This document shows positions 1-64,000 of a stretch of 64,000 nt of DNA, in pieces. The notes under the pieces are model-generated. The model saw only the letters and a program-made list of their open reading frames with translations. It was not told the origin of the DNA and did not search any database. The stretch is taken from the IMG/VR virus record IMGVR_UViG_3300045988_099276, positions 32,001 through 96,000 of that record, one strand, 5' to 3'. Origin of the DNA: a virus. Position 1 is the stretch's first letter; each line of letters opens with the position of its first letter. Made by a program: the position numbers and the translations under genes.

Positions 1-72
1 GAGAATGTTAAGCTCTTTGATTTCATCGTTCAATTCGCCATTCAATTGAAATGGAATTGCCAATTTAATCAT
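1..72 (-). CDS. hypothetical protein (5' part only; gene runs off the window)
   Basis: ATG at 72 preceded by GAAAGGA SD; frame open to the window edge (MIKLAIPFQLNGELNDEIKELNIL...). Confidence 0.4.
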   Translation of the reverse strand, partial: MIKLAIPFQLNGELNDEIKELNIL

Positions 73-153
73 ATATCATCCTTTCATAATAACCTATTTT
101 ATATTATATAGCAAAAAAGGGCAATTGTCAAGAGACAATCACCCTAAAAATCA

Positions 154-369
154 TTAAAGATATGCGGCCAAACGATTCCACAACCATTGCGGCAAATCGG
201 AAGTCTCAACCTCATAAGAATCCAAGAGGTCATAGACAATATCGGCAGAAGCATGTCCGTCATATTCAGTTTCAATAGTCTGGATTACAGCATCTACCTT
301 CTGCTCCATCTCTTCCTCAGAAGCAAGAAGCACCATGGGATTGCCCACAGAATTGTCCATGTGCAGCAT
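154..369 (-). CDS. hypothetical acidic protein
   Basis: 71-aa ORF co-oriented with neighbours and tightly packed with the next gene. Confidence 0.5.
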   Translation of the reverse strand: MLHMDNSVGNPMVLLASEEEMEQKVDAVIQTIETEYDGHASADIVYDLLDSYEVETSDLPQWLWNRLAAYL

Positions 370-371
370 TG

Positions 372-554
372 TTAGTCCTCCATCAAAATGTCGGCAATCT
401 TATACATATCTGCGGAAATACGCTCTACGCGCACGCCGTAGATGTTGTGAATCATATCAATTGCACCATCAAGATAATACCCAGAAATATCATCATGATG
501 CTCAAGATAATAGTTTGCAAGGTGCAGAATAGCGGTATTATAAGAAGCCATCAT
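372..554 (-). CDS. hypothetical protein
   Basis: 60-aa ORF; SD AAGAGAGAGGA upstream; follows a consensus promoter. Confidence 0.5.
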   Translation of the reverse strand: MMASYNTAILHLANYYLEHHDDISGYYLDGAIDMIHNIYGVRVERISADMYKIADILMED

Positions 555-583
555 ATCTTTTCCTCTCTCTTGGCTATACCATA

Positions 584-613
584 ATTATAGCATATGATAT
601 AGCCAATCGTCAA
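584..613 (-). promoter_or_regulatory. sigma-A-like promoter (minus strand)
   Basis: TTGACG-18 nt-TGCTATAAT read on the minus strand. Confidence 0.55.
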
Positions 614-615
614 GA

Positions 616-1560
616 TTAATTTTCAAACCAGTTACGCAACTCGATTACCGAAGGGCAAGTTCCTCGACCTTGCTCGCGGCACTCTTCCACGAACTCAGGA
701 ATTGCATCCATAAGACGAGGTTCAAATGCCAGCTTGGTCTTGATGTTCTTGATAGTCTCAATATCGCGTCCAGTCCAAACCTGCTGCAAAACTCCACGAG
801 CCTGCTTCCAGTTCTTGTACCAAGGGGTCTTATATTTCACCATGAATCCGTCTGCATCCTCGAATACAAAGCCCTCGATGCTAGCACGTGCGGCCCACTT
901 GTCAATGAAGGCTTCAAACTCCTGCCAGTTAGCAATGACTTTGCTAAGAGCCTTGCAATAGAATCCAAAATGTCCAGCAACATCAATCAAAGTGTTATAC
1001 TCTGCATGGCTGTAGTCAAAATCATTGTACACCAAGTCCAGAAGCACAAGGTGAGGATATGAATACTCAACGATATGCGGGTCATGGATAGGGTCAATGC
1101 ACTCAAAGACAGCGGTGCAGTCGTTCTTGCGCAGATATTCCGCAAACTCTACCTGCTGCGCAGTGGTCAACGTCTTATCCAAAACATCACGGATATATCC
1201 TGCAAAGTCTCCCTCATTAGTGCTCTTGGATGCGATGAACAGCTTGCAGTCCTCGGTCGGGTCAGCAGAAATCATCGCAAGAAATCCGTTAGACTTGACA
1301 TATGCGCACACAGGGAAAACAAGGTTTTCGCGCAGGCTATCCATTTCAGTCTCAGGACGCTCACCGATGTTGAAGAACTTGTTGTACGAACGTGCAACAA
1401 CCTTATTGTCTTTCACAAAAAGTCCGCGTGCCTTTACGTTGATGGAGTCCCATGCTTGGTTGAAAAAGCACTTGTTTGAGAAATTAAAAGAAGAGATTCC
1501 ATTGGCAAGATGCTTCTCGCGCACGAGCGAGCTATTACGCAGCATATCGACTTCGTTCAT
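616..1560 (-). CDS. ATP-dependent RNA/polynucleotide ligase-like nucleotidyltransferase
   Basis: 314 aa; putative motif I KSNGF (KxNG) after ...PVCAYV; downstream EGFVFED and KYK motifs resemble ligase motifs IV/V. Family assignment rests on motifs only. Confidence 0.55.
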   Translation of the reverse strand: MNEVDMLRNSSLVREKHLANGISSFNFSNKCFFNQAWDSINVKARGLFVKDNKVVARSYNKFFNIGERPETEMDSLRENLVFPVCAYVKSNGFLAMISADPTEDCKLFIASKSTNEGDFAGYIRDVLDKTLTTAQQVEFAEYLRKNDCTAVFECIDPIHDPHIVEYSYPHLVLLDLVYNDFDYSHAEYNTLIDVAGHFGFYCKALSKVIANWQEFEAFIDKWAARASIEGFVFEDADGFMVKYKTPWYKNWKQARGVLQQVWTGRDIETIKNIKTKLAFEPRLMDAIPEFVEECREQGRGTCPSVIELRNWFEN

Positions 1561-1588
1561 TTATCTTCCTCTCTCTTGGTTTAATAAT

Positions 1589-1617
1589 ATTATATCATAT
1601 ATATAACTGTGCGGCAA
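1589..1617 (-). promoter_or_regulatory. sigma-A-like promoter (minus strand)
   Basis: TTGCCG-17 nt-TGATATAAT on the minus strand, directly after a terminator hairpin. Confidence 0.5.
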
Positions 1618-1630
1618 ATATTTTTTTCTA

Positions 1631-1660
1631 TAAAAAAAGGGAGAGGACTAGTCCTCTCCC
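1631..1660 (-). terminator. Rho-independent terminator
   Basis: GGGAGAGGAC/GTCCTCTCCC 10-bp stem followed by a T7 run on the minus strand. Confidence 0.7.
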
Positions 1661-1836
1661 TTTGTAGCATTTTCTTCAAATTCCATGCGCTCTAACTTTT
1701 CCTTACGTTTTGCTTTATAAGTATCGTCTTTGCGCTGACGAATTAGCTTTGCTTTGTGGGAAAACTTCTCAAAAGTATCATCATCGCTATACTCAAGTTC
1801 GTCCCAGTCACGAATTTTCACAATAAATCCTTTCAA
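1648..1836 (-). CDS. hypothetical basic protein
   Basis: 62-aa Lys/Arg/Glu-rich ORF that ends inside the terminator stem. Confidence 0.45.
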   Translation of the reverse strand: MKGFIVKIRDWDELEYSDDDTFEKFSHKAKLIRQRKDDTYKAKRKEKLERMEFEENATKGED

Positions 1837-1873
1837 AGAAAAATGCTGTCTAATATAAGTCTGACAATCTGTC

Positions 1874-1950
1874 TGGTGGGCTATACAGAACTTGAATCTG
1901 TAACCTAAAGATTAGAAGTCTTTTGCTCTGTCCATTTGAGCTAATAGCCC
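1874..1950 (-). tRNA. tRNA-Arg (anticodon UCU), CCA encoded
   Basis: Minus strand reads GGGCTAT-TA-GCTC-AAATGGAC-AGAGC-A-AAAGA-CTTCTAA-TCTTT-AGGTT-ACAGA-TTCAAGT-TCTGT-ATAGCCC-A-CCA. This folds as a canonical cloverleaf with a 7-bp acceptor stem and a TTCAAGT T-loop. Confidence 0.9.
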
Positions 1951-1975
1951 GTCAAACAGATTGTCTAGGACTTGT

Positions 1976-2266
1976 CTAATAAGTGATGATATAAACCTTG
2001 CGGCTAGTGTCGTGATAAATCTGAGTGGCTTTTGTCAAATTGTCATGTAAGATAGCGTTGCCAACAATCTTCTTAGCTTCATCGTCGCCATATACACGAA
2101 TAAAATGCGGAACAATTGCGTCATATACATCACGCTCAGGATAACGCTTACCATTTACAAAATCTACAATTGTTGTATATTGCTCGCACCATACAAAAGT
2201 AAAGTTTGGATTGAGCTTTGTAATATATAAATTCATTTCCTTGTCAGGAATAATAATACAATTCAT
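1976..2266 (-). CDS. hypothetical protein
   Basis: 96-aa ORF; its start overlaps the upstream stop (TAATG). Confidence 0.5.
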   Translation of the reverse strand: MNCIIIPDKEMNLYITKLNPNFTFVWCEQYTTIVDFVNGKRYPERDVYDAIVPHFIRVYGDDEAKKIVGNAILHDNLTKATQIYHDTSRKVYIITY

Positions 2267-2346
2267 TATTTAAATCGCTTTCCATAGTAATATGCGTATA
2301 CAGAAAAAAGAAAAATAGAAACAATTCCTATAATTACAATAAACAT
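2266..2346 (-). CDS. small hydrophobic peptide (26 aa)
   Basis: AAGGTGA SD then ATG; MFIVIIGIVSIFLFSVYAYYYGKRFK; stop overlaps the next ATG. Confidence 0.35.
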   Translation of the reverse strand: MFIVIIGIVSIFLFSVYAYYYGKRFK

Positions 2347-2355
2347 GTTATCACC

Positions 2356-2799
2356 TTAGTAAAGTTCTTGAAAAGCAAGACCATTGTCATCAGTATAATA
2401 GATATGGCGAATTCCTTTGTCTCTCAAAGCGTTAAGACATGCGGCACAAGGAAAACTTCTGCCCATGAGAAGCGGCTTACCGGGTGAAATACGATAAATA
2501 TAGATGTTTGCCTTGCTATAATTGATATTTATATCAATGCACTTTGGAATGTTTAGCAAACAATCCATTTCAGCGTGCAAATAATCATGGATAGGCTTTC
2601 CATTATACCTAAAAGTCCTATATTTGCGATTATACTTTTTCTGCAAAGGATTAGTCTTGCGACTATTATGACCAGTAGCAAGAACACGTCCCTTATATGA
2701 GATTACTGCCCCGAGTTTGAAAGGTTCATATGTAGATTCAAGTGCCGCCTTTCGCGCCAAATCAAACATCTTCATATCATGCTTACTAAACTCAGCCAT
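2356..2799 (-). CDS. dCMP (deoxycytidylate) deaminase
   Basis: Zinc motifs HAEMDCL and PCAACLNAL (HAE...PCxxC) in a 147-aa protein. Confidence 0.85.
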   Translation of the reverse strand: MAEFSKHDMKMFDLARKAALESTYEPFKLGAVISYKGRVLATGHNSRKTNPLQKKYNRKYRTFRYNGKPIHDYLHAEMDCLLNIPKCIDININYSKANIYIYRISPGKPLLMGRSFPCAACLNALRDKGIRHIYYTDDNGLAFQELY

Positions 2800-2830
2800 T
2801 TATTAAATCCTTTCACATCTTATATTATAT

Positions 2831-2859
2831 ATAATATCATAAGATGTATCCAGCGTCAA
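2831..2859 (-). promoter_or_regulatory. sigma-A-like promoter (minus strand)
   Basis: TTGACG-17 nt-TGATATTAT on the minus strand. Confidence 0.5.
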
Positions 2860-2864
2860 GAACT

Positions 2865-3077
2865 TTATTTCACCAAAGTAAAATTAGGATGATAACCAAT
2901 CGACTTGCCGCATAGTGTAAGCAAGTTTACACAATTAGAGATAATACGCTCATACTCTTTAGTGCTCTTGGCATTCTCCAATAGAGAGATAGAAGCGGCC
3001 ATAGAAGTTTTTGCAAACTCTACAGGGCTTAACTCAATATAGATTTTTGCTTCTGGTGATAAATCATTCCAATTCAT
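2865..3077 (-). CDS. hypothetical protein
   Basis: 70-aa ORF with SD AAGAAAGGATG upstream. Confidence 0.5.
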   Translation of the reverse strand: MNWNDLSPEAKIYIELSPVEFAKTSMAASISLLENAKSTKEYERIISNCVNLLTLCGKSIGYHPNFTLVK

Positions 3078-3106
3078 ATGACCGCATCCTTTCTTAAACT
3101 AAATAT

Positions 3107-3135
3107 ATTATAGAATAAAATAATTCAAAAGTCAA
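3107..3135 (-). promoter_or_regulatory. sigma-A-like promoter (minus strand)
   Basis: TTGACT-17 nt-TATAAT on the minus strand. Confidence 0.5.
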
Positions 3136-3138
3136 TAA

Positions 3139-4113
3139 TTATTTTTCATCGTATGCGGCAAAAGCATTTAACATTTTAGTGATAAGAGCGTGCCTTACAA
3201 CATCTGCTTCTGTCATGCGGATAACGCCAATACCAGATACATCTTTCAGACTATTGGCAAGATATTCAAGACCGCTTTCGCCTTTGGAATCTTGCTGAAC
3301 CAAATCGCCGCATAGAACAATCTTAGAATCTTCGCCTAGACGTGTGACTGCGAGCTTTCCTAGAATAGGATTCATGTTCTCTGCTTCATCCACGAGAAGA
3401 AAAGTCTTATATAATGAGCATCCGCGCATATATCCTAGCGGCAGCATTTTAATTTTACCTTTTTCAATATATGAATCAAGTTTCTCACGACCGAGGACTC
3501 GTTCAAATACATCCATCATAGGAAGTGCATATAGTGAAAACTTTTCATCGGCAGTTCCGGGAAGTGCTCCTAAATCAGCTTCACCTTTAGCTGAAACCAT
3601 TGGACGAGAAATGACAATTGTATCTACATTCTTGCTAATCAGCTGAGATAAGGCATAACATACAGCTGTGTAGGTCTTCGAGGTCCCGGCTGCCCCGATA
3701 CAAATAGTGATAGCATTGTGTCTCATACTATTAAGGTATTCAAGTTGACCTTCTGTGCGTACTTTGATTTCTTTCTTGCCATATTTTAGAATCGTAGTAG
3801 AAGAATCAGAGTTATCAAAGATGCCGCCATCTGCACTCTGCTTAGCAAGAAGTCGCACTTCATCTGTGCTGATTTCGTCTTTTGAACATGCAATTTCAAT
3901 CAGCTTTTCAAATACCTCTTGGGCTTGATATACAGATTTCTCTTTGCCAAAAATTACAATATTATTTTCTTCCTTAGAACGTCCAAGATTAACACGCAGC
4001 GTATCGTCAATTTGCTCTTTAATGGCTTTTACATATTTATCAGATGGGCCTAATACATTGACTGCATCAATACCACGAGGAATAGATACACTAGCTTGAA
4101 CACTGTTATTCAA
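3139..4113 (-). CDS. phoH: PhoH-like ATPase
   Basis: Walker A GAAGTSKT and Walker B LLVDEAEN; length and C-terminal region typical of PhoH. Confidence 0.88.
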   Translation of the reverse strand: MNNSVQASVSIPRGIDAVNVLGPSDKYVKAIKEQIDDTLRVNLGRSKEENNIVIFGKEKSVYQAQEVFEKLIEIACSKDEISTDEVRLLAKQSADGGIFDNSDSSTTILKYGKKEIKVRTEGQLEYLNSMRHNAITICIGAAGTSKTYTAVCYALSQLISKNVDTIVISRPMVSAKGEADLGALPGTADEKFSLYALPMMDVFERVLGREKLDSYIEKGKIKMLPLGYMRGCSLYKTFLLVDEAENMNPILGKLAVTRLGEDSKIVLCGDLVQQDSKGESGLEYLANSLKDVSGIGVIRMTEADVVRHALITKMLNAFAAYDEK

Positions 4114-4126
4114 TAAAATCCCACCT

Positions 4127-4720
4127 TTAATCTAATACTAGTTCCGTATTCTTCTTATATCGCTCATAATCCTCTTGCGGCACATCGAAGACAGTTAAGA
4201 TACCAGTTTTAATATATACTCCACCCATATTTCCATCACGTTTGATGCGGCTAAGAAGGTCTTTCCAACCTTCCTCAATTACTTCAACGCGCTGCTGGTC
4301 TGGCTTGACGATACAGGCAGATGAATATTTACATCCTTCGTCTCCAGTTGTTTCAGCACTCATATAGAGATATTGTGGAGTCTTGCTAATATCTTCTTTG
4401 TACGAACGATAGATAGAAACCATGTTATCCATGAGGTTGCCAAGGACATAGATTTGAAGCACAGGCCGCACATGCTTGTAATCACAGATAACAGTTGAAA
4501 GCCAGTCGTTCAAAGACATGTCCTCGCACTTAAACTCTGCACCAAAATCGTCCATCAACATAATTTCAAAGTCAAGTTCTACTTCATCATCTTCGATGTT
4601 AAAGTCAATAGCTTGAGAGATATAATAGTCAATTTCATCATACGAGATTAGATTGTCGAACTGTCCATAGAAAGTATATGGAACGTTATTTACAGTAGTT
4701 TTAATTTTGCAATAGCGCAT
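4127..4720 (-). CDS. hypothetical protein
   Basis: 197-aa ORF tightly coupled to its neighbours. Confidence 0.55.
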   Translation of the reverse strand: MRYCKIKTTVNNVPYTFYGQFDNLISYDEIDYYISQAIDFNIEDDEVELDFEIMLMDDFGAEFKCEDMSLNDWLSTVICDYKHVRPVLQIYVLGNLMDNMVSIYRSYKEDISKTPQYLYMSAETTGDEGCKYSSACIVKPDQQRVEVIEEGWKDLLSRIKRDGNMGGVYIKTGILTVFDVPQEDYERYKKNTELVLD

Positions 4721-4721
4721 A

Positions 4722-5312
4722 TTAACCTTTCATCCTATAACGTCGAGAGTATTCCATCATACAACATGCGGCCGCTTGTGCAACATTTAATGAACGAATG
4801 CTGCCATCTTGACGAATATAAATCATTTCATCACACTTGTCAATAATTTCCTGCGGCAAACCATCGCACTCACTGCCATAGACAAACGCTGACTTCATCG
4901 GAATGTCTGCATCGAAAATACTCTTAGGATTATATTCAGGAATATTATCTACAGCAAAGATACTATATCCAAGAGGATGAAGAATCTCAAGGACTTCATC
5001 AAAATTATCCGCATGATATACACGCTCTACATGAGTGCTACCCACAGCTCCCCTTCTATCAAAGCGCTTGCGGCCAACGACATAAGTTTCCTTTGCAAGA
5101 AAACAATTAGATGCACGGATGATTGAACCTACATTGAAACCGTGGTCGAGATTGATACAGATATTCACTAGCGGCATACGGTTAGGTTGAAGTGCCGCAC
5201 GAATTTCCTCAGCAGACCACTTCTTATAAATGTCAATTACATTGTTACTTGGCTTTGCTTCGGTATTGATACCATGCGAATATTGAGTAATCATAATATC
5301 CTTTACATACAA
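4722..5312 (-). CDS. SpoU/TrmH-family (SPOUT) RNA 2'-O-methyltransferase
   Basis: Motifs NLDHGFNVGSIIRASN, VYGSECDGLP and IRQDGSIRSLNVAQAAA match the three SpoU motifs. Confidence 0.8.
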   Translation of the reverse strand: MYVKDIMITQYSHGINTEAKPSNNVIDIYKKWSAEEIRAALQPNRMPLVNICINLDHGFNVGSIIRASNCFLAKETYVVGRKRFDRRGAVGSTHVERVYHADNFDEVLEILHPLGYSIFAVDNIPEYNPKSIFDADIPMKSAFVYGSECDGLPQEIIDKCDEMIYIRQDGSIRSLNVAQAAACCMMEYSRRYRMKG

Positions 5313-5542
5313 ATAAAGATAGTGAACATTAAATAACCATAATTCCTTTCTGTCTTAATACCAAAGTTAACTACTTCTGCCTGTAAGATTTCCTGGTGTT
5401 TTTCCGTGAGCCAATCCTTTAAATAAATTGACCCTGTTTTCAGTTCTGGAACATCATACAGCGCAAACTCAACATATACATTTTCTTTTAGTTCGTCTGT
5501 CATAGACGATAATAGACTATTTACATCCATATTACCACTCAA
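5303..5542 (-). CDS. hypothetical protein
   Basis: 79-aa ORF; the alternative start at 5530 (MDVNSLL) sits just after the upstream stop. Confidence 0.45.
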   Translation of the reverse strand: MSGNMDVNSLLSSMTDELKENVYVEFALYDVPELKTGSIYLKDWLTEKHQEILQAEVVNFGIKTERNYGYLMFTIFICM

Positions 5543-5720
5543 TCAATGAAAGCTGGTCAGTAAGGCGCTGGGACAGTTCATCATCTTCAATATAGAAAAT
5601 ATCTTCATTATCATTTACAAGATAGTTAGAGATAATCTGTCCAAAACGCTGGTCAGGATATTGCTCCCATAGGTCTTGGAATTTTACAAGAATATCATAG
5701 ATTCGATTTACATCACGCAT
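5532..5720 (-). CDS. hypothetical protein
   Basis: 62-aa ORF, co-oriented. Confidence 0.45.
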   Translation of the reverse strand: MRDVNRIYDILVKFQDLWEQYPDQRFGQIISNYLVNDNEDIFYIEDDELSQRLTDQLSLIEW

Positions 5721-5730
5721 AATACAATCC

Positions 5731-5865
5731 CTAAGCTAGAATCTGAATCATATCAAGAAATGCCTTATAGATTTCAAAACGAAACTTCTCAAATCGTGCG
5801 GCAAATGCAACATATGAATAGCCGCATACAAAAAGTACATATAGTACAAATAGACAATCTGCCAT
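5731..5865 (-). CDS. small membrane protein (44 aa)
   Basis: GGGAG SD then ATG; MADCLFVLYVLFVCGYSYVAFAARFEKF...; too short for the ORF track. Confidence 0.35.
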   Translation of the reverse strand: MADCLFVLYVLFVCGYSYVAFAARFEKFRFEIYKAFLDMIQILA

Positions 5866-5938
5866 TACTACTCCCTAGAATTAAACATTAGACATGCTAC
5901 AGTATATCCGAAAAAGAAACCAATAGCAAAACAAATCA

Positions 5939-6121
5939 TTATTTCTTCTTCCAAATATTATCACATGTGTACGGAACGTTGTCAATATTTTTCTGTTGCG
6001 GACTTGCATTTGCGCGAATTTTTCTAGTCTCTAGCGCTATATACTCCATATAGCATTTTCCAGCAATTGCCGCAATCACAAGAACAGTGATGCAAATAAC
6101 TGTAACAGACCCAATATCCAT
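5939..6121 (-). CDS. small membrane protein
   Basis: 60 aa with an N-terminal TM helix (GSVTVICITVLVIAAIAG). Confidence 0.5.
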   Translation of the reverse strand: MDIGSVTVICITVLVIAAIAGKCYMEYIALETRKIRANASPQQKNIDNVPYTCDNIWKKK

Positions 6122-6154
6122 TATTCTTCTTTCTCTTGGATTTTATTTAAATCT

Positions 6155-6183
6155 ATTATATAGCAAAAAAGTCCCAAAGTCAA
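6155..6183 (-). promoter_or_regulatory. sigma-A-like promoter (minus strand), -35 inside a terminator hairpin
   Basis: TTGACT-17 nt-TATAAT on the minus strand. Confidence 0.5.
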
Positions 6184-6198
6184 TAGAAACTTTGGGAC
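6165..6198 (-). terminator. Rho-independent terminator
   Basis: GTCCCAAAG/CTTTGGGAC stem followed by T6 on the minus strand, after the SPFH gene. Confidence 0.65.
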
Positions 6199-6207
6199 TG
6201 ATTTATA

Positions 6208-7140
6208 TTATTTTGTATTTACTACTGGTGTTGACCCTTGCGGCACAACTACAGTGTTGCCATTCTTTGACATTTCCTTTAGAGCATCAATGTACTCTTG
6301 GGTTAGAACATTATCAGTCAGAGATTCATTGAGAACACGGTTTGCTTCTGCTTCTTTAGTGGCTTCAATAACCTTAGTTTCACCCTTAATCTTTGCAGTC
6401 TCCTGCTGGTTCTGAGCCTTAGCTTTCTCTACTTCTGCGGCCTGAGAATCAGCATACGCATCAGTAATAGACTTGGCATAAGAAATATCCTGAACGCTTA
6501 CCTGCTCAACAGTAAGACCAATCTTAGACCACTTCTTTTCAAGAGCCTTTTGGACAGCCTTTGTATACTGCGCACGGTCAGTTAGCATTGTAATGGTATC
6601 GAATTGACCAGAAACTTCACGTGCAACAGAACGTAGGTCATTAGCTGCGTAATTCTTGGTGAAATTCTCTTGTGTACCGTATTCAGTATAAAGATACTCG
6701 GCAGTCTTTGGATCAAGACTATAATTAACAGAAACATCGAGCGAAGCTTTAGAGCCGCTATGGTCGTTGATTGTAACTGCTGGACCTTCGGCAGAACCAC
6801 CATCATAAGAATATTCTGTGTCTTTACCGTAAAAGTTGATTAGGTTATTGCGCGTATCAAATGTAATTACATCGTTCCAAGGTGCGGTAAAATGAAAGCC
6901 TGCATCTGTAGTAGACCCAGCTAGATTACCGCCAATAGAACGAAGAACAACTACCTCACCTACGTCTTGAGAATAAATGCTGCTAAGACCAATAGCTACT
7001 AGACCAAGTACGATAACTACAGCTCGTAGTCCTAGAGGAACACGCTCTTCGTGTTTATTTTCTTTGAAGAAAGATAGACATGCGGCAATTCCACCAATTG
7101 TAATGATAATACCGATAATAAAAATAAGAATTTTAAACAT
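6208..7140 (-). CDS. SPFH/band-7 (prohibitin/HflK-C-like) membrane protein
   Basis: N-terminal TM helix; band-7-like core (VVVLRSIGG...FHFTAPW...); Ala/Glu/Lys-rich coiled coil (AYADSQAAEVEKAKAQNQQETAKIK). Confidence 0.8.
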   Translation of the reverse strand: MFKILIFIIGIIITIGGIAACLSFFKENKHEERVPLGLRAVVIVLGLVAIGLSSIYSQDVGEVVVLRSIGGNLAGSTTDAGFHFTAPWNDVITFDTRNNLINFYGKDTEYSYDGGSAEGPAVTINDHSGSKASLDVSVNYSLDPKTAEYLYTEYGTQENFTKNYAANDLRSVAREVSGQFDTITMLTDRAQYTKAVQKALEKKWSKIGLTVEQVSVQDISYAKSITDAYADSQAAEVEKAKAQNQQETAKIKGETKVIEATKEAEANRVLNESLTDNVLTQEYIDALKEMSKNGNTVVVPQGSTPVVNTK

Positions 7141-7182
7141 TATAACCTTTCATCGTAGTTGATTTCAATATTCAATTGTAAA

Positions 7183-7695
7183 TTAAATTGCTTTTAGTTG
7201 GTCAATGATTGGCAAGATTTGCATATTGCTTGTGCCGATAGCGTAGTTTTGCTGCTCTGAAATAAATACAATTTTGTCAAAAGGTTCATCATCTTGCGGT
7301 GAGACTTTGTACATATACATTTCATCAATTTCTTTTTCGCTGATACGGTGGTATTTATCACGATTCTTATTGCGTTCAACTGCTACATTTTTTGGAGTCT
7401 CTACCCAAACACAAACAATTTCGCAACCATTGCAATTTACATTGTTGAAAAACTTATCGCGCTCTTCACGATTGATATTGCGGTCATTAGCCACAACATA
7501 GCGATGTGATTTCAAAGCAATATTTACTGCACCATAGAAACGCTTGTCAACTGTATCAGCATTTTCTGAATTATACATGCGGCAATTATCTCTCTTGATT
7601 GTCATACAGTCTTCATGTGAATCTTGAATTGCCTTTGCAAATACAGACTTGCCGCTCTGTGTTACGCCGCACATTAAAATTAGCGTATGCTTCAT
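7183..7695 (-). CDS. P-loop kinase, polynucleotide-kinase-like
   Basis: MKHTLILMCGVTQSGKS Walker A at the extreme N-terminus, followed by KRDNCR. The layout resembles the T4 Pnk kinase domain. Confidence 0.6.
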   Translation of the reverse strand: MKHTLILMCGVTQSGKSVFAKAIQDSHEDCMTIKRDNCRMYNSENADTVDKRFYGAVNIALKSHRYVVANDRNINREERDKFFNNVNCNGCEIVCVWVETPKNVAVERNKNRDKYHRISEKEIDEMYMYKVSPQDDEPFDKIVFISEQQNYAIGTSNMQILPIIDQLKAI

Positions 7696-7701
7696 TTTAG
7701 C

Positions 7702-8085
7702 CTACCAATAGATAGAATACTTACTAATAGTAATATCAATGCGGTCAATTCCGGCACGGAAAAACGTAGCTTGGTAATTTGAAATACATACTACCTTATA
7801 TCCAAGAGATTCTTCAATTGCAGCAAAGACTTCTTTCTGCTGGTAGGTAAAGTCCTTTTCGTTTGCTTGAACGATTTTACCACTTTGAATAATTTCATCA
7901 TAAAAATCAGACTCATGCGGGAAGAAGTCTACACTATTCTTACCATCATTGGCGGCGGCTTCAATAGCTTCCATTACAACTGTAAAATAGTCATATGTTT
8001 GAGCTTTATTGAACCGCTCTTCCCTTTTCTTCTTTAGAGCGACATAACGCATGTCACGTGCTTTTTCTGCTGTAATTGGTTCCAT
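7702..8085 (-). CDS. hypothetical protein
   Basis: 127-aa ORF; first gene of the leftward block. Confidence 0.55.
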   Translation of the reverse strand: MEPITAEKARDMRYVALKKKREERFNKAQTYDYFTVVMEAIEAAANDGKNSVDFFPHESDFYDEIIQSGKIVQANEKDFTYQQKEVFAAIEESLGYKVVCISNYQATFFRAGIDRIDITISKYSIYW

Positions 8086-8115
8086 GTAATATCCTTTCTT
8101 TTATGCGTTGGCTAT

Positions 8116-8145
8116 ATTATAAACTATAGCTATAGCGCCTGTCAA
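8116..8145 (-). promoter_or_regulatory. sigma-A-like promoter for the leftward block
   Basis: TTGACA-18 nt-TATAAT on the minus strand. Confidence 0.55.
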
Positions 8146-8181
8146 TACTTTTTTAGAAAGAATTTTAATTAAAAATTGTTC

Positions 8182-8210
8182 TTGACAAAAGATTTGAAAA
8201 TCATTATACT
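8182..8210 (+). promoter_or_regulatory. sigma-A-like promoter
   Basis: TTGACA-17 nt-TATACT. Confidence 0.5.
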
Positions 8211-8497
8211 TTTAACTGGGTTGTTAAGGGGTTTACCCCTTAAATATATATAATATAATTTATATTAGTTTATAATGTAATTAAATTAGTTTATATTAGT
8301 TTATATGTATATATTGATTTTTATATATATAAGAGATATTATATAATTGTTTTATATATAAGATTTTATTATAAAGAAATTCCTGTGCTACGCACAGTAA
8401 TTTCTATTAAAAGAAGAGAAAAAGGATTAAAGAAAAATAAACTACTTTGCTACGCAAAGTAGTAAAAAGAAACAGGAAAAAGAGAAGAAAAAAGTTC

Positions 8498-8526
8498 TTG
8501 CGTGTTGCCAAAAATTTGTGTATAAT
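8498..8526 (+). promoter_or_regulatory. sigma-A-like promoter with extended -10
   Basis: TTGCGT-17 nt-(TGTG)TATAAT. Confidence 0.55.
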
Positions 8527-8547
8527 GTAATTACGAAAGGAAACAAA

Positions 8548-9447
8548 ATGAAAACTATAAAGGAACAAATTATTGATTATGTAGAACAACATCCTAATTG
8601 CACTACATTTGAGTGTCAAGAATCCATTGGTTGTACGATTAATTACGTTAGAATTGTCTTTAAAAAAATTGGTTATAAAGCTCCAATAGTTCAACCAAAA
8701 AGAATTAAATACGTTGAAGGAAATGTTATAGGCGATAATAACGTATTTTTTAAACAACGTTTAGATAGTGAAAACGGAATCTTTATATGTCCTCTTTGTG
8801 GAAAAGAATTTGCTGGAAGTATTAGTGGCGTTGGTAAAGGACTTATTAAATCTTGTGGTTGTTTACATGATGCAGCTGCCAGAAATAATACATTTAAAGA
8901 TTTAACTGGACAAAAATTTGGAAAACTTACTGTTCAATATTGTCTTCCTTATAGTACTTCTGAAAATAGAGCGATTTGGCATTGTGTTTGTGAATGTGGT
9001 GGAGAAAAAGATGTGGTTGGTAAGTCTTTAAGACAAGGTCATACTATATCATGTGGATGCTCTAATTCAAAAGGAGAAGTAAAATTAAAACAGATATTAA
9101 CTTTGTTAAAAATAAAATTTGAAGAACAAAAAACTTTTGAAGATTTTATTACTGAACATAATCGTTATTATAGATTTGATTTTTATTTACCTGAATATAA
9201 TACTTGTATAGAATATGATGGCAAACAACATTATAAAGTTACTGGTTGGCAAACAGAAGAAAAATTAGCTGATACAAAATACAAAGACTCTATTAAGAAT
9301 AGTTATTGTATTGAAAATAATATAACACTTATTAGAATTCCATATACATATTATGATGATATAAATGAAGAAACTATTTCAAATTTATTGAAAGGAGTAA
9401 AAGATGGCACACTTCAACAAGTATGTACATTTGGAGAGGTCTACTAG
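8548..9447 (+). CDS. free-standing homing-endonuclease-like protein (Zn-ribbon repeats + DUF559/Vsr-like PD-(D/E)XK domain), paralog 1
   Basis: AAAGGAAAC SD then ATG. Repeats of type GxxFGxLTV...WxCxCxCG...SCGC. C-terminal RFDFYLPEYNTCIEYDGKQH...LIRIPY. Paralogous to 15627-16418 and 42742-43632. Confidence 0.7.
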   Translation: MKTIKEQIIDYVEQHPNCTTFECQESIGCTINYVRIVFKKIGYKAPIVQPKRIKYVEGNVIGDNNVFFKQRLDSENGIFICPLCGKEFAGSISGVGKGLIKSCGCLHDAAARNNTFKDLTGQKFGKLTVQYCLPYSTSENRAIWHCVCECGGEKDVVGKSLRQGHTISCGCSNSKGEVKLKQILTLLKIKFEEQKTFEDFITEHNRYYRFDFYLPEYNTCIEYDGKQHYKVTGWQTEEKLADTKYKDSIKNSYCIENNITLIRIPYTYYDDINEETISNLLKGVKDGTLQQVCTFGEVY

Positions 9448-10336
9448 GCAGGAAGTCCAAAATTTCGTTGGAAGAGACGTAATTTTACAAGTTAAATTAG
9501 ATGGTACGTCAGCTTCCATCTGGGTAGATGATAACGGAAATATCGCTTGCGGTAGCCGCACTCGTGAGATTTCTATTGAGAAGGATAATGCTGGCTTTGC
9601 TGATTATATCACCAACACTGACGATGCCGAGGTTAAGGCACTAAGGGATTGGTTGCTTGACCATCCTACCTATATCATTTATGGCGAGTGGCTTGGCGGT
9701 GTTGATGGCCGCAAGTTCACTGGTACTATCAAGACTTATCTTGAGGGCGGTTTCTTCATCTTTGATATTCTCAATACTGAGGATGGTGAGTATATTAATT
9801 ATGATGTATGGTATCCAGTAGTCAGCAAGTTCTATCATCGTTGCGTTCCTGTCATTTGCCGCATTAGCAACATGACTTGGGACGATGTGAACAAGCACGT
9901 TGACGAGTGTACTTATAATCTTCCGAAGGGAACCATCGGAGAGGGCATTGTAATCAAGGCTTATCCTTGCGTGCGCGACCCGTGGGGTAATGTTCAGATT
10001 GCCAAGATTGTCCGTGACGAGTGGCATCAGGATAAGTCTAAGAAGAAGCCTGTCTACACGGGCACTGACTCTTTGGAGAAGGAGTTTGTAGAGAAGTATG
10101 GCACCGATGCCTTTGTCGAGAAGGAGGTCAATAAGGTTCTTATCGCTCTTGATATGGATAAAATTGATTGTAAGAACGGCAAGTTCTTTGGTATGGCTAT
10201 CAATAAGGTTCTTGATGAACTTATGGAAGAGAACTTCTGGGATTTCTTCAAGAAGAAGAAAGCTGCTTCTGTCAAACTGGCCGCAATCAAGGGTCTTGCT
10301 CAGGAACGAGTGCGCGAGTATATTCTTAAAAACTAA
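9404..10336 (+). CDS. RNA ligase, Rnl2-like
   Basis: Motif I KLDGTS, then YGEWLG, GEGIVIK and KIVRDEW. AAAGGAG SD. Start overlaps the upstream endonuclease gene. Confidence 0.7.
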   Translation: MAHFNKYVHLERSTRQEVQNFVGRDVILQVKLDGTSASIWVDDNGNIACGSRTREISIEKDNAGFADYITNTDDAEVKALRDWLLDHPTYIIYGEWLGGVDGRKFTGTIKTYLEGGFFIFDILNTEDGEYINYDVWYPVVSKFYHRCVPVICRISNMTWDDVNKHVDECTYNLPKGTIGEGIVIKAYPCVRDPWGNVQIAKIVRDEWHQDKSKKKPVYTGTDSLEKEFVEKYGTDAFVEKEVNKVLIALDMDKIDCKNGKFFGMAINKVLDELMEENFWDFFKKKKAASVKLAAIKGLAQERVREYILKN

Positions 10337-10367
10337 ATAAAATTTTAAGTGGCTGTCAAAATTTTTC

Positions 10368-10396
10368 TTGACGGCTCACTTTTTATATGTTATAAT
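10368..10396 (+). promoter_or_regulatory. sigma-A-like promoter with extended -10
   Basis: TTGACG-17 nt-TGTTATAAT. Confidence 0.6.
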
Positions 10397-10420
10397 TATA
10401 CCAAAAGAAAGGATAATTTT

Positions 10421-10843
10421 ATGCGTATTATCAATATCAACTTAGAGGATGAATATCCTGAAAACTATGACAATCTATACGAAGCTAAAAAACGTGAGAT
10501 TGAAAAATATATGAACGATGAACAGGAAACTGCTAATCGTCATTATGAAAAGCATATCACCGCCGAGAACGAAGAAGAGCGAGAGTCTTATCTTGACCTA
10601 TATCGTCACGTTCAAGATGTTCTTATCGGTTCAAAAAATGCTTTTTCTATTATGCAAATCAAAGTCGAATACAATTGGAAAGATGACGGTAAGTGGCATC
10701 TAGCTACACGCGCTGATTACCAAGAGTACAATGGATTAACTGATAATTGCAATTGTGACCATGCGACAAAAGTAGAACCGTATAGTCAGTGGCCAACTCC
10801 AAAAGGTGGCCGCAAGATTCAAGATACAGACCAACTTCTCTAG
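10421..10843 (+). CDS. hypothetical protein
   Basis: ATG after AAAGGA SD (MRIININLEDEY...). The ORF-track start at 10349 lies inside the promoter. Confidence 0.55.
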   Translation: MRIININLEDEYPENYDNLYEAKKREIEKYMNDEQETANRHYEKHITAENEEERESYLDLYRHVQDVLIGSKNAFSIMQIKVEYNWKDDGKWHLATRADYQEYNGLTDNCNCDHATKVEPYSQWPTPKGGRKIQDTDQLL

Positions 10844-10852
10844 GGAGATTTA

Positions 10853-11065
10853 ATGACACTCGAAGATGCAATCATTCAAGGCCGACCTGAGTACAAGACT
10901 TTTGATTTGTTCGGTTTGGTAAATCAAGGTGGATATACGCATTTTGTATGGCTTGGAAATGTTGACCAAGTATATGATTACTATCAAGACCAAGAGATAG
11001 AAGCAATTAACAATTTCACTAAAGAAATTCGTTTAAAACATATCATAGAAGAATTGGAGTATTAA
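10853..11065 (+). CDS. hypothetical protein
   Basis: 70-aa ORF with GGGAG SD. Confidence 0.5.
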   Translation: MTLEDAIIQGRPEYKTFDLFGLVNQGGYTHFVWLGNVDQVYDYYQDQEIEAINNFTKEIRLKHIIEELEY

Positions 11066-11068
11066 ATT

Positions 11069-11272
11069 ATGTGGATGATTTACGGAAAGCGCACTAAAGA
11101 ACCTTACGTTGATAAGCAGTTCCGTATGCTTACAGCAAAAGGTATGCGCACAACTGATTCAAGCAAGGCAATGATGTTTGTCGAGAAGAAGGATGCCGAA
11201 GCATTCCTTGAGAAAGTCAAATCTGGCAAGACTTATTATGACCCTATTTTTGAAATCCGCAAGGCTCGCTAA
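11069..11272 (+). CDS. hypothetical protein
   Basis: 67-aa ORF with GGAG SD. Confidence 0.5.
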   Translation: MWMIYGKRTKEPYVDKQFRMLTAKGMRTTDSSKAMMFVEKKDAEAFLEKVKSGKTYYDPIFEIRKAR

Positions 11273-11514
11273 TGTATACATATATTGGTGAAGACTGGGT
11301 ATATAAAAATCTTGTGCCGCCAATGAATGTTGAATTGAAACATGGACAGCAATATGATATTCATATTGAATCTGATTCACAGATGATATATGTAAACGGA
11401 GTTCCTATAGTCACAGAGTCAGTAGAAGTAAGAGTAGTTCTGCCACCAGATTATCAAGCATGGATTCCATACAATCCAGCTAGATTTGTAAAAGACTGGC
11501 AACCAAGTGGATGA
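11272..11514 (+). CDS. hypothetical protein
   Basis: 80-aa ORF; start overlaps the previous stop (TAATG). Confidence 0.5.
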   Translation: MYTYIGEDWVYKNLVPPMNVELKHGQQYDIHIESDSQMIYVNGVPIVTESVEVRVVLPPDYQAWIPYNPARFVKDWQPSG

Positions 11515-11839
11515 TTATACAATCGTTAGCCTATATTGCCATGAGTGCGATAATGATTCATGCCCATTGTGCCGCATAGGTGAATACGTTCCAGAAGAAT
11601 CTAGGCAAGGATGCACTAGAAAATTAGACGATGATACGTATGCAGAATATGAGCATATAAACAATGAGATTCTGCCCTTTCTTTCTCTTGGTATGTATAA
11701 AAATGAGATTGAAAAGGTAGATGAATTTTTAAAATATGTCTATAAAAGATGTCCTATCGGTACAGTTTTAGATGAAAAAGGCAAGGCCATCGGCACTAAA
11801 AAGAAAATAATTGACAAATGCAACTCTGAAATGATATAA
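11507..11839 (+). CDS. hypothetical Cys-rich protein
   Basis: 110 aa with CHECDNDSCPLC near the N-terminus. Confidence 0.5.
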   Translation: MDDYTIVSLYCHECDNDSCPLCRIGEYVPEESRQGCTRKLDDDTYAEYEHINNEILPFLSLGMYKNEIEKVDEFLKYVYKRCPIGTVLDEKGKAIGTKKKIIDKCNSEMI

Positions 11840-11866
11840 TATAGTGGAACAAAGAAAGGAAACTAT

Positions 11867-12652
11867 ATGAATAAATCAGAGATGCTTAATTTTCTTGACA
11901 ATAGGTTTCGCAATTGTAATCCTGAGTTTTTGAAACTATCTCAGGTATATTTTGAAAATGAAGATGGTTACACATTTCGCACTTTTATCAAACAGATTGG
12001 TAAGACTATTGGTGCAGACTGGGTTGAAGGTGGCTGCTCTAAATCTGTATTTCATTTTAAGGAATTTAAAGACTATGTGTTCAAAATTCCTTATATTGGT
12101 GCTGCATTTATAGAAGATGAAGATTTGGTACATTATGAGATTTGTGCAGCAGAGAATAGAATCCCAATGTATTTTTGTTTCGATGATGTTACTCTATATA
12201 AAAATGCGAATAATAATGGCTTCTATCCAGTGGATGCAAACGATTATTGTGCGGCAGAAGAGTACATCTATCGAGTTGCCCGCAAGTATAAAGTTAATAA
12301 AATGCTTGCCAAGACTACATTCCTTGGTTTCGTATGCGGTATTCCGGTGTATGTCTCTTCTTGTGCAGGAACGACTTATAGTCCCAAAAAAATAGATAAT
12401 GAAACTAGTAAGATTGCAAATGCAATGATTGACAAAAGTCGCAAAGAGCACAAAGATAGCTATAGTGAATTTTGTACTACAGAGTGTGGCGTTTTCATTG
12501 AAACGTATGGTCGCAGGGCAACTCAACGTTTCATTGATTTTTTTTATAAAGAAAAGATTTCAGACTTGCATACTGGCAACTATGGTTATGATGCTTTTGG
12601 CAATTTGAAAATCATTGACTATTCTGGTTTTCATGACCTAGATGTTTTCTAA
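11867..12652 (+). CDS. hypothetical protein, possibly protein-kinase-like fold
   Basis: C-terminal ISDLHTGNYGYDAFGNLKIIDYSGF resembles a kinase catalytic loop (DxHxxN) plus a DFG-like IDYSG. Motif-level inference only. Confidence 0.5.
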   Translation: MNKSEMLNFLDNRFRNCNPEFLKLSQVYFENEDGYTFRTFIKQIGKTIGADWVEGGCSKSVFHFKEFKDYVFKIPYIGAAFIEDEDLVHYEICAAENRIPMYFCFDDVTLYKNANNNGFYPVDANDYCAAEEYIYRVARKYKVNKMLAKTTFLGFVCGIPVYVSSCAGTTYSPKKIDNETSKIANAMIDKSRKEHKDSYSEFCTTECGVFIETYGRRATQRFIDFFYKEKISDLHTGNYGYDAFGNLKIIDYSGFHDLDVF

Positions 12653-12661
12653 AAATTTTAC

Positions 12662-12691
12662 TTGACAAGTCATATAAACAGATGTTATAAT
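12662..12691 (+). promoter_or_regulatory. sigma-A-like promoter with extended -10
   Basis: TTGACA-18 nt-TGTTATAAT. Confidence 0.6.
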
Positions 12692-12728
12692 ATAGGAAAG
12701 TTTTCCTTCCAAGAGAAAGTGATAAAAT

Positions 12729-14153
12729 ATGTCTAAGTTTAATGAAAAGGTTAAGCCCGAGCGTTCTATGTCCTATGAGGGTGGTAAGAATTACAAGAAG
12801 GATGTTCTTGAGGATTGGATGAACTTCCTATTCTCTAGCAAGATGGACGATGGTTTCTACGAGAATGCCGCAACGCAGCAAACTCGTTTCATCGAGCTTA
12901 CCAATCTTGTAATTGATAAGTATGGCGCTGAGTTTGCTGGTAAGTGTGCTATGTTCACGCGAAATGCTCTAGGGCAGCGTAGCACTGCTCAGCTTGTTGC
13001 GGCTATGCTGAATGGTCAGAGCTTTGAACGCAAGCGTGATTTCTACAAGGCTTTTTGTCATCGTCCTGATGATATGTCTGAGATTTTCGCTGCTGTTGAC
13101 ATGCTTGGTGGAAAGCGTTCTCATGCTATGATTCGTGGTTTTGCAGATTATATGTCTTGTCTTTCTGAGTACAATCTTATGAAGTATCAGATGAAGGGCA
13201 AGCGTTATAACATGTATGACCTTATCAATATCATTCACCCCAAGAGTGAGATTGTTGATGATTACATGAATGGTAAGCTAGAAGCTGCTGATACTTGGGA
13301 AGTCAATATCTCCACTGGCAAGGACAGTTGGAAGAATATGGTCGAAGGTAATCGTCTCGGTTATCTCGCTCTTATCCGCAATCTCAACAACATTCTCGCA
13401 GAGAATGTTGATGATGAATGGATTAAGCGTAATCTTGTAGACCAACTTATTAACGAGGTTTCTATCAAGAAGTCTCTTGTATTCCCTTATCAGATTTATA
13501 CCGCTTATCGCAATCTTAATGTTCAGAACTTTGCGGTCATCACAGCACTTGATACTGCTTTCCGTATTGCTTGCGGCAACATGCCCAAGCTGGAAGGTAA
13601 CTCCGTTATCATGCTTGATGTTTCCGGTTCGATGGAAGACCGCTATGGTAACAAGTCAAATCTTACCATCAAGGAAGTAGGAGCTTGCTACGCTGCGGCT
13701 CTTTACATTAACGGTAATTGCGACTTTGTAAAGTTCGGCAATCGTGCTAAATCTGCAACTTTCAAGAAGGCTTGCGGTCCGTTCCAAGTCATTCGTGAAA
13801 TGTGTGAGAATGATAATTGTGGTTATGGAACTGATATTGCTCCTGCTTTCGGTCTTATCAGTGACAAGAAGTACGACCGCATCTTCGTTGTCTCTGATAT
13901 GCAGGTTATGGAGCGTGTTTCATGGTGGGGAAGTGCTAACGATATGAGCAGCTATAATAGCTACTGTGCCAACAATGGCCGCACGATTCTTTATAGTTTT
14001 GACCTTGGAAACTATTCTAGCCAGATTGCCAATCCTAACAATCCTGATGTTCACTTCATGACAGCTCTGAACGATAACGTCTTCAAGATGCTTGAATACG
14101 TAGAGAATGGCGGCAAGTTATACGACTACATCAATGATAACTACCACTTCTAA
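12729..14153 (+). CDS. Ro60/Rsr-like TROVE-domain protein with vWA domain
   Basis: N-terminal SYEGGKNYKKD...W.NFLF is TROVE-like. C-terminal vWA domain with MIDAS motif VIMLDVSGSM. 474 aa. Confidence 0.8.
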   Translation: MSKFNEKVKPERSMSYEGGKNYKKDVLEDWMNFLFSSKMDDGFYENAATQQTRFIELTNLVIDKYGAEFAGKCAMFTRNALGQRSTAQLVAAMLNGQSFERKRDFYKAFCHRPDDMSEIFAAVDMLGGKRSHAMIRGFADYMSCLSEYNLMKYQMKGKRYNMYDLINIIHPKSEIVDDYMNGKLEAADTWEVNISTGKDSWKNMVEGNRLGYLALIRNLNNILAENVDDEWIKRNLVDQLINEVSIKKSLVFPYQIYTAYRNLNVQNFAVITALDTAFRIACGNMPKLEGNSVIMLDVSGSMEDRYGNKSNLTIKEVGACYAAALYINGNCDFVKFGNRAKSATFKKACGPFQVIREMCENDNCGYGTDIAPAFGLISDKKYDRIFVVSDMQVMERVSWWGSANDMSSYNSYCANNGRTILYSFDLGNYSSQIANPNNPDVHFMTALNDNVFKMLEYVENGGKLYDYINDNYHF

Positions 14154-14171
14154 TTTTCTTTCTTTTGGTAA

Positions 14172-14198
14172 AGGCACCCTCGTGGGTGCCTTTTTTTG
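14172..14198 (+). terminator. Rho-independent terminator
   Basis: GGCACCC-TCGT-GGGTGCC followed by T7. Confidence 0.8.
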
Positions 14199-14200
14199 TA

Positions 14201-14229
14201 TTGACACTGGTAAATAAATCTGTTATAAT
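14201..14229 (+). promoter_or_regulatory. sigma-A-like promoter with extended -10
   Basis: TTGACA-17 nt-TGTTATAAT. Confidence 0.6.
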
Positions 14230-14254
14230 ACATATATAGAGAAAGGAAATAGAA

Positions 14255-15106
14255 ATGGCAGAAAATGTAAATAAGATTCAGAATAGGGTTGAAGAGCATC
14301 TTGGCGCTATCATTGATACAGGCAAGTATTCACAGTATCCATATCTTGTATGTGCCGCCAATGGTTCCATGAATTATAATCTATGGGACGAAGCATCTGA
14401 TGTTGATACCAAGTTGCTTATGATTCCAACAGCATATGATTTGTTCTTGGATAAGAAGCATCTTAATAAAGTTGAGATTATGGATAATGGTGAACATTGT
14501 ACAGTTAAAGATTTTCGAGATTATTTTAAGATTCTTCATAAGGCAAATATTAACTTCTTGGAGATTCTTTGCACTGAATATTATGTTGTTAATCCTCAGT
14601 ATAAGATTTACTGGGAATATCTCCGCAAACATTGTGATGATATCGCTAACCTTAATCCTCAGAAGCTAATCTTTTCTTCTCTTGGAATGGCTATGGAAAA
14701 GGCAAAGAAGATTTGCCATGATTCTCCTGCCAACCATGAGCTGATTGAAAAGTACGGATATGTGGCGAAGGAATTACAGCATATTATGCGACTGTATCTA
14801 TTTGTCAAGCGTTATCTTATTGATGGAGCGCCATTTTCTCAGGCTATATGGATTGATGGATATGATTCTTTTGGTAAAGAGAATCTATATCGTGATGAAA
14901 TGATGGCTATTAAACGTTATGGTATTATCTATTCGTCAGAAGATGCAAAGGCAAAGGCAGAACACTATGTAATGAAAATGGACGAGCTTATTGAGAATAA
15001 TTCTAAGTTTATTCCTGACCCGTCTAAAGATGCGGTAGATGCGCTTGAATCAACTCAGTTTGGTATCATGAATGCTTATATGTCCGCAGCCTATAATAAA
15101 CGATAA
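14255..15106 (+). CDS. Pol-beta-superfamily nucleotidyltransferase (possibly RlaP-type, RNA-repair associated)
   Basis: NGSMNYNLWDEASDVDTK fits the NTase signature GS-x(9-13)-DxD. Located next to the TROVE gene. Confidence 0.6.
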   Translation: MAENVNKIQNRVEEHLGAIIDTGKYSQYPYLVCAANGSMNYNLWDEASDVDTKLLMIPTAYDLFLDKKHLNKVEIMDNGEHCTVKDFRDYFKILHKANINFLEILCTEYYVVNPQYKIYWEYLRKHCDDIANLNPQKLIFSSLGMAMEKAKKICHDSPANHELIEKYGYVAKELQHIMRLYLFVKRYLIDGAPFSQAIWIDGYDSFGKENLYRDEMMAIKRYGIIYSSEDAKAKAEHYVMKMDELIENNSKFIPDPSKDAVDALESTQFGIMNAYMSAAYNKR

Positions 15107-15117
15107 GGAGAAAATAA

Positions 15118-15528
15118 ATGGCGCATTGTCAGCTTACAGATTGCTATTGGAATGAGGAAACTAAGGTAGCATCGGTTACTATTACTTCACAGTGGGGTAA
15201 GTTTACTGAATATGCTAAGCCGCATGATGAAGATATGGACGTTGCTAATAAGTGGATTGGTTGGAGCATTGCCGAATACAAATGCCGCATGAAGTTACAG
15301 CAGAAGCGTGCTGCGGCTATGCGTGAACGCTATTATGGTATTGTGGCTTATGAGGACCATCTTTGGTATTCATTCAAGTACAATGACGCGCTGCGTTATG
15401 CTAAAAAGGATTGGTATGATGCTCGTGACAAGTATCATGCTTTAAAGAATAATTTCCATGCATTCTGCAAAGACCAAGTGGAAAGCCGTAGGAAGTTCCT
15501 AGAAGATTTAGAAAAAAAGGGATTGTAG
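15118..15528 (+). CDS. hypothetical protein
   Basis: 136-aa ORF with AAGGAG SD. Confidence 0.55.
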   Translation: MAHCQLTDCYWNEETKVASVTITSQWGKFTEYAKPHDEDMDVANKWIGWSIAEYKCRMKLQQKRAAAMRERYYGIVAYEDHLWYSFKYNDALRYAKKDWYDARDKYHALKNNFHAFCKDQVESRRKFLEDLEKKGL

Positions 15529-15573
15529 TTTATAATGGGTGTCGATTGCTATAATCGGCATCCATTTTTTTTG

Positions 15574-15602
15574 TTGACAATTGAAAATGAAAATGATATA
15601 AT
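15574..15602 (+). promoter_or_regulatory. sigma-A-like promoter with extended -10
   Basis: TTGACA-17 nt-TGATATAAT. Confidence 0.6.
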
Positions 15603-15626
15603 ATCTATAAATAGAAAGGAGGACTC

Positions 15627-16418
15627 TTGAGTAAAATTAAAACTGCAAAAGGTTCTTATATAGAAGATATTACTGGTCAAACTTTTAATAGGTTAACAGT
15701 TCTTGAATTAACAGATAAAAAAAATAATGACAATCGTTGGCTTTTGAAGTGTCAATGTTCTTGTGGTAATATTGTTTACGTTTCAATGCATCAGCTAAGA
15801 GCGAAAAAATATGGAACAAAATCTTGTGGTTGTTTGCAGCGAGAATGGGCAGTAAAGAAAAATAAAATGGGAACTATTGACTTGACTGGTCAACGTTATG
15901 GTATGCTAACAGTAATTAGAGATTTAGGAACAATAAATAAAATTCATTACTGGGAATGTAAATGTGATTGTGGTAATATAACAAGAGTTTCTGTAAATGA
16001 TTTGAGACGTGATTTATATGGAGATAAAACACGACACGGTACATATAGTTGTGGATGCTTATCTAAATCTGTTGGTGAGAAAAAAGTAAAAACACAATTA
16101 GAATTATTACAAATAAAATTTAAAAGAGAAAAGACATTTAAAGATTGTATAAATCCAAAAACAGGGCGTAAATTGCGTTTTGATTTTTATTTACCAGATT
16201 ATAATTGCTGTATAGAGTACGATGGATTTACTCATTTCGTTGCAAGTGGCGGATGGAATACAGAAGAAAATTTAGCTGGAATTCAATATCGAGATAATAT
16301 AAAAAATACATTTTGTAAAGATAATAATATTAGATTGGTTAGAATTCCTTATACAGATTTTAATGAAATTGATACAGATTATATTTTGAGTAGGATTGGA
16401 GATAAGATTGAGCAATAA
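15627..16418 (+). CDS. free-standing homing-endonuclease-like protein (Zn-ribbon repeats + DUF559/Vsr-like domain), paralog 2
   Basis: AAGGAGG SD then TTG. ITGQTFNRLTV...CQCSCG...SCGC occurs twice. C-terminal RFDFYLPDYNCCIEYDGFTH...LVRIPY. Confidence 0.7.
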   Translation: MSKIKTAKGSYIEDITGQTFNRLTVLELTDKKNNDNRWLLKCQCSCGNIVYVSMHQLRAKKYGTKSCGCLQREWAVKKNKMGTIDLTGQRYGMLTVIRDLGTINKIHYWECKCDCGNITRVSVNDLRRDLYGDKTRHGTYSCGCLSKSVGEKKVKTQLELLQIKFKREKTFKDCINPKTGRKLRFDFYLPDYNCCIEYDGFTHFVASGGWNTEENLAGIQYRDNIKNTFCKDNNIRLVRIPYTDFNEIDTDYILSRIGDKIEQ

Positions 16419-18279
16419 ATATACAGAAGATTCTATTCAAAAAATGGACCCATTGACTTTTACTCGCCATAGGCCAGATAGTTATTTAGGTTCAAATGAA
16501 GATTCTACGCAACTTTTACGTGAAATTATTTCAAATTCTTCTGATGAATTTTTAATTGGAAATTGTTCTGAAATTACAATTGAATATGATAAAGAAAAAA
16601 ATATTGCGAAAGTTTTTGACAATGGCCAAGGTATTTTCCCTAATGTAATAAAAGATGGTAAGTCTGTTCTTGAATTGGTGTATGGAGATATTAATTCAAG
16701 TGGTAAGTATGACAAGTCAGAAGATGCTGTATATAAGATTTCCACTGGCGCGTTTGGCATAGGAGCGGCCATTACTTGCTTTCTTTCTCATTGGCTTATT
16801 GCTACTACAAAGCGTGACGGTCAATTTGAAACAGTTTACTTTGAAGAAGGTAAATTTTCTAAACGCAAATCTGGTAAATGTGATAAGACAGAGCATGGTG
16901 TTTCTGTAGAATTCAATCCAAGCGAAGAATTTTTTAGAGATGCACATCCTAATATTTCTAAATTGAAAAAAGAATTATTCAATCTTTCGTGTGTTTGCAA
17001 GGGTCTAAAGATTATTTTCAATGGAGAAGAATTTTATCATCCAGAAGGTCTTGAAGAAATTGTTAAAGATTGTATTAATAATAGTGTTGAAATTGTAAAA
17101 ACACATTGCTGCTTTGAGCAAAAACAATCTGATACGCAAATTTTTGATTTTTGTATGTCTGCTACATCCAAAAGTAATTGTGAAATTATTCCATTTTGTA
17201 ACTATGCTTTGATTGAAAATGGCACTCCTGTTTCAGCAGTAAAATCAACTATTACTCGTTGCTTCAATAATTGGGCAAGAGAAAATGGAATTATCAAAAA
17301 GAAAGAAAAGAATCTTGATGGTTCTTCTATTCAAGAAGGACTAGTTATTGCTTTCAATTTAGTATCTCAAAATATTAGGTATGATAGTCAAACTAAAGTG
17401 AGAGCCACTTCAACAGAAGATAATCCATTTATCTCTTCTGTTCTTGGAGAACAATTAGAGGTATGGCTAGACAGCAATCCAGAAGATGCAAAGGCTATTC
17501 TTGAAAAAGCTATCCTTGCGCGAAAAGCAGCAGAAGCAGCTAAACGCGCGCGTGCGGCAGTTAAGAATAATAAAAAGCGTGGTAATAAGGTTAAGATTCT
17601 TAATCCAGACAAGCTCAAAGATGCCGAATTCCTAGGTCAAGATTCTACTCTTCTCGTTGTAGAAGGACTGTCAGCTGGAGCTTCGATGTGTGTTGCACGA
17701 GAAATTGACAAATATGGAATTTTAATGTTGCGCGGCAAGCTCATCAATGCACTAGCAAATAAAGACGATAGACTATTAAAGAACGAAGAGATTCAATTAC
17801 TTTTTAAGGCATTAGGTATTAGACCATATGAAGACTATGAAGAGACAAGTTTAAGATACGGTAGGATTGGCATCTGTGTCGATAGCGACAGTGATGGTTT
17901 TCACATCGGATTGCTTATTGCATCAGCTCTAGAACACTTTTGTCCTAAGTTCATCCGAGAAAATAGACTATGTTGGTTACGTTCTCCTCTATATATCGTC
18001 AAGTATAAAGACAAGGAACAGTATTACTTTACAGAACAAGAAATGAATGCAGCTAGACCAAATCTTCCCGCAGGAGTAGAGGTACAGCGTTGTAAGGGAT
18101 TGGGTTCCCTCTCGGCAAGCCAAGCACGTAATTCTATGTTTGGTGAGAATCAGCATATGGACGTTCTTATCCCAACAGATAAAACAAAGAATAAACTTGT
18201 AACTCTTATGGGTTCAAATGCAGATGGCCGCAAAGATTTTATTTTCAATAAGATTGACTTTAGCGAGGTGAAAGAGTAA
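16396..18279 (+). CDS. type IIA DNA topoisomerase, ATPase/TOPRIM subunit (GyrB/ParE-like)
   Basis: YTEDSIQKMDPLTFTRHRPDSYLG; GHKL motifs DNGQGI and GAFGIGA; TOPRIM motifs LVVEGLSAG and DSDSDGFHI; C-terminal QRCKGLG. Confidence 0.9.
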   Translation: MEIRLSNKYTEDSIQKMDPLTFTRHRPDSYLGSNEDSTQLLREIISNSSDEFLIGNCSEITIEYDKEKNIAKVFDNGQGIFPNVIKDGKSVLELVYGDINSSGKYDKSEDAVYKISTGAFGIGAAITCFLSHWLIATTKRDGQFETVYFEEGKFSKRKSGKCDKTEHGVSVEFNPSEEFFRDAHPNISKLKKELFNLSCVCKGLKIIFNGEEFYHPEGLEEIVKDCINNSVEIVKTHCCFEQKQSDTQIFDFCMSATSKSNCEIIPFCNYALIENGTPVSAVKSTITRCFNNWARENGIIKKKEKNLDGSSIQEGLVIAFNLVSQNIRYDSQTKVRATSTEDNPFISSVLGEQLEVWLDSNPEDAKAILEKAILARKAAEAAKRARAAVKNNKKRGNKVKILNPDKLKDAEFLGQDSTLLVVEGLSAGASMCVAREIDKYGILMLRGKLINALANKDDRLLKNEEIQLLFKALGIRPYEDYEETSLRYGRIGICVDSDSDGFHIGLLIASALEHFCPKFIRENRLCWLRSPLYIVKYKDKEQYYFTEQEMNAARPNLPAGVEVQRCKGLGSLSASQARNSMFGENQHMDVLIPTDKTKNKLVTLMGSNADGRKDFIFNKIDFSEVKE

Positions 18280-20373
18280 TTGGATTTTGAAGTAAGTTTA
18301 GACGATGTTATTGATAACAGTTTTGGACAATACGCTGGAGCAGTTATTCAATCACGTGCGCTAGTAGACGTTCGAGACTGCGTAAAGCCATCTACTAGAC
18401 AAGTCCTTTACTGTATGTTCACAGACAAATTCACTCACGACAAGCCGTTTAAAAAGACGCTGAAAGCGATAGGCAGTTGCATGAGGCTATACATTCATGG
18501 AGACGCATCTTGCGAAGGTATTGTAATGCGTAGTGGACAGCCTTTCTCCATGAGGTATCCACTAATAGAAGTGGAAGGCTCATACGGGACTTTAACAGAG
18601 ACAGGCAACTGGGCCGCACCACGATACACAGCATCGCGTCTATCTCAGCTGTCTGATTATCTTCTTAAAGAAACAGATAAATATACTGTAGATGAATGGG
18701 TAGATAACTATGACGATACTGAAAAGTATCCTAGAATTCTTTCTTCTCTTGGATTCTATAATATCGTCAATGGTACAAGTGGCATTGCGTCTGGTCTGGC
18801 CAGCTCCGTTCCACAGTTTAATCTTAAAGAAGTAAATGCGGCAATGGTATATATGCTAGAGCATAAAGATGCAACGTTTGATGATATTTTATGTTATCCT
18901 GATTTTGCTACTGGCGGCACAATCCTTAACAAAGATGAAGTGCGTGAAAGTCTTAAAACTGGTAAAGGTAAAGGTTGCATCATTCGCGCAAAACTAGAAT
19001 ATGATAAAAAAGATAATTGTATTATCGTTCGTGAACTTCCTTATAGTGTTTACACTAATACTATTTGTAATGAAATTGAAAAGATTACAAATGATGAAGA
19101 AACTAATCCCGGCATTGTTAATATCAATGACCTTACAGGCGAAAACGTCTGCATTAAGATTTATCTTTCTAAATCTGCCAATCCAAAAGAAGTAGCAACT
19201 TATCTGTTTGAAAACACTTCTCTACAGAAGACTTATGGTATCAACATGACTATGCTTGAGAATGGTCGCTATCCTAAAGTCTTTGGTTGGCAAGAAGCAT
19301 TGACCGCACACTTAAAACATGAGAAGCAAGTGTATATCAATATGTATAAGCATCAACTTGATGTTCTCAATTACAAATTGAAAATTACAAATGGTATTAT
19401 TGCGGCAATTAATAAGATTGATGAAACAGTTGAGACAATTAAAAATTCTTCTTCGACCAAAGAAGCTAATGAAAAGCTACAATCTTTCTTAGGTATTGAT
19501 GAAGACCAAGCCAAGGCAATTCTAGAGATTAAACTTGTTCGTCTTGCAAAACTAGAAGTAAACAAACTGCTTAAAGATAAAGAAAATCTTGAGTCTGAGA
19601 TTGAACGAATTAGTTCTATTCTAAATTCAAATAAACTTCTAAAGCAAGAAATGATTAAACGTTTTAATGAAGTATCTGAAAAGTTTGGAGATGAACGCCG
19701 AACTAAGGTAGTACAAAAAGAAATTACAAAGACGAAAAAGGCAAAGTCTTCTGCGCCAAAAGAAAATAGGAACTTTGTCATTGCTTTTAATCCTCTTGGT
19801 TATCTACAGAAAGTATCACCTTCTAAGTACAAGAGTGACGGTAGCCTTGCATTTACTGTATCTGAGGATAAGAAAGTAGCTCTATTCTCGAACAAGGGAC
19901 GATTCTTTAGGATTGCTCTTTCAGATATTAAAGAATGCGGCCCAAAGGGCAAGGGAACAGCTATCGGTGCAATCATCAATCTTGATAATGATGAAAAGAT
20001 TATCACAATTCACAACGATGTATTTGTAGATAAGCCTTATATGTTCTTTGTTACAGAGGACGGTAAGGTTAAGAAATGCGAAGGCAAACAATTCGCTGGC
20101 GGCACACGTAACGTCAAAGGTTCTGTGGCATTTAAGACTGACAGCAAAATCATTAGCATCCAAGAGACAAATGGATGTGTTGTAACATTAACGTCAACCA
20201 AGAGACAGATTAGTTTCATGGCTGATAGTGTGCGGGCAAGCAGTATTCGTTCTGGCGGTATGTGCGGCATTAAGCTAGACGATGATGATAAAATTGTATC
20301 TATGACAATCACTGAGCCGCAAAACTTCACAGGTAAAATTGCAAACAAGGGTGGACGAGGGACAATTCTTTAG
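18280..20373 (+). CDS. type IIA DNA topoisomerase, breakage-reunion subunit (GyrA/ParC-like)
   Basis: YAGAVIQSRALVDVRDCVKPSTRQVLY; GDASCEGIV; catalytic-Tyr context AAPRYTASRL. Confidence 0.9.
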   Translation: MDFEVSLDDVIDNSFGQYAGAVIQSRALVDVRDCVKPSTRQVLYCMFTDKFTHDKPFKKTLKAIGSCMRLYIHGDASCEGIVMRSGQPFSMRYPLIEVEGSYGTLTETGNWAAPRYTASRLSQLSDYLLKETDKYTVDEWVDNYDDTEKYPRILSSLGFYNIVNGTSGIASGLASSVPQFNLKEVNAAMVYMLEHKDATFDDILCYPDFATGGTILNKDEVRESLKTGKGKGCIIRAKLEYDKKDNCIIVRELPYSVYTNTICNEIEKITNDEETNPGIVNINDLTGENVCIKIYLSKSANPKEVATYLFENTSLQKTYGINMTMLENGRYPKVFGWQEALTAHLKHEKQVYINMYKHQLDVLNYKLKITNGIIAAINKIDETVETIKNSSSTKEANEKLQSFLGIDEDQAKAILEIKLVRLAKLEVNKLLKDKENLESEIERISSILNSNKLLKQEMIKRFNEVSEKFGDERRTKVVQKEITKTKKAKSSAPKENRNFVIAFNPLGYLQKVSPSKYKSDGSLAFTVSEDKKVALFSNKGRFFRIALSDIKECGPKGKGTAIGAIINLDNDEKIITIHNDVFVDKPYMFFVTEDGKVKKCEGKQFAGGTRNVKGSVAFKTDSKIISIQETNGCVVTLTSTKRQISFMADSVRASSIRSGGMCGIKLDDDDKIVSMTITEPQNFTGKIANKGGRGTIL

Positions 20374-20401
20374 TCTACCCTTTCCTTTCTATTGGAGGAA
20401 T

Positions 20402-21436
20402 ATGTCTCTAAATATTTACACCCCAATGTTGGTTGGTAAAGCCCCTAAGAATTATGAAGATATGTTTAAGAATACTCCTATTATCGGCACAGTCAAGAAG
20501 GACGGATATTGGAGCCAATTAGTCAAAGATGAAAATGAAGTTCATCTTTATAGCCGCACAATCTCTAAGAAGACTGGCTATTATAGCGATAATATTGAGA
20601 AAGTGCCGCATATTAAAGATTGGGCTATGAATGAGCTTCCTAATGGCACATGTATCATCGGTGAAGTTTATTATCCTAATGGTACCTCTAAGAATGTAAC
20701 ATCGGTTTTAGGTGCTTTACCAGAGAAAGCTATTGAACGTCAGAAAGGCGAGTACGGCAAAATTCATTTCTATATGCACGATATTCTTGCATATAATGGC
20801 GAAGATTATGTTATGAATAATATAACATATGATTATCGTTATAGTAATCTTTGCGGACATATTGATATTGCTACTCCTTTAATTCCAGAACTTGAAGTAG
20901 CTCGATGCTACGATAACGCTTATCTAGACCTAGATAAAGTCACAACTGATAAACTTGCCGCAGGCGAAGAAGGTATGGTATTTCGTGTTGAGAATGGTCT
21001 ATATGCACCGGGTAAGCGACAGCCAAAAGTAATGTTCAAAATCAAGCAGGCACAAAATGATATTGATTTTGTGATTACAGAAGTTCTGCCGCCAGAGTAT
21101 CTTTATACTGGTAAAGAATCTGAGACTTGGCAGTATAAAGACAAAGAAGGAAATCTAATTACAAAGGCCGCATATTATGGTTGGGCTGGTGCTTTGCGTC
21201 TTGGCGCATATGATAATGCGGGAAATCTTGTGTCTGTTGGTCGTGTGTCTTCTGGTCTTACAGATAATCTTAAAGCTGACCTTGCGGCAAATCCTGATAA
21301 GTATATTGGAACGGTCGTAGAGGTAAACTGCATGAGTCTTGATAAGGAAAATAAAACCATGAGACATTGTTACCTATCTAGACTCCGCGCCGACAAACCA
21401 GCGCAAGATTGCAAGCTAGAAGAAATTTTTAGCTAA
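20402..21436 (+). CDS. ATP-dependent DNA ligase
   Basis: GGAGG SD then ATG. Motif I KKDGYW (KxDG), then GEVY, EGMVFR and FKIK. Confidence 0.85.
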   Translation: MSLNIYTPMLVGKAPKNYEDMFKNTPIIGTVKKDGYWSQLVKDENEVHLYSRTISKKTGYYSDNIEKVPHIKDWAMNELPNGTCIIGEVYYPNGTSKNVTSVLGALPEKAIERQKGEYGKIHFYMHDILAYNGEDYVMNNITYDYRYSNLCGHIDIATPLIPELEVARCYDNAYLDLDKVTTDKLAAGEEGMVFRVENGLYAPGKRQPKVMFKIKQAQNDIDFVITEVLPPEYLYTGKESETWQYKDKEGNLITKAAYYGWAGALRLGAYDNAGNLVSVGRVSSGLTDNLKADLAANPDKYIGTVVEVNCMSLDKENKTMRHCYLSRLRADKPAQDCKLEEIFS

Positions 21437-21439
21437 TGC

Positions 21440-21468
21440 TTGACTTCTAGAATATTTTATGTTATTAT
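21440..21468 (+). promoter_or_regulatory. sigma-A-like promoter with extended -10
   Basis: TTGACT-17 nt-TGTTATTAT. Confidence 0.55.
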
Positions 21469-21505
21469 ATATGTGTGAAATATAAAATGAAAGTAAAGGA
21501 GTTAT

Positions 21506-21778
21506 ATGATTACAATTACTAAGCCAGTATTTTCAGACAATGCTAAAAAGGTTCTAAAGCATCTACAGGAGAATCAGGGCAAAGATGAAACCTTTAAAGA
21601 CATTGCAAAAGCTGTTCATCTAACTGATAAGGTTACCAATTGCATTATCACTTCTTCACTTGTTCGTAAGGGCTATGCGGTTCGTGAGCTACAGCCTGAT
21701 GGCGGCACTAACTTTATTCGTCTTACCGATGAAGGTATGAAAGTTGACCCTGAAATCACTGTAACATACACCAAGTAA
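21506..21778 (+). CDS. hypothetical small protein, possible winged-helix DNA binder
   Basis: 90 aa with AAGGAG SD; the helix-turn-helix-like segment FKDIAKAVHLTDKVTNCIITSSLVRKGY is weak evidence. Confidence 0.5.
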   Translation: MITITKPVFSDNAKKVLKHLQENQGKDETFKDIAKAVHLTDKVTNCIITSSLVRKGYAVRELQPDGGTNFIRLTDEGMKVDPEITVTYTK

Positions 21779-21779
21779 T

Positions 21780-22670
21780 ATGGTTCTAGAATTTATTATA
21801 GCAGTCGTCTGTGCAATTACATTTATCATATGCGGCTATAGTGTTGGTGTTATAGCTGGTAGAAAAGAAACATGTGATATAGTTAAAGAGAACAACAAAG
21901 AAGTTCTTATGGCGCGAGAGCATATTGAATATCAAATTCAAAATGAAAAAGCGCATTTAAAATCTCTCCAAGAGAATGTGGAACAGCAGAAGCAGAGCTT
22001 TGAAGATTTTAAAAAATCTGAAAAAGAGAATATTATGAATAATCTTCGTGATTTTCAAGCTCAAGTTGATAAAGATAAAGCTGAATATATTGAACAGATT
22101 CAGATTCTTCAAAGCTCGCTTGATAAGCTACAGCGCCAGAAGGCTGCGACAATTGAAGCGTTTCAGCGTGAACAGGCAGTTCAAGATTCTAAAGATGATT
22201 ATCGTATCATTATCGAAGATAGCGACAAAGCAGATATTGATATTCTTAATTCTTTTAAGAACCGCCTTTCCAATCCAGAGATTCTTTCAAAACTAATCTG
22301 GTCAACATATTTCCAAAAGAAAGCAAAGGCTTTATTTGTTAATATTGTTGGTACTGAAAAGGTATGCGGCATTTATAAGATTACAGATATAAATGATATG
22401 AAGTGTTATATAGGTCAGTCTGTAGATATTGCAAATCGCTTTACGCAACATTGTCGTTGCGGATGCGGCATAAAGACTCCTAAAGATAATAAGCTGTATG
22501 CGGCGATGCTTAAAGAAGGTTTAGACCAATTCACATTTGAGGTTGTAGAACTTTGTCCGCAAGAAGAATTAAATGAAAAAGAAAAATATTATATTGATGT
22601 ATATAATTCAGTTAATTATGGTTTCAATTCACAGGATGGTGTAAATGGGAAAAGTAACGATAATGCCTGA
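21780..22670 (+). CDS. membrane-anchored coiled-coil protein with a C-terminal GIY-YIG nuclease domain
   Basis: N-terminal TM helix FIIAVVCAITFIICGYSVGVIAG; about 130 aa of heptad-like Q/E/K-rich sequence; CGIYKITD...CYIGQS...RFTQH...KLY...E..YI..YN. Confidence 0.7.
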   Translation: MVLEFIIAVVCAITFIICGYSVGVIAGRKETCDIVKENNKEVLMAREHIEYQIQNEKAHLKSLQENVEQQKQSFEDFKKSEKENIMNNLRDFQAQVDKDKAEYIEQIQILQSSLDKLQRQKAATIEAFQREQAVQDSKDDYRIIIEDSDKADIDILNSFKNRLSNPEILSKLIWSTYFQKKAKALFVNIVGTEKVCGIYKITDINDMKCYIGQSVDIANRFTQHCRCGCGIKTPKDNKLYAAMLKEGLDQFTFEVVELCPQEELNEKEKYYIDVYNSVNYGFNSQDGVNGKSNDNA

Positions 22671-23319
22671 GACAATTAAGAATCCTTATACGTTCATTGG
22701 CGCATGTTCAGGTGTTGCTTATGATTCTGATGTGACAGATGATAAGAAGAATTATAGACGCGGTAAGCAATGTGTAGCAGACGGGCATGGACGTGTACTA
22801 GAATTTGTAGACGTATATATGGTTATTGAAGGATACTCGACCAGATGTATGCGTGAAATTATGCGTCACGTCGGAGACGGCTTAACAGTCGTGCAGAGGT
22901 CTACTAGGTATTGCAATGAAGATGGATTTGAATACTATACTCCACCTTCAATTGACAAAAACGAGACAGCTCTAAAGACTTATCAAGACGCTATGGCCGC
23001 AATTGAAAAGAGTTATAATGACCTTATTAGTGCTGGTATTCCTAAAGAAGATGCGGCAAACCTACTTCCTCTTGGAATTAACACGAAACTTTCGATGAAG
23101 AAGAATGCTCGTTGTCTCATGGATATGAGCCGCGTGCGCCTATGCAATCGTGCGCTTAAAGAAGCACGTGATTTTATGAATGACGTTGTAAATGCTCTAA
23201 AGGATTATTCACCAGAATGGAATGAGCTGGCTAACCAGATTTTTATGCCTAAGTGTGAAGCTCTTGGTTTTTGTAATGAAAAATTTAGTTGTGGAAAATA
23301 CCCTAAAAAAAGTTATTGA
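22645..23319 (+). CDS. thyX: flavin-dependent thymidylate synthase ThyX
   Basis: ThyX-like signature MRHVGDGLTVVQRSTRY (RHxxxx...QxSxRY); 224 aa. The start may be the ATG at 22660. Confidence 0.75.
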   Translation: MGKVTIMPETIKNPYTFIGACSGVAYDSDVTDDKKNYRRGKQCVADGHGRVLEFVDVYMVIEGYSTRCMREIMRHVGDGLTVVQRSTRYCNEDGFEYYTPPSIDKNETALKTYQDAMAAIEKSYNDLISAGIPKEDAANLLPLGINTKLSMKKNARCLMDMSRVRLCNRALKEARDFMNDVVNALKDYSPEWNELANQIFMPKCEALGFCNEKFSCGKYPKKSY

Positions 23320-23344
23320 CTAATATTTAAAAAGATGTTATAAT
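23316..23344 (+). promoter_or_regulatory. sigma-A-like promoter with extended -10
   Basis: TTGACT-17 nt-TGTTATAAT. Confidence 0.6.
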
Positions 23345-23383
23345 ATATGATGTATATTGAAAGAAAAATTAGAAAGGATTTAC

Positions 23384-24343
23384 ATGTTTAAAACAAATAA
23401 TTCGTGCCACGTCGAGGGATATGTATTTTCAACTGACCGCCTTGCTCAGCGTGTTTCTAAAAAGACAGGAACTCCATTTATTAATGGAACAGTAAACATT
23501 GCAACTGATGACAAGGGTCTTAACGTTGTCCCTGTGTTTTTCCGTTATGTTACTGAGACTTTCAAGAGTGGTAAGCCTAATCCTACATGGGAAATTCTAA
23601 CTGCCCTTATTGACCATGATGGTTCAGATACTTTTGAAGCTTTTGGTACTTCTGCTCTTAAAGTTCGTATTGATGGTTCTGTCGGCACAAATGATTTTGT
23701 ATCTCGTGATGGTGAAGTTGTTTCTCCTAAGCGTGTCGAGGGTCAGTTTATGCACGTTATGACCAACGAGATTTCTGAGAATCCTGCGACATTCGATGTC
23801 GATATGCTGATTGCAAATGCGGCTGAGCAGGAAGTAGAAGATGGCGATGATTTCGTCAAGCTACGTGGTTATGTTTTTGATTATCGTGGAGACGCTCTTC
23901 CCGTTGATGTTAACGTTCGTTCCAAGGGCGGCATGGATTACTTCATTGACCAAGACATTTCCAATAAGAATCCTCTTCTAACTCATATTAAGGGTTCTAT
24001 TGTATCTCAGGCTATCACCACTGAGAAAACTGAGGAATCTGCATTTGGTGACCCTGTAGTTCATAAGGTTGTTCGTCATGTTCGCTCTTGGGATGTTACT
24101 TGGGCTGCTGTTGAACCTTATGAGTGGGATGATGAATCTACCATTACCAAGAAGGAATTCAAGCAGAAGCTAGACGAGCGTGAAGAGCGTATGGCAGAAC
24201 TTAAGCGTAATCATGACGAGTATCAGGCTAGTCGTAACGGTGGTCAGAATTTTGCGGCTGTTAAAGAATCTCCAAAGCCTGCGCCTAAGACCGAAGTACA
24301 GACAGATACAGACGAAGATGACGACGAGGATTGGCCTTTCTAG
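23384..24343 (+). CDS. single-stranded DNA-binding protein (phage SSB-like)
   Basis: AGAAAGGA SD then ATG. Acidic C-terminal tail ...DTDEDDDEDWPF resembles the SSB DDDIPF tip. OB-fold is inferred, not demonstrated. Confidence 0.55.
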   Translation: MFKTNNSCHVEGYVFSTDRLAQRVSKKTGTPFINGTVNIATDDKGLNVVPVFFRYVTETFKSGKPNPTWEILTALIDHDGSDTFEAFGTSALKVRIDGSVGTNDFVSRDGEVVSPKRVEGQFMHVMTNEISENPATFDVDMLIANAAEQEVEDGDDFVKLRGYVFDYRGDALPVDVNVRSKGGMDYFIDQDISNKNPLLTHIKGSIVSQAITTEKTEESAFGDPVVHKVVRHVRSWDVTWAAVEPYEWDDESTITKKEFKQKLDEREERMAELKRNHDEYQASRNGGQNFAAVKESPKPAPKTEVQTDTDEDDDEDWPF

Positions 24344-24370
24344 TCCAGTAATAGACAATTAAATAGATAG

Positions 24371-24394
24371 GGGAGAGATTAAGTTCTCTCCCTT
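24371..24394 (+). terminator. possible terminator hairpin
   Basis: GGGAGAGA-TTAAGT-TCTCTCCC with a weak T tail. Confidence 0.45.
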
Positions 24395-24416
24395 ATAAGA
24401 TAGAAAAGGATTTAAA

Positions 24417-24671
24417 ATGGAATTTAACTTTACGACATGTGCGGCTCCTGCCGATAACACTTTCGGCAAGACTGTTTCAAAGTATGCTGAGCCAGTAAAG
24501 GCTTTCTATGAGTCTGGCGATGAACATCAGTGTATGACATGTGCTGATGCAGATGAAGCAAAGCGCATCTATAAGGGTCTTTATTCATATGTTCATGGAA
24601 ATAGCTGTGAGTATAAGGATAAAGTTAGTACTTGCCGCCGAGACAATGTTATTTATCTAAATCGTATTTAA
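24417..24671 (+). CDS. hypothetical protein
   Basis: 84-aa ORF with AAAGGA SD. Confidence 0.5.
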   Translation: MEFNFTTCAAPADNTFGKTVSKYAEPVKAFYESGDEHQCMTCADADEAKRIYKGLYSYVHGNSCEYKDKVSTCRRDNVIYLNRI

Positions 24672-24718
24672 TAGCAGATAGCAAAAGATTAAACCAAGAG
24701 AGAAAGAGAAAGTAATAT

Positions 24719-24802
24719 ATGGCAATTGATATTTTTAATGTAGAACCTCACAAAGTCAGCCGTTCACTAGAGGGCTACACAGTCATGTTTTACGGTGAGC
24801 CT
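24719..24802 (+). CDS. Sak4-like (AAA_24) recombination ATPase, exon 1
   Basis: MAIDIFNVEPHKVSRSLEGYTVMFYGEP ends in the first half of a Walker A motif. An in-frame stop follows 18 nt later. Confidence 0.75.
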
Positions 24803-26116
24803 AAGTTTTGGGCATTTAACTAAAATAGTTATCTAAATTGTAGTAAAAAACTGGAAGCCTAAACCTTAAATATAAGGCATGGTAATCAGAGCGGAAGTCA
24901 TTGTTTAAAAGCATTGACACGCGCAACGCATAGGAATATTAAACATTTATTTAGAAAGGTTGTCTGGATGGAGAACCGCGAAAATCTAATTATTGAATTA
25001 TATCAAAGTGGATGCAGTCAAGCTGAATGTGCAAGAAAAGAGCATACAAATGTTAGAACCGTAAAGAAAGTTTTAAACAAAAATAATATTCATATTAGGA
25101 CTTCATCAGAAGCATCACGATTAGCTTATAGTTCTGGAAAGAAACAAAAAGGCCCAACTCCATATACTCAAGAGCAGGAGCAGATTGTTTTAGACTGCTA
25201 TGTAAATCAAAAACGTGGATTAAATTATTGTAAATCACAAGCAAAAGTTTCTCTTGCTACTTTAAATCAAATTTTAAAAGATAACGGTATTAAAAAACGA
25301 ACTTATGCAGAAGCAGCAGTTGAAAGTAATCAAAATAGAGCTTTGCATAAGAATAAAGAATATTTTAATATTCAGTCTAGTAACATGGCGTGGATTATTG
25401 GATTCTTAGCAGCAGATGGAAATGTGTCTAAAAGAGGAAACGAAATTAGTATTGGATTATCTTCTGTTGATAGAGAAATTCTAGAACGAATAAAAGCAGA
25501 AATTGAAATTGAAAATCCAATTCGTGATTTTACTTCTAGGGCAGGATTTGATTATTCAGAGTTAGTATGGACTTGTAAAGAGCATAGAGAAGAGTTAAAA
25601 AAATATTCTATTGTGCCGCAAAAGACTTTTATCTTAGAACCGCCAATTAATCTTGATAAAAAATATTGGCTTGATTACGTTCGTGGATATTTTGATGGAG
25701 ACGGTAGCGTTAATTTTATTGAAGTTAATGGAAAGAAACATTATACTGCATTAAGATGGCAAGTATGTTCTGCTACGCCATGTGTATTAGAGTTCATTCT
25801 AAATGTATTAGAATCATATGGTATTAAAAAGGTTAGTATTCAAAAGCAAAAGAGAGAAACAAGCGATTTATACTGTATTCAGTATAGCACAAATGCCACT
25901 AAAGAGATTTATAAAATTTTATATTCAACAGATAGCACGCTTTATTTAGCAAGAAAAAAGAAACACTTTGAAGAAATTATTCAAAAAATTGACAATAAAT
26001 AAATGAAATAGATTCCCACGAGACTACACTTGCCGAGAGCGGTGAGAAAAGATATGCTGAACTTATAGGAAACTATAAGAAGTAGAGGATAAAAAGCCTT
26101 TACGATAACACATTTG
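24803..26116 (+). mobile_element. group I intron carrying a LAGLIDADG homing endonuclease ORF
   Basis: Joining 24802 to 26117 restores GEPKTGKT. The 5' exon ends in U, which can form a G.U pair in a 4-bp P1 (GCCU 24799-24802 with GGGC 24810-24813). The intron ends in G (26116). The ORF is flanked by about 165 nt and about 114 nt of non-coding sequence. Confidence 0.75.
24968..26002 (+). CDS. LAGLIDADG homing endonuclease (double-motif) with N-terminal HTH repeats
   Basis: IIGFLAADGNV and YVRGYFDGDGSV motifs. Two HTH-like repeats (SQAECARKEHTNVRTVKKVL and SQAKVSLATLNQILKDNGI). Confidence 0.85.
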   Translation: MENRENLIIELYQSGCSQAECARKEHTNVRTVKKVLNKNNIHIRTSSEASRLAYSSGKKQKGPTPYTQEQEQIVLDCYVNQKRGLNYCKSQAKVSLATLNQILKDNGIKKRTYAEAAVESNQNRALHKNKEYFNIQSSNMAWIIGFLAADGNVSKRGNEISIGLSSVDREILERIKAEIEIENPIRDFTSRAGFDYSELVWTCKEHREELKKYSIVPQKTFILEPPINLDKKYWLDYVRGYFDGDGSVNFIEVNGKKHYTALRWQVCSATPCVLEFILNVLESYGIKKVSIQKQKRETSDLYCIQYSTNATKEIYKILYSTDSTLYLARKKKHFEEIIQKIDNK

Positions 26117-27049
26117 AAAACCGGAAAAACATCTACCGCCGCAAAATTTCCCAAGGCGCTTCTATTAGGCTTTGAAGTTGGTTATCTGACTATTGGCGGT
26201 ATTAAAGCTATTCCTATTAATAAGTGGTCTGAGTTTAAGCAGATTCTAAAGCAGCTTAAAGACCCCAAAGCCCATGAAATGTATAGTAACATCATTGTCG
26301 ATACTGCGGATATTGCTTACGACCTTTGTGAAAAGTATATCTGCAATCAAGCTGGAGTCTCGGCTGTAAACGAGCTACCTTATGGTCAGGGATGGTCTAA
26401 GACTAGTAAAGAGTTCGATGAATGTCTTCGTTCAATTCCTCAGATGGGCTATGGTCTAGTAATGATTTCACATAGTCAAGATAAGACTTTTACTGATGAA
26501 AATGGTAGTGAATATAACCAAATTGTTCCCACTCTTGGTAATCGTCCGCGTCTAATCGTTGACCGAATGAGTGACGTTATCGGTTACGCCCATCCAGTAG
26601 AAGAGGAAGATGGCCGCACTCATACTGTTCTGTATATGCGCGGAACCCCTCGATTCGTAGCTGGTTCTCGATTTAAGTATACTCCTGATTCTATTGACTT
26701 CACCTATGACAATCTTGTCAAGGCTATTGGTGATGCAATTGATAAGCAGGCAGAGGAAGATGCTGGAAAATTCGTGACTGATGCACGCACTACTGCTTAT
26801 GACATTAATGATGGACCTGACTTTGAAGCTATGAAGAATGAGTTCAAGGAACTAACTGTAAAGATTCAGCACAGCGTTTCTAAGGATGAATTCAAGAAGT
26901 CTTGGGCGCCTAAGATTATCGAAATTACAGATAAGTATCTTGGTGTCGGCAAGAAGGTTAATGACTGTACTGCCAAGCAAGCTGAACAGCTTTCACTTAT
27001 CCTCGATGACCTTAAAGACTTACTGTCTAATGGAATTGATGTAGCTTAA
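26117..27049 (+). CDS. Sak4-like (AAA_24) recombination ATPase, exon 2
   Basis: Begins KTGKTSTAAKFP (second half of Walker A). Walker B-like NIIVDTAD, then LVMISHSQ. Confidence 0.8.
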   Translation, partial: KTGKTSTAAKFPKALLLGFEVGYLTIGGIKAIPINKWSEFKQILKQLKDPKAHEMYSNIIVDTADIAYDLCEKYICNQAGVSAVNELPYGQGWSKTSKEFDECLRSIPQMGYGLVMISHSQDKTFTDENGSEYNQIVPTLGNRPRLIVDRMSDVIGYAHPVEEEDGRTHTVLYMRGTPRFVAGSRFKYTPDSIDFTYDNLVKAIGDAIDKQAEEDAGKFVTDARTTAYDINDGPDFEAMKNEFKELTVKIQHSVSKDEFKKSWAPKIIEITDKYLGVGKKVNDCTAKQAEQLSLILDDLKDLLSNGIDVA

Positions 27050-27056
27050 TTTTGAA

Positions 27057-27085
27057 GACCGTCCATAATTGGGCGGTCTTTTTTG
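27057..27085 (+). terminator. Rho-independent terminator
   Basis: AGACCGTCC-ATAATT-GGGCGGTCT followed by T6. Confidence 0.75.
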
Positions 27086-27114
27086 TTGACAAAATCTCCT
27101 GAATATGCTATAAT
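27086..27114 (+). promoter_or_regulatory. sigma-A-like promoter with extended -10
   Basis: TTGACA-17 nt-TGCTATAAT. Confidence 0.6.
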
Positions 27115-27138
27115 TATATTATAAAGTTAGGAGAAAAT

Positions 27139-27657
27139 ATGGTAAAGCAAAAACCTGTTAAATGCCCATATTGTGGTCAAATGATTGACCGTGATTATGA
27201 GTTTGATTGGAAAAAGATTGGCAACCGATATTGGCATGATGAATGTTATACCAAAAGCCAAGAGGAAAAAGAAAAAAATAAAGATAAACTAAAAAAGCAA
27301 CGAGAAGCGGTTATGAAAATGGCAGGCAAATATCTCGGTGCATATGTAGATTATCAGAAGGTTGCCTTAAATATGGGACAACTGATTAAGGCTGGCGTTA
27401 CATATGAGCAGATGGCTAAATCTTTAAAATATTGGTATGAAATAAAGCATAATGATCCGAGTAGGTCGAATGGCGGCATATGGATTGTCAAATCAATTTA
27501 TATCGAAGCAGAAAACTATTTCAATCGATTGGAACAGATTAGAACTCTACAGAGCGAAGAAAAAGTGAATACAGATATTACAGATGAACATCGTGTATTT
27601 GTGCGGCCAAGGGATGTAAATATCTATAGAAAAAAGCCACGTTTCAACTTGGAATAG
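27139..27657 (+). CDS. hypothetical Zn-ribbon protein (possible helicase loader or replication accessory)
   Basis: CPYCGQ...WHDEC near the N-terminus; sits directly upstream of the DnaB-like helicase. The function is a guess. Confidence 0.5.
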   Translation: MVKQKPVKCPYCGQMIDRDYEFDWKKIGNRYWHDECYTKSQEEKEKNKDKLKKQREAVMKMAGKYLGAYVDYQKVALNMGQLIKAGVTYEQMAKSLKYWYEIKHNDPSRSNGGIWIVKSIYIEAENYFNRLEQIRTLQSEEKVNTDITDEHRVFVRPRDVNIYRKKPRFNLE

Positions 27658-27669
27658 AAGGGAGGATAT

Positions 27670-29232
27670 TTGATTAGTAAATACTATGATTCTGTCGCGG
27701 CATTACAGGTAATTGGATGTTGTATGCGGAAACCCGAATACTTAGCGGCAGATGGACAATACTTCTTTTCAGAACACGATTTTTGCAATGATTTACATAA
27801 GGTAGTATTTGGTGCGTTATATAGTCTATATAACGCAGGTGTAACCGACCATCTTGCACGAGAAATTGAAAATTATCTTAAAGATAAGCCGAAAGCATAT
27901 GCAATCTATAAAGCAAACAAAGGTAGAGAGTGGATGTTTGAAACTCATGCAAATGCCCACTTAGATGCTTTTGAGTATTATTATAATCGTCTAAAGAAAA
28001 TGTCTCTACTTCGCGCATATGATGATGTTGGTGTAGATGTATCTGATATTTATGACCCTGATAATATTTTAGATTCTGCAAAGAAGCAAGCGCAAGACGA
28101 GTATCTTGACGGTACAACATTAGAGCAATTAGCAGATGATGTAGAAGGTAAGTTTTATTTTATTAGGGATTTATATGTAGACAATAACGATAATGACTCT
28201 GTTGCTATTGGTGATAATGTCCAAAAGATTGTAGATGAATTGGCACAGCATCCTGCGCGTGGTTGGGCGATGTATGATTTATATGAAGATGCAATCGCTA
28301 TGGGCGCACGACCTGGCCGCTTTTATTTAAGAAGTGCAGCTACGGGCGTGGGCAAAAGCCGAACTGGTGTTGCCGATGCTTGCTTTTTTTCATGTTCTGA
28401 ATATTATTCAGATGAAGGTAAATGGGAGCGTTTATATAATCGAGTACCTACTTTATATATTTCAGTAGAGCTAGATATTGAAGAGCTTACAACTATGGCG
28501 TTGGCTTTTATCGGTAATATTCCAGAAGACCATATCGTTGAAATGGATTTACTTACTTTTGAAGAAGAAGAGAGATTAAAAAGAGCTGTAAAGATTCTAG
28601 AAGAAGCGCCACTTCGTATGGAATATCTTCCTAACTATGGCATGAAAGATGTTGAGAATTGTATCAAGCGCAATATGCGTAAATACAAATATCCACGAGT
28701 AGATGAACAAGGCAATACAGATTACCTAACTTTTCAATGTGTTGTCTTTGACTATCTAACTTCATCCATTAAGATGATTGAAGAAATCTCACATGGAACT
28801 GGTGTAAAAATTCGTGAGGACCAGATTCTATTCCTTATGTCGTCTAAACTTAAAGAAATAGCTGTTGAAAATAATATCTTTCTCTTGTCAAGTACGCAAA
28901 TCAATAATAATTTTAAACAAGAGAAGATTCTAGACCAAAGTATGCTGGCTGGTGCAAAATCAATCGCAAACCGAATCGACTACGGTGAAATCATGGTCGA
29001 TTGCACAGATGAAGATATTCAAGATATTGAAGGCGTTTTGGCGCAGCATCCCGGCATGTGTCCACCAAATGTAAAAAGAAGTGTATATAAGAATCGACGA
29101 GGTAAATTCAATCGTGTTATTTGTTGGATGCGCGCAAACAAAGGCACTTGTCGATATAAGACTTTATTTGTAACTGACTTCTCTTTTAAACCAATAGACA
29201 AAGATGAAATCTTCCAGAAGAAGAAAGAATAG
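27670..29232 (+). CDS. dnaB: replicative DNA helicase, DnaB-like
   Basis: GGGAGG SD then TTG. DnaB N-terminal-like ALQVIGCCM...; RecA-like core with Walker A SAATGVGKS and Walker B VVFDYL. Confidence 0.8.
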   Translation: MISKYYDSVAALQVIGCCMRKPEYLAADGQYFFSEHDFCNDLHKVVFGALYSLYNAGVTDHLAREIENYLKDKPKAYAIYKANKGREWMFETHANAHLDAFEYYYNRLKKMSLLRAYDDVGVDVSDIYDPDNILDSAKKQAQDEYLDGTTLEQLADDVEGKFYFIRDLYVDNNDNDSVAIGDNVQKIVDELAQHPARGWAMYDLYEDAIAMGARPGRFYLRSAATGVGKSRTGVADACFFSCSEYYSDEGKWERLYNRVPTLYISVELDIEELTTMALAFIGNIPEDHIVEMDLLTFEEEERLKRAVKILEEAPLRMEYLPNYGMKDVENCIKRNMRKYKYPRVDEQGNTDYLTFQCVVFDYLTSSIKMIEEISHGTGVKIREDQILFLMSSKLKEIAVENNIFLLSSTQINNNFKQEKILDQSMLAGAKSIANRIDYGEIMVDCTDEDIQDIEGVLAQHPGMCPPNVKRSVYKNRRGKFNRVICWMRANKGTCRYKTLFVTDFSFKPIDKDEIFQKKKE

Positions 29233-29235
29233 GAG

Positions 29236-30315
29236 GTGCGGGAATTGGGATACGATAAAGCAAAAGTAAAAGAATCAATTGAACCAGAAAACGTATATGA
29301 TATTCTAGAATACTTTGGCGCAGAACCAGAAATGTATTCTGATTATATTATTTCCCGCACGATTTGTCACAATGGCATTGGTGAAGGTTCAAAGAAACTA
29401 TATTATTATTTTGAAAATAGTATGTTTAATTGCTATACTGAGTGCGGCGCATTTGATATTTTTGAACTTGTTGAGAAAGTTAAGAATGTAGATTTAAATT
29501 CCGCAATCTATTTCGTGGTTAATTTCTTAAATCTTCAAATTGATTTAGATAACGATATTGATTTAAAAGATAGTCAGGAAGACTGGAAAATATTCAATAG
29601 ATATAAAGAGCAAAAAGATGTAACTGTAAATGATAATACCATTGAGTTGCCAGAATATGATATCTCTATTATTCAGCATTATCCTCAACCTATTATTTCC
29701 TCTTGGTCTAATATCTCAAAAGAGGTATGCGATTTTGCTCAAATTCATTATGACCCTCTTGGCGGCAATATCCTTATCCCACATTTTGACCAGAATGATA
29801 GGTGTATAGGTATTCGACAGAGAACTATTATCCAAGAGCAAGAGAAAAAAGGAAAATACAAACCTTGGCGAGTTCATGGTCAACTTTATAATCATGCTCT
29901 TGGCTTTAACTTGTACGGTCTGAACTGGGCTAAGGAAAGAATCGGAGAAATACAGACTGCTATTGTGACTGAATCAGAGAAGTCTGTTCTGGCATACATG
30001 TCCTATTATGGTACAGGCAACAACATCTGTGTCGCAACGTGCGGCAGCTCCTTGTCTAAATATCAATTCAAACTTCTTAAAGATGCTGGATGTAAAGAAA
30101 TTGTTATCGCATTTGACCATGACTTTGATGAATATGGTTCAGATGAAAGTCTAAAGGTTGAAGAAAAGATTGCCAAGATTGGTAACAAATATAAACCATA
30201 TATGAATATGTCTGTGGTCTTTGACAGAGAGAATATCTTAGGATATAAGGCAAGTCCATTAGACCAAGGTAAAGATGTATTTATGTATCTATTTAAGAAT
30301 AGGATTATGTTGTAA
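29236..30315 (+). CDS. dnaG: DNA primase (Zn finger + TOPRIM)
   Basis: CHNG...(x19)...CYTEC zinc-finger-like segment; TOPRIM-like VTESEKSVLA and AFDHDFD. Confidence 0.7.
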   Translation: MRELGYDKAKVKESIEPENVYDILEYFGAEPEMYSDYIISRTICHNGIGEGSKKLYYYFENSMFNCYTECGAFDIFELVEKVKNVDLNSAIYFVVNFLNLQIDLDNDIDLKDSQEDWKIFNRYKEQKDVTVNDNTIELPEYDISIIQHYPQPIISSWSNISKEVCDFAQIHYDPLGGNILIPHFDQNDRCIGIRQRTIIQEQEKKGKYKPWRVHGQLYNHALGFNLYGLNWAKERIGEIQTAIVTESEKSVLAYMSYYGTGNNICVATCGSSLSKYQFKLLKDAGCKEIVIAFDHDFDEYGSDESLKVEEKIAKIGNKYKPYMNMSVVFDRENILGYKASPLDQGKDVFMYLFKNRIML

Positions 30316-30545
30316 TGGAATGGATTGTATGGCTATTTCTCATATTTGTTTCTCCACTTTTCTTTGTTGGATTTTTACGAATAACGTGGGTCCTTATAGA
30401 TATTTGGATAGATATTATATTCACACCTTTAGAGTTTCTTTATAATAAAATCAATAACTATTTAAAGCAAAAAGAATTAGAAAATGACCCGCATTATACT
30501 GAAAGTATTAACGATGCAGTCTGGTGGGAGGAAGACGATGATTAA
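30315..30545 (+). CDS. small membrane protein
   Basis: 76 aa with two hydrophobic helices. Confidence 0.45.
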   Translation: MEWIVWLFLIFVSPLFFVGFLRITWVLIDIWIDIIFTPLEFLYNKINNYLKQKELENDPHYTESINDAVWWEEDDD

Positions 30546-30831
30546 AAATGAAATTCCATTGATAATGTGTTTAACTCACTGTTGGGATAATTGTAATAAT
30601 GCTCAAAGCTATTTAGATATTATTGACCCAGAACATAAAAAAATTAGCCCACCTCCTTGGGAAGAACTTCTATATTGCTGTAAAAGTATTGAAAAATGTT
30701 ATCCGCATCTTTATGAAAAAATTCAACGCAACAGTAATCTAGATAGCTCTTGGAAAGAAAATTTGCTATCACCAGATGAATTTATAAAAGTAAATAGCCA
30801 AGAGGAAGATGTGCAAAGAGTTTGGAGTTGA
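30538..30831 (+). CDS. hypothetical protein
   Basis: GGGAGGAAG SD then ATG (MIKNEIPLIMC...). Confidence 0.45.
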   Translation: MIKNEIPLIMCLTHCWDNCNNAQSYLDIIDPEHKKISPPPWEELLYCCKSIEKCYPHLYEKIQRNSNLDSSWKENLLSPDEFIKVNSQEEDVQRVWS

Positions 30832-32582
30832 TGAAAATAGATTATAAATTATATAAGCCAACATTGGATAATTTGACACCTCAACAACAAATTTTGTATA
30901 ATAGAGATATTCCAGTAGAAGAACAAAGTAATTGGCTTAATGCCTATTGGAATGACGTAAATGATTTTCATTTGTTAAAGAACATTAAAGACGCGGCTGT
31001 AATGATTATCAATCACTGTATGTGGACAAGCTCAAAGATTACTATTCTTCAGGACTCAGACCCGGATGGCCTTGGCTCTACTTCTATTATGGCTAACTAT
31101 ATTCATCGTATTTGTAGCAAGGAGCCGACTATTCTAATCCACGAAGGGAAAGCTCACGGACTTACAGACATTGATTTAGACAATATTATAGACACTACAA
31201 ATCTTCTTATTATCCCAGATGCGGCAAGTAATGATTATGAGCAGCTTAAATATTTACATGACAATGGCGTAGATATTGTAATCGCCGATCACCATCATGC
31301 TGAGAAATATTCTGAGGATGCTATTGTAGTAAATAACCAATTAGACGATTATCCAAATAAGAACTTCTGCGGTGCAGGTATTACATGGCAACTTTGCCGC
31401 CAGATGGATGAACTTCTTCATTTTGATTACGCAAATGATTTAATTGATTTATGTGCGCTGTCTTTATGCGCGGATATGATGGATTATCGTGAAAAAGAAG
31501 TGAGAGCGCTTGTCAACATAGGTTACGCGAACGTCAAGAATAAATTCTTTAAAGCGTTCGTAGACAAGCAAGAGTTTTCTTTAAATAAGATGAACGGTCT
31601 TAACTATCTTAGCTCTAGCTTTTACGTGGTTCCTTATCTGAATAGCTGCTGTCGAACTGGTGAAATGGTAGAGAAACGTCTTCTTATTAATGCTCTATTG
31701 GATTACAAATGTGATACAATGATTCCATCATCCAAGAGAGGTGAAAAGGGTAAAGAAGTTCCTATCTGGAAAGAAGCCATTACTGTTATTGAACGAGTAA
31801 AACGCAGACAGACTAAGCTACAAGATGAAGCTATGGAATTCTTTGAATATCAAATTCAATCCAAAAAGCTAACAGATAATGCTATCATTACTTGCGTATG
31901 CGGCAAAGATGATGCTGAACCAGGTATTCTCGGATTGGTGGCGAATCGTATCCAAGCTAAATATCAGCATCCCACACTAGTCTTGCAGGAAGTTGAAGAG
32001 GAAGACGTGGTGCATCTAAAAGGGTCTGCTCGTAATTACTCTTATTGTCCTATTGAAGATATGCGTAGTCTTTGTGAAGATACTGGTGTTGTCGATTATG
32101 CTTCTGGGCACGGGTCTGCATTTGGTCTGTCCTTGCCTTTAGAGAACTTTTATGAGTTCTTAGACAAGACCAATGAGCAATACAAAGGTGTCGATTTTAA
32201 ACCTGTCTATCTCGTTGATTACGTTTGGAATTACGATAGAGTCAATCCAAAATATGTTCTTGATATTGCAGAACTTAATATTTATGGTCAGGGTATTCCA
32301 GAGTCTAAAGTTGTGGTAGAAGATATTGCATTAGACAATGTTAATGTACAGCTTCTAGGTGAAGCAAAAGGGCATCCTACTATTAAGATTTCTTTACCGT
32401 CTGGCGTTGATATTATGAAATTCAAATCTTCTAGAGAAGAATTTGAAGAATGGACAAGTGGTGAAAAGAAGCTAACCATTGTAGGAACGTGTTCCAAAAA
32501 TTCTTGGATGGGAAACATTACGCCGCAAATTCTAATTGATGATTTTGAATTAGAAGATTATGAAGAGGAATGGGTATTTTAA
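30822..32582 (+). CDS. recJ: RecJ-like DHH-family ssDNA exonuclease
   Basis: DHH motifs DSDPDGLGS, IPDAASND, ADHHH and GAGITWQL. Exact start uncertain (30822 TTG or 30831 ATG). Confidence 0.75.
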   Translation: MELMKIDYKLYKPTLDNLTPQQQILYNRDIPVEEQSNWLNAYWNDVNDFHLLKNIKDAAVMIINHCMWTSSKITILQDSDPDGLGSTSIMANYIHRICSKEPTILIHEGKAHGLTDIDLDNIIDTTNLLIIPDAASNDYEQLKYLHDNGVDIVIADHHHAEKYSEDAIVVNNQLDDYPNKNFCGAGITWQLCRQMDELLHFDYANDLIDLCALSLCADMMDYREKEVRALVNIGYANVKNKFFKAFVDKQEFSLNKMNGLNYLSSSFYVVPYLNSCCRTGEMVEKRLLINALLDYKCDTMIPSSKRGEKGKEVPIWKEAITVIERVKRRQTKLQDEAMEFFEYQIQSKKLTDNAIITCVCGKDDAEPGILGLVANRIQAKYQHPTLVLQEVEEEDVVHLKGSARNYSYCPIEDMRSLCEDTGVVDYASGHGSAFGLSLPLENFYEFLDKTNEQYKGVDFKPVYLVDYVWNYDRVNPKYVLDIAELNIYGQGIPESKVVVEDIALDNVNVQLLGEAKGHPTIKISLPSGVDIMKFKSSREEFEEWTSGEKKLTIVGTCSKNSWMGNITPQILIDDFELEDYEEEWVF

Positions 32583-32834
32583 ATGAAACTTCAAATTGAA
32601 GAAGCAGAGCTGCGAAATCTTGCGTATAAGGCATCACGTTATGATATTATCATTGATGCTCTTATTCGTGAGAAATTCGATAAGATTGACATTTATAGCG
32701 ATTGGGAAATGACTGAAAACTATATGCAAGACATTATCAATCAGCAGCAAAGTGATATTAAGCCTGCAAACGAAGATAAGATTAAAGCAGACCGAGAGTG
32801 GATGGATAAGCATCCTGACTTTGGTATAATGTAA
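32583..32834 (+). CDS. hypothetical protein
   Basis: 83-aa ORF; start abuts the previous stop. Confidence 0.5.
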   Translation: MKLQIEEAELRNLAYKASRYDIIIDALIREKFDKIDIYSDWEMTENYMQDIINQQQSDIKPANEDKIKADREWMDKHPDFGIM

Positions 32835-32841
32835 TTAAAAG

Positions 32842-32876
32842 CCCTCTAGTTTTTTGTTTGACTAGAGGGTTTTTTT
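32842..32876 (+). terminator. Rho-independent terminator
   Basis: CCCTCTAG/CTAGAGGG stem followed by T7. The next promoter's -35 lies in the loop and 3' arm. Confidence 0.7.
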
Positions 32877-32886
32877 ATGTTATAAT
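32858..32886 (+). promoter_or_regulatory. sigma-A-like promoter with extended -10
   Basis: TTGACT-17 nt-TGTTATAAT. Confidence 0.6.
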
Positions 32887-32928
32887 ATATTTATAAAGAA
32901 AATCCAGTAGAAAGGAGTAGCATAGATT

Positions 32929-33339
32929 ATGCGAATGGCGAAATGTCCTCTGTGCGGAAAGACGGCACCTAACAATTTTAAAAAAGGAAATAAGTGGTAT
33001 TCTAAGTGTTACAATAAGGAGTGCGGATATACTACCGAGGTTGGTATGCCAACACGTAAAATGAGTCGTTTTAATTGGAATCTAAACTATGAGCGTTTAA
33101 CTGGCGAGACTCTTCCTGATGAAATGACTGGTCGGCAGAAGGGTGCTTATATGAAAAAGGAAATTCGTTGCGGCGTGCCTGAATTAGTTCAGTGTTTCAC
33201 TCAAGAAGACTTTGAAAACTGGGAAGAAAAGTACGACTACAAAGACATCAACTGGGTTGCGCCAAAAGGCAAGAAACAGCGTGCGGCATATAGGAAGCGT
33301 AAACAAAAAGAACGTGCGGAAAATGAACAGAAATGCTAA
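32929..33339 (+). CDS. hypothetical Zn-ribbon protein with basic C-terminus
   Basis: CPLCGK...CYNKEC; C-terminal KGKKQRAAYRKRKQKER. Confidence 0.55.
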   Translation: MRMAKCPLCGKTAPNNFKKGNKWYSKCYNKECGYTTEVGMPTRKMSRFNWNLNYERLTGETLPDEMTGRQKGAYMKKEIRCGVPELVQCFTQEDFENWEEKYDYKDINWVAPKGKKQRAAYRKRKQKERAENEQKC

Positions 33340-33377
33340 ATATAACATTTTATGTATAACTAAGGCTAAGGACGGTG

Positions 33378-36300
33378 ATGCCAATGACAGTGCCGCGATT
33401 TGATATTCACAATCATACGCACTATTCTTAACCAACTTACGACTTATTGACTCAACTGTCAAACCAAAAGAACTAATTGATAGAGCTATAGAATTAGGTC
33501 TTGCGGGAATCGCAATCACCGACCATGAAGCGTTAGGCGGACACGTAGAGATTGACCGCATCCAAGAGGAATATAAAGATAAATATCCTGATTTTAAAAT
33601 CGTTCGCGGCAATGAGATTTATCTTACAGACACACGAGATTATGGTCAATATTACTATCACTTTGTTCTCTTGGCTTTAGATGCTATTGGGCATAAGATG
33701 CTACGTGAGCTATCTTCTACTGCTTGGATTAATAGCTATTTTGACCGAGGAATGGAACGTGTACCTACTCTAAAGTCAGACCTTGCGGCAATTGTTGAAA
33801 AGTATGGAAAAGGTCACCTGCATGGTAGCTGCGCCTGCTTAGCGGGAGAAGTCAATCATAACCTTAGTCTTATGATTAAAGCTGAAAAACAAGGAAATGC
33901 CGCACAAGTTAAAGTATATCATAAGAATATTGTTAACTTTATCAAGTGGTGTATATCAATCTTTGGCAAAGATTATTTTTCTTTAGAGGTTGCTCCCGGT
34001 CGCAATGAAGAACAATTCGCTGTCAACTCTAGAATGAATTCTTTATCTAAAGTATTCAATCTTCCAATTGTTATTGGATGTGATACACACTATCTTAAAA
34101 AGGAAGATAGATACGTACACAAGGCTTTCCTTAATTCTAAAGGTGGAGAGCGTGAAGTAGATTCGTTTTATGAGTATTGCTATTTACAATCTGAACAAGA
34201 GATTATAAAAAATCTTGAAGGCACAGGTCTTGATTATGAAGAACTATGCGCCAATTCAATGAATATTCTTGATAAGTGCCAGTATTATACTTTATATCAT
34301 AAACAGCAAGTGCCGCAAGTGGAAGTTCCTTCTTATCCAAAAGAGGAAAAGAATCATCACTTCTATGATGTAGATAAATATCCTACACTAGATTATCTTA
34401 TGCACTCAGATAATCCGCAAGAACGTTATTGGATAAACTATTGCCAAAACGAGCTGAATAAAAAGGGATTAAATAACGAAACCTATCTTGCAAGATTAGA
34501 GGAAGAAGCTGATATTAACAAGGTTATTGGCGATAAACTTGATACTTGTATGTTTGCTTATCCTATTTTTCTACAGCATTACATCAATCTTTTTTGGGAA
34601 TGCGGCTCAACGGTCGGTGCTGGTCGAGGGTCAGCTTGTTCTGGTCTTAACCACTGGCTTTTAGGTGTTACACAGCTAGACCCAGTTGTCAATGACTTGC
34701 CTTATTGGAGGTACTCGAATAAGGAACGTATCGAGCTAGGCGATATTGATATAGATTTAGCCCCGTCTAAACGCGAACTAGTCTTTGAGAAAATTAGGGA
34801 AGAACGTGGTCAATTAGGATGTGTGCAAGTCTGTACATATGGTACGGTTACATCTAAGGCAGCAGTAAAAATTGCTTGTCGAGGATATCGCTCAGATAAA
34901 TATCCAAATGGAATTGAGCTAGATGAAGCAGAATACCTTTCTTCTTTAATTCCTTCTGAACGTGGTTTTGTCTGGCCTTTATCTGATTGCTTTTTTGGCA
35001 ACGAAGAGAAGAAACGCAAGCCTAATAAAACTTTTGTCCAAGAGGTAAACAAATTCCCTCGTCTACAAGAAATCTTATTGAATATCTGCGGACTTGTTAC
35101 GCAACGAGCTATTCATGCTTCTGGTGTTAACTTTTATGGAGAAGACCCATACCAGACTGCTTGCTTTATGAAAGCTAAAAATGGAGCTATAATTACACAG
35201 TATTCTCTAGCGAATGCAGAGTACTGCGGTGATGTGAAGCTCGATTTCCTTGTGACGGAAGTGCAGGATGTAATTACTCAATGCCTTAATCTCTTACAGG
35301 AGAATGGTAAGATTGAATCTGGTCTAACACTTCGTCAAATGTATGATAAGTACCTACATCCTACAGTGTTACCGTTACATGATGAAAAACTGTGGAAAGC
35401 AGCTGTTTCTGGAAAGGTCTTAAAATTTTTCCAATTTGACACACAGGTCGGCGGTCAGACAATTAAGCTCTTAAAGCCGCACACACCTCTTGAAATGGCG
35501 AACTGCAATTCCATTATGCGTCTCATGGCTAGTGAACAAGGTGATGAAACACCAACAGAACGATACAAGCGCATGAAAGATGATATGTCGCAATGGTATG
35601 CGGAAATGGATAGATGGGGTCTTTCAAAGGAAGAACAAAAGAGTCTAGAGAAGTATTATCTGCCAACGTATGCGGCGCCTGCTCAGCAAGAAGATATGAT
35701 GATAATCCTAATGGAAGTCTGCGGCTTTTCTTTATCTGAGTCGAATTTTGCAAGAAAAGTTTGCGCAAAAAAGAAGATGGACAAGATTCCTGAGCTGAGA
35801 AAAATGGTATTACAAGGTGCTCCAAACGAAAATCTTGGTAAATACATTTGGGAGACTGCTATCAAACCACAGATGGGCTACTCATTTTCTCGAATCCATT
35901 CTCTGGCTTATTCCTATATCGGTCTACAAACGGTCTATTTAGCTACCTATTTTCCTGTCGTATATTGGAATACAGCTTGTCTTCGAGTCGATGCTGGTCT
36001 TGATGAAGATGCCGCATCTAACTATGGCAAGATTGCAAAGGCAATTGGTAATATGATTAACAATGGCGTTACAGTAAAGCCAGTTAATATCAATAAGTCT
36101 GGTTATCTATTTGAACCAGATGAGGAAGACAATGCTATCTTATATGGCATGAAATCGTTAAATGGAGTTGGCGGCGAAGTAGTTTCAAGAATTATTGCCA
36201 ATCGTCCATATGATTCATTCCAAGATTTCTTAGATAAAAACAATGAAAATAAGACTACAGTATTAGCTCTTATCAAAGGCGGCGCTTTTGATTCTTTCGA

Positions 36301-37231
36301 TAGCCGCAAGAATATTATGAAACAATATATTGAGATTGTAAGTAATCCCAAAAAGCGTATCACAATGCAAAACTTTAAATCTTTAATTGATTATAAGCTC
36401 ATTCCAAAAGAACTAAAGTTCCAAAAGCAAGTGTTTAATTTCGACAAAACAATGAAAAAACAATGCAAATATACAGCAGAAGAATTTGATTTAAGCAAAT
36501 CAGATATACATTATAAGTTTTATAATAAATACTTTGATACTGATAATCTATATATTAAAAATAATTCTATATGTCTAAATAAAACGACTTGGAAGAAAGA
36601 ATATGATAAAGTAATGCTTGCCGCAAAAGATTACATCCAAGAGAACAAAGAAGTTTTATTACAGAAGCTAAATAGGAAACTGTTCTTAGAGCAATGGAAT
36701 ACATATGCGACAGGTACATATTCAACTTGGGAAATGGATGCTCTTGGATATTATTATCATAAACATGAATTGTCAAATGTTGACGAATCTATTTATGATA
36801 TAGTATCATATAATAGTTTACCGACAACGCCACCTACCGATTATGTATTTAAACGTGGCGATAAAGAGATTAAAATTCCTAAGACTTGCAGAATTATTGG
36901 TACAGTGGTCGGCAAGAATAATACAAAAGGACAAGTTGATATTCTTACAACTGATTCTGGCGTTGTAACTGTTAAGTTTGCATTAGATTATTTTGCAAAA
37001 TATAATCGCCGTGTAAGTGAAAATGTAAATGGTGAAAATAAGGTTATGGAACAAGGATGGTTTCAAAAAGGAACACTGATTGTAGTTAATGGCTATCGAA
37101 ACGGTGATATGTTTAGAGCAAAGAAATATAAGAAAACCAACTCGCATCAATTATATAAAATTACGAAAGTAAATAAAGACGGCACTATAGAAATGACCAA
37201 TAACCGCTATGGCGAAAATGTTGACAATTAA
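33378..37231 (+). CDS. dnaE: DNA polymerase III alpha subunit-like replicase (PHP + pol core), reading frame broken near codon 17
   Basis: AAGGA SD then ATG 33378 gives MPMTVPRFDIHNHTHYS, followed by TAA at 33429. The rest of the PHP domain (NLRLIDSTVKPKELIDRAIELGLAGIAITDHEALGG...) and the 1186-aa core continue in the -1 frame, which is open from 33404. Confidence 0.85.
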
Positions 37232-37249
37232 ATAAAGTTATGTTATAAT
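37221..37249 (+). promoter_or_regulatory. sigma-A-like promoter with extended -10
   Basis: TTGACA-17 nt-TGTTATAAT; the -35 overlaps the last pol codons. Confidence 0.55.
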
Positions 37250-37296
37250 ATAGGAGTAAACAAAAGGAAAGGTTTACTCCTATATTTTTTGGAGGT

Positions 37297-37926
37297 TTGA
37301 TGTATCCAATAGTAATTGGCATTTGCGGTAAGTCGAGTGCTGGCAAAGATTTTGTTGCCACTCGATTGGTTGAAGAGTATAAGAAAATTGGTATCCCAGC
37401 AAAAAAGGTAATCAGTTATACAACTCGTCCTCCAAGAGAGGGAGAAGTTGACGGTGTTGATTATCATTTCGTTGATTTGGAAACTTTTATTGAAATGCAA
37501 TATGATAATAAGTTTATTGAGCATACTGAGTTTCGCGGTTGGCGATATGGCACTGCAATCAATTCATTCGATGATGATTGTGTAAATATCTGCGTTCTTA
37601 ATCCTACTGGTATGTACTCTTTACATAAATACTATCGTCATACTCGTTCAATTGCGGCATGTGAATTATTTTATCTTAAAGTGCCGTTCTTTACGCGACT
37701 TAAACGTTCTATCAAACGTGAACATACTTTTAAATGGGAGTTTATCAGACGAGCGTTCGCGGACAATCATGACTTCCTAGATTATGATGAATACTTTGGA
37801 CATATGGAACATGAACATCTTCTGCCCTATTGTCATGGTCGCATAGATTTTGTATCCAAAATTATGAATAATGATAGACTGATTTATGAAATTTCAAAGC
37901 TAAAACGTAAACATTTATCCAAATAA
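37297..37926 (+). CDS. gmk: guanylate kinase-like nucleoside monophosphate kinase
   Basis: P-loop GICGKSSAGKD and Gmk signature TTRPPREGEVDGVDYHFV. Confidence 0.75.
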   Translation: MMYPIVIGICGKSSAGKDFVATRLVEEYKKIGIPAKKVISYTTRPPREGEVDGVDYHFVDLETFIEMQYDNKFIEHTEFRGWRYGTAINSFDDDCVNICVLNPTGMYSLHKYYRHTRSIAACELFYLKVPFFTRLKRSIKREHTFKWEFIRRAFADNHDFLDYDEYFGHMEHEHLLPYCHGRIDFVSKIMNNDRLIYEISKLKRKHLSK

Positions 37927-37988
37927 ACGTATGGACATAAGTTTAGAAAGTTTATTAACCAATTTTTATATAAGAGAAAGAGGATAAA

Positions 37989-38441
37989 ATGATTTTTCAA
38001 GTACGGCAAGGAGTGTTTGAAACTAATTCAAGCTCAACACATACGCTAACTATCTGCTCAAAAGATGATTTTGACAAGTGGAAAAATGGCGAAGTATTTT
38101 GGCTTGACAATGATTGGCATAAATTAGATACAGATAAGAATTTTGTTACCCCAGAAGAGCTAAAAGAGCTTGCGGAAAAGTACAATGAAGAACAACAGAA
38201 GCGCATTGACGCAGGAGATAAGTACGCTAAACTGCTTGATATTGACAAAGTTCTCAATGAGCGTCCAGATTACGATAGTTGGGACGATAGCTATTGGGAC
38301 ACTGAGCGTAGTGCGCTGGAAGCATATACAACAGATGATTTTTATGTACGTAACGATGAACTTGAAACTTATAGTGAAACTTTTACTTCTCCTTCTGGTG
38401 ACGAAATGGTAGCGTTTGGAGCGTTTGGATATGATGACTAA
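37989..38441 (+). CDS. hypothetical acidic protein
   Basis: 150-aa ORF with AGAGGA SD. Confidence 0.5.
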   Translation: MIFQVRQGVFETNSSSTHTLTICSKDDFDKWKNGEVFWLDNDWHKLDTDKNFVTPEELKELAEKYNEEQQKRIDAGDKYAKLLDIDKVLNERPDYDSWDDSYWDTERSALEAYTTDDFYVRNDELETYSETFTSPSGDEMVAFGAFGYDD

Positions 38442-40557
38442 AGATTGGAATATGACAGCCAAAGGTTTTGACCCTCGCCCTTCCAATTGTGTTTCTTACA
38501 ATAACGGTAACTATACAGTTACGTTATCTCTTGCAGACGGGACTATGATTCGATACAGTAAAGACGACAAATTGGTCCCGTCTTTTCCTGACTCTATGGA
38601 TATTAAAATTACCAACTGCTGTTCGCTGAATTGCCGTTATTGTCACGAGAAATCGATAAAGGACGGACAGCATGGAGACATCTTATCAGACAGCTTTATT
38701 GACAAGCTACATCCTTACACTCAACTAGCTTGCTTAGCGGGAGATACAACCGTTCATACTGAATACGGTGCAAAAAATATTTCTGAGCTTAAAGTTGGTG
38801 ACAAGATTTACGATTCTGAATATAAATTACGAACTGTAATTTCTATTCAAACAAAACAAGACTCTTATCTAACAATTAAAGGTAATAGAGGTTTTAATGT
38901 TCAATGTTCAAAAGACCATCCATTCTATAGCAATAATGTTAAGACATTAGCTGAAAATATAAAAGCAAAAACTCAAATTGATGTTATTTCTTCTTTTGAA
39001 GATACAACTTTTACAAAAAATGAAAAGCCAATCATCTGTTATATGAACAAGTATATTCACCATTACACAAATCCAAGATATAAAAATACACATAGCGGCT
39101 ACATAACAGATGATAACAAAGTTGTTCTGTGTCCTAATACTCCAGCAATTCCTCAGCGCATCGTTCTTAATGAAGATTTAATGTGGTTATATGGATTATA
39201 TGTGGCCGAAGGGTCTTCAAAGAGTTTTGTTTTGCATGAAAAAGAAACTGACTTTGCAAATAGAATTAAACAAATATGGAAAGACAATTTTAAATTAGAT
39301 TGTGCTATTTACTATCATCCAGAAAGACACAGCCAAGCGATAGAGCCACAATCAAAATCTATTATGGATGCTTTCTTTGTAAAATATTTACAGGCAGGTC
39401 ATGGTGCTAGAAATAAAACTCTTAGCTTCTTATATAAAGTAAACAATAAAGAGTTTATTAGAAGTGCTTTGCGTGGGTTATATGATGGTGACGGTTGTAT
39501 TAGAACAAGAAAAAGAGGCGATTCTGTTTTCTATTCTTTAAGTTTAAAAACAACCAGTAAAACCTTAGCTTATGACGTAGCTTTTCTGATTGCAAAATGG
39601 TTTGGTATTTATGCTTCTGTTTTTCACGGCATCAGTCCAGAAAGAGAAATTGAGGGTAGAACTTTACAATCATCAGATTATTATATGGTTGATATTTATG
39701 GATTGGAATCTTGCAAGAAACTTTTTCCAGATTATATTGAATGGCAAGAACTAAAAGTAATACAACATCGTAGACAGCCTATTCTAAAAGCAAAAGAAAT
39801 CGTAGAAAGCTTAGACGAACAGACTCTTTATGATATTACGTTAGACGGCGGTACGCATATTTTTCCAATAAATGGATACGTATTAACACATAATTGCGGT
39901 GGGGGCAATGTTCTAGAGCATCCCGACCTTGTACCTTTTCTAAAGAAGTGTAAGGAACTAAAGTTAGTCCCATCTATAACAGTGAACCAGATTCATTTTA
40001 TGCAACAGCATAAGTTTCTCAAGCAGTTGACAGATGAAAAGCTAATCTATGGTCTTGGTATCTCTTTCCATCACCCTGATAAGAACTTCCTGCTTATGCT
40101 CCGCAGCTTTCCTAATGCGGTCATTCATACAATCGCAGGTATCACCAAGGAAAGAAATTATGAGTTCCTTGCCGACAACGGTTTAAAGATTCTTATTCTT
40201 GGATATAAGAAATTCGGTCGTGGAATTCAAGCCTACCAAGAGTCTCATCAGCATATTGATTACAGTATCATGAATCTCAAACACCTTTTGCCGTATATGG
40301 TCAAAGAAAAGTGGTTTGACAGCATTTCATTTGATAATCTTGCGCTAGAGCAGCTTGACGTAAAGAACCTTATGCCGCAAGATAAGTGGGATATGTTCTA
40401 TATGGGCGATGAAGGTAGTTCCACGATGTATGTTGATATGGTCAATCGAGAGTTTGCGGCGAATTCTACGTCTGAAACTCGTTATCCTCTTTTGGACAAT
40501 GTAGAAGATATGTTGAATGTAATTCACCAAGAGAAGAAGGGAAAAGATATTGACTAA
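38431..40557 (+). CDS. radical SAM protein interrupted by an intein
   Basis: Cluster motif CSLNCRYC (CxxxCxxC) in the N-extein; CGGGNVLEHPD (GGE-like SAM motif) at the start of the C-extein. The ATG at 38431 overlaps the upstream stop. Confidence 0.8.
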   Translation: MMTKDWNMTAKGFDPRPSNCVSYNNGNYTVTLSLADGTMIRYSKDDKLVPSFPDSMDIKITNCCSLNCRYCHEKSIKDGQHGDILSDSFIDKLHPYTQLACLAGDTTVHTEYGAKNISELKVGDKIYDSEYKLRTVISIQTKQDSYLTIKGNRGFNVQCSKDHPFYSNNVKTLAENIKAKTQIDVISSFEDTTFTKNEKPIICYMNKYIHHYTNPRYKNTHSGYITDDNKVVLCPNTPAIPQRIVLNEDLMWLYGLYVAEGSSKSFVLHEKETDFANRIKQIWKDNFKLDCAIYYHPERHSQAIEPQSKSIMDAFFVKYLQAGHGARNKTLSFLYKVNNKEFIRSALRGLYDGDGCIRTRKRGDSVFYSLSLKTTSKTLAYDVAFLIAKWFGIYASVFHGISPEREIEGRTLQSSDYYMVDIYGLESCKKLFPDYIEWQELKVIQHRRQPILKAKEIVESLDEQTLYDITLDGGTHIFPINGYVLTHNCGGGNVLEHPDLVPFLKKCKELKLVPSITVNQIHFMQQHKFLKQLTDEKLIYGLGISFHHPDKNFLLMLRSFPNAVIHTIAGITKERNYEFLADNGLKILILGYKKFGRGIQAYQESHQHIDYSIMNLKHLLPYMVKEKWFDSISFDNLALEQLDVKNLMPQDKWDMFYMGDEGSSTMYVDMVNREFAANSTSETRYPLLDNVEDMLNVIHQEKKGKDID
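38731..39894 (+). mobile_element. intein (388 aa) with LAGLIDADG homing endonuclease domain
   Basis: Block A CLAGDTTVHT; block B SKDHPF; LAGLIDADG motifs LYGLYVAEGS and LRGLYDGDGCI; terminal block INGYVLTHN followed by the +1 Cys (TGC at 39895). Confidence 0.9.
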
Positions 40558-42730
40558 ATATATTACAAAACGAAATGGAAATAAAGTAGAATTCGATATT
40601 TCTAAGATTGAAAATGCGGTATTTCGTGCGGCATGTGATGTTTCTGGTACTCTTGGATGGACACTGACGTTTTGCCATGAGGTTGCGAAAGATATTGCAC
40701 ATGACTTTGAAAAAGCTGAATATTATCATGACGGCATGACAGTCGAAGAAATTCAGGACGCTGTTGAAGAACTGCTCATGGGCGATTTTCCGCATGTTGC
40801 AAAATCATATATGATTTATCGTTATGAACATCAGATTGCACGTCAAGAAAATTTTGAAGACGAATTACAGAAAATTGTAAATAATGATACTTCGAGTGCA
40901 TATGCTTACGAAAATAGCAATAAAGATTTTACATCTGTGGCTATTCAGAGAGATTATATCGCTGGTATGATGTCAACAAAACTAGCTTTGAAATACGTTT
41001 TTCCAGATGACGTTGTGCAAGCTCATAAAGAGGGCTATTTATATATTCATGATTTAGATTATTCATTCCAGCACACTTTAAATAATTGCGGATTATTAAA
41101 TCTTGAAGATATGCTAAACAATGGTACTGTAATTAGTGGAGTTAAAATTGAAAAACCACACTCTCTTTTAACTGCTACCACTATTGCAACTCAAATTATG
41201 ATGCAAGTAGCAAATTTTCAGTTTGGCGGCCAAACAATTAATTTGGGTCATTTAGCTCCATTTGTAAGAGTCTCTTATGAAAAGTATTTAAAGAAATACA
41301 AAGATTATGGTTTAGATGAAAATCAAGCAAAATCTTTTGCAGAAAAGGATACCAAGAAAGAGATTAAAGATAGTATCCAATGTCTTAATTATCAACTAAG
41401 TACATTGTTCAGCGCTGGGTCAGGTCAAACTCCATTCGCCTCCGTGTTCATTTACCTGAACGATAATCCTGAATATACAAAAGAGCTTATTGCACTAACA
41501 GAAGAGTTACTTGAACAGAGACTTCTTGGTATGCCTAATGAAGATGGTGTGCGCATAACTCAGGCATTCCCCAAGATTCTGTATTGTTTAGATGAAGATA
41601 ATTATAAGCCTGGTACAAAATATTGGTGGCTTACAGCAAAAGCAGCCAACTGTTCTATTCATCGCCTTGTCCCAGATTTTATTTCAGTAAAAAAGAGCAA
41701 GGAGCTAAAAGAAGGCTATGTTGTACCTAATATGGGTTGTCGTTCATTCCTCGCTCCTTGGTACGATGAAAACGGTAAAGCAAAATTCTGGGGACGTTGG
41801 AATCTTGGCGTTTGTTCACTAAACCCACTTCTAATGGCTTACGATAGTAACAAGGACGAAGATAAGTTTTTTGAGATTTTAAGGGATAAAGCAGAATTAG
41901 CGAAGAAAAGTCTTGAAGTACGAGCAAAACGTCTAGCCAATACAAAATCAGATGTAGCTCCTATCCTTTGGCAACATGGAGTCTATGCGCGTTTAAAGCC
42001 AGGCGAGACATTAAAAGAAATGGTTTACAATGGTTATTGCTCTGCTTCTTTAGGCTTTATCGGCTTAGCAGAGGTAACACAATATATGAAAGGCGTTAGT
42101 ATTGCAACGCCAGAAGGCGAAGCATTTGCAACAAAAATTATGAGTTTCTTGAGTGATTTATGCGCCAAATGGAAAGAAGAAACCGGCATCGGATTTTCAC
42201 TTTACTCAACTCCCTCAGAAAATTACTGTGGTAAGGCTTGTCATGCTGTAAAGGCCAAATATGCAGAACAATTTAAATCTGATTTTGGGGAAACAAAAGA
42301 TTATTTAGAGAACTCTTATCATATTCCTTCGTGTGAAGAAATTGACCCGTTCTCAAAAATTACCATTGAAGGAAGGCTACAGGCACATAGTCTAGGCGGT
42401 TGCCTAAGCTATATTAACTGCGCAGATATTACAGCAAATCCATCTGCTATTTATAAGGTGCTTGAATGTATCTATAATAATTGTCTATATTGTGAAATCA
42501 ATGTTATTACTTCCTATTGCCATACGTGCGGACAAAAACAAACAATTCATGTCCATGAGAACGAAGATGGCAGCACTTGGTGGGAATGCGATAACTGTGG
42601 CGAAACAGACCAAAATAAAATGGATGTTGCAGCGCGTACGTGCGGTTATATCGGAACTAATTGGTGGAACAGCTCTAAGACTCAAGAAATTGCTAGAAGG
42701 TATTACAATTTAGATAATCATAAAATATAA
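40550..42730 (+). CDS. nrdD: anaerobic ribonucleoside-triphosphate reductase (class III)
   Basis: N-terminal ATP-cone (ITKRNGNKVEFDISKIENAV); C-terminal CHTCG...CDNCG zinc site; glycyl-radical motif RTCGYIG. Confidence 0.92.
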   Translation: MTKYITKRNGNKVEFDISKIENAVFRAACDVSGTLGWTLTFCHEVAKDIAHDFEKAEYYHDGMTVEEIQDAVEELLMGDFPHVAKSYMIYRYEHQIARQENFEDELQKIVNNDTSSAYAYENSNKDFTSVAIQRDYIAGMMSTKLALKYVFPDDVVQAHKEGYLYIHDLDYSFQHTLNNCGLLNLEDMLNNGTVISGVKIEKPHSLLTATTIATQIMMQVANFQFGGQTINLGHLAPFVRVSYEKYLKKYKDYGLDENQAKSFAEKDTKKEIKDSIQCLNYQLSTLFSAGSGQTPFASVFIYLNDNPEYTKELIALTEELLEQRLLGMPNEDGVRITQAFPKILYCLDEDNYKPGTKYWWLTAKAANCSIHRLVPDFISVKKSKELKEGYVVPNMGCRSFLAPWYDENGKAKFWGRWNLGVCSLNPLLMAYDSNKDEDKFFEILRDKAELAKKSLEVRAKRLANTKSDVAPILWQHGVYARLKPGETLKEMVYNGYCSASLGFIGLAEVTQYMKGVSIATPEGEAFATKIMSFLSDLCAKWKEETGIGFSLYSTPSENYCGKACHAVKAKYAEQFKSDFGETKDYLENSYHIPSCEEIDPFSKITIEGRLQAHSLGGCLSYINCADITANPSAIYKVLECIYNNCLYCEINVITSYCHTCGQKQTIHVHENEDGSTWWECDNCGETDQNKMDVAARTCGYIGTNWWNSSKTQEIARRYYNLDNHKI

Positions 42731-42741
42731 TAGAGGAAGAT

Positions 42742-43632
42742 ATGAAAAGAGCAATTCAGTATACTTACGGTCAAGAAATTGGTCCGTATCATAATAAATA
42801 TATCAAAGAAGCTGAACCAGATAAAGACCCAAAGCATCCCAATAGGAAAATTAGAAAAGCAGAATTTGAATGCGGAAATTGTGGCAAGCATTTTGTAGCA
42901 AGAATTGGTAATGTTAAGAATGGGCATACTAAATCATGTGGTTGCAAGAACTTGGAAAGTTGTATTAAAACAATTAAAGAATACAACGCTTTAAAATTAC
43001 CTCCTTGGAATCGAAAAGAATATATAAAAGGTCAAGCCATTGGAGATAATGGTGTTATATATATTCAAGAAAAAGAATCTAAGAGGCATGGTCAGCAACA
43101 AGGGATGACACGGTATGCTGAATTTAAATGCCCTATTTGCGGTAATCATTTTATTAGTATGATTGAAAACGTCAGTTTAAATAAAGTTAAATCCTGCGGA
43201 CAACATTCTTCACTAGGAGAAAATAAAATCGCAACGCTTTTACAAACAATGGGCATTTATTTTGAATCTCAAAAGTCTTTTGAAGGACTAGGTAAATATA
43301 GTAATCAGAGAAATAGATTCTTTTATTTTCCTTTCGATTTTTATATTCCAAACTTAAATCTATGTATAGAATATGATGGAATTCAACATTTCTCGTATCA
43401 TGAAAATTCAGAAGATAGTTGGAATAATAAAGAGAATTTTCAAGAGACAAGAGAACATGATGAAATTAAAAATAAATACTGTAAAGACAATGATATTTAC
43501 TTAGTTCGTATTCCATATATTGATTTTAATAAAATTGATGAAAAATACATTGAAAATATTCTATCCAATTATAGATTATACGATTATAATTATGATAATA
43601 AACGTGATATATATCAACAACTATACAAATAA
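42742..43632 (+). CDS. free-standing homing-endonuclease-like protein (Zn-ribbon repeats + DUF559/Vsr-like domain), paralog 3
   Basis: FECGNCGKHF...TKSCGC and FKCPICGNHF...VKSCG; C-terminal FPFDFYIPNLNLCIEYDGIQH...LVRIPY. Inserted between nrdD and nrdG. Confidence 0.7.
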   Translation: MKRAIQYTYGQEIGPYHNKYIKEAEPDKDPKHPNRKIRKAEFECGNCGKHFVARIGNVKNGHTKSCGCKNLESCIKTIKEYNALKLPPWNRKEYIKGQAIGDNGVIYIQEKESKRHGQQQGMTRYAEFKCPICGNHFISMIENVSLNKVKSCGQHSSLGENKIATLLQTMGIYFESQKSFEGLGKYSNQRNRFFYFPFDFYIPNLNLCIEYDGIQHFSYHENSEDSWNNKENFQETREHDEIKNKYCKDNDIYLVRIPYIDFNKIDEKYIENILSNYRLYDYNYDNKRDIYQQLYK

Positions 43633-43649
43633 AATAAGGAGTATTTTTA

Positions 43650-44174
43650 ATGAGATATTTTCAAATAAGGTCAATGGACATTAGCAACGGCATGGGCATT
43701 GGCGCCAGTGTCTTTCTATCTGGTTGTCATTTCCATTGTAAGAATTGTCACAACCAAGAGTTATGGGATTTTAATAGTGGCAATGAATATACCAATGATG
43801 CTAAGAATAAAATCTTAAAGACTATCCAACCAAAATGGGTAGAAAGATTTTCAATTCTAGGTGGAGAACCATTAGAGACAATTAACTTAAAAGAGCTATT
43901 AGCTCTTATCGAAAACATTAAGGTCTTACGTCCTGATATTAAAATTTGGATTTATACTGGATACACCTATGAACAGCTCCAAGAGAGAATTAAAAAGAAT
44001 AAAGACGATTATTATCTAGAACCTATTTTGCGATTCGCTGATGTTCTAGTAGATGGCCCATTTATCCAAGAGAAGAAAGATTTAACGCTTGCTTTTAAAG
44101 GCAGCTCTAATCAACGAGTAATTGACCTTCAAAAGACACATGCGGCAAATGATATTGTGCTTTTGGATATTTAA
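43650..44174 (+). CDS. nrdG: anaerobic RNR activating enzyme (radical SAM)
   Basis: DISNGMGIGASVFLSGCHFHCKNCHN (CxxxCxxC) and GGEPL; 174 aa. Confidence 0.88.
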   Translation: MRYFQIRSMDISNGMGIGASVFLSGCHFHCKNCHNQELWDFNSGNEYTNDAKNKILKTIQPKWVERFSILGGEPLETINLKELLALIENIKVLRPDIKIWIYTGYTYEQLQERIKKNKDDYYLEPILRFADVLVDGPFIQEKKDLTLAFKGSSNQRVIDLQKTHAANDIVLLDI

Positions 44175-44178
44175 GTAT

Positions 44179-44212
44179 GAGGGATAGATTTTGTTCTATC
44201 CCTCATTTTTTT
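44179..44212 (+). terminator. Rho-independent terminator
   Basis: GAGGGATAG/CTATCCCTC stem followed by a T-rich tail. Confidence 0.75.
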
Positions 44213-44213
44213 A

Positions 44214-44242
44214 TTGACTTTTGTAGAGCATTATGATATAAT
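44214..44242 (+). promoter_or_regulatory. sigma-A-like promoter with extended -10
   Basis: TTGACT-17 nt-TGATATAAT. Confidence 0.6.
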
Positions 44243-44273
44243 ATAATTACAAATAAAGAAGAAAGGAAAATAT

Positions 44274-44648
44274 ATGGATACAGCAGTAATTGATAATTAT
44301 GCTCTAAACAAACAAATGTACGCCAAGATTACGCCACCTTCACAGGATGAAGTAAATGCAATGTTTGTCAATGTAGGTGCATGGCTTTCAACGCATCATA
44401 AAAAACATTACTATATGCTACTTAATAATGAGCTTCATTATTATACTACCTTCAATCTTAAAAATCCAAATTACGATAAGATGATTCAAGAACTCAAAGA
44501 GTGCCTTGCGTTCCGTGGCCGTGTTCTTGATATTGAATATCAGCACGCAGAAGATACTTATCAGATTTGGATTAAAGAATATAAGACCGATAATGTCTAT
44601 ATGTTTATGCTATTTGAAGCAGAAGATTTTGTGATTGAGGTGGAATAA
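44274..44648 (+). CDS. hypothetical protein
   Basis: 124-aa ORF with AAAGGAAA SD. Confidence 0.5.
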   Translation: MDTAVIDNYALNKQMYAKITPPSQDEVNAMFVNVGAWLSTHHKKHYYMLLNNELHYYTTFNLKNPNYDKMIQELKECLAFRGRVLDIEYQHAEDTYQIWIKEYKTDNVYMFMLFEAEDFVIEVE

Positions 44649-44896
44649 TGAATAAGTTAATTATTGCTGCTTTTCCCGCAGCAGCTATTAAGTTTATGGT
44701 ACAAGGTGATACAGAGCAAGTCGATTCACAGAAGATGTGCTGGTTTCCTGAATTCGAGGAAAACTTCACGCCATACCTAGAGAAAGAATATGCTATTCAA
44801 GAAATTTATGTTCTTGGACCTAAGAGTTATATTCCAGAAGTAGTAAGTAAAATCAAGGGTCTTACGACTCTACCAGTTATCGAGGAAGGTATTTAA
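44648..44896 (+). CDS. hypothetical protein
   Basis: 82-aa ORF with a TAATG overlap. Confidence 0.5.
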   Translation: MNKLIIAAFPAAAIKFMVQGDTEQVDSQKMCWFPEFEENFTPYLEKEYAIQEIYVLGPKSYIPEVVSKIKGLTTLPVIEEGI

Positions 44897-44898
44897 TT

Positions 44899-45210
44899 AT
44901 GCGCCATTACGTTATCAAGAACACTGCCGAGTATCGTGTTGAAACGATTGAAGATGTAGTAGCTTTTCGTGAAGAGCTACAGAAGCAGGCCGCACAGGAT
45001 GGTTATTCTCTATCTGCCTTTAGCTATTCTGAGAAGCTAGTTAAGGAAAGGGGTATTGTGCTAGATTCGTTCTATGTTGTCAAAGCAGTCTTTACGGTCA
45101 ATGATGTTAAGGAACCTACTCTTCCTATCTTTGATGTAGAGCTACCTTATGCGGCAGAGTCTATGCGTTCTACTAATAACGATGATAGTGAGGATGATAT
45201 TTTTGAGTAA
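44899..45210 (+). CDS. hypothetical protein with acidic C-terminus
   Basis: 103-aa ORF. Confidence 0.5.
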   Translation: MRHYVIKNTAEYRVETIEDVVAFREELQKQAAQDGYSLSAFSYSEKLVKERGIVLDSFYVVKAVFTVNDVKEPTLPIFDVELPYAAESMRSTNNDDSEDDIFE

Positions 45211-45640
45211 TTCAGAGACTATTAAGATTCAGTATTGGCCCGGTATGCCGCGTCTAGAGGTTAATCCCAATGGCTCTTGGATTGACCTTTATACACGAGA
45301 GGATGTTACTCTTCAAGCAGGAGAATTTGCTATCATTCCTCTTGGGGTTGCAATGAAGCTCCCAGAAGGGTATGAAGCCAATTTCGTTCCTCGTTCTTCT
45401 ACCTTTAAGCGCTATAAGGTACTACAAACGAACGCTTTTTCCGTGATAGACCCAACGTATTGCGGACCCGGCGATGAATGGGGCTATCCAGTGTATGCTA
45501 CTTTTCCAGTAGTCATTCCTAAAGGCACTCGTCTTTGTCAGTTCCGTATTAACAAAGTTCAACCGCATATTATTTTTGATGAAGTTGCTTCACTTGCCGC
45601 AGAAAATCGCGGCGGCTTCGGTACGAGCAATACTGATTAA
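45194..45640 (+). CDS. dut: dUTP diphosphatase
   Basis: Motifs PRSS, VIDPTYCG, RLCQF and C-terminal NRGGFGTSN. The start is ambiguous (45182-45203). Confidence 0.8.
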   Translation: MIFLSNSETIKIQYWPGMPRLEVNPNGSWIDLYTREDVTLQAGEFAIIPLGVAMKLPEGYEANFVPRSSTFKRYKVLQTNAFSVIDPTYCGPGDEWGYPVYATFPVVIPKGTRLCQFRINKVQPHIIFDEVASLAAENRGGFGTSNTD

Positions 45641-45649
45641 GGAGCGGAT

Positions 45650-46483
45650 ATGGATAAGATAATTGAATCTACTATTAAAAAGCTAGAGACAGTTGCCATT
45701 GACCCGCATCTCACACTTAATCCTACTCTTGGTGTTATCTATCGAGCGGATGATGCAGCCGCAGGCTCGTATCTCCGCTCCATTACGCGCAATGCTGAGA
45801 AATATAAATCAACTACAATTTCAGCTCAATGCGATACAATTCAAGACGCAAGTCTACAAATTCGCAGATGGACACAAGACCCTAGTATCAATGGAATTAT
45901 TCTTATCTCAGATTATGGTGAAGCGACTCAATCATTATATAATCTGATTCCAATGCGACTTGATATTGATGGTCTTTCCAATAAATCTGCGGCGCATCTA
46001 TATGGTAGTAAAGACCCTATCGCATATCGTAAGGCTCCATGCACTGCCGTTGCATGTCTAAAAATTATTCAAACGCTTTACAATAATGACCTTGCAGGTC
46101 TTAATGTCGCCGTTGTTGGTCGGTCTATGCGAGTTGGGCGACCGCTTGCAGAGCTGCTTTTACAACAAGATTGCACCGTAACACTTTATCATACCAAGAG
46201 TAAGAAAACCAATTTCAGCGATAAAGACATACTTGTTTCTGCTATTGGACAGTCTAACTATTTTTCTTCTTCAAACGTTGATGCGAAAGATTTGAATATC
46301 ATTGACGTTGGAATCAACCATGATGAACAAGGACATATTTGCGGCGATGTTGATTATGATAGTGTTAAATACTTGGCTGACTATATCACGCCAGTTCCCA
46401 ATGGCGTAGGTGCTGTTACGAATACTGTGCTATTTGCCAAGCTATATGCAAACAAACTTGACTTCACAGGGATTGATGTTTAA
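45650..46483 (+). CDS. folD: bifunctional methylene-THF dehydrogenase / methenyl-THF cyclohydrolase FolD
   Basis: PCTAVACLKII, VVGRSMRVGRPLAELLL, TVTLYHTKS and PVPNGVGAVT match FolD hallmarks. Confidence 0.82.
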   Translation: MDKIIESTIKKLETVAIDPHLTLNPTLGVIYRADDAAAGSYLRSITRNAEKYKSTTISAQCDTIQDASLQIRRWTQDPSINGIILISDYGEATQSLYNLIPMRLDIDGLSNKSAAHLYGSKDPIAYRKAPCTAVACLKIIQTLYNNDLAGLNVAVVGRSMRVGRPLAELLLQQDCTVTLYHTKSKKTNFSDKDILVSAIGQSNYFSSSNVDAKDLNIIDVGINHDEQGHICGDVDYDSVKYLADYITPVPNGVGAVTNTVLFAKLYANKLDFTGIDV

Positions 46484-46977
46484 TGCGTCTCTTGGCATTA
46501 GACCAAGCTAGTAGAGTTACAGGAGTTGCTATTTTTGATGATGATAAGTTAGTCAAATACGGCACTTTTGAAATTAAGTCAAACCAAGAGCTAGGTAAAA
46601 GATTAACACAGTTTCTTGAGAATCTAGATAAGCTATCTGCGGCATATCATTTTGATGCTGTTGCCTATGAAGATATTCAATTACAAATGGGCAATGTTGA
46701 GACGTACAAGAAATTAGCATATATTCAAGCTATGATTCTCTTTTGGTGTGAGAAACATGAAAAGAATCTATATTGTCTTTCTCCATCGCATTGGCGAAAA
46801 ATCTTAAAAGATAAGTATGGTATGTCATTGGGTAGAAAGAGAGCAGAACAAAAACAAACTGCAATTGATTTTATCCAAGAGCACTACAAAAAAGAAGTAG
46901 ATAGCGATACTGCTGACGCTATTTGTATCGGGTGTGCGGCCAATATTGAAATCAACAAAAACGAATCGGCTTTCTAA
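46483..46977 (+). CDS. ruvC: RuvC-like Holliday junction resolvase
   Basis: MRLLALDQASRVTGVAIF (catalytic Asp), AYEDIQ, and C-terminal DTADAICIG. Confidence 0.78.
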   Translation: MRLLALDQASRVTGVAIFDDDKLVKYGTFEIKSNQELGKRLTQFLENLDKLSAAYHFDAVAYEDIQLQMGNVETYKKLAYIQAMILFWCEKHEKNLYCLSPSHWRKILKDKYGMSLGRKRAEQKQTAIDFIQEHYKKEVDSDTADAICIGCAANIEINKNESAF

Positions 46978-46983
46978 AGCCAT

Positions 46984-47030
46984 AAAAAAAAAGAGGGGTA
47001 TTCTCAATTAAGAGAATACCCCTTATTTTA
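46984..47030. terminator. bidirectional terminator between convergent blocks
   Basis: GGGGTATTCTC/GAGAATACCCC 11-bp stem flanked by an A run (5') and a T-rich run (3'). Confidence 0.8.
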
Positions 47031-47035
47031 TTTAA

Positions 47036-48082
47036 TTAAAAAGGATTAGCATCAGAAATACAGACTTGTAGACGGTCAAGAGCTTCGCCATACATACCAG
47101 CGAAATCATCACCACCGTATGTAGAGCCATCATCGCATACAGAGTTTAGCCAACCTTCACGGGCAACTGTCTGTGAACGATAGTATACTTGCTTATATTC
47201 TTCACCTTTGGGTGTAATATAATACATGCGTACACCGTCAATCGCATGACCACCAATACCAGCACAGCCGTTAACTAGGTCATTTTTATTACCCTGAGAT
47301 ATATAGTCTAGCCAGCCATCCTGCTGAGTGTGAACCTGATACTTGAGAGTACCACGGTCAGCCCAAGCGCATAGATAATCGTGCTTGCCGCAAGGCACAC
47401 CAGCAAAGCCGTTTGAATCAGAATTATTAAAGTTAGTTACTGTATCATTCCAGCCGCCATTAAGATTGCGCAGAGCATAGTGAACATTAACAAGAGCTTT
47501 ACCCTGCGGAGCCTTATTAGTAGGTGCAGGTGCAGGAATAGGTTTATTTGTAGAAGGAGCAGGAGCAGCTTCGGCGCCGTTCTTCATTGCATCATACCAA
47601 GCCTGCGCTCGACTCATATATTCAGCGTTTTGACTACCAGCTAGTTCGCCCGGACACGCCGTAGACGACCAATAGCGATGTGGGAAGACATTAACTAGCC
47701 ACTGAGGACGACCAAGATTGTAATAGAGACATAGAGCAGCGACTAGATGCGCACCAGACTCTAAAGCAGCAGGGAAGACAGTCCAAGGATTGCTGTTGTT
47801 GTTAGCGTGCTCAATAGAGATAGTATGAGTATTTGCATACCAATTACCGCAAGCCCAAGCGGTATCCCAGTCATTGACCATCTGACCGATTTTACCATCA
47901 GCCTGAACCGCATAGTGAGCAGAAGTCTGCGAATGGCTCCATAGATTATAGCACTGGTCGATAGAAAGATTACCAGCCATATGATGAATAGTAATACCAG
48001 TAATGTTAGCACCTTCACGACCTGCGGTATAGTCACAAGGTAGAATCTTTGTTACATCAGCTTGAATATTTTTCCAATCCAT
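47036..48082 (-). CDS. endolysin: N-acetylmuramoyl-L-alanine amidase (Amidase_2/PGRP) + ChW-like cell-wall-binding repeats
   Basis: N-terminal ITGITIHHMAGN...SAHYAV...ISIEH...CPG. Pro/Ala linker. C-terminal repeats (GWND...FAGVPCG, DGWLDY...CAGIGGHAIDGVRM, EGWLNS...FAGMYGEALDRLQV). Confidence 0.82.
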   Translation of the reverse strand: MDWKNIQADVTKILPCDYTAGREGANITGITIHHMAGNLSIDQCYNLWSHSQTSAHYAVQADGKIGQMVNDWDTAWACGNWYANTHTISIEHANNNSNPWTVFPAALESGAHLVAALCLYYNLGRPQWLVNVFPHRYWSSTACPGELAGSQNAEYMSRAQAWYDAMKNGAEAAPAPSTNKPIPAPAPTNKAPQGKALVNVHYALRNLNGGWNDTVTNFNNSDSNGFAGVPCGKHDYLCAWADRGTLKYQVHTQQDGWLDYISQGNKNDLVNGCAGIGGHAIDGVRMYYITPKGEEYKQVYYRSQTVAREGWLNSVCDDGSTYGGDDFAGMYGEALDRLQVCISDANPF

Positions 48083-48103
48083 AATTTTCCTTTCTATTGG
48101 AAA

Positions 48104-48135
48104 TAAAAAAAGAGCCGCAAATGCGGCTCTTTTTA
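48104..48135. terminator. hairpin/terminator between holin and endolysin
   Basis: GAGCCG-CAAATG-CGGCTC flanked by A and T runs. Confidence 0.5.
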
Positions 48136-48140
48136 TTTAA

Positions 48141-48422
48141 CTATTTAGTCTTGCCGCTCATAAGATTCTTAAATTGTTCGTAGACGGCTGTGCTCGCAAG
48201 ACCGCTCACAAGACTCCCAACGACAAGTTCAAGAGTAACTGGAGTACCAGTAGTAACAGCAGAGACAACACCTGCGACAAGACCGACAACACCTACGATT
48301 AGAGGAATGAAACGGTTAACAGAATCATTAGGAATAAGATTCTTGACAATGTAGCCGACACAAAGACCAAGAACAAGAATTGTTGGCATCAGCATTGTAG
48401 AGATAGTTGATAAATCAAACAT
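48141..48422 (-). CDS. holin (putative)
   Basis: 93 aa, mostly hydrophobic (2-3 TM helices), charged C-terminus, immediately upstream of the endolysin. Confidence 0.65.
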   Translation of the reverse strand: MFDLSTISTMLMPTILVLGLCVGYIVKNLIPNDSVNRFIPLIVGVVGLVAGVVSAVTTGTPVTLELVVGSLVSGLASTAVYEQFKNLMSGKTK

Positions 48423-48434
48423 TTGTTAAATCTC

Positions 48435-48590
48435 CTATTCAGATTTGTAATTCTTAAATTCTTCAAGAATTTCATCAGCCTGAGCCTGAGATAGCTTAGG
48501 ATAACTATTTAAAATATCATCAAGAGTTTCGCCACGTTCAAGACGAATTTGTACTGCACTTTTAACGATTTTAAAAGCCATTTTAGATAC
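48435..48590 (-). CDS. small protein (51 aa), XkdX-like position
   Basis: MAFKIVKSAVQIRLERGETLDDILNSYPKLSQAQADEILEEFKNYKSE; lies between the fibre-associated genes and the holin. Too short for the ORF track. Confidence 0.4.
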   Translation of the reverse strand, partial: VSKMAFKIVKSAVQIRLERGETLDDILNSYPKLSQAQADEILEEFKNYKSE

Positions 48591-48595
48591 TGCCA

Positions 48596-49117
48596 TTATT
48601 CATCACTTCCTGCAACGATTTCAGCTAACATGATAGTTAAATTACCGATAGATGTAGCATTGGATTCAAGCTGGTCAGGACCATTTTCCATAAAAGCAGT
48701 TTGCTTTGCTTGCTTTTCTTCCATTTCCTTACGCTCTTTAAGTTCGGCTTCGGTATATAGAACGTAACGCTGAATATCTTCATATTCATCATATGCGTCT
48801 TTATGTTCTACATGCTCTTGGTCAATTACAGATTTGATTTCTGCGCCATGATACACATTGCCTTCTCCCCTATCTACATATTCAAAGACACCTGCTTGGT
48901 CATCAATAACTTTGACGTGCGGGTCTTCGTTGCTTTCAATAAGCATTTGCGAGCCATCTTCAAAAGCAAATCGAATTACCTCATAATGCTTTTTTTCAGG
49001 AATTTCAGCCTGTTCCTCATGGTGTGCAACAAATTTCTTGTCAGACTTTAGATAGCCTTTTGTAGTATCAACGTCAGATTCTTTAATCTCAACGTCTTCC
49101 TCGTTTAAAATTTTCAT
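48596..49117 (-). CDS. hypothetical acidic protein
   Basis: 173-aa ORF. Confidence 0.55.
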   Translation of the reverse strand: MKILNEEDVEIKESDVDTTKGYLKSDKKFVAHHEEQAEIPEKKHYEVIRFAFEDGSQMLIESNEDPHVKVIDDQAGVFEYVDRGEGNVYHGAEIKSVIDQEHVEHKDAYDEYEDIQRYVLYTEAELKERKEMEEKQAKQTAFMENGPDQLESNATSIGNLTIMLAEIVAGSDE

Positions 49118-49144
49118 TTATACTCCTTTTATTTCCTAGGGTCT

Positions 49145-50122
49145 CTATCCCTTATTGATATATATAGCTTTAATTTTAGCTCCATCTGGAATATTTACAT
49201 AACAGATAGGCTGTGGATGCACCGCAATCTTTACCGCATTTGACCAACCAGAAGCGATTGAATTATCATAATTATATATCCTAGCACGAACATAACAATT
49301 ATTATTATTCTTCATACCCATAATAAAAGAGTTAAGCGAAGAATCAGATGAACTTACAGATATAACGTTACCAGATGCGGTATGTGTTGTAGACCAAGAA
49401 GACCCGCCATTAGTTGAATATTGCCATTCAACTTTATCAGAAGGATATAACGTACTAGAGTTATTCACGGAAAAATTAAAACTGCCCGCAGAAGGGAAAA
49501 TAACGCCAGCAGGATTGACAACCGTTGGAGCTACAGGTGCCGTATAAATTGTATTCGTGCTTTGATTGGCAGATTGACCAGCAGAGTTATATGAATTAAC
49601 TCTAAACTCATATTTATGGTTTGCGGAGACAGAATATGTTGTGCTAGTAGCTTTAGTATTTAAAATATTTTTCCAATCACTATCATCAACTCTTACATCA
49701 ACATGATTGCCTGTAGGATTGCTTGTGCCAGAACCATTATTCGTCCAAGAGATGGTTACAGTTGAACCAGACAATACCGCCTTTTGATTAGTTACTACAG
49801 GAGGCGTTGTAACAGACGGAGGTGTAGCAGGGACACTAACAGTTGTGCTTGCAGAGCTATTGTCAAAATTGCTCCAACTTGGCCCACCAGCGCTAACTGA
49901 ATACGAGCGCACACTTGTACTGTTTCCAACATTATATGAATGAGTCCAAGAAAAACTAGCACCATAAGGAATAGTACGATACATATATTGTCGCGTACCA
50001 TTACATTCAGTCCAAAAGGTTTCGGTAATACCACTATATGTATAGCCATTGTTTGTAAATGTACCTGTTACATTTACAGTATTCTGATTTGCGCTAGCAG
50101 AAACAGAATATCTACTTCCCAT
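49145..50122 (-). CDS. structural / receptor-binding protein with fibronectin type III-like domain
   Basis: Ser/Thr/Asn-rich. TVTISWTNNGSG...HKYEFRVNSYNSAGQS is FN3-like. Confidence 0.55.
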   Translation of the reverse strand: MGSRYSVSASANQNTVNVTGTFTNNGYTYSGITETFWTECNGTRQYMYRTIPYGASFSWTHSYNVGNSTSVRSYSVSAGGPSWSNFDNSSASTTVSVPATPPSVTTPPVVTNQKAVLSGSTVTISWTNNGSGTSNPTGNHVDVRVDDSDWKNILNTKATSTTYSVSANHKYEFRVNSYNSAGQSANQSTNTIYTAPVAPTVVNPAGVIFPSAGSFNFSVNNSSTLYPSDKVEWQYSTNGGSSWSTTHTASGNVISVSSSDSSLNSFIMGMKNNNNCYVRARIYNYDNSIASGWSNAVKIAVHPQPICYVNIPDGAKIKAIYINKG

Positions 50123-50167
50123 TCAGTTCCTCCTTCCATTTTTAAATTATATTTTACTAATTATACA

Positions 50168-50208
50168 TAAAAAATGGGCAGAACTATTTACATAATTCTG
50201 CCCAAAAA
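50168..50208 (-). terminator. Rho-independent terminator
   Basis: GGGCAGAA/TTCTGCCC stem followed by a T run on the minus strand. Confidence 0.6.
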
Positions 50209-50215
50209 TTTTAAG

Positions 50216-50509
50216 CTACTTGTACATATCAATTAATGTCTTGACATGTGCCGCACCGTCAATTAGTTTTTTGTTTTGCCAATCAAATAGATTCTGCACT
50301 ATATCAGTTTGTTCTCCAAGAGATTCATAAACCTTGAGTAAATGTGAATGTAATATCTGTATGTGAGAATACTCTTGTTTAGACAAATCATTATACATAT
50401 TAGATAGTTGCGGCGAATCGTTTTTCAATGATAGCGCTAGCTCCGCATATTCCTTTGCGCCGCATATTTCATCATCAACTTGGTCAAGTAGCGTTTTAAA
50501 AATTTCCAT
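50216..50509 (-). CDS. hypothetical helical protein
   Basis: 97-aa ORF; E..GA..Y...QE..H pattern is faintly ferritin-like. Low-confidence product call. Confidence 0.45.
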   Translation of the reverse strand: MEIFKTLLDQVDDEICGAKEYAELALSLKNDSPQLSNMYNDLSKQEYSHIQILHSHLLKVYESLGEQTDIVQNLFDWQNKKLIDGAAHVKTLIDMYK

Positions 50510-50916
50510 TACGCAATCTTTACTACAATAATATTGGCAATACGGACACTCGTAGCACTTAACGCCTTAACGTTAATTGTTGCTTGCGGAGCATTGCAAG
50601 GAACCGTGACAAGTGCGGAAAACGCCTGAGACACAAGATTACCTGCTGCGGCACCTGTGTCAATAGCATGTGCCGCAGGAAGAGCGTTGCCGTTGCGATA
50701 CATTTGTGTTTCTATTGGTCCTTCTGCTGTTGCGGCAAATGTGAAATTCGCCATAATCTGATAAAGACCGCTATTGTTAATAGTGATGTTCTTGCCATCG
50801 CACGAGACGCACTTATTGGATACTGTGGAGCTAGGTACTGGAATGGTGTCACCAGCAGCTAGTGTAAGCGCAGTAGCGCTGTCATAAGTGAATCTTCCTA
50901 CTGTTTTGATGCCCAT
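50509..50916 (-). CDS. BclA-C-terminal / C1q-TNF-like jelly-roll protein (putative fibre tip or decoration)
   Basis: 135 aa. The pattern ...NNSGLYQIMANFTFAA...MYRNGNALP...LVTVPCN...IANIIVVKIA resembles BclA_C/C1q-like domains. Pattern-level inference only. Confidence 0.45.
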   Translation of the reverse strand: MGIKTVGRFTYDSATALTLAAGDTIPVPSSTVSNKCVSCDGKNITINNSGLYQIMANFTFAATAEGPIETQMYRNGNALPAAHAIDTGAAAGNLVSQAFSALVTVPCNAPQATINVKALSATSVRIANIIVVKIA

Positions 50917-50941
50917 AATAAACTCCTAAAGATAGATAGGA

Positions 50942-51559
50942 TTAAAAAGTAGCTCCGTTGCAGCCACAGCCACAAGGAGTAGCGAAATTAGGCACTACGC
51001 CATAGCCATAAGGGGAAATACGAGGTACTCCGCAGAACATATTCTGGGTTTTAAGCTCGGAAACTTGAGCCTGTAGAGACTTAATCTTATCCTGTGCAAG
51101 AGCATCTAGAATCTTTTGGGTCTGTGCGGTGGTGTTCTCATTAATAGCAGCTGTGTTCATTGCAGCACTGTATTTAATGTCAGAAGATGCTAAGCGATTC
51201 TCGCAGCAACAATTCGCTAGCTGGCTAGAAAGCGCATAATTACCATCTTTGATCGCATCCTGAGTAGATGCGAAGTTGCGTAGATTCTCATAGCCAACAG
51301 ATGCTAAACCTTGTGAAGTCTGCATGAACTGTGTCTGCATTAGGTCAGACAGACGGCCAACGCTATTTTCGAGGTTATTGAAATTCATAGCGTTGCAAAG
51401 ACCTGCTTCGGTAACAGGCTGTTCAGCGGTGTTGCGATTCCAGCCATTACCATACATGAATAGGAAAAGAACAATAATCCAAATCCAGCCACCAGCACCG
51501 CCCCAATTGTCGTTGTCTTTGGTGACTGCCGCAATATCGGATAGAGACATATTTTCCAT
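50942..51559 (-). CDS. hypothetical membrane protein with Cys-rich C-terminus
   Basis: AGAAAGAAG SD then ATG at 51559. TM helix GGWIWIIVLFLFMYG; CCC motif; C-terminal PCGCGCNGATF. Confidence 0.5.
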   Translation of the reverse strand: MENMSLSDIAAVTKDNDNWGGAGGWIWIIVLFLFMYGNGWNRNTAEQPVTEAGLCNAMNFNNLENSVGRLSDLMQTQFMQTSQGLASVGYENLRNFASTQDAIKDGNYALSSQLANCCCENRLASSDIKYSAAMNTAAINENTTAQTQKILDALAQDKIKSLQAQVSELKTQNMFCGVPRISPYGYGVVPNFATPCGCGCNGATF

Positions 51560-51621
51560 AATAATCTTCTTTCTATCGTGGTGCATAGAAATATTTTATC
51601 CTGTGCGCACAAGTGGATAAA

Positions 51622-51831
51622 CTAATTGAAGAATTTGGCTATATTCATAGCTTGTTGCTTTAGTGTCTCAAATTGCTGTTGAGACATTTGCCCAGAAGAG
51701 ATAAGAGACTGAACCTTCTCTTGGGCTTGCTGAGGTGTGATGTTACTACTTTTAATGAAGTCCAACAACTCGGTCATTGGGTTGTTTTGCGGCATTTGTG
51801 TTTGCTGCAATGTTTGAAATAATTGATTCAT
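51622..51831 (-). CDS. hypothetical Gln-rich protein
   Basis: GGAAGGAG SD then ATG at 51831 (MNQLFQTLQQTQ...). Confidence 0.45.
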   Translation of the reverse strand: MNQLFQTLQQTQMPQNNPMTELLDFIKSSNITPQQAQEKVQSLISSGQMSQQQFETLKQQAMNIAKFFN

Positions 51832-52135
51832 ACTGCTCCTTCCATTTGTTGAATTCATCTTTTGTTATATAGTTATCCGCAGTTTGCGGCTCAACTTTTT
51901 GGAAGGAGTATTCTGAAATGGTAGATATACCATTCATATCAGTTTCTTTCAAATAAAAAATATCCTTATTTGAGTCCATAAGCAACGCTTTCGTTCCGCG
52001 AGGAACGGCACAGTTTTCCGCTTCTTGACGATTAGACACAAATCTAACGCCTTGAATTTGATTTGCGGGTGTGTAGGCGCTATTCTGCATAGGCATATAT
52101 GGCGCATATGGATTGAAATAAGGATATTCGTTCAT
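51752..52135 (-). CDS. hypothetical protein
   Basis: 127-aa ORF with AAGGAGAAC SD. Its 3' end overlaps the next gene by 80 nt. Confidence 0.5.
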   Translation of the reverse strand: MNEYPYFNPYAPYMPMQNSAYTPANQIQGVRFVSNRQEAENCAVPRGTKALLMDSNKDIFYLKETDMNGISTISEYSFQKVEPQTADNYITKDEFNKWKEQYESIISNIAANTNAAKQPNDRVVGLH

Positions 52136-52321
52136 GGTGTTCTCCTTAGTGATATGTAGTAATACATATATATAAAAGAAGATATGGTAAGAGTTAATCT
52201 ATTTTATTGCATGGAATCTGATTTAACTTCATTACCATATCTTCGTAGTGTCTTTAAGATTTTTCTCTCTATTGTACCTAAAAATTAGAGGGTAAAAATT
52301 ATAATACTTTGCCCAATAATT

Positions 52322-53053
52322 TTAAATTTTTATCCACAACTTACATCTTGAATCTGTTGGCTGAGTAGATGAAACTTGAACTGAATATTCAGTGTTTGCA
52401 CTTCCAGCAGTAGTGGCATATTTAACTGATTGAGAACCAATATCAGCTGATGTAATACATTGGCCGTAATATGAATCGTCTGAGTTATATAGAGAAACAT
52501 TCGGAGTACCATTTAAACCTTTGACGCAAAAGGCACCACTCTTATTATGGTCACCAATAGCAGCATCATCGCCAACGACATACCAAGTATTGTTTGCGAA
52601 ATACGGTTCTAGCTTAGAAGGAAAATCACTGATTTGAGACTTTGTATGTGTATGACTAGAAGGCGTATATGTATTTGGCTTTCCAGATATATTATTCCAA
52701 GCGACAGCATTCGCAGTGGCGGCTGTAGTCGCTGTTGTGGCACTTCCTGCTGAATCAGCATATCCCGCAGACATTTTATACCAAGCACTAGAATTTAGCG
52801 CTCTTTTGTATAAATAAGATGATGCTCCGTCTGGAATAGCAATTTGAAATGGAGTGCCAATATCTGCATCGGTGAACACACTTGCCCATGTGCCAACGGG
52901 AGAAGATGCGTTGCCACCAGTTGACGGCACTCCCCTGACAACATAATAACCAGTTTTGGTATGATTATCTAGATTCGTATCAGTTGTTACTGTTTCTGTC
53001 AACAGCGGTATTTTAGAAAATTTACTACCATCAGAAAGATAAAGTTCAGCCAT
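52322..53053 (-). CDS. tail fibre / receptor-binding protein (fibre C)
   Basis: N-terminal MAELYLSDGSKFSKIP; ISGKPNTYTPSSHTHTKSQISDFP module; conserved C-terminus SSTQPTDSRCKLWIKI. No SD; ATG overlapped by the leader stop. Confidence 0.72.
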   Translation of the reverse strand: MAELYLSDGSKFSKIPLLTETVTTDTNLDNHTKTGYYVVRGVPSTGGNASSPVGTWASVFTDADIGTPFQIAIPDGASSYLYKRALNSSAWYKMSAGYADSAGSATTATTAATANAVAWNNISGKPNTYTPSSHTHTKSQISDFPSKLEPYFANNTWYVVGDDAAIGDHNKSGAFCVKGLNGTPNVSLYNSDDSYYGQCITSADIGSQSVKYATTAGSANTEYSVQVSSTQPTDSRCKLWIKI

Positions 53054-53117
53054 TTAAATCAATTAAACTAGTTAATGTGGGCTTAAAGCCCCCCCCCCAA
53101 GAAGTGTAAGTTTGCAT
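53046..53117 (-). CDS. poly-G leader ORF C (23 aa, ON frame)
   Basis: GAAAGGA SD then ATG; MQTYTSWGGGFKPTLTSLIDLNG. The TGA overlaps the fibre ATG (AATGGCTGA). Confidence 0.5.
   Translation of the reverse strand: MQTYTSWGGGFKPTLTSLIDLNG
53089..53098 (-). repeat. homopolymeric tract, G10 on the coding strand
   Basis: C10 run on the + strand inside leader ORF C. Confidence 0.95.
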
Positions 53118-53134
53118 AAAAATTCCTTTCAATC

Positions 53135-54181
53135 TTAAATTTTAATCCATATCTTACATGTATTGCTAGTAGGCTTTGTGCTAGATATGGTTACAATGTC
53201 GCTCGCTGCCTTGGCATTGAGCTTTGTGTTCATTTCACTTTCAGTATAGTAGCGGTCATCGTGAGTGTGGCTAGAGTTGGCTTTGCCGTTTAATTTAGTA
53301 TTGATTTCGCTTTCAGTGTAATATCTATCATCGTGAGTGTGACTTGACGGAGCATACGTAGAAGGTTTGCCATTAACATTCCCCCATGACACACTATTGG
53401 CAGAACCAGCACTGCTGGCATATGCAACTTTACCAACATCATAACCAGTAGCTTGTGCAGTATATGCTCTTGTGTCCATTGCAGCTCGGGGTTCATCGTT
53501 CATTAACTGCCAAGAAGAGCCATTACCACCACGGGTGCTGTTTGCTAAAATTCGGATATTACACGAATTATATGTGCCAGTAGCATGAAAATATAAATCA
53601 GCATATCCAACAGTTGATTTAGCAGAATGTATTTTTAAAATAAATTGGTCTGGTTCATATCCATATCTACAAAGCCATTGAACGTTTCCATGAGTAGCCA
53701 CAGCGCTTTCAGATACATTATCATTGCGGAAACGGACTGCTAGAATGCCAAATCCACCACTTTCGTAACCAGAATCTACACACAATACAACGCTACCATC
53801 GAAAGAATTAGTTTTTGATTCAAGCTTTAAACAACGCCAATATGGTTTAGCAGCACTGCTTTGAGTAACATATCGGACAGTACCATTTAAATAATTAGCG
53901 ATATTAGCTGTACCAGAAATATTACATGATACAACATTTCCTACTGGATTATATTTAAAATTATCGCTATGAACTCTTTGATTATCTGCACTATTATTTG
54001 AAAACCAAACATGTCTTGCAGCATTGTCCGAAGCGGTACCATAACTTTTTACTTCTTTCGCGGCACCTCCTGCGGAATCTGCACCCGCATAATTATGGCT
54101 ATGACTAGCAGCTGCTGCTCCCACCATATCTGGCGTCCACTCTTTAAAAGACCCGCCACTGGGATAATACGCTTTAGCCAA
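53135..54181 (-). CDS. tail fibre / receptor-binding protein (fibre B)
   Basis: TTG start without SD; MAKAYYPSGGSFKEW; SSHTHDDRYYTESE(I/M)NTKL occurs twice; C-terminus SSTKPTSNTCKIWIKI. Confidence 0.72.
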   Translation of the reverse strand: MAKAYYPSGGSFKEWTPDMVGAAAASHSHNYAGADSAGGAAKEVKSYGTASDNAARHVWFSNNSADNQRVHSDNFKYNPVGNVVSCNISGTANIANYLNGTVRYVTQSSAAKPYWRCLKLESKTNSFDGSVVLCVDSGYESGGFGILAVRFRNDNVSESAVATHGNVQWLCRYGYEPDQFILKIHSAKSTVGYADLYFHATGTYNSCNIRILANSTRGGNGSSWQLMNDEPRAAMDTRAYTAQATGYDVGKVAYASSAGSANSVSWGNVNGKPSTYAPSSHTHDDRYYTESEINTKLNGKANSSHTHDDRYYTESEMNTKLNAKAASDIVTISSTKPTSNTCKIWIKI

Positions 54182-54193
54182 TTAAATCATTGG

Positions 54194-54253
54194 CTACTGA
54201 TGCCCCCCCCAGCAGACCTCACTAAAGGTGCGCTGTGTTAAAATATTCTTCAT
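54194..54253 (-). CDS. poly-G leader ORF B (19 aa as sequenced, OFF frame)
   Basis: MKNILTQRTFSEVCWGGHQ* with G8. With G9 it reads ...WGGASVANDLIG* and its TAA overlaps the fibre TTG (TTGGCTAA). Confidence 0.45.
   Translation of the reverse strand: MKNILTQRTFSEVCWGGHQ
54203..54210 (-). repeat. homopolymeric tract, G8 on the coding strand
   Basis: C8 run on the + strand inside leader ORF B. Confidence 0.95.
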
Positions 54254-54260
54254 ATTATCA

Positions 54261-55721
54261 CTATACCTTAATCCATAATTTACAAGTACTCGCGTTGGGC
54301 TGCGAAGAAGAAACGATAACTTCTTCTGGCCGCCAAGTGTTAGTGTCATTATCAGTAAGCGCAATAGTCGCATTGCCAGACTGGTTCAAAGTAAACGTAC
54401 CCTTTGTAGCGCCGTTCTGCGTAATTGTAATAGTACCATTGCCGACAGAAGGAATTGACGGTCTGTTAGAGATTTCAGACCAAGAATAGGAAGGTTTGCT
54501 TGAAGCCTTAGCCCAAGCATACACATCACTTGCTGGCATACTGGTAGGGAAATCTGTAATCTGGGACTTTGAATGAGTGTGTGAAGAAGCGGCGGCACCG
54601 ATACTAGAAGCTGTGATATTAATATTCTTGACTGCACTACCATCATATGCACCTTGAGAAGTACCATTTAAAGAAATGGTAAGCGCATTAGGATTCTTTA
54701 AAGAACTTGGAACAGTAGGAATAGTAGGCTTATTGGAAAGGTCATTATATGAGCCGCTTGTCGCAACGGTAGCAAAAGATGGCTTGCCAGATACCTGTGA
54801 CCAAGTAGGAGTATGATTGGAATCAAAATAATGCGCCCAAGCGCTCCAAGCGTTAACATTAAACTGGCGAATCCAAGTTTTCATAGCATTGGTATTGCCC
54901 TCAGTTAAAACTTGAACTAGATAACTGCCAGCTGTTCTTTTGACTTCAAGACCGAAAGCGTCTACGCCAGTGGGCTTATTCTTGACACTATTTGAACCAC
55001 CCGCAAAATAAAGGCCAACTGTTTTAGTATCATCAAGATTTTGTGTAGTAAGTTCTGTTACCTTTAGTGCGTTTGCGGTTGCAGCAGTAGTCGCACTGCC
55101 AGCACTAGCCGCATACTTTACACTCTTGGCAGAGTCAGCGGTATTATCAACATTACCTAGACCGACTTCTGCCTTAGAATATGAAGGTTTTGTGGCTGCT
55201 TTCGCCCATGCAGAAACATCTGATGCTGGCATTGAAGTCGGAAAATCTGTAATATCGGCTTTAACATGTTTGTGACCAGTATCAGACTTACCGTCAAGAG
55301 CAGATTTAACAACCTTACTCTGAACTGGATTGGTAGAATTAGTAACGAACGATGTATCTACAACTGTCTTGTTCGCGCCAGTAGCAACACCGTCAAGTTT
55401 AGCCTTATCTGCGGCAGACATAAGACCTGCGGCACTGGTAGTAGCATTGCCGTATACAGTATTTGAATCGGTAACATTAAATGTACTACCATCGCTACCC
55501 TTGAGGGTAATTGTATTGCCATTTTTGGTTAGATTATAAGTTGTATTTGTATTGATATTATCTTTAATCTGAATCAGAGAGGATGAAGAAATACCCATCC
55601 ACAAAGTGCCGGTATCGGTGGCAACATACAATGCACCGTCCAATACTTTATTTTCGGCAGTGAGTGCTTTGATATTAGGTTCTTTATCTCTGATAAATTT
55701 TACTCTTGCTATCTTGCTCAC
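54261..55721 (-). CDS. tail fibre protein (486 aa)
   Basis: GAAAGGA SD then GTG. Repeated KADITDFPTSMPASDVSAWAKA / KSQITDFPTSMPASDVYAWAKA modules with HTH/HKH motifs. C-terminus SSSQPNASTCKLWIKV. Confidence 0.78.
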   Translation of the reverse strand: MSKIARVKFIRDKEPNIKALTAENKVLDGALYVATDTGTLWMGISSSSLIQIKDNINTNTTYNLTKNGNTITLKGSDGSTFNVTDSNTVYGNATTSAAGLMSAADKAKLDGVATGANKTVVDTSFVTNSTNPVQSKVVKSALDGKSDTGHKHVKADITDFPTSMPASDVSAWAKAATKPSYSKAEVGLGNVDNTADSAKSVKYAASAGSATTAATANALKVTELTTQNLDDTKTVGLYFAGGSNSVKNKPTGVDAFGLEVKRTAGSYLVQVLTEGNTNAMKTWIRQFNVNAWSAWAHYFDSNHTPTWSQVSGKPSFATVATSGSYNDLSNKPTIPTVPSSLKNPNALTISLNGTSQGAYDGSAVKNINITASSIGAAASSHTHSKSQITDFPTSMPASDVYAWAKASSKPSYSWSEISNRPSIPSVGNGTITITQNGATKGTFTLNQSGNATIALTDNDTNTWRPEEVIVSSSQPNASTCKLWIKV

Positions 55722-55736
55722 ATCCTTTCTGATAGA

Positions 55737-56498
55737 CTATTTAATAGAAGACCAAGTTAAATCATCTGGCGTAGCAAAATCAGAAGCATCATGATATGCG
55801 GCAGATTTTAAACCATATACTGCCACAGATTTATCTTTAACTTTGATTGTACCATTTGTAGTGCCAGTAGTAATAGATGTAACTGTCAAAACATCAGATG
55901 GCAAAATGCCGCTTGCAACGGTATCGACATATGCTTTAGTGGCAATGTCATTATCGTCATTGATGGCTTGACCAGCCGCGTATTTAATTTTACCAGATAA
56001 AGTACCACCAGTAAGAGGAAGATATTTCGCTTTCTCTTGGTCGGTATATGCCTTTGCATCTTTAAGGGCTTTATCTGCCCTTACTTGTGCGTCTGTTGAA
56101 GACGCACCAGATGCAGTCTTAATTGCTGAATTCATCTCACTCTTGGTTGGATAGTTCGATAGGTCGGTCTTAGAACCACCTAGCTTTTCAAACTTACCAT
56201 TAACCCAAAAATATTCAGTATATTCATTGCTGGATTCAGTCAAATCTGGCAACATATAAATTGTATTTTCTTCGCCAGTAGAAGGAAGAGTTGACCCTTT
56301 TGCAAGCACAACACGTTTAAGATGCGGCGCACCTGCCACTGCATTGGCAATAGCTGTGTTCATAGCATCCTTTTTAACATATTCTGCTGGAATTTTGTTA
56401 CTTGGAATGTTAATATCCCAATTAATATCAGAAGCATCTACGAGTTTGAAAGTGCCGTTATTCTTTTGTTTGATTTTATCAATAAGTTGAACAGGCAT
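55737..56498 (-). CDS. tail fibre protein (253 aa)
   Basis: Shares modules with 57341-58987 (HLKR.VLA..., TEY..VNG.FE..G, GTTNGTIKVKDKSVAVYGLKSAAY). Confidence 0.68.
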   Translation of the reverse strand: MPVQLIDKIKQKNNGTFKLVDASDINWDINIPSNKIPAEYVKKDAMNTAIANAVAGAPHLKRVVLAKGSTLPSTGEENTIYMLPDLTESSNEYTEYFWVNGKFEKLGGSKTDLSNYPTKSEMNSAIKTASGASSTDAQVRADKALKDAKAYTDQEKAKYLPLTGGTLSGKIKYAAGQAINDDNDIATKAYVDTVASGILPSDVLTVTSITTGTTNGTIKVKDKSVAVYGLKSAAYHDASDFATPDDLTWSSIK

Positions 56499-57316
56499 TA
56501 TTTCACCTCCACCGTAGTTGCACCTAATCCTGCATTAGTTGACCTATAGATATTATAAGAAGCGGTATAGCCACTTGCATTTGTGAAATCAAAAGTCTTT
56601 ACTTTGTTGAAGCCACCCTCGAAACCTCCAACATAAAATGCGGGAGTTCCAAAAGAAGCAGGAATAGCAAAATAAATATGCTGCTCAGCATTAGCTGTGA
56701 CGCTCCATGAACCAGTGCGGCCAGACACTAGATTTTTAGTAAGCCCTTTGACAAATGTCGCATCCATCCTAGAAGTATCTGTTATATTGCTCACGCCATA
56801 GTATTTACCATTTAAAAAGTAAATTGTAGTCTGCTTAGTAGATGTGGCTTTGCGAGCATCAGTAGCGGTCAAAGTAAATGCGGTCGTTGCGGTAAGAGGT
56901 GCCGCAAATGTAATTGCCGCATTCCCAGATTGTGTCTTATTGATTTCAAATGATTGGCTACCTGTTGTAATTGTCAGTTTAGAAGGTTGTTTGTTCAAAT
57001 TCCAAGAGAAGTTGGAAGATGGAAGACGAGAACCTATTTCAAGTGTGCCGCTATTGTTAGAAAAACTATTAACGGACATCGCTTTATAAATTGAAAGTGT
57101 GCCGTCAGAGGTAATATCAAAATCTCCGCTTGGCTTGATAATACCTGCAGCAGAACCCGTGGCAATTTTAATATCGCCACAGCTATATTTGATATTATTT
57201 TTCATGATACTCGTGGTATCTGAAAGAAAATAGATGCCGTTGGGGTCTATTTTGGTAGACCCCAACGCATCATACTCTGATTGCACGCCTGTGTAAAATC
57301 TAATATCAGCAGACAT
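56498..57316 (-). CDS. tail fibre / baseplate-associated protein
   Basis: N-terminus MSADIRFYTGVQSEYDALGSTKIDPNGIYFLSD resembles the other fibre N-termini; Ser/Thr-rich beta-type sequence. Confidence 0.6.
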   Translation of the reverse strand: MSADIRFYTGVQSEYDALGSTKIDPNGIYFLSDTTSIMKNNIKYSCGDIKIATGSAAGIIKPSGDFDITSDGTLSIYKAMSVNSFSNNSGTLEIGSRLPSSNFSWNLNKQPSKLTITTGSQSFEINKTQSGNAAITFAAPLTATTAFTLTATDARKATSTKQTTIYFLNGKYYGVSNITDTSRMDATFVKGLTKNLVSGRTGSWSVTANAEQHIYFAIPASFGTPAFYVGGFEGGFNKVKTFDFTNASGYTASYNIYRSTNAGLGATTVEVK

Positions 57317-57340
57317 ACAATCTCCTTAATCTAATTTAAA

Positions 57341-58987
57341 TTAGAGCGTCTGCCATTCAATTAGGCTGTTAGCATATTCCTTCGCAGATTTAAGAGCGTT
57401 GTTAGCCTTGGTAGTAGCATCTGCGGCAGCAGCGTCAATAGCTTCGCTCTTCTTTGTGTCAGCATAAGTCTTAGCTTCAGAAAGAGCGCCAGCAGCGGAA
57501 CCAGAAGCATCAAAAGCACCACTGTTCTGATAGGCAGCAGAACCAAGACCCTTAACGGCAACGTCTGTACCCTTGACAGAGATTGTACCGTTAGCGGTAC
57601 CAGAAATAACGTCAGCAGCCTGTAGAGCAGTATCGGCCTTTGTACCCTGAGCAGAGGTAGCGAAAGCACCAGTGGCGGCATACGCGGCAGTACCTAGGCC
57701 ATGAACCTTGACGGGAGCGCCCTTAACGGAGATAGCACCGTTAACAGTACCCTCAACAACATCAGCAGCCTGTAGAGCAGAATCAGCTTTATCACCTTGG
57801 TCGGCAGTAGCATAATTCTTGGCTAGACCATCAGAATAAGCCTTAGCATCTTCAAGAGCCTTATCAGCCTTTTTACCAGCTTCGGTGATAGCAGCAGCTT
57901 GAGCAGCGTTAGCCTTTGTGGTGGCATCGGTTGCGGCAGCAGCAATGGCAGCATTCTTAGCAGCATCGGCCTTAGTCTGAGCATCGGCAGCAGCTACGCC
58001 CTTAGCGGTAGTAATAGCACTAGTTACTTGGTCTTTAGTGAAGTAATTGCTAAGGTCTGTATCAGAAGTACCAATGCGTTCAAAGGCACCATTGATAAGC
58101 ATATACTCAGTGTATACAGACTTATTAGAACCTGCGGCATCAGCGCTGCCAGAATCAGGAACCATATAAATTGTATCTTCATTGGCAGCAGAAACCTCGG
58201 GGAGCTGAGCAACGATTTCACGCTTTAGGTGATGTGCGTTAGCTACAGCAGAAGTGATATGGCTATCAACTTCGGTCTTTGTATAAGCATCTCCGATACC
58301 ATAGCCAGCAAGAGTAGTAGCCTTGTTAGCTTTTTTATCAATTTCAGCCTGTAGAGCAGTCTTTGCGGCACCAACCTGACGGGTTGTCTCAGCAGCAGCA
58401 GCTTCGATAGCTTCTGTTTTCTTGGTAGCAGAATCAGCCTTGGCATCCTCTAGAGCCTTATTGGCTTTAGTAGTAGCGTCTGCGGCAGCGGCTCCAATAG
58501 CAGCCTGCTTAGCATCAGCAGCAGCTTTCTTGATAGAGCCTTCGCCCTCACCGTTAATAACGCCAATAGCAGCTTCATTAGCATTAGCTTTGCCCTCAAC
58601 AGCGGTAACGCGGTCAGCTAGAGCACCTGTATTAAGATTAGCAATAGTATCCTTAACATAATCGGCAACAGACTTAGCAGTAGCAAGCTCAGCGGCAGTG
58701 CTAGCATCAGAAATAGTAGTAGCCTTGGGAAGAACTACGGTCTGAAAAGCAGAGCCATCATAAAAACGAACTTCACCAGTAGTCTTATGGACATAGAGGA
58801 CATTCTGCTTAGCCGTATCGGTTGCAGGGAAAGCATCAACAGTCTTGTAAACGCCACCAGAGAAGCACTGGTCACCCTTGAAGATTTGGTTGACACCGTT
58901 ACCGATAAAGTACAGAGTATTGGGGTCTTTTACAGCAAGAGAGTTATACTTTGCAAGGTCGGTAGCAATAAATTTTACTTGTGCCAT
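57341..58987 (-). CDS. long Ala-rich coiled-coil tail fibre (548 aa)
   Basis: MAQVKFIATDLAKYNSLAVKDPNTLYFI; three AAADATTKAN.AL(E/K).AK repeats; duplicated GT.NG.ISVKG..V.V.GLG.AAY modules. Confidence 0.75.
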   Translation of the reverse strand: MAQVKFIATDLAKYNSLAVKDPNTLYFIGNGVNQIFKGDQCFSGGVYKTVDAFPATDTAKQNVLYVHKTTGEVRFYDGSAFQTVVLPKATTISDASTAAELATAKSVADYVKDTIANLNTGALADRVTAVEGKANANEAAIGVINGEGEGSIKKAAADAKQAAIGAAAADATTKANKALEDAKADSATKKTEAIEAAAAETTRQVGAAKTALQAEIDKKANKATTLAGYGIGDAYTKTEVDSHITSAVANAHHLKREIVAQLPEVSAANEDTIYMVPDSGSADAAGSNKSVYTEYMLINGAFERIGTSDTDLSNYFTKDQVTSAITTAKGVAAADAQTKADAAKNAAIAAAATDATTKANAAQAAAITEAGKKADKALEDAKAYSDGLAKNYATADQGDKADSALQAADVVEGTVNGAISVKGAPVKVHGLGTAAYAATGAFATSAQGTKADTALQAADVISGTANGTISVKGTDVAVKGLGSAAYQNSGAFDASGSAAGALSEAKTYADTKKSEAIDAAAADATTKANNALKSAKEYANSLIEWQTL

Positions 58988-59053
58988 GTAACATCCTTTC
59001 TTTTACATCTTGCAATACATATATATTATAAGCGCATTTGCGCATATAACCAA

Positions 59054-59485
59054 TTAAGATTCCAACTGATTCCATTCAGTTAGATTTGAAACCATAATAT
59101 ATTCTTTTGTGGCCGCAGACCATTTATAAGTAGCTTTGTCGGCAACATATAGTGTCTTTGGATTCCCTTCTTTTGGAAAATCTAGAACGCTTGTGGCAAA
59201 CACGATAGGCTCTAGATTGTCTGGAGTCATTTGCTGCCAAGAGCCATTTGAAAAATTCCACATGACGTTCGTAGAAGTGACGTAATAATATCCTTCAATG
59301 ACAGCAGTATATTTAATTCTGTCTTCTTCTGTGGCAAATGTCTGAATTGTCTTGAATGGATAGCGACCGCCATTGAAATCTAGACAAACTGTGCCGCCGT
59401 CAGTTACAAAAATAATATTGCCGTCACGCACTGGGAGCTTTGAGAGGTTCTTCGCGCTAACAGTGTAGAGGTTAGTATAAGTCAT
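59054..59485 (-). CDS. structural protein (fibre-associated)
   Basis: 143 aa; N-terminus ...LPVRDGNIIFVTDGGTVCLDFNG resembles the fibre N-terminal motif. Confidence 0.5.
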   Translation of the reverse strand: MTYTNLYTVSAKNLSKLPVRDGNIIFVTDGGTVCLDFNGGRYPFKTIQTFATEEDRIKYTAVIEGYYYVTSTNVMWNFSNGSWQQMTPDNLEPIVFATSVLDFPKEGNPKTLYVADKATYKWSAATKEYIMVSNLTEWNQLES

Positions 59486-60307
59486 TTAATCACCCTCCCC
59501 TACAAGTTTATCGAAGTCTATCATTTCAAGGTGCGGAGTTTGAATATTTCTATCAATATATTCTTTAATTGTAGAAATATCATCTGTAAACGTAATGCCG
59601 CATTTATCAGCATCTAGTTTTGAATCAATGCGGGCATCGACAATCGCCAAAGATTTCTTAGCTTCTTCCAGAGCTGCATCGGCTTTATTGCCAATTTGCT
59701 CAACACGTTCCATAGCTTCGGTAGCCTTTTTTGCCGCATCGTCTGCCTTACTAGCAGCCGCATTAGCTGTATCTACTGCTTCTTTTGCATCGACCTTTAC
59801 CTTGCTAAACTCAAGCAGCATGTCTTCAAATTCAATTTTCTGAGCAACCATCTGCTTTTTCATTTGGTCACCGATACAATTTAGACGAATAACTGCATTC
59901 TGGAATAGCGTGAAATCATCAGAAACTACAAAAGAAGAGCCGTCATTTGGGTCTGATAAAACGTGTACGATGAAGTTTGTAGACTGAGCAATAGAAACGC
60001 TGTCTACTAATTCAATGCAGCATAGAACATCGCCTTCGAGCAACATAGCTTGCGGCCATTTGATTTCCCAGATAATTGGGTCATCATTCGTCTGCGTGAA
60101 GACATTATATCCCTTAATCTTCTTTTGGCGATGGAACCAACTCAGATATACTTTAGTCTCAGGAGTAATTTGAGCAGCAGCTTCTTGGTCAAAAATAATC
60201 CTAAAAGTACGACCGTTCGCATCCGCGCCACCAGCTACAATAGGGTCTTTAATATCTTGGTCAAGAGACTTTAAATTGACTGTAACTGTTTTCAATTCCT
60301 GACTCAT
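59486..60307 (-). CDS. baseplate upper protein (BppU)-like
   Basis: N-terminal TVNLKSLDQDIKDPIVAGGADANGRTFRIIF resembles the BppU N-domain; C-terminal Ala-rich coiled coil. Pattern-level inference. Confidence 0.45.
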   Translation of the reverse strand: MSQELKTVTVNLKSLDQDIKDPIVAGGADANGRTFRIIFDQEAAAQITPETKVYLSWFHRQKKIKGYNVFTQTNDDPIIWEIKWPQAMLLEGDVLCCIELVDSVSIAQSTNFIVHVLSDPNDGSSFVVSDDFTLFQNAVIRLNCIGDQMKKQMVAQKIEFEDMLLEFSKVKVDAKEAVDTANAAASKADDAAKKATEAMERVEQIGNKADAALEEAKKSLAIVDARIDSKLDADKCGITFTDDISTIKEYIDRNIQTPHLEMIDFDKLVGEGD

Positions 60308-60841
60308 TTATTCACTCCTTTCATTGTTCTTTTGGCTTACAATAAATTGTGGATTGGAAAGATTGATTCTCGGTAGTTCGCGTATCTCTTCCATTAAGCC
60401 ATCAATGAATGAGTTGCCGCCTGCCGCTTTATAATATAAATATCTACGCTCTAGAGATTCTAGGTTAAGGTCATCAATAGCCTTGATTTCATAGCAAAAA
60501 TAGTGATGCTTGTCAATGATATAACTGCGAGAATTTTCCTGCAATCTTTCAAGAGTAAGTTTTTCATGCTCTTGGAGTGTTTTAATATCATTCGATTGGT
60601 TGCTAATTTCTTGGCTAAGATTTTTAACGTCTGCTTGCAACGAAGCAATACTTTCCACAATCTCAGAGTGCTTTATATCTTTAATTGTCTGATAGTTGAA
60701 ATACTTTTTTAATTTATCATAACAATATTCCAATAGCTCACTTAAAAATTTAAAAGCGACAGCTAAAGTCACAACTAGCATAACGATAGCCCCAAAAGAG
60801 TATTGCGATACCAGTTGCGATAAAGCATCCATTCTCGGCAA
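60308..60841 (-). CDS. membrane-anchored coiled-coil protein
   Basis: TM helix FGAIVMLVVTLAVAFKF followed by a coiled coil. Confidence 0.5.
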   Translation of the reverse strand: MPRMDALSQLVSQYSFGAIVMLVVTLAVAFKFLSELLEYCYDKLKKYFNYQTIKDIKHSEIVESIASLQADVKNLSQEISNQSNDIKTLQEHEKLTLERLQENSRSYIIDKHHYFCYEIKAIDDLNLESLERRYLYYKAAGGNSFIDGLMEEIRELPRINLSNPQFIVSQKNNERSE

Positions 60842-60910
60842 TATCCCTTCTTCTCTACATAATCTATATAATATGAAAATAATTTGTATTTGATTTTAGG
60901 AATTTGCCCA

Positions 60911-60943
60911 TAAAAAAACGAGGGAAACATAAAGTTTCCCTCG
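60911..60943 (-). terminator. Rho-independent terminator
   Basis: CGAGGGAAAC/GTTTCCCTCG stem followed by T7 on the minus strand. Confidence 0.75.
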
Positions 60944-61008
60944 AATTAATAAACTATGTCTAGGAGATTAACAAAATTTGATATTATGCTGCACCTCCTA
61001 TCATATAA

Positions 61009-61395
61009 CTAGGCTGTGCGGAAATAGATATTAAAAGCCCTGTACTTTGGGCGGTTGTCAAAAGGTTGATTACCGCCTGTATTTTCCATCGAATCGTTTG
61101 GTGGATTCCAGCTTCTAGAACCGTTAAGAGCAGCTTTAAAATAGTTTTGTGAATTGCCAGTAAGCCATTCACCGAATCCAGCAAGCACGTGGTTATGTGA
61201 TGGCATTTGGTTAATTGTAAGTTTAATAGAGTTTGTGCCACCTGTTGTATTTGGCGTGCCGCAACAAATGAACGTGTCATTATCGAGCTTTGTCCATGTT
61301 CCGCCAATGGAATCTGCTGGCGAGACTGAATTGTTTGAAATAAAGACTGACCCAACTGGGTAGACAATATCCATGAGGTTAACGTAGTTAGACAT
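61009..61395 (-). CDS. phage tail-collar-domain protein, paralog 4
   Basis: MSNYVNLMDIVYPVGSVFIS...SPADSIGGTWTKL...MPSHNH...GGNQPFDNRPKY...YFRTA. Confidence 0.72.
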   Translation of the reverse strand: MSNYVNLMDIVYPVGSVFISNNSVSPADSIGGTWTKLDNDTFICCGTPNTTGGTNSIKLTINQMPSHNHVLAGFGEWLTGNSQNYFKAALNGSRSWNPPNDSMENTGGNQPFDNRPKYRAFNIYFRTA

Positions 61396-61413
61396 ACGCC
61401 ACCTCGCTCAGAT

Positions 61414-61806
61414 TTAAGCTGTACGATACCAGATAAAGCAAGTTGTATAGGGCGGCAGATTGTTGTGTGCTTGCCCCCCCCCAGTATTCTTTGCAGCATT
61501 ATTCCAATCTGGATTACCATCATTCCACGCAGGAGAATTAGTTGCAAAAAGTGTACGATATGTTGTTGCATTTCCACCGTTAACAACAGCAACAACAATG
61601 CCATGTCCATGAGACGGCATTTCATCAATTGTTAACGTATGCTTTGCTTCTCCGCCTGTTTGATTTGCGGTATTAGCTCCATAGAGGAAAGTCTTAATTT
61701 TCGTCCATGTACCACCAATAGAATCAGCAGGTGATGTTGCACTCATGCTCTGATAGATTGAGCCTACTGGATATACGATATCCAATAGATTTACAAAATT
61801 ACTCAT
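61414..61806 (-). CDS. phage tail-collar-domain protein, paralog 3 (contains an in-frame G9 tract)
   Basis: MSNFVNLLDIVYPVGSIYQS...GGTWTKI...MPSHGH...NTGGGQAHNNLPPY...WYRTA. The GGG GGG GGG codons encode the conserved GGGQ motif. Confidence 0.72.
   Translation of the reverse strand: MSNFVNLLDIVYPVGSIYQSMSATSPADSIGGTWTKIKTFLYGANTANQTGGEAKHTLTIDEMPSHGHGIVVAVVNGGNATTYRTLFATNSPAWNDGNPDWNNAAKNTGGGQAHNNLPPYTTCFIWYRTA
61474..61482 (-). repeat. homopolymeric tract, G9 on the coding strand, intragenic
   Basis: C9 run on the + strand, 23 codons before the stop of 61414-61806. Confidence 0.95.
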
Positions 61807-61850
61807 TTATATCCTTTCTAATTTAATAGAAAGAATATTATAAAATCTTC

Positions 61851-62303
61851 TTAGGCTGTTCTCTTATATACATTTAAAGAATAATGATAAGGAATATGCT
61901 TCTGCTGCTCGACTAATTGCCCATTTGAGTCTATTCGCCAAATGTCTTTAGTCCACAAATTCCAACCAGTATCACCACCATCTTTACCACCAACTGACAA
62001 TAATTGCCATAGATTACCAGCGGCAGCATTAGTATTCCAAAAACCAATACCCGAATATTGTTCCCTGTCATGATGCCAACCCACAACATTGTGCTGATGG
62101 TCTGGTATGGCTAGCTGAGAAATTATATTGCTACCAGAAAAACGTCCAGCTACGTTATAGGTATCACCACTTGCCGCAAGCAAACAATTTTCAATTTGTG
62201 TCCACGTACCACCAATAGAATCAGCAGGAGAAGTAGCATTTGTACTAATATAGATACTTCCTACTGGATAAATAATATCAAGAAGATTTACAAAATTAGA
62301 CAT
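61851..62303 (-). CDS. phage tail-collar-domain protein, paralog 2 (divergent C-terminal half)
   Basis: MSNFVNLLDIIYPVGSIYIS...SPADSIGGTWTQI...IPDHQH...YKRTA. Confidence 0.68.
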   Translation of the reverse strand: MSNFVNLLDIIYPVGSIYISTNATSPADSIGGTWTQIENCLLAASGDTYNVAGRFSGSNIISQLAIPDHQHNVVGWHHDREQYSGIGFWNTNAAAGNLWQLLSVGGKDGGDTGWNLWTKDIWRIDSNGQLVEQQKHIPYHYSLNVYKRTA

Positions 62304-62342
62304 GATAAATCACCATGCCTAGAACAGCCATTGAAGAAGAAG

Positions 62343-62399
62343 CTACATTACTGTAGCCTCCCCCCCCCAATGACTGTGATTAGTCATTAAGTTTTTCAT
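62343..62399 (-). CDS. poly-G leader ORF D (18 aa as sequenced, OFF frame)
   Basis: GAAAGGA SD then ATG; MKNLMTNHSHWGGEATVM* with G9. With G10 it reads ...HWGGGGYSNVASSSMAVLGMVIYHV* and its TAA overlaps the next ATG (ATGTCTAA). Confidence 0.45.
   Translation of the reverse strand: MKNLMTNHSHWGGEATVM
62360..62368 (-). repeat. homopolymeric tract, G9 on the coding strand
   Basis: C9 run on the + strand inside leader ORF D. Confidence 0.95.
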
Positions 62400-62434
62400 A
62401 ATATCCTTTCGTTTAGATATTATGATTTTAGACT

Positions 62435-62818
62435 TTAAGCAGTTCGCACCCAAACTTTGCAAGCATATGAATAAGGATAATAATCCTGTCCACCACCAGC
62501 ATCACCAGTATTACACCCTTGAGGATAGTTTTGTGCGCCAGCACTGCCTGAATCTTCACTATAGTCTTTACGAACAATATTAGGATTACCGTAATTTGCT
62601 GTAACATATTGAGCGTGTGCGTGAACTGGCATCTGTTTAACGCTAATAGTCTTACTACCAGTATAACCTACAATATCATCATATGCGGCCAAACATGCGC
62701 CATCTTTAATTTGAGTCCATGTACCGCCAATAGATGATGCAGGTGAAATACCGCTAGCAGTGATATATATACTGTTTACAGGATAGATAATATCTAGAAG
62801 GTTTACGAAATTGCTCAT
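62435..62818 (-). CDS. phage tail-collar-domain protein, paralog 1
   Basis: MSNFVNLLDIIYPVNSIYIT...GGTWTQI...MPVHAH...GGGQDYYPYSY...VWVRTA. Strong AAGGAGG SD. Confidence 0.72.
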   Translation of the reverse strand: MSNFVNLLDIIYPVNSIYITASGISPASSIGGTWTQIKDGACLAAYDDIVGYTGSKTISVKQMPVHAHAQYVTANYGNPNIVRKDYSEDSGSAGAQNYPQGCNTGDAGGGQDYYPYSYACKVWVRTA

Positions 62819-62931
62819 TATTCAACCTCCTTATTTGGGAGGTTATCTAAAATCATAATATCAAATTGATTTATAGATTCTAAGCTACCGCAGTAGCCCC
62901 CTAGAGAGGTCAATTCATTAAACTTATTCAC
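62818..62931 (-). CDS. leader-like small ORF E (37 aa) with a short G5 run
   Basis: AAAGGAG SD then GTG; VNKFNELTSLGGYCGSLESINQFDIMILDNLPNKEVE. Its TAA overlaps the next ATG (TAATG). LGGY aligns with WGGGGY of leader D. Confidence 0.45.
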   Translation of the reverse strand: MNKFNELTSLGGYCGSLESINQFDIMILDNLPNKEVE

Positions 62932-62975
62932 ATAAAACTCCTTTTCTTTCTCAGAATTATATTCTATATCTATAT

Positions 62976-63010
62976 GAAAAAAGGGCAAAACCCCTAATAG
63001 GATTTTGCCC
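62976..63010 (-). terminator. Rho-independent terminator
   Basis: GGGCAAAA/TTTTGCCC stem followed by T6 on the minus strand, after fibre A. Confidence 0.6.
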
Positions 63011-63019
63011 AAAACTATA

Positions 63020-63838
63020 TTAGATTTTAATCCACAATTTACAAGTAGAGGATGTAGGCTGAGAAGATGATACAGTGATAACATCATTTGCCGCATAATT
63101 GGAAGAAGAAGTATATGCGGCGCTACCAAGACCTAACCATTTCCTATATTCACCTTGTGATACGTCTTTAATTTTTCGTTCATCGTTCATACCAAGAGCA
63201 TACTTAAAATCGGCAGATGTAAATCCATCACCAGCATAACCGATTTTAATACCTTGATTAGTATTATTATAATCCGCTATCTCAATAGCTTTATCTGCTG
63301 AACCTGCACTTGTAGCTTTACCAGTAAGATTGCCTTTAAAATTATTAGCTTCAATCGTTGAATACGCAGTATTCGATGTATAATTACAAAACTTATATGT
63401 AATACCAGTAGTCCCACCATCTGATGCATCAGAGTCGGCATTTCTATAATTAAAATAACAAGTAGGTTGCTTACCACCAGAAAAGTTAATTTCATTTTGA
63501 TGAGTATAAATTACATTTATACACTTATTAGCGGTACCAGCTGAATTAGCATAATTTACTGACTTACTAGAATCTGCTGTATTATTGACGTTATTGATAC
63601 CTAGATATTGCTTTGCCGCATCTAGATTTACATCTTTAATATGATTGCCAGTTGAACTATATCCTGCAAGACAACCTAAATTCTTTTCAGCATCTTCTTG
63701 ATTTAATCTTAAAGATTCTGCTGCAAATCCTATTTTAATTGTTCTACCGGTAGGTGCATTATAATCTCGCACACCATCGGCTTTAGAAGGGACAAATTCA
63801 GAAAAATTCGTCCCATCGCTCACCATAAAATCAGCCAC
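63020..63838 (-). CDS. tail fibre / receptor-binding protein (fibre A)
   Basis: GTG start without SD; MADFMVSDGTNFSEFVP; C-terminus SSSQPTSSTCKLWIKI. Confidence 0.72.
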   Translation of the reverse strand: MADFMVSDGTNFSEFVPSKADGVRDYNAPTGRTIKIGFAAESLRLNQEDAEKNLGCLAGYSSTGNHIKDVNLDAAKQYLGINNVNNTADSSKSVNYANSAGTANKCINVIYTHQNEINFSGGKQPTCYFNYRNADSDASDGGTTGITYKFCNYTSNTAYSTIEANNFKGNLTGKATSAGSADKAIEIADYNNTNQGIKIGYAGDGFTSADFKYALGMNDERKIKDVSQGEYRKWLGLGSAAYTSSSNYAANDVITVSSSQPTSSTCKLWIKI

Positions 63839-63852
63839 ATCTATCAGCTAAG

Positions 63853-63897
63853 TTATCTAGCGGGGCAGATGCCCCCCCCCAGAAACGTATTATTCAT
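63853..63897 (-). CDS. poly-G leader ORF A (14 aa as sequenced, OFF frame)
   Basis: AAGGA SD then ATG; MNNTFLGGGICPAR* with G9. With G8 it reads MNNTFLGGASAPLDNLADRCG* and its TGA overlaps the fibre GTG (GTGGCTGA). Confidence 0.45.
   Translation of the reverse strand: MNNTFLGGGICPAR
63872..63880 (-). repeat. homopolymeric tract, G9 on the coding strand
   Basis: C9 run on the + strand inside leader ORF A. Confidence 0.95.
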
Positions 63898-63907
63898 ATC
63901 TACATCC

Positions 63908-64000
63908 TTAAATTTGTACCCACAGTTTAACATGTTCTTCTGTTGGCTTACTCACGCCAACATAAACAGTACCAACATCATCTGCAAGTTTACCATTGGT
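63908..64000 (-). CDS. tail fibre protein (3' end only; gene starts beyond the window)
   Basis: ...TNGKLADDVGTVYVGVSKPTEEHVKLWVQI*; the C-terminus is homologous to the ..QPT...CKLWIKI ends of the other fibres. Confidence 0.6.
   Translation of the reverse strand, partial: TNGKLADDVGTVYVGVSKPTEEHVKLWVQI

Follow-up and report, generated by a model that had tools for sequence, protein, structure and literature searches.

The gene for fibre C, a tail-fibre-like receptor-binding protein encoded by an uncultured human-gut phage of ~140 kb, is preceded by a short open reading frame (leader C) that carries a run of 10 G residues and ends on the fibre start codon. We hold with moderate confidence that leader C is a contingency locus and that its effect runs through translational coupling that depends on the reading frame. 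The parts of this reading differ in strength. Change in the length of the poly-G tract by slippage is well supported, fibre C expression would, judging from the sequence, depend on leader translation, and the other frames are presumably truly OFF rather than merely weaker. The analysis covered a 64-kb stretch of the phage genome, called the window here, and homologous loci in relatives.

In the proposed switch, the G10 run would change length through slipped-strand mispairing during replication of the phage genome. The tract lies in a short ORF with its own RBS, so its length would set the frame of the ribosomes that leave it. With G7, G10, or G13, these ribosomes would read 12 further open codons and meet a TGA 5 nt inside the fibre gene, and the terminating ribosome, sitting on the fibre ATG, could restart there (termination-reinitiation). 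With the other two length classes, the ribosome would stop 12 to 32 nt earlier, and the fibre would be made poorly or not at all. At some sister genes, read-through would melt a hairpin that hides the downstream SD. Intact fibre genes would be switched independently, giving a population with many fibre combinations. We note that the OFF-frame stops lie this close to the ATG, that some restart may remain, and that the switch may be graded.

The leader C-fibre C junction

The features of the locus and of its sister loci are collected in Table 1. As originally predicted, the leader C ORF at G10 ends in TGA. It is preceded by an SD; the leader start and SD are unchanged across nine sequence variants from relatives. 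The tract lies 35 nt 5' of the fibre C gene. G7/G10/G13 is the only class that places the leader stop on the fibre start; in the fibre frame (G9 or G12) the leader stop falls 21 nt 5' of the fibre ATG, and at G8 or G11 it falls 32 nt 5' of it. The leader TGA had been said to overlap the fibre ATG. This is correct for the two ORFs, which overlap by 8 nt, but not for the codons, which share no base (ATG-GC-TGA), the stop starting 5 nt after the A of the ATG. A junction of the form NTG-GCT-RA is common to fibre C (ATGGCTGA), fibre A (GTGGCTGA), and fibre B (TTGGCTAA).

Table 1. Features of the poly-G leaders and their downstream genes in the window
Feature	Coordinates	Strand	Remarks
Fibre C	52322..53053	-	243 aa, tail-fibre-like receptor-binding protein; ATG 53053-53051, without its own SD
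Stop-start junction ATGGCTGA	53046..53053	-	Fibre C ATG and leader TGA; 8-nt ORF overlap
Leader C mini-ORF	53046..53117	-	ATG 53117-53115, TGA 53048-53046; 23 codons plus TGA at G10; translation MQTYTSWGGGFKPTLTSLIDLNG, then stop
Hairpin, 5 bp (GGGCU/AGCCC)	53079..53091	-	Takes in the final three G's of the leader C tract
Poly-G tract G10 of leader C	53089..53098	-	Hypermutable element
SD of leader C, GAAAGGA	53124..53130	-	6 nt 5' of leader ATG; anti-SD duplex -9.6 kcal/mol
Fibre B	53135..54181	-	348 aa; TTG start, no SD (-2.5 kcal/mol)
Leader B	54194..54253	-	G8 at 54203-54210; OFF in window, stops 15 nt before start
Intragenic G9 tract	61474..61482	-	Within Gp10_C-like paralog 61414..61806; in frame at G9
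Leader 2	62343..62399	-	G9 at 62360-62368; OFF in window
Leader Z	62818..62931	-	GTG start 62931, SD AAAGGAG, 37 codons, TAA 62820-62818; decayed G5 at 62897-62901
Fibre A	63020..63838	-	272 aa; GTG start, no SD (-3.0 kcal/mol)
Leader A	63853..63897	-	G9 at 63872-63880; OFF in window

The claim that fibre C lacks an SD was borne out. The anti-SD duplex at its start has an energy of -2.6 kcal/mol versus a median of -9.1 kcal/mol for 70 window genes, which places it in the bottom ~10%, in a genome where 83% of the genes have an SD. Because fibre C has no SD, coupling would be needed for its expression. Other SD-less genes of the window likewise lie at overlapping stop-start junctions. The TAA described directly before the fibre ATG in the fibre frame is present at 53056-53054. 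It is one of three stops in that frame between the tract and the ATG, and stops in all frames separate the tract from the fibre gene. A leader-fibre fusion is thus excluded at every tract length, in agreement with the original prediction, and a programmed frameshift yielding such a fusion was rejected, since no tract length joins the two ORFs. Coupling had been proposed as the route to initiation. Every part of it that can be checked in silico was found at leader C (an upstream RBS and start codon, an adjacent stop, and an SD-less downstream gene). These findings support the proposal, under which fibre C would depend on leader translation.

The mRNA of the leader C region folds no better than shuffled sequences (z +0.96) and forms no structure able to mask the start. 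Leader-peptide attenuation or RBS unmasking of the ermC/trp type was therefore rejected at this leader. The 5-bp hairpin at the end of the tract (-7.6 kcal/mol) is equalled by 9% of shuffles; its counterparts reach significance in leader families A, 2, Z, Ab, and Y. Taken alone, the arrangement of frames at leader C is reproduced by 29% of shuffled spacers and is thus unremarkable, so its significance comes from recurrence across leader families.

Recurrence of the leaders and variation of the tracts

The same cassette precedes at least five other receptor-binding genes in the window and its relatives. It consists of an SD, a start codon, a G tract, two immediate out-of-frame stops, and one open frame that ends on the next start. 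The leader sequences are mutually unrelated despite this common frame logic. In eight of nine leader families, a single frame runs through to the downstream start and the other two terminate early, an arrangement with a chance probability of 0.08 to 0.29 per family, and in every leader exactly one length class sets the stop at -2, +1, or +5 from the start. Each leader has its own SD (-5.9 to -9.6 kcal/mol) and start codon. The genes behind the leaders either have no SD or keep it inside a hairpin traversed by no frame other than the read-through one.

G9 in leader B would place the leader end on TTGGCTAA. The start codon of fibre B lies within the 3' arm of a 7- to 8-bp hairpin; its homologue in the relative L042 starts at the same position but with an ATG and a strong SD. 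In some relatives (L005/L034, L046, L067, and L068), leader B has a 13-nt deletion, and the tract length found with it brings the junction back into frame. Since fibre B is OFF in the window, leader C follows ~1 kb of mRNA that is not translated, and its transcript level could be reduced by polarity. At leader A, G8 or G11 would place the end on GTGGCTGA; a strong terminator (63010-62983) follows fibre A. At leader 2, G10 would place it on ATGTCTAA of the gene at 61851..62303. Leader Z, whose position holds G7 to G11 in relatives, is in the read-through frame and forms a TAATG junction with the gene at 62435..62818. The statement that leader C is the only leader in the ON frame therefore holds among the four leaders with long tracts (A, 2, B, and C) but not when leader Z, with its G5, is counted. 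The fifth long tract of the window, at 61474-61482, is a classical coding-sequence switch.

At leaders 2 and Z, an alternative structure hides the downstream RBS. The leader 2 region (62270-62415) folds at -48.9 kcal/mol (z -7.35) with the SD and ATG buried, and at leader Z (z -2.5) the SD of the downstream gene is paired in an 8-bp hairpin. Such structures also occur in the relatives L175 and L042, and the z scores of hairpin-buried SDs in relatives are -3.98 (L175:5335-5425), -2.1 (L042), and -2.3 (L024:5440-5580).

The tracts are far more abundant than expected. The window holds five tracts of G8 or longer, and shuffles give 0.08 G8 matches. All five (G8 to G10) lie between 53089 and 63880 on one strand; it is the strand that encodes the fibre module, and no tract is more than 11 kb from fibre genes. 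There are no G/C runs of length 6 or 7 in the whole 64 kb and no tracts of G8 or longer in ~370 kb of unrelated phage loci.

The tracts also vary in length. Homologous leaders in relatives carry G7 to G20, with a mode of G9, and the leader C tract ranges from G7 to G15; these lengths come from short-read assemblies and are consensus calls that can be off by one, especially G15 and G20. Ten near-identical contigs that encode an identical fibre C protein have either G8 or G9 at leader C, and 21 of the 45 pairs differ in length, versus 33 differences in 72,000 compared positions (0.05%) in the flanks. An exact search of IMG/VR with one leader 25-mer matched only six contigs. A search of JGI metagenomes with an 18-mer of the junction gave mostly chance matches from unrelated environments, and tracts of leader C or B were recovered from five JGI contigs (L081, L087, L108, L110, and L115).

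About one-third of the ~80 leader tracts are ON in their consensus state, as random frames would give, and the assembly consensus states show no sign of selection for ON. In most relatives, leader C is OFF. Each of the first 10 lineages had at least one of leaders B and C ON (hand-computed Fisher p about 0.03). After metagenome contigs were added, L081, L115, and L010 had both OFF, and the association over 8/3/1/3 lineages was not significant (hand-computed one-sided Fisher p about 0.14). Throughout, the most frequent length is G9, which suggests that leader B is ON by default and that the others are OFF by default, one slip from ON.

A broader proposal is that the portable poly-G leader cassette is a general translational gate before at least six intact receptor-binding genes in this gut phage clade. 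It would allow each gene to be turned ON or OFF independently, heritably, and reversibly, possibly at three levels, and would yield combinatorial virions, with the G9 attractor setting the default fibre. We regard the case for and against this generalization as evenly balanced.

Alternative readings

A real contingency locus might have a graded or different output, with the tract serving as a three-level rheostat, with ribosomal or transcriptional slippage on the G run blurring the states, or with leader translation interfering with fibre initiation. We think this unlikely. In bacterial reinitiation, short distances from an upstream stop to a start may still permit some restart, and the spacing of the OFF-frame stops at leader C is of this kind. 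A tRNA-Gly shifted on GGG codons would keep pairing, a small hairpin lies directly 3' of the tract in most leader families and is absent at the intragenic tracts, and the ON frame is not enriched among consensus states; all of these are compatible with graded output. However, at leaders Z and 2 the OFF-frame stops come just after the tract (-69/-64 and -47/-42, respectively), as far from the start as possible, which fits a real OFF state, and in leaders of the hairpin type the anti-SD arm is traversed in the read-through frame alone. Interference is hard to reconcile with a fibre gene that has no SD, since independent initiation with which the leader could interfere is unlikely there.

The tract might act before translation, as a promoter or initial-transcribed element or as an element of RNA stability or structure, or it might mimic an SD, with the small ORF incidental. 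We consider this improbable. A sigma-70-like sequence (TTGAAA-18-TACACT, 53132-53103) ends 5 nt before the leader C tract, but it scores 9/12, the region holds 34 such matches versus 36.2 in shuffles, and leaders A, B, and 2 have no equivalent. In the leader B deletion variants, 8 nt separate the G run from the TTG and the run gives an anti-SD duplex of -17.1 kcal/mol, as an SD mimic would; the tracts of the window are 21 to 56 nt from their downstream starts, which is too far for an SD. A role before translation also does not predict the SD, start codon, and one-open-frame layout of each leader, nor does it sit easily with tracts that are always G, and never C, on the sense strand. No Rfam family matched, a scan of 51000-64000 giving one sub-threshold chance match. 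Promoter-spacer phase variation, as in Bordetella fim or Neisseria opc, requires a tract located between the -35 and -10 hexamers, whose spacing it changes. We rejected this mechanism here, as the only nearby sigma-70-like match is wholly upstream of the tract and the scan, which covered promoters of the sigma-70 type, showed no enrichment.

The prospects are equally poor for a reading in which fibre C is constitutive, with SD-independent initiation at an AU-rich start, and the leader and tract form a neutral or recombination linker between fibre cassettes. Fibre C has PHROG tail-protein matches and a sequence match to PDB 9d93 ("tail collar fibers gp4," E 3e-7), and its N terminus and a C-terminal motif are common to fibres A and B. 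Other proteins encoded behind the tracts also have matches of the tail-fibre type. An AlphaFold2 model from a 34-sequence alignment was too poor for a fold search (mean pLDDT 52, pTM 0.25). The body of fibre C differs between genomes (243, 285, 349, 353, 364, and 370 aa), and the leader and the first ~45 fibre C codons are near-identical across those genomes; the C terminus of the upstream fibre is conserved too. The leader is thus a conserved joint between variable fibre cassettes, as a linker would be, and the consensus frames look random. A linker, however, leaves unexplained why long G tracts are kept here in all relatives in a genome that lacks runs of 6 or 7, why each leader has an SD, why the one-open-frame design recurs at unrelated leaders, and why SDs are masked by hairpins at sister loci.

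Finally, a sequencing or assembly artefact, such as poly-G from two-colour chemistry, is extremely unlikely; homopolymers are error-prone and the G15 and G20 calls are doubtful, but dozens of independent assemblies (ENA, Logan, JGI, and IMG/VR) have the tract, always at the same position and with conserved surroundings.

Known systems and significance

The phage probably infects Collinsella, to which its lysin points, and the presumed host lineage also has length-polymorphic poly-G tracts. Its DNA polymerase is ~38% identical to those of SPbeta-type phages. A collection of cultured phages gave no match to a nucleotide query (52000-56000) or to the fibre C protein. Stop-codon recoding was unsupported: with 50 TAA, 15 TAG, and 3 TGA stops, a coding density of 0.88, and no suppressor tRNA found when looked for, nothing points to a nonstandard code.

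Campylobacter phages are known to phase-vary receptor-binding proteins by means of poly-G tracts, and frame-dependent coupling at the leaders is best read as a variant of that system. In the Fletchervirus phages, an indel in the tract reportedly truncates the receptor-binding protein. Their poly-G tracts lie within receptor-binding protein genes (Sorensen et al. 2021, Cell Rep 35:109214, as summarised in PMC11959909 and bioRxiv 10.1101/2025.10.21.683753). As far as these summaries describe them, both systems have G7 to G11 tracts at several receptor-binding genes and slippage that yields subpopulations with different fibre sets; unlike the tracts so described, four to five of those in the window lie in SD-led upstream mini-ORFs, the fibre gene is left intact, and the effect would come through coupling. 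Leader C shares with the Fletchervirus type a G tract associated with a receptor-binding gene and length variation between near-identical genomes; a tract inside the coding sequence is found only at 61474-61482. The phages also differ, the present one being a large uncultured gut phage, probably of Collinsella.

In T2, T4, and other phages, the repeats are mostly A/T runs of at least 6 inside ORFs, e.g., agt and rIIA, and tail fibre genes contain fewer of them than expected (Gomez, Barrick and Waters, bioRxiv 10.1101/2025.10.21.683753). Homopolymer slippage in the phage genome serves bet-hedging there and would do so here; unlike at the T2/T4 loci, long G runs are concentrated here in the fibre module.

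Termination-reinitiation at overlapping stops and starts occurs in gene pairs of the trp operon, and ribosomes gain access to the MS2 lysis gene after out-of-frame termination within the coat gene. As in these systems, an upstream ORF with its own RBS ends a few bases from an SD-less start, and as in MS2, the frame of upstream termination would decide whether the downstream gene is reached. Where MS2 relies on rare ribosomal errors, tract length in the DNA would set the frame heritably here, and unlike in either system, the upstream ORF is a leader of 23 codons to which no other role can readily be assigned. In Haemophilus influenzae, repeats in the short upstream ORF lex2A control the downstream gene lex2B. 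The lex2A repeats are GCAA, with ON at 12 repeats and OFF at 10 and 11 (PMC6479036). The arrangement is alike in having a slippage-prone repeat in a small upstream ORF before an intact gene, and it differs in that lex2A has tetranucleotide repeats and lies on a bacterial chromosome.

Inversion of the Mu G segment and the P1 C segment and the diversity-generating retroelement of BPP-1 also change the tail-fibre repertoire reversibly or stochastically; unlike in those systems, the switch here is a homopolymer, and no invertase, inverted repeats, or reverse transcriptase is involved. In ermC-type control, translation of a leader peptide unmasks a sequestered RBS. Leaders 2 and Z and those at L175:5354 and L042:6169 are similar in that translation through the anti-SD arm would free the downstream SD. 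They differ from ermC in that the input would be the reading frame, with no drug- or amino-acid-dependent stalling implied, and leader C has no such hairpin.

Neither frame-dependent termination-reinitiation nor SD unmasking was found described as phase variation for phages in the literature searched. The leader switch probably lets the phage gamble on the fibre set of each virion. If the proposed mechanism is correct, whole intact fibre genes would be switched ON and OFF without damage, and placing the slippery run in a disposable leader would remove the need to fit a Gly run into the fibre. Translational coupling would join the known routes by which repeat tracts control genes, and the cassette would be a small, testable component from which to build synthetic stochastic switches. 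Such leaders will be missed by metagenome assemblers and gene callers, which may also misannotate fibre starts. Phage contingency loci would extend beyond the Campylobacter and T-even phages to abundant uncultured phages of the human gut, and to predict the host range of such phages, gene content would be insufficient and tract lengths would have to be called as well.

Leader C and its junction with fibre C

Leader C, a mini-ORF led by a Shine-Dalgarno (SD) sequence, lies on the minus strand, as do the fibre genes on either side of it, and its SD falls downstream of the fibre B stop (table). Its codons are ATG CAA ACT TAC ACT TCT TGG GGG GGG GGC TTT AAG CCC ACA TTA ACT AGT TTA ATT GAT TTA AAT GGC TGA, with the G run within TGG GGG GGG GGC, and encode MQTYTSWGGGFKPTLTSLIDLNG*. 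The original observation at leader C holds, apart from two small corrections. The leader TGA had been said to overlap the fibre C ATG; the ORFs do overlap, by 8 nt, and the leader stop starts five bases past the A of the ATG without any base shared between the two codons. Leader C had also been called the only leader in the read-through (ON) frame, where the tract length brings the leader stop onto the downstream start. This stands among the long-tract leaders, but a fifth leader, Z, is likewise in read-through and ends TAATG on gene 62435..62818. The leader Z tract has decayed to G5 (62901-62897) where relatives have G7-G11 at the same spot, and the window copy may therefore be locked ON.

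Features of the window, with SD-masking folds at sister loci (L-numbers are loci of relatives)
Feature	Position	Strand	Properties
Endolysin	47036..48082		Amidase_2
Fibre C ORF	52322..53053	minus	243 aa; ATG at 53053-53051
Fibre B	53135..54181	minus	stop TAA at 53137-53135
Leader C	ATG 53117-53115	minus	SD GAAAGGA 53130-53124; G10 53098-53089; stop TGA 53048-53046; read-through, junction ATGGCTGA; fibre 52322..53053 downstream
Leader B	ATG 54253	minus	G8; stop 15 nt early; read-through at G9, junction TTGGCTAA; fibre 53135..54181 downstream
Leader 2	ATG 62399	minus	G9; stop 42 nt early; read-through at G10, junction ATGTCTAA; gene 61851..62303 downstream
Leader Z	62818-62931	minus	GTG 62931 start; SD AAAGGAG; 37 codons
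Leader A	ATG 63897	minus	G9; stop 17 nt early; read-through at G8/G11, junction GTGGCTGA; fibre 63020..63838 downstream
Tracts of G8 or longer	53089; 54203; 61474, 62360, 63872		G10; G8; G9 (three)
Intragenic G9	61474-61482	minus	in ORF 61414..61806 (Gp10_C-like paralog); in frame at G9
Leader 2 fold	62270-62415	minus	-48.9 kcal/mol; z -7.35; 0/200 shuffles as good; GGUGAU and ATG buried
Leader Z fold			GGAGG paired to CCUCC; z -2.5; 2/200 shuffles fold as well
L024 fold	L024:5440-5580		SD buried; z -2.3
L175 fold (more distant phage)	L175:5335-5425		SD buried; z -3.98; 0/200 shuffles as good
L042 fold	L042:6150-6260		SD buried; z -2.1

When we simulated other tract lengths, G7, G10 and G13 brought the TGA to the fibre C start, G9 and G12 (the frame of fibre C itself) gave a stop 21 nt upstream of the ATG, and G8 and G11 gave a stop 32 nt upstream. 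No tract length can therefore fuse leader and fibre C, in agreement with the original claim, and the TAA reported directly upstream of the fibre C ATG is present in the same frame (53056-53054). With the OFF-frame stops only 12-32 nt away from the ATG, reinitiation may not be fully lost in those frames.

We scored anti-SD duplex energies for 70 window genes and obtained a median best energy of -9.1 kcal/mol, with 83% at or below -6. Fibre C scored -2.6 kcal/mol, confirming that it has no SD; fibres A and B scored -3.0 and -2.5 kcal/mol, and the leaders' own sites ranged from -5.9 to -9.6 kcal/mol. Fibre A starts with GTG and fibre B with TTG. The TTG is no annotation error, since in L042 the fibre B homologue uses the same residue as its start, but with ATG and a strong SD. 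The few remaining SD-less window genes sit on TAATG-type junctions, which argues that the phage uses coupling routinely.

Leader C and fibre C show every feature of translational coupling that can be tested in sequence. Frame-dependent coupling that gates fibre C is the best-supported mechanism, and we consider it somewhat probable. The leader C mRNA is unstructured on folding (z +0.96), so coupling to fibre C would have to proceed by plain termination-reinitiation. Frame-dependent termination-reinitiation has a precedent in the MS2 lysis gene, and Haemophilus lex2A/lex2B is a bacterial analogue of the leader-tract device. Because about 1 kb of untranslated fibre B mRNA lies upstream of leader C in the window, polarity might reduce leader C expression.

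Tract length and ON/OFF states

The G8 pattern had ten matches (five tracts) in the window versus 0.08 in dinucleotide-preserving shuffles. All five tracts have G on the coding strand and are confined to 11 kb of fibre genes. The rest of the 64 kb holds three G/C runs of length 5 only, and no runs of length 6 or 7 occur across the 64 kb. G/C run lengths are thus bimodal, with long tracts kept in one place and intermediate lengths missing.

Homologous leader tracts in relatives ranged from G7 to G20 with a mode of G9 (G7, 6; G8, 14; G9, 50; G10, 15; G11, 4; G20, 1; these counts include a few intragenic tracts misclassified as leaders). Nine sequence variants of leader C had G8, G9, G10 or G15, and further variants had G7 and G11. 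Ten contigs that come from different sequencing runs have the same fibre C protein, and their flanks differ at 33 of 72,000 compared positions; their tracts were G8 in seven and G9 in three, differing in 21 of 45 pairs. Unrelated phage loci from the same search, about 370 kb in total, had no tract of G8 or longer. These results make it well supported that the leader C tract is a slippage hot spot, and very probably it is a hypermutable contingency locus.

Tract length peaked sharply at G9 at every locus irrespective of the local ON length, which suggests that G9 is a mutational attractor. Leader B and the intragenic tracts, the only ones for which G9 is the ON length, would then be ON by default and the other leaders OFF; accordingly, leader B was ON in 9 of 15 lineages in which both leaders are visible and leader C in 4 of 15. 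Eight of these lineages had B ON and C OFF, three the reverse, one both ON and three both OFF. An early impression that B or C is always ON was dropped after more data (hand-computed Fisher p of about 0.14). We infer that leaders B and C correspond to "default" and "reserve" fibres. About one-third of leader consensus states in assemblies were ON, which random frames would give, as would unselected fast switching.

The intragenic G9 replaces a Gly-rich stretch just upstream of a conserved QAHNNLPPY motif. In relatives, most of its counterparts stay in frame, in some cases because nearby changes compensate (e.g., G10 with the following base lost).

Leader architecture across families

We shuffled each spacer of nine leader families whose spacers differ. 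In eight families exactly one frame ends within -3 to +6 of the start and two frames stop early, an arrangement found in 0.08-0.29 of shuffles per family; at 0.29, the leader C layout is unremarkable by itself. OFF-frame stops bunch directly 3' of the tract. In some relatives with a 13-nt deletion in leader B, the tract length compensates and the junction frame is regained. In the deletion variants L005/L034, L035, L046, L067 and L080, two of three frames end no more than 5 nt from the start and the poly-G lies 8 nt upstream of the fibre B TTG. With an anti-SD energy of -17.1 kcal/mol in L034, the poly-G itself could act as an SD in these variants.

Most leader families have a hairpin of 5-10 bp, built with the last tract Gs, directly 3' of the tract. 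Such hairpins follow the tracts at 53089-53098 (leader C, hairpin at 53079-53091), 63872 and 62360, and those at L023:6590, L025:3646 and L030:3617. Their shuffle fractions were 0.000-0.09, they often include both OFF-frame stop codons, and they were absent after intragenic tracts.

Each leader-controlled gene that has an SD has it hidden in a hairpin (table). At these loci, the masking arm would be crossed by ribosomes in the read-through frame only. In the very stable fold at 62270-62415 (minus strand), CUUCUUCUUC is the pairing partner of the poly-G, and the SD and ATG of gene 61851..62303 are enclosed in a second hairpin.

In two more distant relatives (L175:5354-5362 and L042:6169-6176), the leader is an ATG followed at once by the G tract. 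At L175:5354, G10 would give an in-frame fusion to the fibre, G9 a stop inside the SD-masking hairpin and G8 a stop upstream of it. Such leaders resemble an evolutionary intermediate that links classical tracts at the 5' end of a coding sequence with separate leaders. A G12 of the classical kind lies at L175:4677, 45 nt inside a gene.

The phage, its likely host and known systems

The window encodes both topoisomerase II subunits, a DnaB-like helicase, a RecJ-like exonuclease, an anaerobic ribonucleotide reductase and a DnaE-like polymerase (1186 aa) with only about 38% identity to those of SPbeta-type phages. A lysis cassette and a long tail-fibre module occupy the minus strand from 47 kb on. 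We saw no sign of stop-codon recoding (50 TAA, 15 TAG and 3 TGA stops; coding density 0.88), and the only tRNA gene found was tRNA-Arg (anticodon TCT, 1874-1950, minus strand). Fibre C relatives lie on contigs of 130-147 kb from human-gut metagenomes; no similar cultured phage was found at the nucleotide level or with fibre C.

In more than 50 Collinsella genomes the endolysin matches genes at 53-65% identity (mostly 60-64%), nearly always over the full length, so Collinsella is the likely host. G+C content is far apart, at 37-40% in the phage versus 63% in the matching Collinsella loci. Collinsella genomes (L119-L174, e.g., L134:1516-1524) carry a conserved poly-G of G8-G13 (mode G9) about 1.5 kb upstream of the lysin homologue, near the 3' end of an ORF that encodes 414 aa with a reverse-transcriptase domain. 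This ORF may represent a phase-variable reverse transcriptase of prophage or DGR type. The length polymorphism indicates that the presumed host lineage uses poly-G tracts too.

Fibres B and C match tail-protein PHROGs, fibre C matches PDB 9d93 "tail collar fibers gp4" (E 3e-7), and the small paralogs at 61-63 kb are Gp10_C domains. The fibres have in common the N terminus MA..SDG.xFS and the C-terminal motif SS(S/T)QP....CK(L/I)WIK(I/V). ORFs 52322.., 53135.., 54261.. and 63020.. share both ends and differ in their middles, and the leaders lie in the conserved joints, which would favour cassette exchange by recombination. Strong terminator-like hairpins of the intrinsic type lie on the minus strand at 62983-63010, after fibre A, and at 60919-60943, after an array of four Gp10_C-like paralogs. 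These hairpins would split the module into three or more transcription units.

Homopolymer contingency loci in T2, T4 and other phages are mostly in ORFs and under-represented in tail fibres (bioRxiv 10.1101/2025.10.21.683753). Campylobacter Fletchervirus phages show poly-G phase variation of receptor-binding proteins, with G7-G11 in the genes for these proteins (Sorensen 2021, as cited in PMC11959909 and bioRxiv 10.1101/2025.10.21.683753). There the tract lies inside the coding sequence, whereas the leader C tract lies in a separate upstream mini-ORF. Full-text literature, most subscription journals aside, on phase variation together with translational coupling, upstream ORFs, leader peptides, Collinsella or metagenomic phages yielded no account of a tract in a leader mini-ORF gating a downstream gene. 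The leader device recurs at at least six receptor-binding genes of an abundant, uncultured clade of gut phages.

Follow-up and report, generated by a model that had tools for sequence, protein, structure and literature searches.

The tail-fibre gene termed fibre B begins at a TTG codon that lacks a Shine–Dalgarno (SD) sequence, immediately downstream of a 19-codon open reading frame (leader B) containing a run of eight G residues. This arrangement raises the question of how ribosomes reach the fibre start, and whether the length of the G run decides that they do. The locus lies in a window of 64,000 nucleotides (the whole stretch of DNA analysed), which belongs to a human-gut metagenome contig of 146 kb (ENA ERZ916335, run ERR321583). 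The first-pass annotation regarded the leader as one G short of a frame that would couple it to the fibre, and this interpretation is supported by the comparative sequence data described below: leader B is probably, though by no means certainly, a contingency (phase-variation) switch acting through translational coupling.

The replication module of the phage comprises topoisomerase II, a DnaB-like helicase, primase, a RecJ-like exonuclease, and a DNA polymerase that shares about 38% identity with SPbeta YorL. Also encoded are a TROVE/Ro-like protein, two RNA ligases, an anaerobic ribonucleotide reductase (NrdD), and the tail-fibre module. Megablast of the 52–56 kb region against 50,697 phage records gave no match. 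The Amidase_2 endolysin (47036–48082) shares about 62% full-length identity with proteins of about 50 Collinsella genomes, including complete chromosomes, and also resembles the lysins of Eggerthella phages. Because of these resemblances, the host is likely to be a Gram-positive member of the Coriobacteriia, and the phage lineage probably infects Collinsella.

Leader B and the TTG start of fibre B

The features of the locus are as follows.

54261–55721, minus strand: main (first) tail-fibre gene, 486 aa, with its own SD (GAAAGGA) and PHROG tail-fibre-type matches
54194–54253, minus strand: leader B ORF as sequenced, 19 codons and TAG, encoding MKNILTQRTFSEVCWGGHQ
54203–54210, minus strand: G8 tract of leader B, hypermutable, in leader codons 15–17
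54175–54196, minus strand: leader B hairpin, UAGCCAAU-GAUUUA-AUUGGCUA, 8 bp
54174–54176, minus strand: TAA closing leader B in the G9 (also G6 and G12) frame and overlapping the fibre start as TTGGCTAA
53135–54181, minus strand: fibre B, 348 aa from the TTG, no SD, N-terminal 18 residues conserved

The ATG of leader B occupies 54253–54251 of the minus strand. Re-reading the sequence bore out the first-pass annotation at this site, every coordinate of which is correct on that strand. As it had described, the leader ends early in the sequenced G8 state, at TAG 54196–54194, and a 12-nt gap (54193–54182) separates this stop from the TTG at 54181–54179. The addition of one G, also as described, makes the leader read through to CWGGASVANDLIG and end at TAA 54176–54174 inside the junction TTGGCTAA. 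This TAA begins 5 nt after the first base of the TTG (the +5 geometry), such that a stop–start overlap is present in the G9 frame and absent in the sequenced state, where the stop is at −15. The G8 and G10 frames close two and four codons past the tract, 15 and 8 nt before the TTG, respectively, and a mini-ORF, ATG-ATT-TAA (54190–54182), directly adjoins the TTG. With eight G residues, the tract at 54203–54210 lies within the slip-prone length range of about 7 or more G or C. Leader B had been ranked as the least certain of four such sites, a ranking with which the present analysis agrees; its G8 stop is only 12 nt upstream of the TTG.

The SD of leader B had been called weak, and it is: AAGG at 54269–54266, 12 nt 5′ of the ATG, forms an anti-SD duplex of only −4.9 kcal/mol. 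The main fibre ends in CKLWIKV, with its TAG at 54263–54261, 7 nt before the leader ATG. Because the SD of the leader itself is weak, leader B may be fed, perhaps mainly, by ribosomes that have just finished the main fibre.

Several other roles for this segment were considered and rejected. Fusion of leader and fibre by frameshifting is ruled out, because all three frames carry a stop between the tract and the TTG in all orthologues. No promoter-like or sigma-70-like hexamers were found around 54174–54260, and a role of the tract as a promoter spacer was rejected because it does not lie between −35 and −10 hexamers. A terminator role was likewise rejected, there being no such site at the leader, and a search of the leader B site against Rfam families gave no match.

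The TTG of fibre B has no independent ribosome-binding site (anti-SD duplex, +0.2 kcal/mol). By contrast, a strong SD, defined as an anti-SD duplex of −6 kcal/mol or below, precedes 22 of the 31 genes in its neighbourhood and 4.5% of random positions, a difference consistent with an SD-using host. The claim that translation begins at this SD-less TTG withstood comparison with relatives. The codon is invariant in 21 of 21 orthologues, with an in-frame TAA directly 5′ of it, and across codons 2–18 of these orthologues eight variable codons show synonymous changes only and three show conservative replacements, which is a clear signature of purifying selection. The paralogous fibres start at an aligned ATG (fibre A) and GTG (fibre D) and have in common the N-terminal motif MA(E/K/D)..(S/P)(D/S)G..F, and TTG is likewise the start of a paralogue in the related contig L008 that has an SD of its own and lacks a poly-G leader. 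The sequence evidence thus indicates that the TTG start is real. The public gene call begins instead at the ATG of codon 19 (Met19). Met19 is preceded, 11–12 nt upstream, by a weak and badly spaced SD-like AAAGAG (−5.6 kcal/mol), and no proper alternative in-frame start with an SD exists. Since codons 2–18 are conserved, Met19 is unlikely to be the main start; because of the weak SD-like element, however, some independent initiation there, yielding a truncated fibre, is possible. At its C-terminus, fibre B carries SHTHDDRYYTESE repeats and then ends in CKIWIKI; the sole match in a tblastn search with fibre B was a 27-residue repeat in an unrelated virus.

The predicted hairpin of leader B begins its 5′ arm with the UAG of the G8 frame and holds the TTG start in its 3′ arm. 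Two A-to-G changes in the 5′ arm of relatives retain G–U pairs, and in L102 the same start region is paired with another 5′ arm. Taken alone, the hairpin is not significant relative to shuffled sequences (z = −1.5), and alleles with the short tail (L004, L086, L006, and L164) do not have it; both the UAG and the 5′ arm come from the segment of about 12 nt by which long tails differ from short ones. Two strong hairpins are predicted at leader C (z = −6.3), the second of which buries both the SD and the ATG of the gene behind it. In L098, a CCUUCCUCC stretch appears by eye to be complementary to the fibre SD, and in predicted folds the two pair weakly (4 bp in the minimum-energy structure, none in the centroid). 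The hairpin as a universal requirement was rejected, given its absence from short-tail alleles and its non-significance at leader B, and masking of the start is probably a contributing feature.

The leader design within the fibre module

Tracts of at least eight G are concentrated in one part of this 37%-GC window. The window holds five, a number far from chance given the 0.08 expected from dinucleotide-preserving shuffles, and all five lie on the minus strand within the fibre module at 52–64 kb. Four of them sit in short ORFs ahead of fibre or collar genes; these are leader B and the following three leaders, listed with their downstream genes and the fifth tract.

53046–53117, minus strand: leader A, encoding MQTYTSWGGGFKPTLTSLIDLNG, with G10 at 53089–53098
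52322–53053, minus strand: fibre A, 243 aa, with an ATG start that lacks an SD (+0.2 kcal/mol)
62343–62399, minus strand: leader C, with G9 at 62360–62368; needs G10 or G7
61851–62303: Gp10_C-like gene behind leader C, its SD and ATG hidden by the second predicted hairpin
63853–63897, minus strand: leader D, with G9 at 63872–63880; needs G8 or G11
63020–63838: fibre D, with a GTG start, behind leader D at the junction GTGGCTGA
61474–61482, minus strand: fifth tract of at least eight G, in frame inside a Gp10_C-like coding ORF

The four leader sites of the first-pass annotation (A–D) are all present, and its tally must be extended by the fifth tract, which lies within a coding ORF. As sequenced, only leader A reaches its junction: it is in the coupled frame, with a TGA overlapping the ATGGCTGA of fibre A. 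One additional G is needed at B and at C, and one fewer at D.

Nine leader families unrelated in sequence were compared, namely A, B, C, and D of the window, two from L102, two from L008, and one from L098. They have a common plan in which an SD and ATG are followed by 5–15 codons and then by the G tract, and exactly one frame is open past the tract, for 8–20 codons, to a stop at +5 of the next start. The junctions take the forms NTGGCTRA, ATGTCTAA, and ATGAGTAA. The open codons summed over the nine leaders number 130, for which P is about 1.5e-4 to 5e-4 given the local frequency of stop codons, and the remaining two frames are shut after 0–5 codons in 17 of 18 cases, of which about 16 would be expected. 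A +5 junction occurs within 120 nt of 35 of the 49 distinct tracts of at least seven G in related loci, as against 2% of positions chosen at random and 4% of coding-strand positions in the fibre module.

The second codon of the fibre carries a further signature. It is GCT in all leader-coupled fibres, and its T is shared with the overlapping stop (TAA or TGA). The leaderless, SD-driven paralogue in L008 serves as a natural control: it starts TTG GCA AGA and has no overlapping stop. The leader peptide sequences are not conserved. Taken together, the frame design and the codon 2 signatures suggest that selection acts on the translation frames and not on the leader peptides. A scan of IMG/VR for G7 followed by TTGGCTAARGC gave genuine examples in this lineage alone; the remaining matches were due to chance and had no ORF.

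Tract length among related genomes

The closest comparison is provided by L002, a contig from a different ENA sample, ERZ19651012, which over 11,017 bp differs from the window by one SNP and by a leader B tract of G10 instead of G8, while leader A is G10 in both. Because near-isogenic genomes carry G8 and G10, G9 is the single-step intermediate between them. For a broader comparison, the position of the leader stop relative to the TTG was scored in 23 distinct related contigs from IMG/VR and ENA/JGI metagenomes, including the window; four or five further contigs with identical fibre proteins lie outside this set. The alleles are distributed as follows.

Coupled, G9: L003, L005, L007, L091, L092, L093, L095, L096, L099
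Coupled, T+G8: L161
Coupled, tail 12 nt shorter: L004 (G10), L086 (G7)
Coupled, locked on: L101, tract interrupted as TTGGGTGGGAGGG
Early stop, G8: window, L010, L097; L160 in the same frame
Early stop, other lengths: L002 and L089 (G10), L090 (G11), L100 (G7)
Stop directly abutting the TTG: L006 (tract interrupted as GGTGGGGGG), L164

Orthologous tracts thus range from G7 to G11, and the tract is hypermutable between assemblies, the lengths being those of assembly consensus sequences, not of reads, with a homopolymer miscall possible in any single contig. The mode is G9, the predicted coupled frame, so that the G9 form anticipated by the first-pass annotation exists, at the level of related populations and contigs, and is the commonest length. 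Leader B is in the coupled (+5) frame in 13 of the 23 contigs, stops early in eight, and ends directly against the TTG in two. The excess of the coupled frame over one third (13 of 23) is only suggestive, because the contigs are related and hence non-independent. The two short-tail alleles whose stop abuts the TTG imply that the +5 overlap is not the only geometry tolerated. No off-state genome has a broken fibre B ORF, as would be expected of a switch that is reversible, or of one that leaks.

A possible mutual exclusivity of leaders A and B was also followed. It was perfect in the first 12 contigs and was broken by L161, in which both are on; the association (one-sided Fisher p about 0.12, calculated by hand) is not claimed.

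The proposed switch, its rivals, and known systems

In the proposed mechanism, slipped-strand mispairing during replication of the phage DNA would alter the length of the G tract, and the length would set the frame of the leader. In the G9 frame (also G6 and G12), ribosomes would translate eight further codons, open the hairpin that contains the TTG, terminate at the TAA lying over the TTG (TTGGCTAA), and then re-initiate on fibre B, which, having no SD and a weak start codon, would be unable to recruit ribosomes itself. In the G8 frame of the window and in the G10 frame, ribosomes would stop soon after the tract, and little or no fibre B would be made. From this arrangement of signals we infer that translation of the fibre depends on translation of the leader, as well as the size of the on/off contrast and its effect on host range. 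Post-termination ribosomes scan distances such as 8–15 nt. Since the stops of the G8 and G10 frames fall just 15 and 8 nt short of the TTG and the mini-ORF abuts it, these states may be leaky or low instead of off, and slippage of RNA polymerase or ribosomes on the G run could add to the leakiness.

Together with leader B, leaders A, C, and D and the intragenic tract would give rise to a phage population that mixes virions with different accessory fibres. A wider proposition, about evenly poised between being right and being wrong, is that a lineage of human-gut phages of about 140 kb uses frame-gated translational coupling, in which accessory fibre or collar genes with no usable (or with a masked) ribosome-binding site each lie behind a poly-G mini-ORF, one frame of which delivers ribosomes while the other two stop them at once. 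Four leaders and one intragenic tract would then specify up to about 32 virion types per genome with no structural gene frameshifted.

Of the other explanations, two are given similarly low probability. Long homopolymers are slippage sites for RNA polymerase and ribosomes, and it is conceivable, if unlikely, that slippage at a fixed ratio on the G run sets a constant coupled fraction, and with it a low stoichiometry of fibre B, in place of an on/off state. The G run is on the sense strand in every leader, a bias that DNA slippage alone would not need, although strand bias is little informative where all genes of the module lie on one strand. The intact fibre B ORFs of off-state genomes agree with such a constant supply, but differing tract lengths in the DNA of near-identical genomes do not, nor does the locked, interrupted allele of L101, which sits in the coupled frame. 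Fixed-ratio slippage and the length-dependent switch are compatible with each other. It is similarly improbable that the leader is irrelevant, fibre B being translated independently, either from the TTG by scanning or standby ribosomes or from the ATG of codon 19, and the tract being a tolerated, hypermutable intergenic homopolymer. This would leave unexplained why nine unrelated leaders have one frame open to +5 and the other two shut soon after the tract, why codon 2 is GCT in leader-coupled fibres and GCA in the SD-driven paralogue, and why tracts of at least eight G are confined to the fibre module of a 37%-GC genome; the conservation of codons 2–18 also speaks against Met19 as the main start. 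It would, however, account for off-frame stops just 8–15 nt from the start, for the 8 of 23 contigs in which the leader is off-frame yet the fibre is intact, and for the SD-like AAAGAG (−5.6 kcal/mol) ahead of the ATG19 chosen by the public gene call.

An action of the tract on transcription or RNA stability, by promoter spacing, by base-pairing between the G run and a C/U-rich segment, or as an sRNA target, with the small ORF incidental, is very unlikely. There is precedent in Neisseria, Bordetella, and Helicobacter, where homopolymer tracts of promoters and 5′ UTRs control genes, and in the minimum-energy fold the G run has CCCAG, within the coding region of the fibre, as its partner; this fold is no better than those of shuffled sequences (z = −1.4), no promoter-like hexamers flank the tract, and frame-specific stops together with an SD and ATG before every tract are features of translation. 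Lowest of all is the probability that the length differences are homopolymer miscalls arising in sequencing or assembly and that the true tract is fixed. All lengths come from short-read metagenome assemblies, in which G-rich homopolymers are error-prone, but the range of G7–G11 recurs across independent assemblies, between the window and L002 leader B changes by 2 nt and leader A stays at G10, and the frame-preserving interruptions and flanking substitutions (L101, L160, L161, and L006) are ordinary base changes and not homopolymer errors. The preferred reading remains a length-dependent switch that acts through coupling.

A phage contingency locus that controls receptor-binding proteins is an already known concept. 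What appears to be new is the placement of the tract in a coupled leader ORF; judged from the sequence, the novelty would lie in this location and in the mode of action, in which a dedicated leader, an intact structural gene, and coupling are combined. If this is correct, hypermutable switching of receptor-binding proteins would extend beyond Campylobacter phages to abundant uncultured phages of the human gut, the coupled leader ORF would be a third site for contingency tracts besides the coding sequence and the promoter, and leader placement would leave the structural gene intact in the off state. Gene callers overlook the leaders and mis-start the fibre (the public call at Met19), and consensus assemblies hide the on/off state, so host-range prediction for such phages would need read-level tract lengths. 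The arrangement would also offer a searchable virome signature: an SD and ATG, at least seven G, and a single open frame whose stop lies at +5 of a start without an SD.

The nearest known system is that of the Campylobacter Fletchervirus phages, in which G7–G11 tracts in receptor-binding-protein genes produce subpopulations that differ in host recognition, as summarised in later papers (Sorensen et al., 2021, Cell Rep 35:109214, via bioRxiv 10.1101/2025.10.21.683753 and PMC10579305). As in those phages, homopolymers of G7–G11 lie in the host-recognition module here. The Fletchervirus tracts reportedly lie within the receptor-binding-protein coding sequences, so that a frameshift truncates the protein. 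In contrast, the tract here is in a separate leader ORF of 19–26 codons and the fibre ORF is never frameshifted; a Fletchervirus-type position inside a coding sequence is found at the sister tract 61474–61482, in the Gp10_C-like ORF, and not at leader B. The host also differs, being probably a Gram-positive gut bacterium and not Campylobacter, and there is no sequence homology (no megablast match).

Homopolymer contingency loci are also present within coding genes of T2 and T4 (Gomez et al., 2025, bioRxiv 10.1101/2025.10.21.683753). The same authors report that the tail fibres of coliphages contain fewer simple sequence repeats than expected. In common with contingency loci of T2/T4 and of bacteria (Neisseria, Haemophilus, and Campylobacter), leader B has a homopolymer whose mutation rate far exceeds that of the flanking sequence, a frame logic of three states, and alleles locked by interruption of the repeat. 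Classical loci differ from it in position, their tracts lying inside the regulated ORF or in a promoter spacer and not in a leader ORF. Full-text literature searches that paired phase variation with translational coupling, with leader peptides, or with upstream ORFs turned up no example of this kind.

Each remaining element of the proposed switch has a counterpart elsewhere. Termination–reinitiation coupling occurs at overlapping stop and start codons, for example in gene pairs of the trp operon and between coat and lysis genes of MS2. Leader B resembles these in having a downstream cistron without an SD, a stop–start overlap, and a usable non-ATG start, but its upstream cistron is a dedicated mini-ORF in which arrival at the junction would be gated by a mutable tract, and its overlap is 8 nt (NTGNCTRA) instead of the common ATGA or TAATG. 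In ermC-type attenuation, ribosomes stall on a leader peptide when induced by a drug. There, as proposed at leader B and more clearly at leader C, a hairpin that masks the start or SD is open or closed according to where the ribosome stands on a short leader; here, however, the input would be a heritable change in DNA length and not drug-induced stalling, and the hairpin is not universal among the leaders. Finally, the invertible G and C segments of Mu and P1 and the diversity-generating retroelement of Bordetella phage BPP-1 are switches of phage tropism that, like the proposed one, provide a phage population with alternative fibres or fibre tips. Unlike these, the logic proposed here would need neither an invertase nor a reverse transcriptase, since the length of a homopolymer would itself be the switch.

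RNA-related genes, the ORF adjoining nrdD and the probable host

The window encodes several genes outside the fibre module:

12729–14153, plus strand: TROVE/Ro-like RNA-binding protein
616–1560, minus strand: RNA ligase, T4 Rnl1-like
9404–10336, plus strand: a second RNA ligase
1874–1950, minus strand: tRNA-Arg(TCT)
38416–40557, plus strand: ORF adjoining nrdD, with NrdD-like and Fe-S oxidoreductase-like segments and a LAGLIDADG domain

The first four together suggest an RNA-repair module, and the ORF at 38416–40557 may represent an intein or a homing endonuclease inserted in a ribonucleotide reductase gene. Proteins in roughly 50 Collinsella genomes, complete chromosomes among them, match the Amidase_2 endolysin (47036–48082, minus strand) along its entire length at about 62% identity, and Collinsella is therefore the probable host of the phage. 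Collinsella has a G+C content of about 60% and the phage one of 37%; the mismatch with this probable host is unusually large.

Fibre gene ends and the strand and folding of the G runs

All of the fibre paralogues (52322–55721 and 63020–63990, minus strand) share the C-terminal peptide (V/I)SS(S/T)(Q/K)P(T/N)xxxCK(L/I)WIK(I/V), and one fibre further upstream ends in ...KLWVQI. The conserved 3′ end of the fibre genes contains, or directly precedes, the SD of the next leader (the short poly-G-bearing ORF). In related metagenome contigs, cassettes have been lost or fused at these fibre-end/leader junctions: fibre A is absent from L010 and L093, and in L086 the N-terminus of fibre B is joined to the C-terminus of fibre A.

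The repeated base is G, never C, on the sense (mRNA) strand in all five window tracts (those in leaders A–D and the intragenic tract described below) and in nearly all tracts of the related loci. The G run may also act at the RNA level; the sense-strand bias may be uninformative, because the entire module lies on one strand. In the leader C region (62280–62400, minus strand), two very stable hairpins are predicted (-43.6 kcal/mol, z = -6.3), in which the CUUCUUCUUC stretch is the pairing partner of the G run, and the second hairpin of this predicted fold buries both the SD (GGUGAU) and the ATG of gene 61851–62303.

Further candidates for tract-length switching

Two further G runs lie within genes:

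61474–61482, minus strand: fifth tract, G9, in frame within ORF 61414–61806
62818–63129, minus strand: small gene (...VNKFNELTSLGGYCGS...), G run at about 62930–62990

ORF 61414–61806 is a Gp10_C-like collar or fibre-tip gene, with the G9 placed 22 codons ahead of its stop; one alternative frame would continue for 83 nt and stop at +5 of the ATG of the next paralogue (ATGTCTAA, 61395). Relatives L004, L005 and L034 carry G8–G9 at this position. The small gene has just G5 in the window (CTAGGGGGCT), whereas L008 and L034 have G9 at the same position, and judging from sequence the G5 looks like a locked-on allele of one more switch. In the sub-lineage of L008 (around 9940–10001) and L167, the leader contains a pair of ATGs that are out of frame with each other (ATGATAATATGG). 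The tract length is G6 for L008 and G9 for L167. The layout is reminiscent of the multiple starts of some bacterial contingency genes.

What the first reader, a model, noticed from the sequence alone, without database searches (positions are those of the whole stretch)
61474..61482. Intragenic G9 tract encoding the conserved GGGQ motif of a tail-collar protein
In paralog 61414-61806 the conserved Gly-Gly-Gly-Gln motif is written GGG GGG GGG CAA. Paralog 1 encodes its GGGQ with GGT GGT GGA, and paralog 4 encodes its GGNQ with GGC GGT AAT. Choosing the slippage-prone codons only here suggests selection for hypermutability. A +/-1 slip would replace or truncate the last ~23 residues (..AHNNLPPYTTCFIWYRTA), switching this tip protein OFF. 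The tract is currently in frame.
Basis: partly seen in the sequence, partly recalled or inferred. Interest (0 to 1): 0.7.

Follow-up and report, generated by a model that had tools for sequence, protein, structure and literature searches.

The report
Slippery poly-G switches in gut-phage fibres
A run of nine G's inside a tail-tip gene of a human-gut phage is one of five slippage-prone poly-G tracts that most likely switch individual host-recognition proteins on and off at random. Four of them appear to act through short leader reading frames, a design I did not find described.

Summary
C9 on the + strand at 61474-61482 is G9 on the coding strand. It encodes the GGG of the conserved GGGQ motif in a 130-aa Gp10_C-domain protein (61414..61806, - strand), and it is in frame.

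It is not chance. GGG makes up only 4.5% of Gly codons here. G/C runs in the window stop at 5 and resume at 8-10. All five long runs lie on the coding strand of the 11-kb tail-fibre module.

The hypermutability reading is supported:
- Orthologous tracts in related gut-phage contigs are G8, G9, G10 or G11.
- Public databases hold the exact predicted +1 (139 aa) and -1 (274 aa) frameshift products.
- Two assemblies of the same sequencing run differ over 20.4 kb only at two poly-G tracts, one of them this one.
- 8 of 21 such intragenic tracts are out of frame in consensus assemblies.

The closest known case is the Campylobacter Fletchervirus poly-G receptor-binding-protein switch.

The other four tracts are a new design. 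Each sits in a short leader ORF with its own ribosome-binding site. Only one of its three frames terminates on the start codon of a fibre or tip gene, and that gene has no ribosome-binding site or a hairpin-sequestered one. Frame-dependent translational coupling is inferred, not shown. Switching rates and any host-range effect are untested.

The parts
61474..61482 (-). The flagged G9 tract. It encodes Gly109-111 of the GGGQ motif and is currently in frame (ON).
   Evidence: Orthologous tracts are G8 to G11.
61414..61806 (-). Gene for the 130-aa stand-alone Gp10_C-domain protein ('paralogue 2'). It has its own SD (GAAAGGA, -10 kcal/mol).
   Evidence: Pfam PF21939, E 1.1e-21. SD energy. Homologues are annotated antireceptor or tail collar fibre.
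61388..61390 (-). TAA inside ATGTCTAA of the next gene. It is the stop used by the +1 (G10/G7) frame and gives a 139/138-aa product.
   Evidence: Natural products P0011, P0133 and others end ...LNLSEVAYV.
60984..61628 (-). Alternative-frame ORF entered in the -1 (G8/G11) state. It runs through all of paralogue 1 and gives a 273/274-aa product.
   Evidence: P0124 (274 aa) on L159 is exactly this product. It is not conserved in length in L094 (152 aa), so it is probably fortuitous.
61009..61395 (-). Gp10_C paralogue 1 (GGNQ, no tract), the last gene of the four-gene tip operon.
   Evidence: A terminator follows at 60919-60943.
61851..62303 (-). Gp10_C paralogue 3 (150 aa), controlled by leader B.
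62296..62399 (-). Leader ORF B, from ATG 62399 with SD GAAAGGA. Its G9 tract is at 62360-62368. The present frame stops at 62345 (OFF). G10 or G7 reads to TAA at 62298-62296, which overlaps the ATG of paralogue 3.
   Evidence: The RNA fold has z = -7.3. The structure is conserved, with 4 compensatory pairs.
62297..62321 (-). Hairpin UAGGCAUGGUGA-uuu-AUCAUGUCUA. It buries the SD-like GGUGA and the AUG of paralogue 3.
   Evidence: Start-codon accessibility is 0.00.
62435..62818 (-). Gp10_C paralogue 4 (GGGQ written GGT GGT GGA), behind leader C.
62818..62931 (-). Leader ORF C, from GTG 62931, ending in TAATG. Its tract is only G5 here (62897-62901), which is the ON frame and probably stable; relatives have G7-G11. 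A CCUCC...GGAGG hairpin sequesters the SD of paralogue 4.
63020..63838 (-). Tail-fibre-like gene (272 aa, GTG start, no SD: -1.6 kcal/mol), behind leader A.
63831..63897 (-). Leader ORF A, from ATG 63897 with SD AAGGA. Its G9 tract is at 63872-63880. It is currently OFF; G8 would read to TGA, which overlaps GTGGCTGA.
53135..54181 (-). Tail-fibre-like gene (348 aa, TTG start, no SD: +0.2 kcal/mol), behind a leader ORF.
54174..54253 (-). Leader ORF from ATG 54253. Its G8 tract is at 54203-54210. It is OFF; G9 would read to TAA, which overlaps TTGGCTAA. The hairpin AGCCAAU...AUUGGCU buries the UUG start.
   Evidence: The tract is G10 in the second assembly of the same run.
52322..53053 (-). Tail-fibre-like gene (243 aa, ATG start, no SD: +0.2 kcal/mol), behind a leader ORF.
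53046..53117 (-). Leader ORF from ATG 53117 with SD GAAAGGA. Its G10 tract is at 53089-53098. It is currently in the through frame (ON) and ends at TGA, which overlaps ATGGCTGA.
62983..63010 (-). Strong intrinsic terminator after the fibre gene, followed by a promoter-like site at 62961-62988. It marks the start of the four-paralogue tip operon.

Best explanation
The G9 tract is a contingency locus, meaning a hypermutable simple repeat, in a receptor-recognition gene of a roughly 146-kb phage from the human gut.

Proposed mechanism:
1. During phage DNA replication the run gains or loses G's by slipped-strand mispairing.
2. Lengths of 9 (or 6, or 12) give the full 130-aa Gp10_C-domain tip protein.
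3. Any other length replaces the last 19 residues. These hold the family's most conserved motif (QAHNNLPPY...) and the terminal beta-strand, so the product is presumably non-functional.
4. Each burst therefore contains virions with and without this tip protein. This is bet-hedging on host recognition.

The conserved Gly-Gly-Gly motif lets the switch be written at no cost to the protein.

The tract belongs to a set of five poly-G switches in the same module. The other four sit in short leader ORFs. Only one of their three frames carries ribosomes onto the start codon of the downstream fibre or tip gene, so tract length probably gates translation of those genes by coupling.

Shown:
- the tract, its improbability and its position;
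- the frame consequences;
- natural length variants in all three frames;
- conservation of the design in relatives.

Inferred:
- the slippage rate and its reversibility;
- loss of function in OFF frames;
- the effect on host range;
- translational coupling at the leaders.
For: Improbability and placement:
- GGG is 4.5% of Gly codons. G/C run lengths are bimodal. Five runs of 8 or more are seen against 0.1 expected.
- All five lie on the coding strand within the 11-kb tail-fibre module and none in the other 53 kb.

Length variation:
- In 24 related contigs there are 75 tracts: G7 x7, G8 x11, G9 x42, G10 x13, G11 x1, G20 x1. They always lie on the coding strand of the same module.
- At this motif 13 tracts are in frame and 8 out of frame.
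- DNA with identical flanks carries G10 (L093) or G8 (L094).
- Predicted frameshift proteins exist: P0011 (139 aa) sits in a 90% cluster of 42 sequences that mixes 130-aa in-frame forms with 139-aa +1-frame forms; P0124 (274 aa) matches the window's residues 1-108 and its alternative frame exactly.
- L001 and L159 are two assemblies of run ERR321583. Over 20,393 nt they have 0 substitutions and differ only at this tract (G9 vs G11) and at the 54203 tract (G8 vs G10).

Past slips and repairs:
- Compensated slips: L006 G10+CAGCAC (GGGAAH), L015 G10+AAGCAC, L007 G8+A.
- Interrupted or locked alleles: L003, L010.

Protein:
- Pfam Gp10_C, E 1e-21.
- Homologues are annotated antireceptor or tail collar fibre.
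- The C-terminal motif is nearly invariant in 36 sequences.
- The C-terminal strand is modelled with pLDDT of about 91.

Leaders:
- 50-51 of 53 tracts, and 15 of 16 distinct classes, have one through frame; 7.3 classes are expected (P = 1.4e-5).
- The downstream genes lack an SD (+0.2, +0.2 and -1.6 kcal/mol against a median of -8.4) or have the SD or start codon in conserved hairpins.
Against: - No read-level data, switching rate or phenotype is available.
- Consensus lengths of G8-G11 runs in short-read assemblies can be wrong, so some ON/OFF calls may be technical. The two assemblies of one run could differ through assembler behaviour rather than true heterogeneity, and both differences are +2.
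- The window, L001 and an independent sample (L002) share identical lengths at the three tracts that L002 covers (L001, which spans all five, matches the window at all five). The tracts are therefore not wildly unstable.
- Receptor binding by these stand-alone Gp10_C proteins rests on homology at 31-45% identity and on annotations.
- The AF2 model is only moderate (pLDDT 73) and the Foldseek match to T4 gp10 is weak (E 0.04).
- The host is unknown.
- For the leaders, L003 has a stop just before the tract and L005 has a frameshifted leader. ON states are only 14 of 50, about the random third. Accessibility of two of the five downstream starts is ordinary.
Confidence: 0.8

Rival explanations
1. 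Length, not frame, is what matters at the tracts. The G run is part of an RNA (or DNA) structure. At the leaders it pairs with a CUUCUUCUU stretch. Changing its length tunes hairpin stability, RNA decay, termination or polarity in a graded way. The reading-frame effects are secondary.
For: - The class B leader folds into a long hairpin in which the poly-G pairs with CUUCUUCUU (z = -7.3), and this is conserved.
- Hairpins directly 3' of many tracts: GCUAC-N4-6-GUAGC and GGGGC-aucu-GCCCC.
- Consensus leader states are about one third ON, as expected if frame is not under selection.
Against: - It does not apply to the flagged intragenic tract, where the frame obviously matters and frameshift products are seen.
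- It does not explain why 15 of 16 leader classes keep one open through frame ending on the downstream start (P = 1.4e-5), nor why leaders carry the SD while the downstream genes lack one.
- The G:U-rich helix tolerates register shifts.
Confidence: 0.1
2. The tracts are non-adaptive. They are mutational or recombinational by-products, such as microhomology junctions of cassette shuffling, that persist in a fast-evolving module. Out-of-frame alleles are simply defective or decaying genes.
For: - Chimeric junctions lie exactly at tracts (L009, L014, L016: leader A 5' half joined to a class C or D 3' half), so tracts do act as recombination points.
- Many paralogues lack tracts: 56 of 72 C-termini.
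- Redundancy of paralogues could tolerate pseudogenes.
Against: - Tracts sit at the same two kinds of position (the GGGQ motif and leader ORFs) in lineages with 28-49% GC (L067, L101, L105).
- Lengths cluster at 8-10 rather than decaying.
- Out-of-frame genes are otherwise intact and nearly identical to in-frame ones.
- Compensated slips show selection restoring the frame.
- GGG codons are otherwise avoided.
Confidence: 0.06
3. The tract is a programmed recoding site. Transcriptional or ribosomal slippage on G9 makes a second C-terminal isoform from one DNA sequence.
For: - Long homopolymers can cause RNA-polymerase slippage (general knowledge).
- The +1 frame always ends exactly on the next gene's start, and the -1 frame is open for 162 codons in the window.
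Against: - The variation is in the DNA.
- The alternative-frame peptides are not conserved as proteins. The -1 product is 152 aa in L094, 209 aa in P0063 and 274 aa here.
- The +1 stop follows automatically from the conserved M-S/A-N start (ATG xCT AAx).
Confidence: 0.03
4. The tracts are sequencing or assembly artefacts of poly-G.
For: - Illumina chemistry has known poly-G problems.
- Two assemblers disagree on the same run.
Against: - Tracts occur at homologous positions in dozens of independent assemblies from ENA, Logan and IMG, always embedded in unique sequence and in coding context.
- The tract encodes a conserved Gly motif.
Confidence: 0.01

Closest known systems
Hypermutable polyG tracts in receptor-binding-protein genes of Campylobacter Fletchervirus phages (Sorensen et al. 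2021, Cell Rep 35:109214). Cited; the paper itself was not held.
   Same: - A phage genome carries G7-G11 tracts in host-recognition genes.
- Length changes switch individual RBPs ON and OFF and create mixed virion populations.
- Several tracts occur per genome.
   Different: - This is an unrelated phage with no nucleotide match to any catalogued phage. It has an SPbeta-YorL-like polymerase, comes from a human-gut metagenome, and its host is unknown and not shown to be phase-variable itself.
- The intragenic tract sits on a conserved C-terminal Gly motif of a small Gp10_C protein.
- Four of the five tracts are in leader ORFs rather than in the RBP ORFs, as far as the descriptions available to me say for Fletchervirus ('in receptor binding proteins').
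- The first 50 kb of NCTC12673 holds no tract of 7 or more; the rest was not examined.
Phage contingency loci in T2/T4 and other coliphages (Gomez, Barrick and Waters, bioRxiv 10.1101/2025.10.21.683753)
   Same: Short homopolymers in phage genes slip during replication and give reversible frameshifts used for bet-hedging.
   Different: - Those are mostly runs of 6 or more bases scattered over all gene classes, and they are significantly under-represented in tail-fibre genes.
- Here the runs are long (8-10 G), absent elsewhere in 53 kb, and concentrated in the fibre module.
Bacterial SSR phase variation (Campylobacter, Neisseria and Haemophilus contingency genes; from general knowledge)
   Same: - PolyG of 8-11.
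- Translational ON/OFF by frame.
- Tract-length polymorphism among near-identical genomes.
- Interrupted 'locked' alleles.
   Different: - This is encoded by a virus.
- In bacteria, tracts are usually near the 5' end of the ORF or in promoter spacers. I found no description of a homopolymer in a leader ORF that gates a downstream gene by translational coupling (search).
Translational coupling by leader ORFs and termination-reinitiation at overlapping stop/start codons (classical operon coupling; leader-peptide control such as tnaC, reviewed in PMC12360218)
   Same: - A short SD-bearing upstream ORF.
- A stop overlapping the downstream start (TAATG, GTGA, ATGnnTGA/TAA).
- The downstream start lacks an SD or is buried in a hairpin that a translating ribosome would open.
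   Different: The input is not a metabolite or ribosome stalling. It is the length of a hypermutable poly-G run that decides whether the leader frame reaches the downstream start.
T4 gp10 C-terminal domain and gp12-type 'collar' receptor-binding heads; antireceptors of Lactobacillus delbrueckii phages
   Same: - Pfam PF21939 match over the whole protein.
- Homologues are annotated antireceptor, short tail fibre or tail collar fibre.
- T4 gp10 is the top structural match (weak).
   Different: Here the domain is a free-standing 127-150-aa protein in four tandem paralogues with a conserved N-terminus and C-terminus and a hypervariable middle. In PHROG families it forms the C-terminal end of long tail proteins.

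Membership tests
SSR contingency locus (slipped-strand phase variation) | Homopolymer long enough to slip (about 7-8 G or more) and far beyond chance expectation | tested here: met
   G9. Five runs of 8 or more are observed against 0.1 expected. There are no runs of 6-7. GGG is 4.5% of Gly codons.
SSR contingency locus (slipped-strand phase variation) | Length change alters expression of a defined gene | tested here: met
   In silico, G8/G11 and G7/G10 replace the last 19 residues. The C-terminal motif is nearly invariant.
SSR contingency locus (slipped-strand phase variation) | Tract-length polymorphism among near-identical genomes or within a population | tested here: met
   L093 has G10 and L094 has G8. 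P0011 and P0124 are the predicted frameshift products. Two assemblies of one run differ only at two tracts. True within-sample heterogeneity is not proven.
SSR contingency locus (slipped-strand phase variation) | High-frequency, reversible switching measured in clonal lineages | not testable with these tools
   Needs reads or culture.
Fletchervirus-type phase-variable phage RBP | Tract lies in a gene for a receptor-binding protein of a phage | tested here: inconclusive
   The phage context is clear. The receptor-binding role is inferred from the Gp10_C domain and from antireceptor / tail-collar annotations of homologues. There is no binding data.
Fletchervirus-type phase-variable phage RBP | Sequence relatedness to Fletchervirus, or a Campylobacter host | tested here: not met
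   No megablast match to 50,697 phage records. The polymerase is closest to Bacillus SPbeta YorL. The tip-protein homologues are in Streptococcus, Lactobacillus and Vibrio phages. It is therefore analogous, not a member.
Pfam PF21939 Gp10_C | Score above the curated gathering threshold over the full domain | tested here: met
   78.7 bits against a cut-off of 27, covering profile positions 1-139. All four paralogues pass.
Leader-ORF translational coupling | Upstream ORF with its own SD whose stop overlaps the downstream start | tested here: met
   50-51 of 53 tracts and 15 of 16 classes have one such frame, P = 1.4e-5. Leader SD energies are -5 to -9.6 kcal/mol.
Leader-ORF translational coupling | Downstream gene unable to initiate on its own (no SD, or SD/start sequestered) | tested here: met
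   SD energies are +0.2, +0.2 and -1.6 kcal/mol for three fibre genes against a median of -8.4. Hairpins cover the SD or start at B, C and 54203. This is an in-silico result only.
Leader-ORF translational coupling | Downstream expression depends on leader translation | not testable with these tools
   Needs reporter fusions or ribosome profiling.
Programmed frameshift / transcriptional slippage recoding | Conserved functional product in the alternative frame | tested here: not met
   -1 products are 152, 209 and 274 aa with no conserved end. +1 products are off-frame readings of conserved DNA.
Diversity-generating retroelement (the other known gut-phage RBP diversifier) | Template/variable repeat pair near the RBP gene | tested here: not met
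   Only paralogous repeats of 60-80% identity occur in 50000-64000. A reverse transcriptase was not searched for.

The most novel reading that the evidence does not exclude
A family of large human-gut phages runs its host-recognition module with a bank of independent poly-G switches of two kinds. One kind is a classical in-ORF switch written onto the conserved GGGQ motif of small interchangeable tip proteins. The other kind has not been described to my knowledge: the poly-G lies in a short leader ORF and decides by reading frame whether ribosomes are delivered onto the SD-less or hairpin-masked start codon of a tail-fibre or tip gene. This would be phase variation by translational coupling. 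With five switches in this genome (six tracts of 8 or more G's in the 12-kb stretch of L105, a more distant contig) a single burst would contain tens of virion types. The tracts also serve as microhomology junctions for shuffling fibre cassettes.
Probability: 0.55. Interest if true: 0.85.

Novelty: new variant of a known kind. Interest (0 to 1): 0.68.

Why it matters
Phase-variable receptor-binding proteins have been shown experimentally for only one phage group, the Campylobacter Fletchervirus.

If the switches here work as inferred:
- Stochastic host-range bet-hedging would be a common strategy of abundant, uncultured gut phages. The same design appears in contigs with 28-49% GC.
- It would affect how host range is predicted from metagenomes. 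A 'frameshifted' fibre gene would be a state, not a pseudogene.
- It would affect how gut-phage genomes are annotated and how phages are chosen or engineered for therapy.

The leader-ORF design would add a new mechanism to the catalogue of phase variation: frame-dependent translational coupling. It would also be a compact, portable stochastic ON/OFF module for synthetic biology.

The idea is directly testable, because public read sets (for example ERR321583) already exist.

Tried and rejected
- Megablast of 60900-63200 against 50,697 phage records gave no match, so there is no cultured close relative.
- A PDB sequence search gave only a marginal gp10 hit (E 0.33).
- AF2 plus Foldseek gave a moderate model and a weak gp10 match. 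I used these only to say that the C-terminal strand is part of the fold.
- The genome-contig scan found no relative above 48% identity, so no prophage and no host assignment.
- Promoter reading of the intergenic tracts: sigma-70-like sites are not enriched (34 against 37 expected) and no tract lies in a -35/-10 spacer. Rejected as the main mechanism.
- N-terminal extension or fusion reading: could each leader plus downstream ORF be one gene split by a frameshift? No. The downstream frame is closed by a stop between tract and start (for example TAA directly before ATG or TTG).
- DGR: no template/variable repeats.
- The long alternative-frame ORF 60984..61628 as a real gene: rejected, because it is not conserved in relatives.
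- The Cell Reports 2021 paper could not be read. The first 50 kb of Fletchervirus NCTC12673 holds no tract of 7 or more, and I did not scan the rest.
- The pattern scan of viral contigs for the tract plus its 3' flank returned only contigs already in hand.
Full report
**1. The observation.**
The + strand reads C9 at 61474-61482, which is G9 on the - strand. It lies in ORF 61414..61806 (-), 130 aa. The codons ACT GGG GGG GGG CAA encode T-GGG-Q of ...NTGGGQAHNNLPPYTTCFIWYRTA and are in frame. The sister genes write the homologous motif with mixed codons: GGT GGT GGA CAG at 62435..62818 and GGC GGT AAT at 61009..61395.

In 61 ORFs of the window GGG is only 4.5% of Gly codons, so three in a row has P of about 9e-5. 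The G/C run-length histogram is 1-5, then a gap, then 8, 9, 9, 9, 10. Markov simulations expect 0.1 runs of 8 or more.

**2. It is not alone.**
All five long runs are C on the + strand, which is G on the coding strand of the tail-fibre module. They are C10 at 53089, C8 at 54203, C9 at 61474, C9 at 62360 and C9 at 63872. None occurs in the other 53 kb (replication, nucleotide metabolism, lysis). The other four lie outside the large ORFs, each just 5' of a tail-fibre-like or tip gene.

**3. What the gene is.**
All four tandem small genes (61009..61395, 61414..61806, 61851..62303, 62435..62818) match Pfam PF21939 Gp10_C. The flagged one scores E 1.1e-21 over the full profile.

PHROG profiles place this domain at the C-terminal end of long tail proteins. 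Cultured homologues at 31-45% identity are annotated antireceptor (Lactobacillus delbrueckii phages), short tail fibre or tail collar fibre (KVP40-like Vibrio phages), or structural or tail protein (Streptococcus prophages).

An alignment of 36 sequences shows three zones:
- a conserved N-terminus (MSNFVNLLDIVYPVGSIY...EMPxHxH);
- a hypervariable middle;
- an almost invariant C-terminus (GGGQAHNNLPPYTTCFIWYRTA).

An AF2 model (pLDDT 73) places residues 120-128 in a confident terminal strand. Its best, weak, structural match is T4 gp10.

A terminator at 62983-63010, a promoter-like site, and a terminator at 60919-60943 bracket the four paralogues as one operon. The window belongs to a roughly 146-kb human-gut metagenome contig (ERZ916335, run ERR321583). 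The phage encodes a PolIII-alpha closest to Bacillus SPbeta YorL at 38% identity. It has no nucleotide match among catalogued phages and no close prophage in 185,579 reference genomes. The host is unknown, probably Bacillota.

**4. Consequences of a slip.**
- G10 or G7: residues 1-111 are followed by a 28-residue nonsense tail (ASTQQSAALYNLLYLVSYSLNLSEVAYV). It ends at the TAA inside the next gene's ATGTCTAA.
- G8 or G11: the frame stays open through the whole next paralogue (ORF 60984..61628), giving 273-274 aa.
- Either way the conserved C-terminal motif and strand are lost.

**5. Does the tract vary in nature?**
Yes.

(a) Twenty-four related contigs (GC 0.37-0.40, 78-148 kb) carry 75 tracts of G7 to G11, plus one G20. 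They are always on the coding strand of this module, and G9 is the mode.

(b) At the homologous GGGQ site the tract is G8 (L004, L094), G9 (L005, L009, L012-14), G10 (L006, L015, L019, L093) or G8+A (L007). A second paralogue type (...GGGQDYIPYHY...) carries its own tract of G7-G10. In consensus assemblies 13 of these intragenic tracts are in frame and 8 are out of frame.

(c) A search of 5.8 billion protein clusters returned the predicted frameshift products. P0011 (139 aa, 97% identical over the shared part) represents a 90%-identity cluster of 42 sequences, which mixes 130-aa in-frame forms with 139-aa +1-frame forms. P0012, P0014, P0015 and P0016 are in the same +1 frame. P0017 and P0063 are in the -1 frame. 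Clusters at 90% identity mix 130-aa in-frame versions with 139-, 146-, 151- and 274-aa versions.

(d) P0124 (274 aa) equals the window's residues 1-108 plus its alternative frame exactly. Its contig L159 is the Logan assembly of ERR321583, the same run that gave L001, which matches the window throughout this module. Over 20,393 aligned bases the two assemblies have no substitution and differ at only two places. One is this tract (G9 vs G11). The other is the leader tract at 54203 (G8 vs G10). That is what mixed tract lengths in one sample would produce, although assembler behaviour cannot be excluded.

(e) There are traces of past slips and repairs. Compensated alleles are G10+CAGCAC giving GGGAAH in L006, G10+AAGCAC giving GGGEAH in L015, and variable residues right after GGG (Q, K, A, G, E, T, R). 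Interrupted or locked alleles are GGT GGT GGG in L003 and GGT GGG GGG in L010/L011.

**6. The four other tracts: leader ORFs.**
Each lies in a short ORF that has its own SD and ATG or GTG start. The tract is reached after 6-14 codons (...W/L-G-G-G...). In exactly one of the three frames the ORF runs on to a stop that overlaps the start of the downstream gene. The overlap is xTG GCT GA / ATG TCT AA (stop at +6..+8), GTGA (+2) or TAATG (-1). The other two frames stop 7-68 nt earlier.

Present states in the window:

| Leader tract | Length | State | Length needed for ON |
|---|---|---|---|
| 53089 | G10 | ON | - |
| 54203 | G8 | OFF | G9 |
| 62360 | G9 | OFF | G10 |
| 63872 | G9 | OFF | G8 |
| Class C, 62897-62901 | G5 (G7-G11 in relatives) | ON, probably stable | - |

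Across relatives, 50-51 of 53 leader tracts keep one through frame, and 14 are ON against 36 OFF. Among 16 sequence-distinct leader classes, 15 have a through frame against 7.3 expected from shuffles. These classes include distant contigs L067, L101 (GC 0.28) and L105 (GC 0.49). The Poisson-binomial P is 1.4e-5.

The three fibre genes behind leaders have essentially no SD (+0.2, +0.2 and -1.6 kcal/mol). The median of 57 other genes is -8.4 and the leaders score -5 to -9.6. Two of the three use TTG or GTG starts.

The two tip genes behind leaders do have SDs, but these are buried:
- A CCUCC-N7-GGAGG hairpin lies before 62435..62818, and the same design (CCUCC-uaaau-GGAGG) appears in L067.
- An 11-bp hairpin at 62297-62321 covers GGUGA and the AUG of 61851..62303.

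The class B leader folds with z = -7.3, and the poly-G pairs with CUUCUUCUU. In 12 distinct sequences 98.9% of cells pair. Four pairs show compensatory double changes, all from the most divergent sequence, so the covariation evidence is modest.

I infer frame-dependent translational coupling. Only the through frame brings ribosomes across the hairpins onto the downstream start.

Evidence against or qualifying this:
- L003 has a stop immediately before its class B tract, and L005 has a frameshifted leader.
- ON states are no more common than the random third.
- Two of the five downstream starts have ordinary predicted accessibility, though those two have no SD at all.

**7. Breadth.**
- A second lineage (L026, L034-L054, L077; GC 0.46-0.49) has a tract in the 5' coding region of a Gp10_C-like gene (MAIGNLNIA-GGG-LEAYPIGSIY). 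It also has a poly-C (Pro-Pro-Pro) tract of 7-16 in the next gene.
- L105, a 130-kb contig binned with a Prevotella MAG, has six tracts of G8-G11 of both kinds.
- Cultured Streptococcus, Lactobacillus and Vibrio phage homologues show none.

**8. What is known.**
Fletchervirus phages of Campylobacter carry G7-G11 tracts in receptor-binding-protein genes, and these give phase-variable RBP expression (Sorensen et al. 2021, as cited). The paper itself was not held, so its details are from memory.

A 2025 preprint shows contingency loci in T2/T4 and other coliphages. It reports such repeats to be under-represented in tail-fibre genes.

Full-text searches found no report of poly-G switches in gut phages. 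They also found none of a homopolymer in a leader ORF gating a downstream gene by coupling. Absence from a partial library is not proof.

**9. Verdict.**
The tract behaves as a contingency locus in a probable receptor-recognition gene. By itself that is a new member of the Fletchervirus-type phenomenon, in an unrelated and uncultured gut-phage lineage. Taken with its four neighbours it reveals a bank of switches, and the leader-ORF design is, to my knowledge, a new variant.

Not shown:
- switching rates;
- true within-population heterogeneity;
- loss of function in OFF states;
- receptor binding;
- translational coupling;
- the host.

Noticed in passing
window 53089-53098, 54203-54210, 62360-62368, 63872-63880 (- strand): Four further poly-G tracts (G10, G8, G9, G9) lie in short SD-bearing leader ORFs upstream of three tail-fibre-like genes and one Gp10_C paralogue. 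Only one frame of each leader ends on the downstream start codon.
   Followed up: yes
window 62897-62901 (- strand): The class C leader tract, G7-G11 in relatives, is only G5 here and sits in the through frame. This looks like a contracted, locked-ON allele. The leader's GTG start overlaps an ATG-TGA 'start-stop' (62933-62928).
   Followed up: partly
window 62357-62359 (- strand), next to the tract at 62360: The window has a 3-nt insertion (AGG) directly 3' of the class B tract, compared with all relatives (G9-AGG-CTACAG against Gn-CTACAG). It preserves the frame and extends the purine arm of the hairpin.
   Followed up: partly
L009:9929, L014:8685, L016:7758: These are chimeric leaders. The 5' half of leader A is joined, exactly at the poly-G, to the 3' half of leader class C or D, with the intervening gene(s) missing. 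The tracts seem to act as microhomology junctions for deletion or shuffling of fibre cassettes.
   Followed up: partly
window 60984-61628 (- strand): A 214-codon ORF is open in an alternative frame across the end of paralogue 2 and all of paralogue 1. It is what the -1 state reads into (274-aa product P0124). It is not conserved in L094 (152 aa), so it is probably fortuitous.
   Followed up: yes
L001 vs L159 (both from run ERR321583); window 61474 and 54203: Two public assemblies of one sequencing run are identical over 20.4 kb except for +2 G at two poly-G tracts.
   Followed up: yes
L019:6936: A G20 tract sits in leader A of one relative, twice the usual length, and is still in the through frame.
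   Followed up: no
L034-L054, L077, L026 (e.g. L039:10434 and 11375); L105:4029-7303; L101:2666: Other gut-phage lineages (GC 0.28-0.49) carry poly-G in the 5' coding region of Gp10_C-like genes. They also carry a poly-C (Pro-Pro-Pro) tract of 7-16 in the next gene, or the same leader and GGGQ designs. L105 has six tracts in 3.3 kb.
   Followed up: partly
window 52329-52375, 53142-53188, 54268-54314, 63027-63073 (also the gene ending at 63910): Four or five otherwise different tail-fibre-like proteins share a conserved C-terminal end (...SSxQPTxxTCKLWIKI/V). It is possibly a common docking or assembly motif, perhaps for the interchangeable Gp10_C tips.
   Followed up: no
window 61414-62818; alignment A2: The Gp10_C paralogues are mosaics. 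The N-terminal 66 residues and C-terminal 22 residues are conserved, and the middle (residues about 70-106) is hypervariable, with whole-segment replacements between relatives.
   Followed up: partly
window 33671-37231 (+), 43650-44174 (+), 47036-48082 (-): The phage encodes a PolIII-alpha-like polymerase closest to SPbeta YorL (38% identity). By its sequence motifs alone (no search was run), the ORF at 43650-44174 looks like an anaerobic ribonucleotide-reductase activase. It also encodes an amidase-type endolysin. This fits a large phage of anaerobic Bacillota, whose own polymerase may set the slippage rate.
   Followed up: partly
window 46984: The only long A/T homopolymer of 9 in the window (A9). 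It is useful as an internal control for read-level slippage analysis.
   Followed up: no
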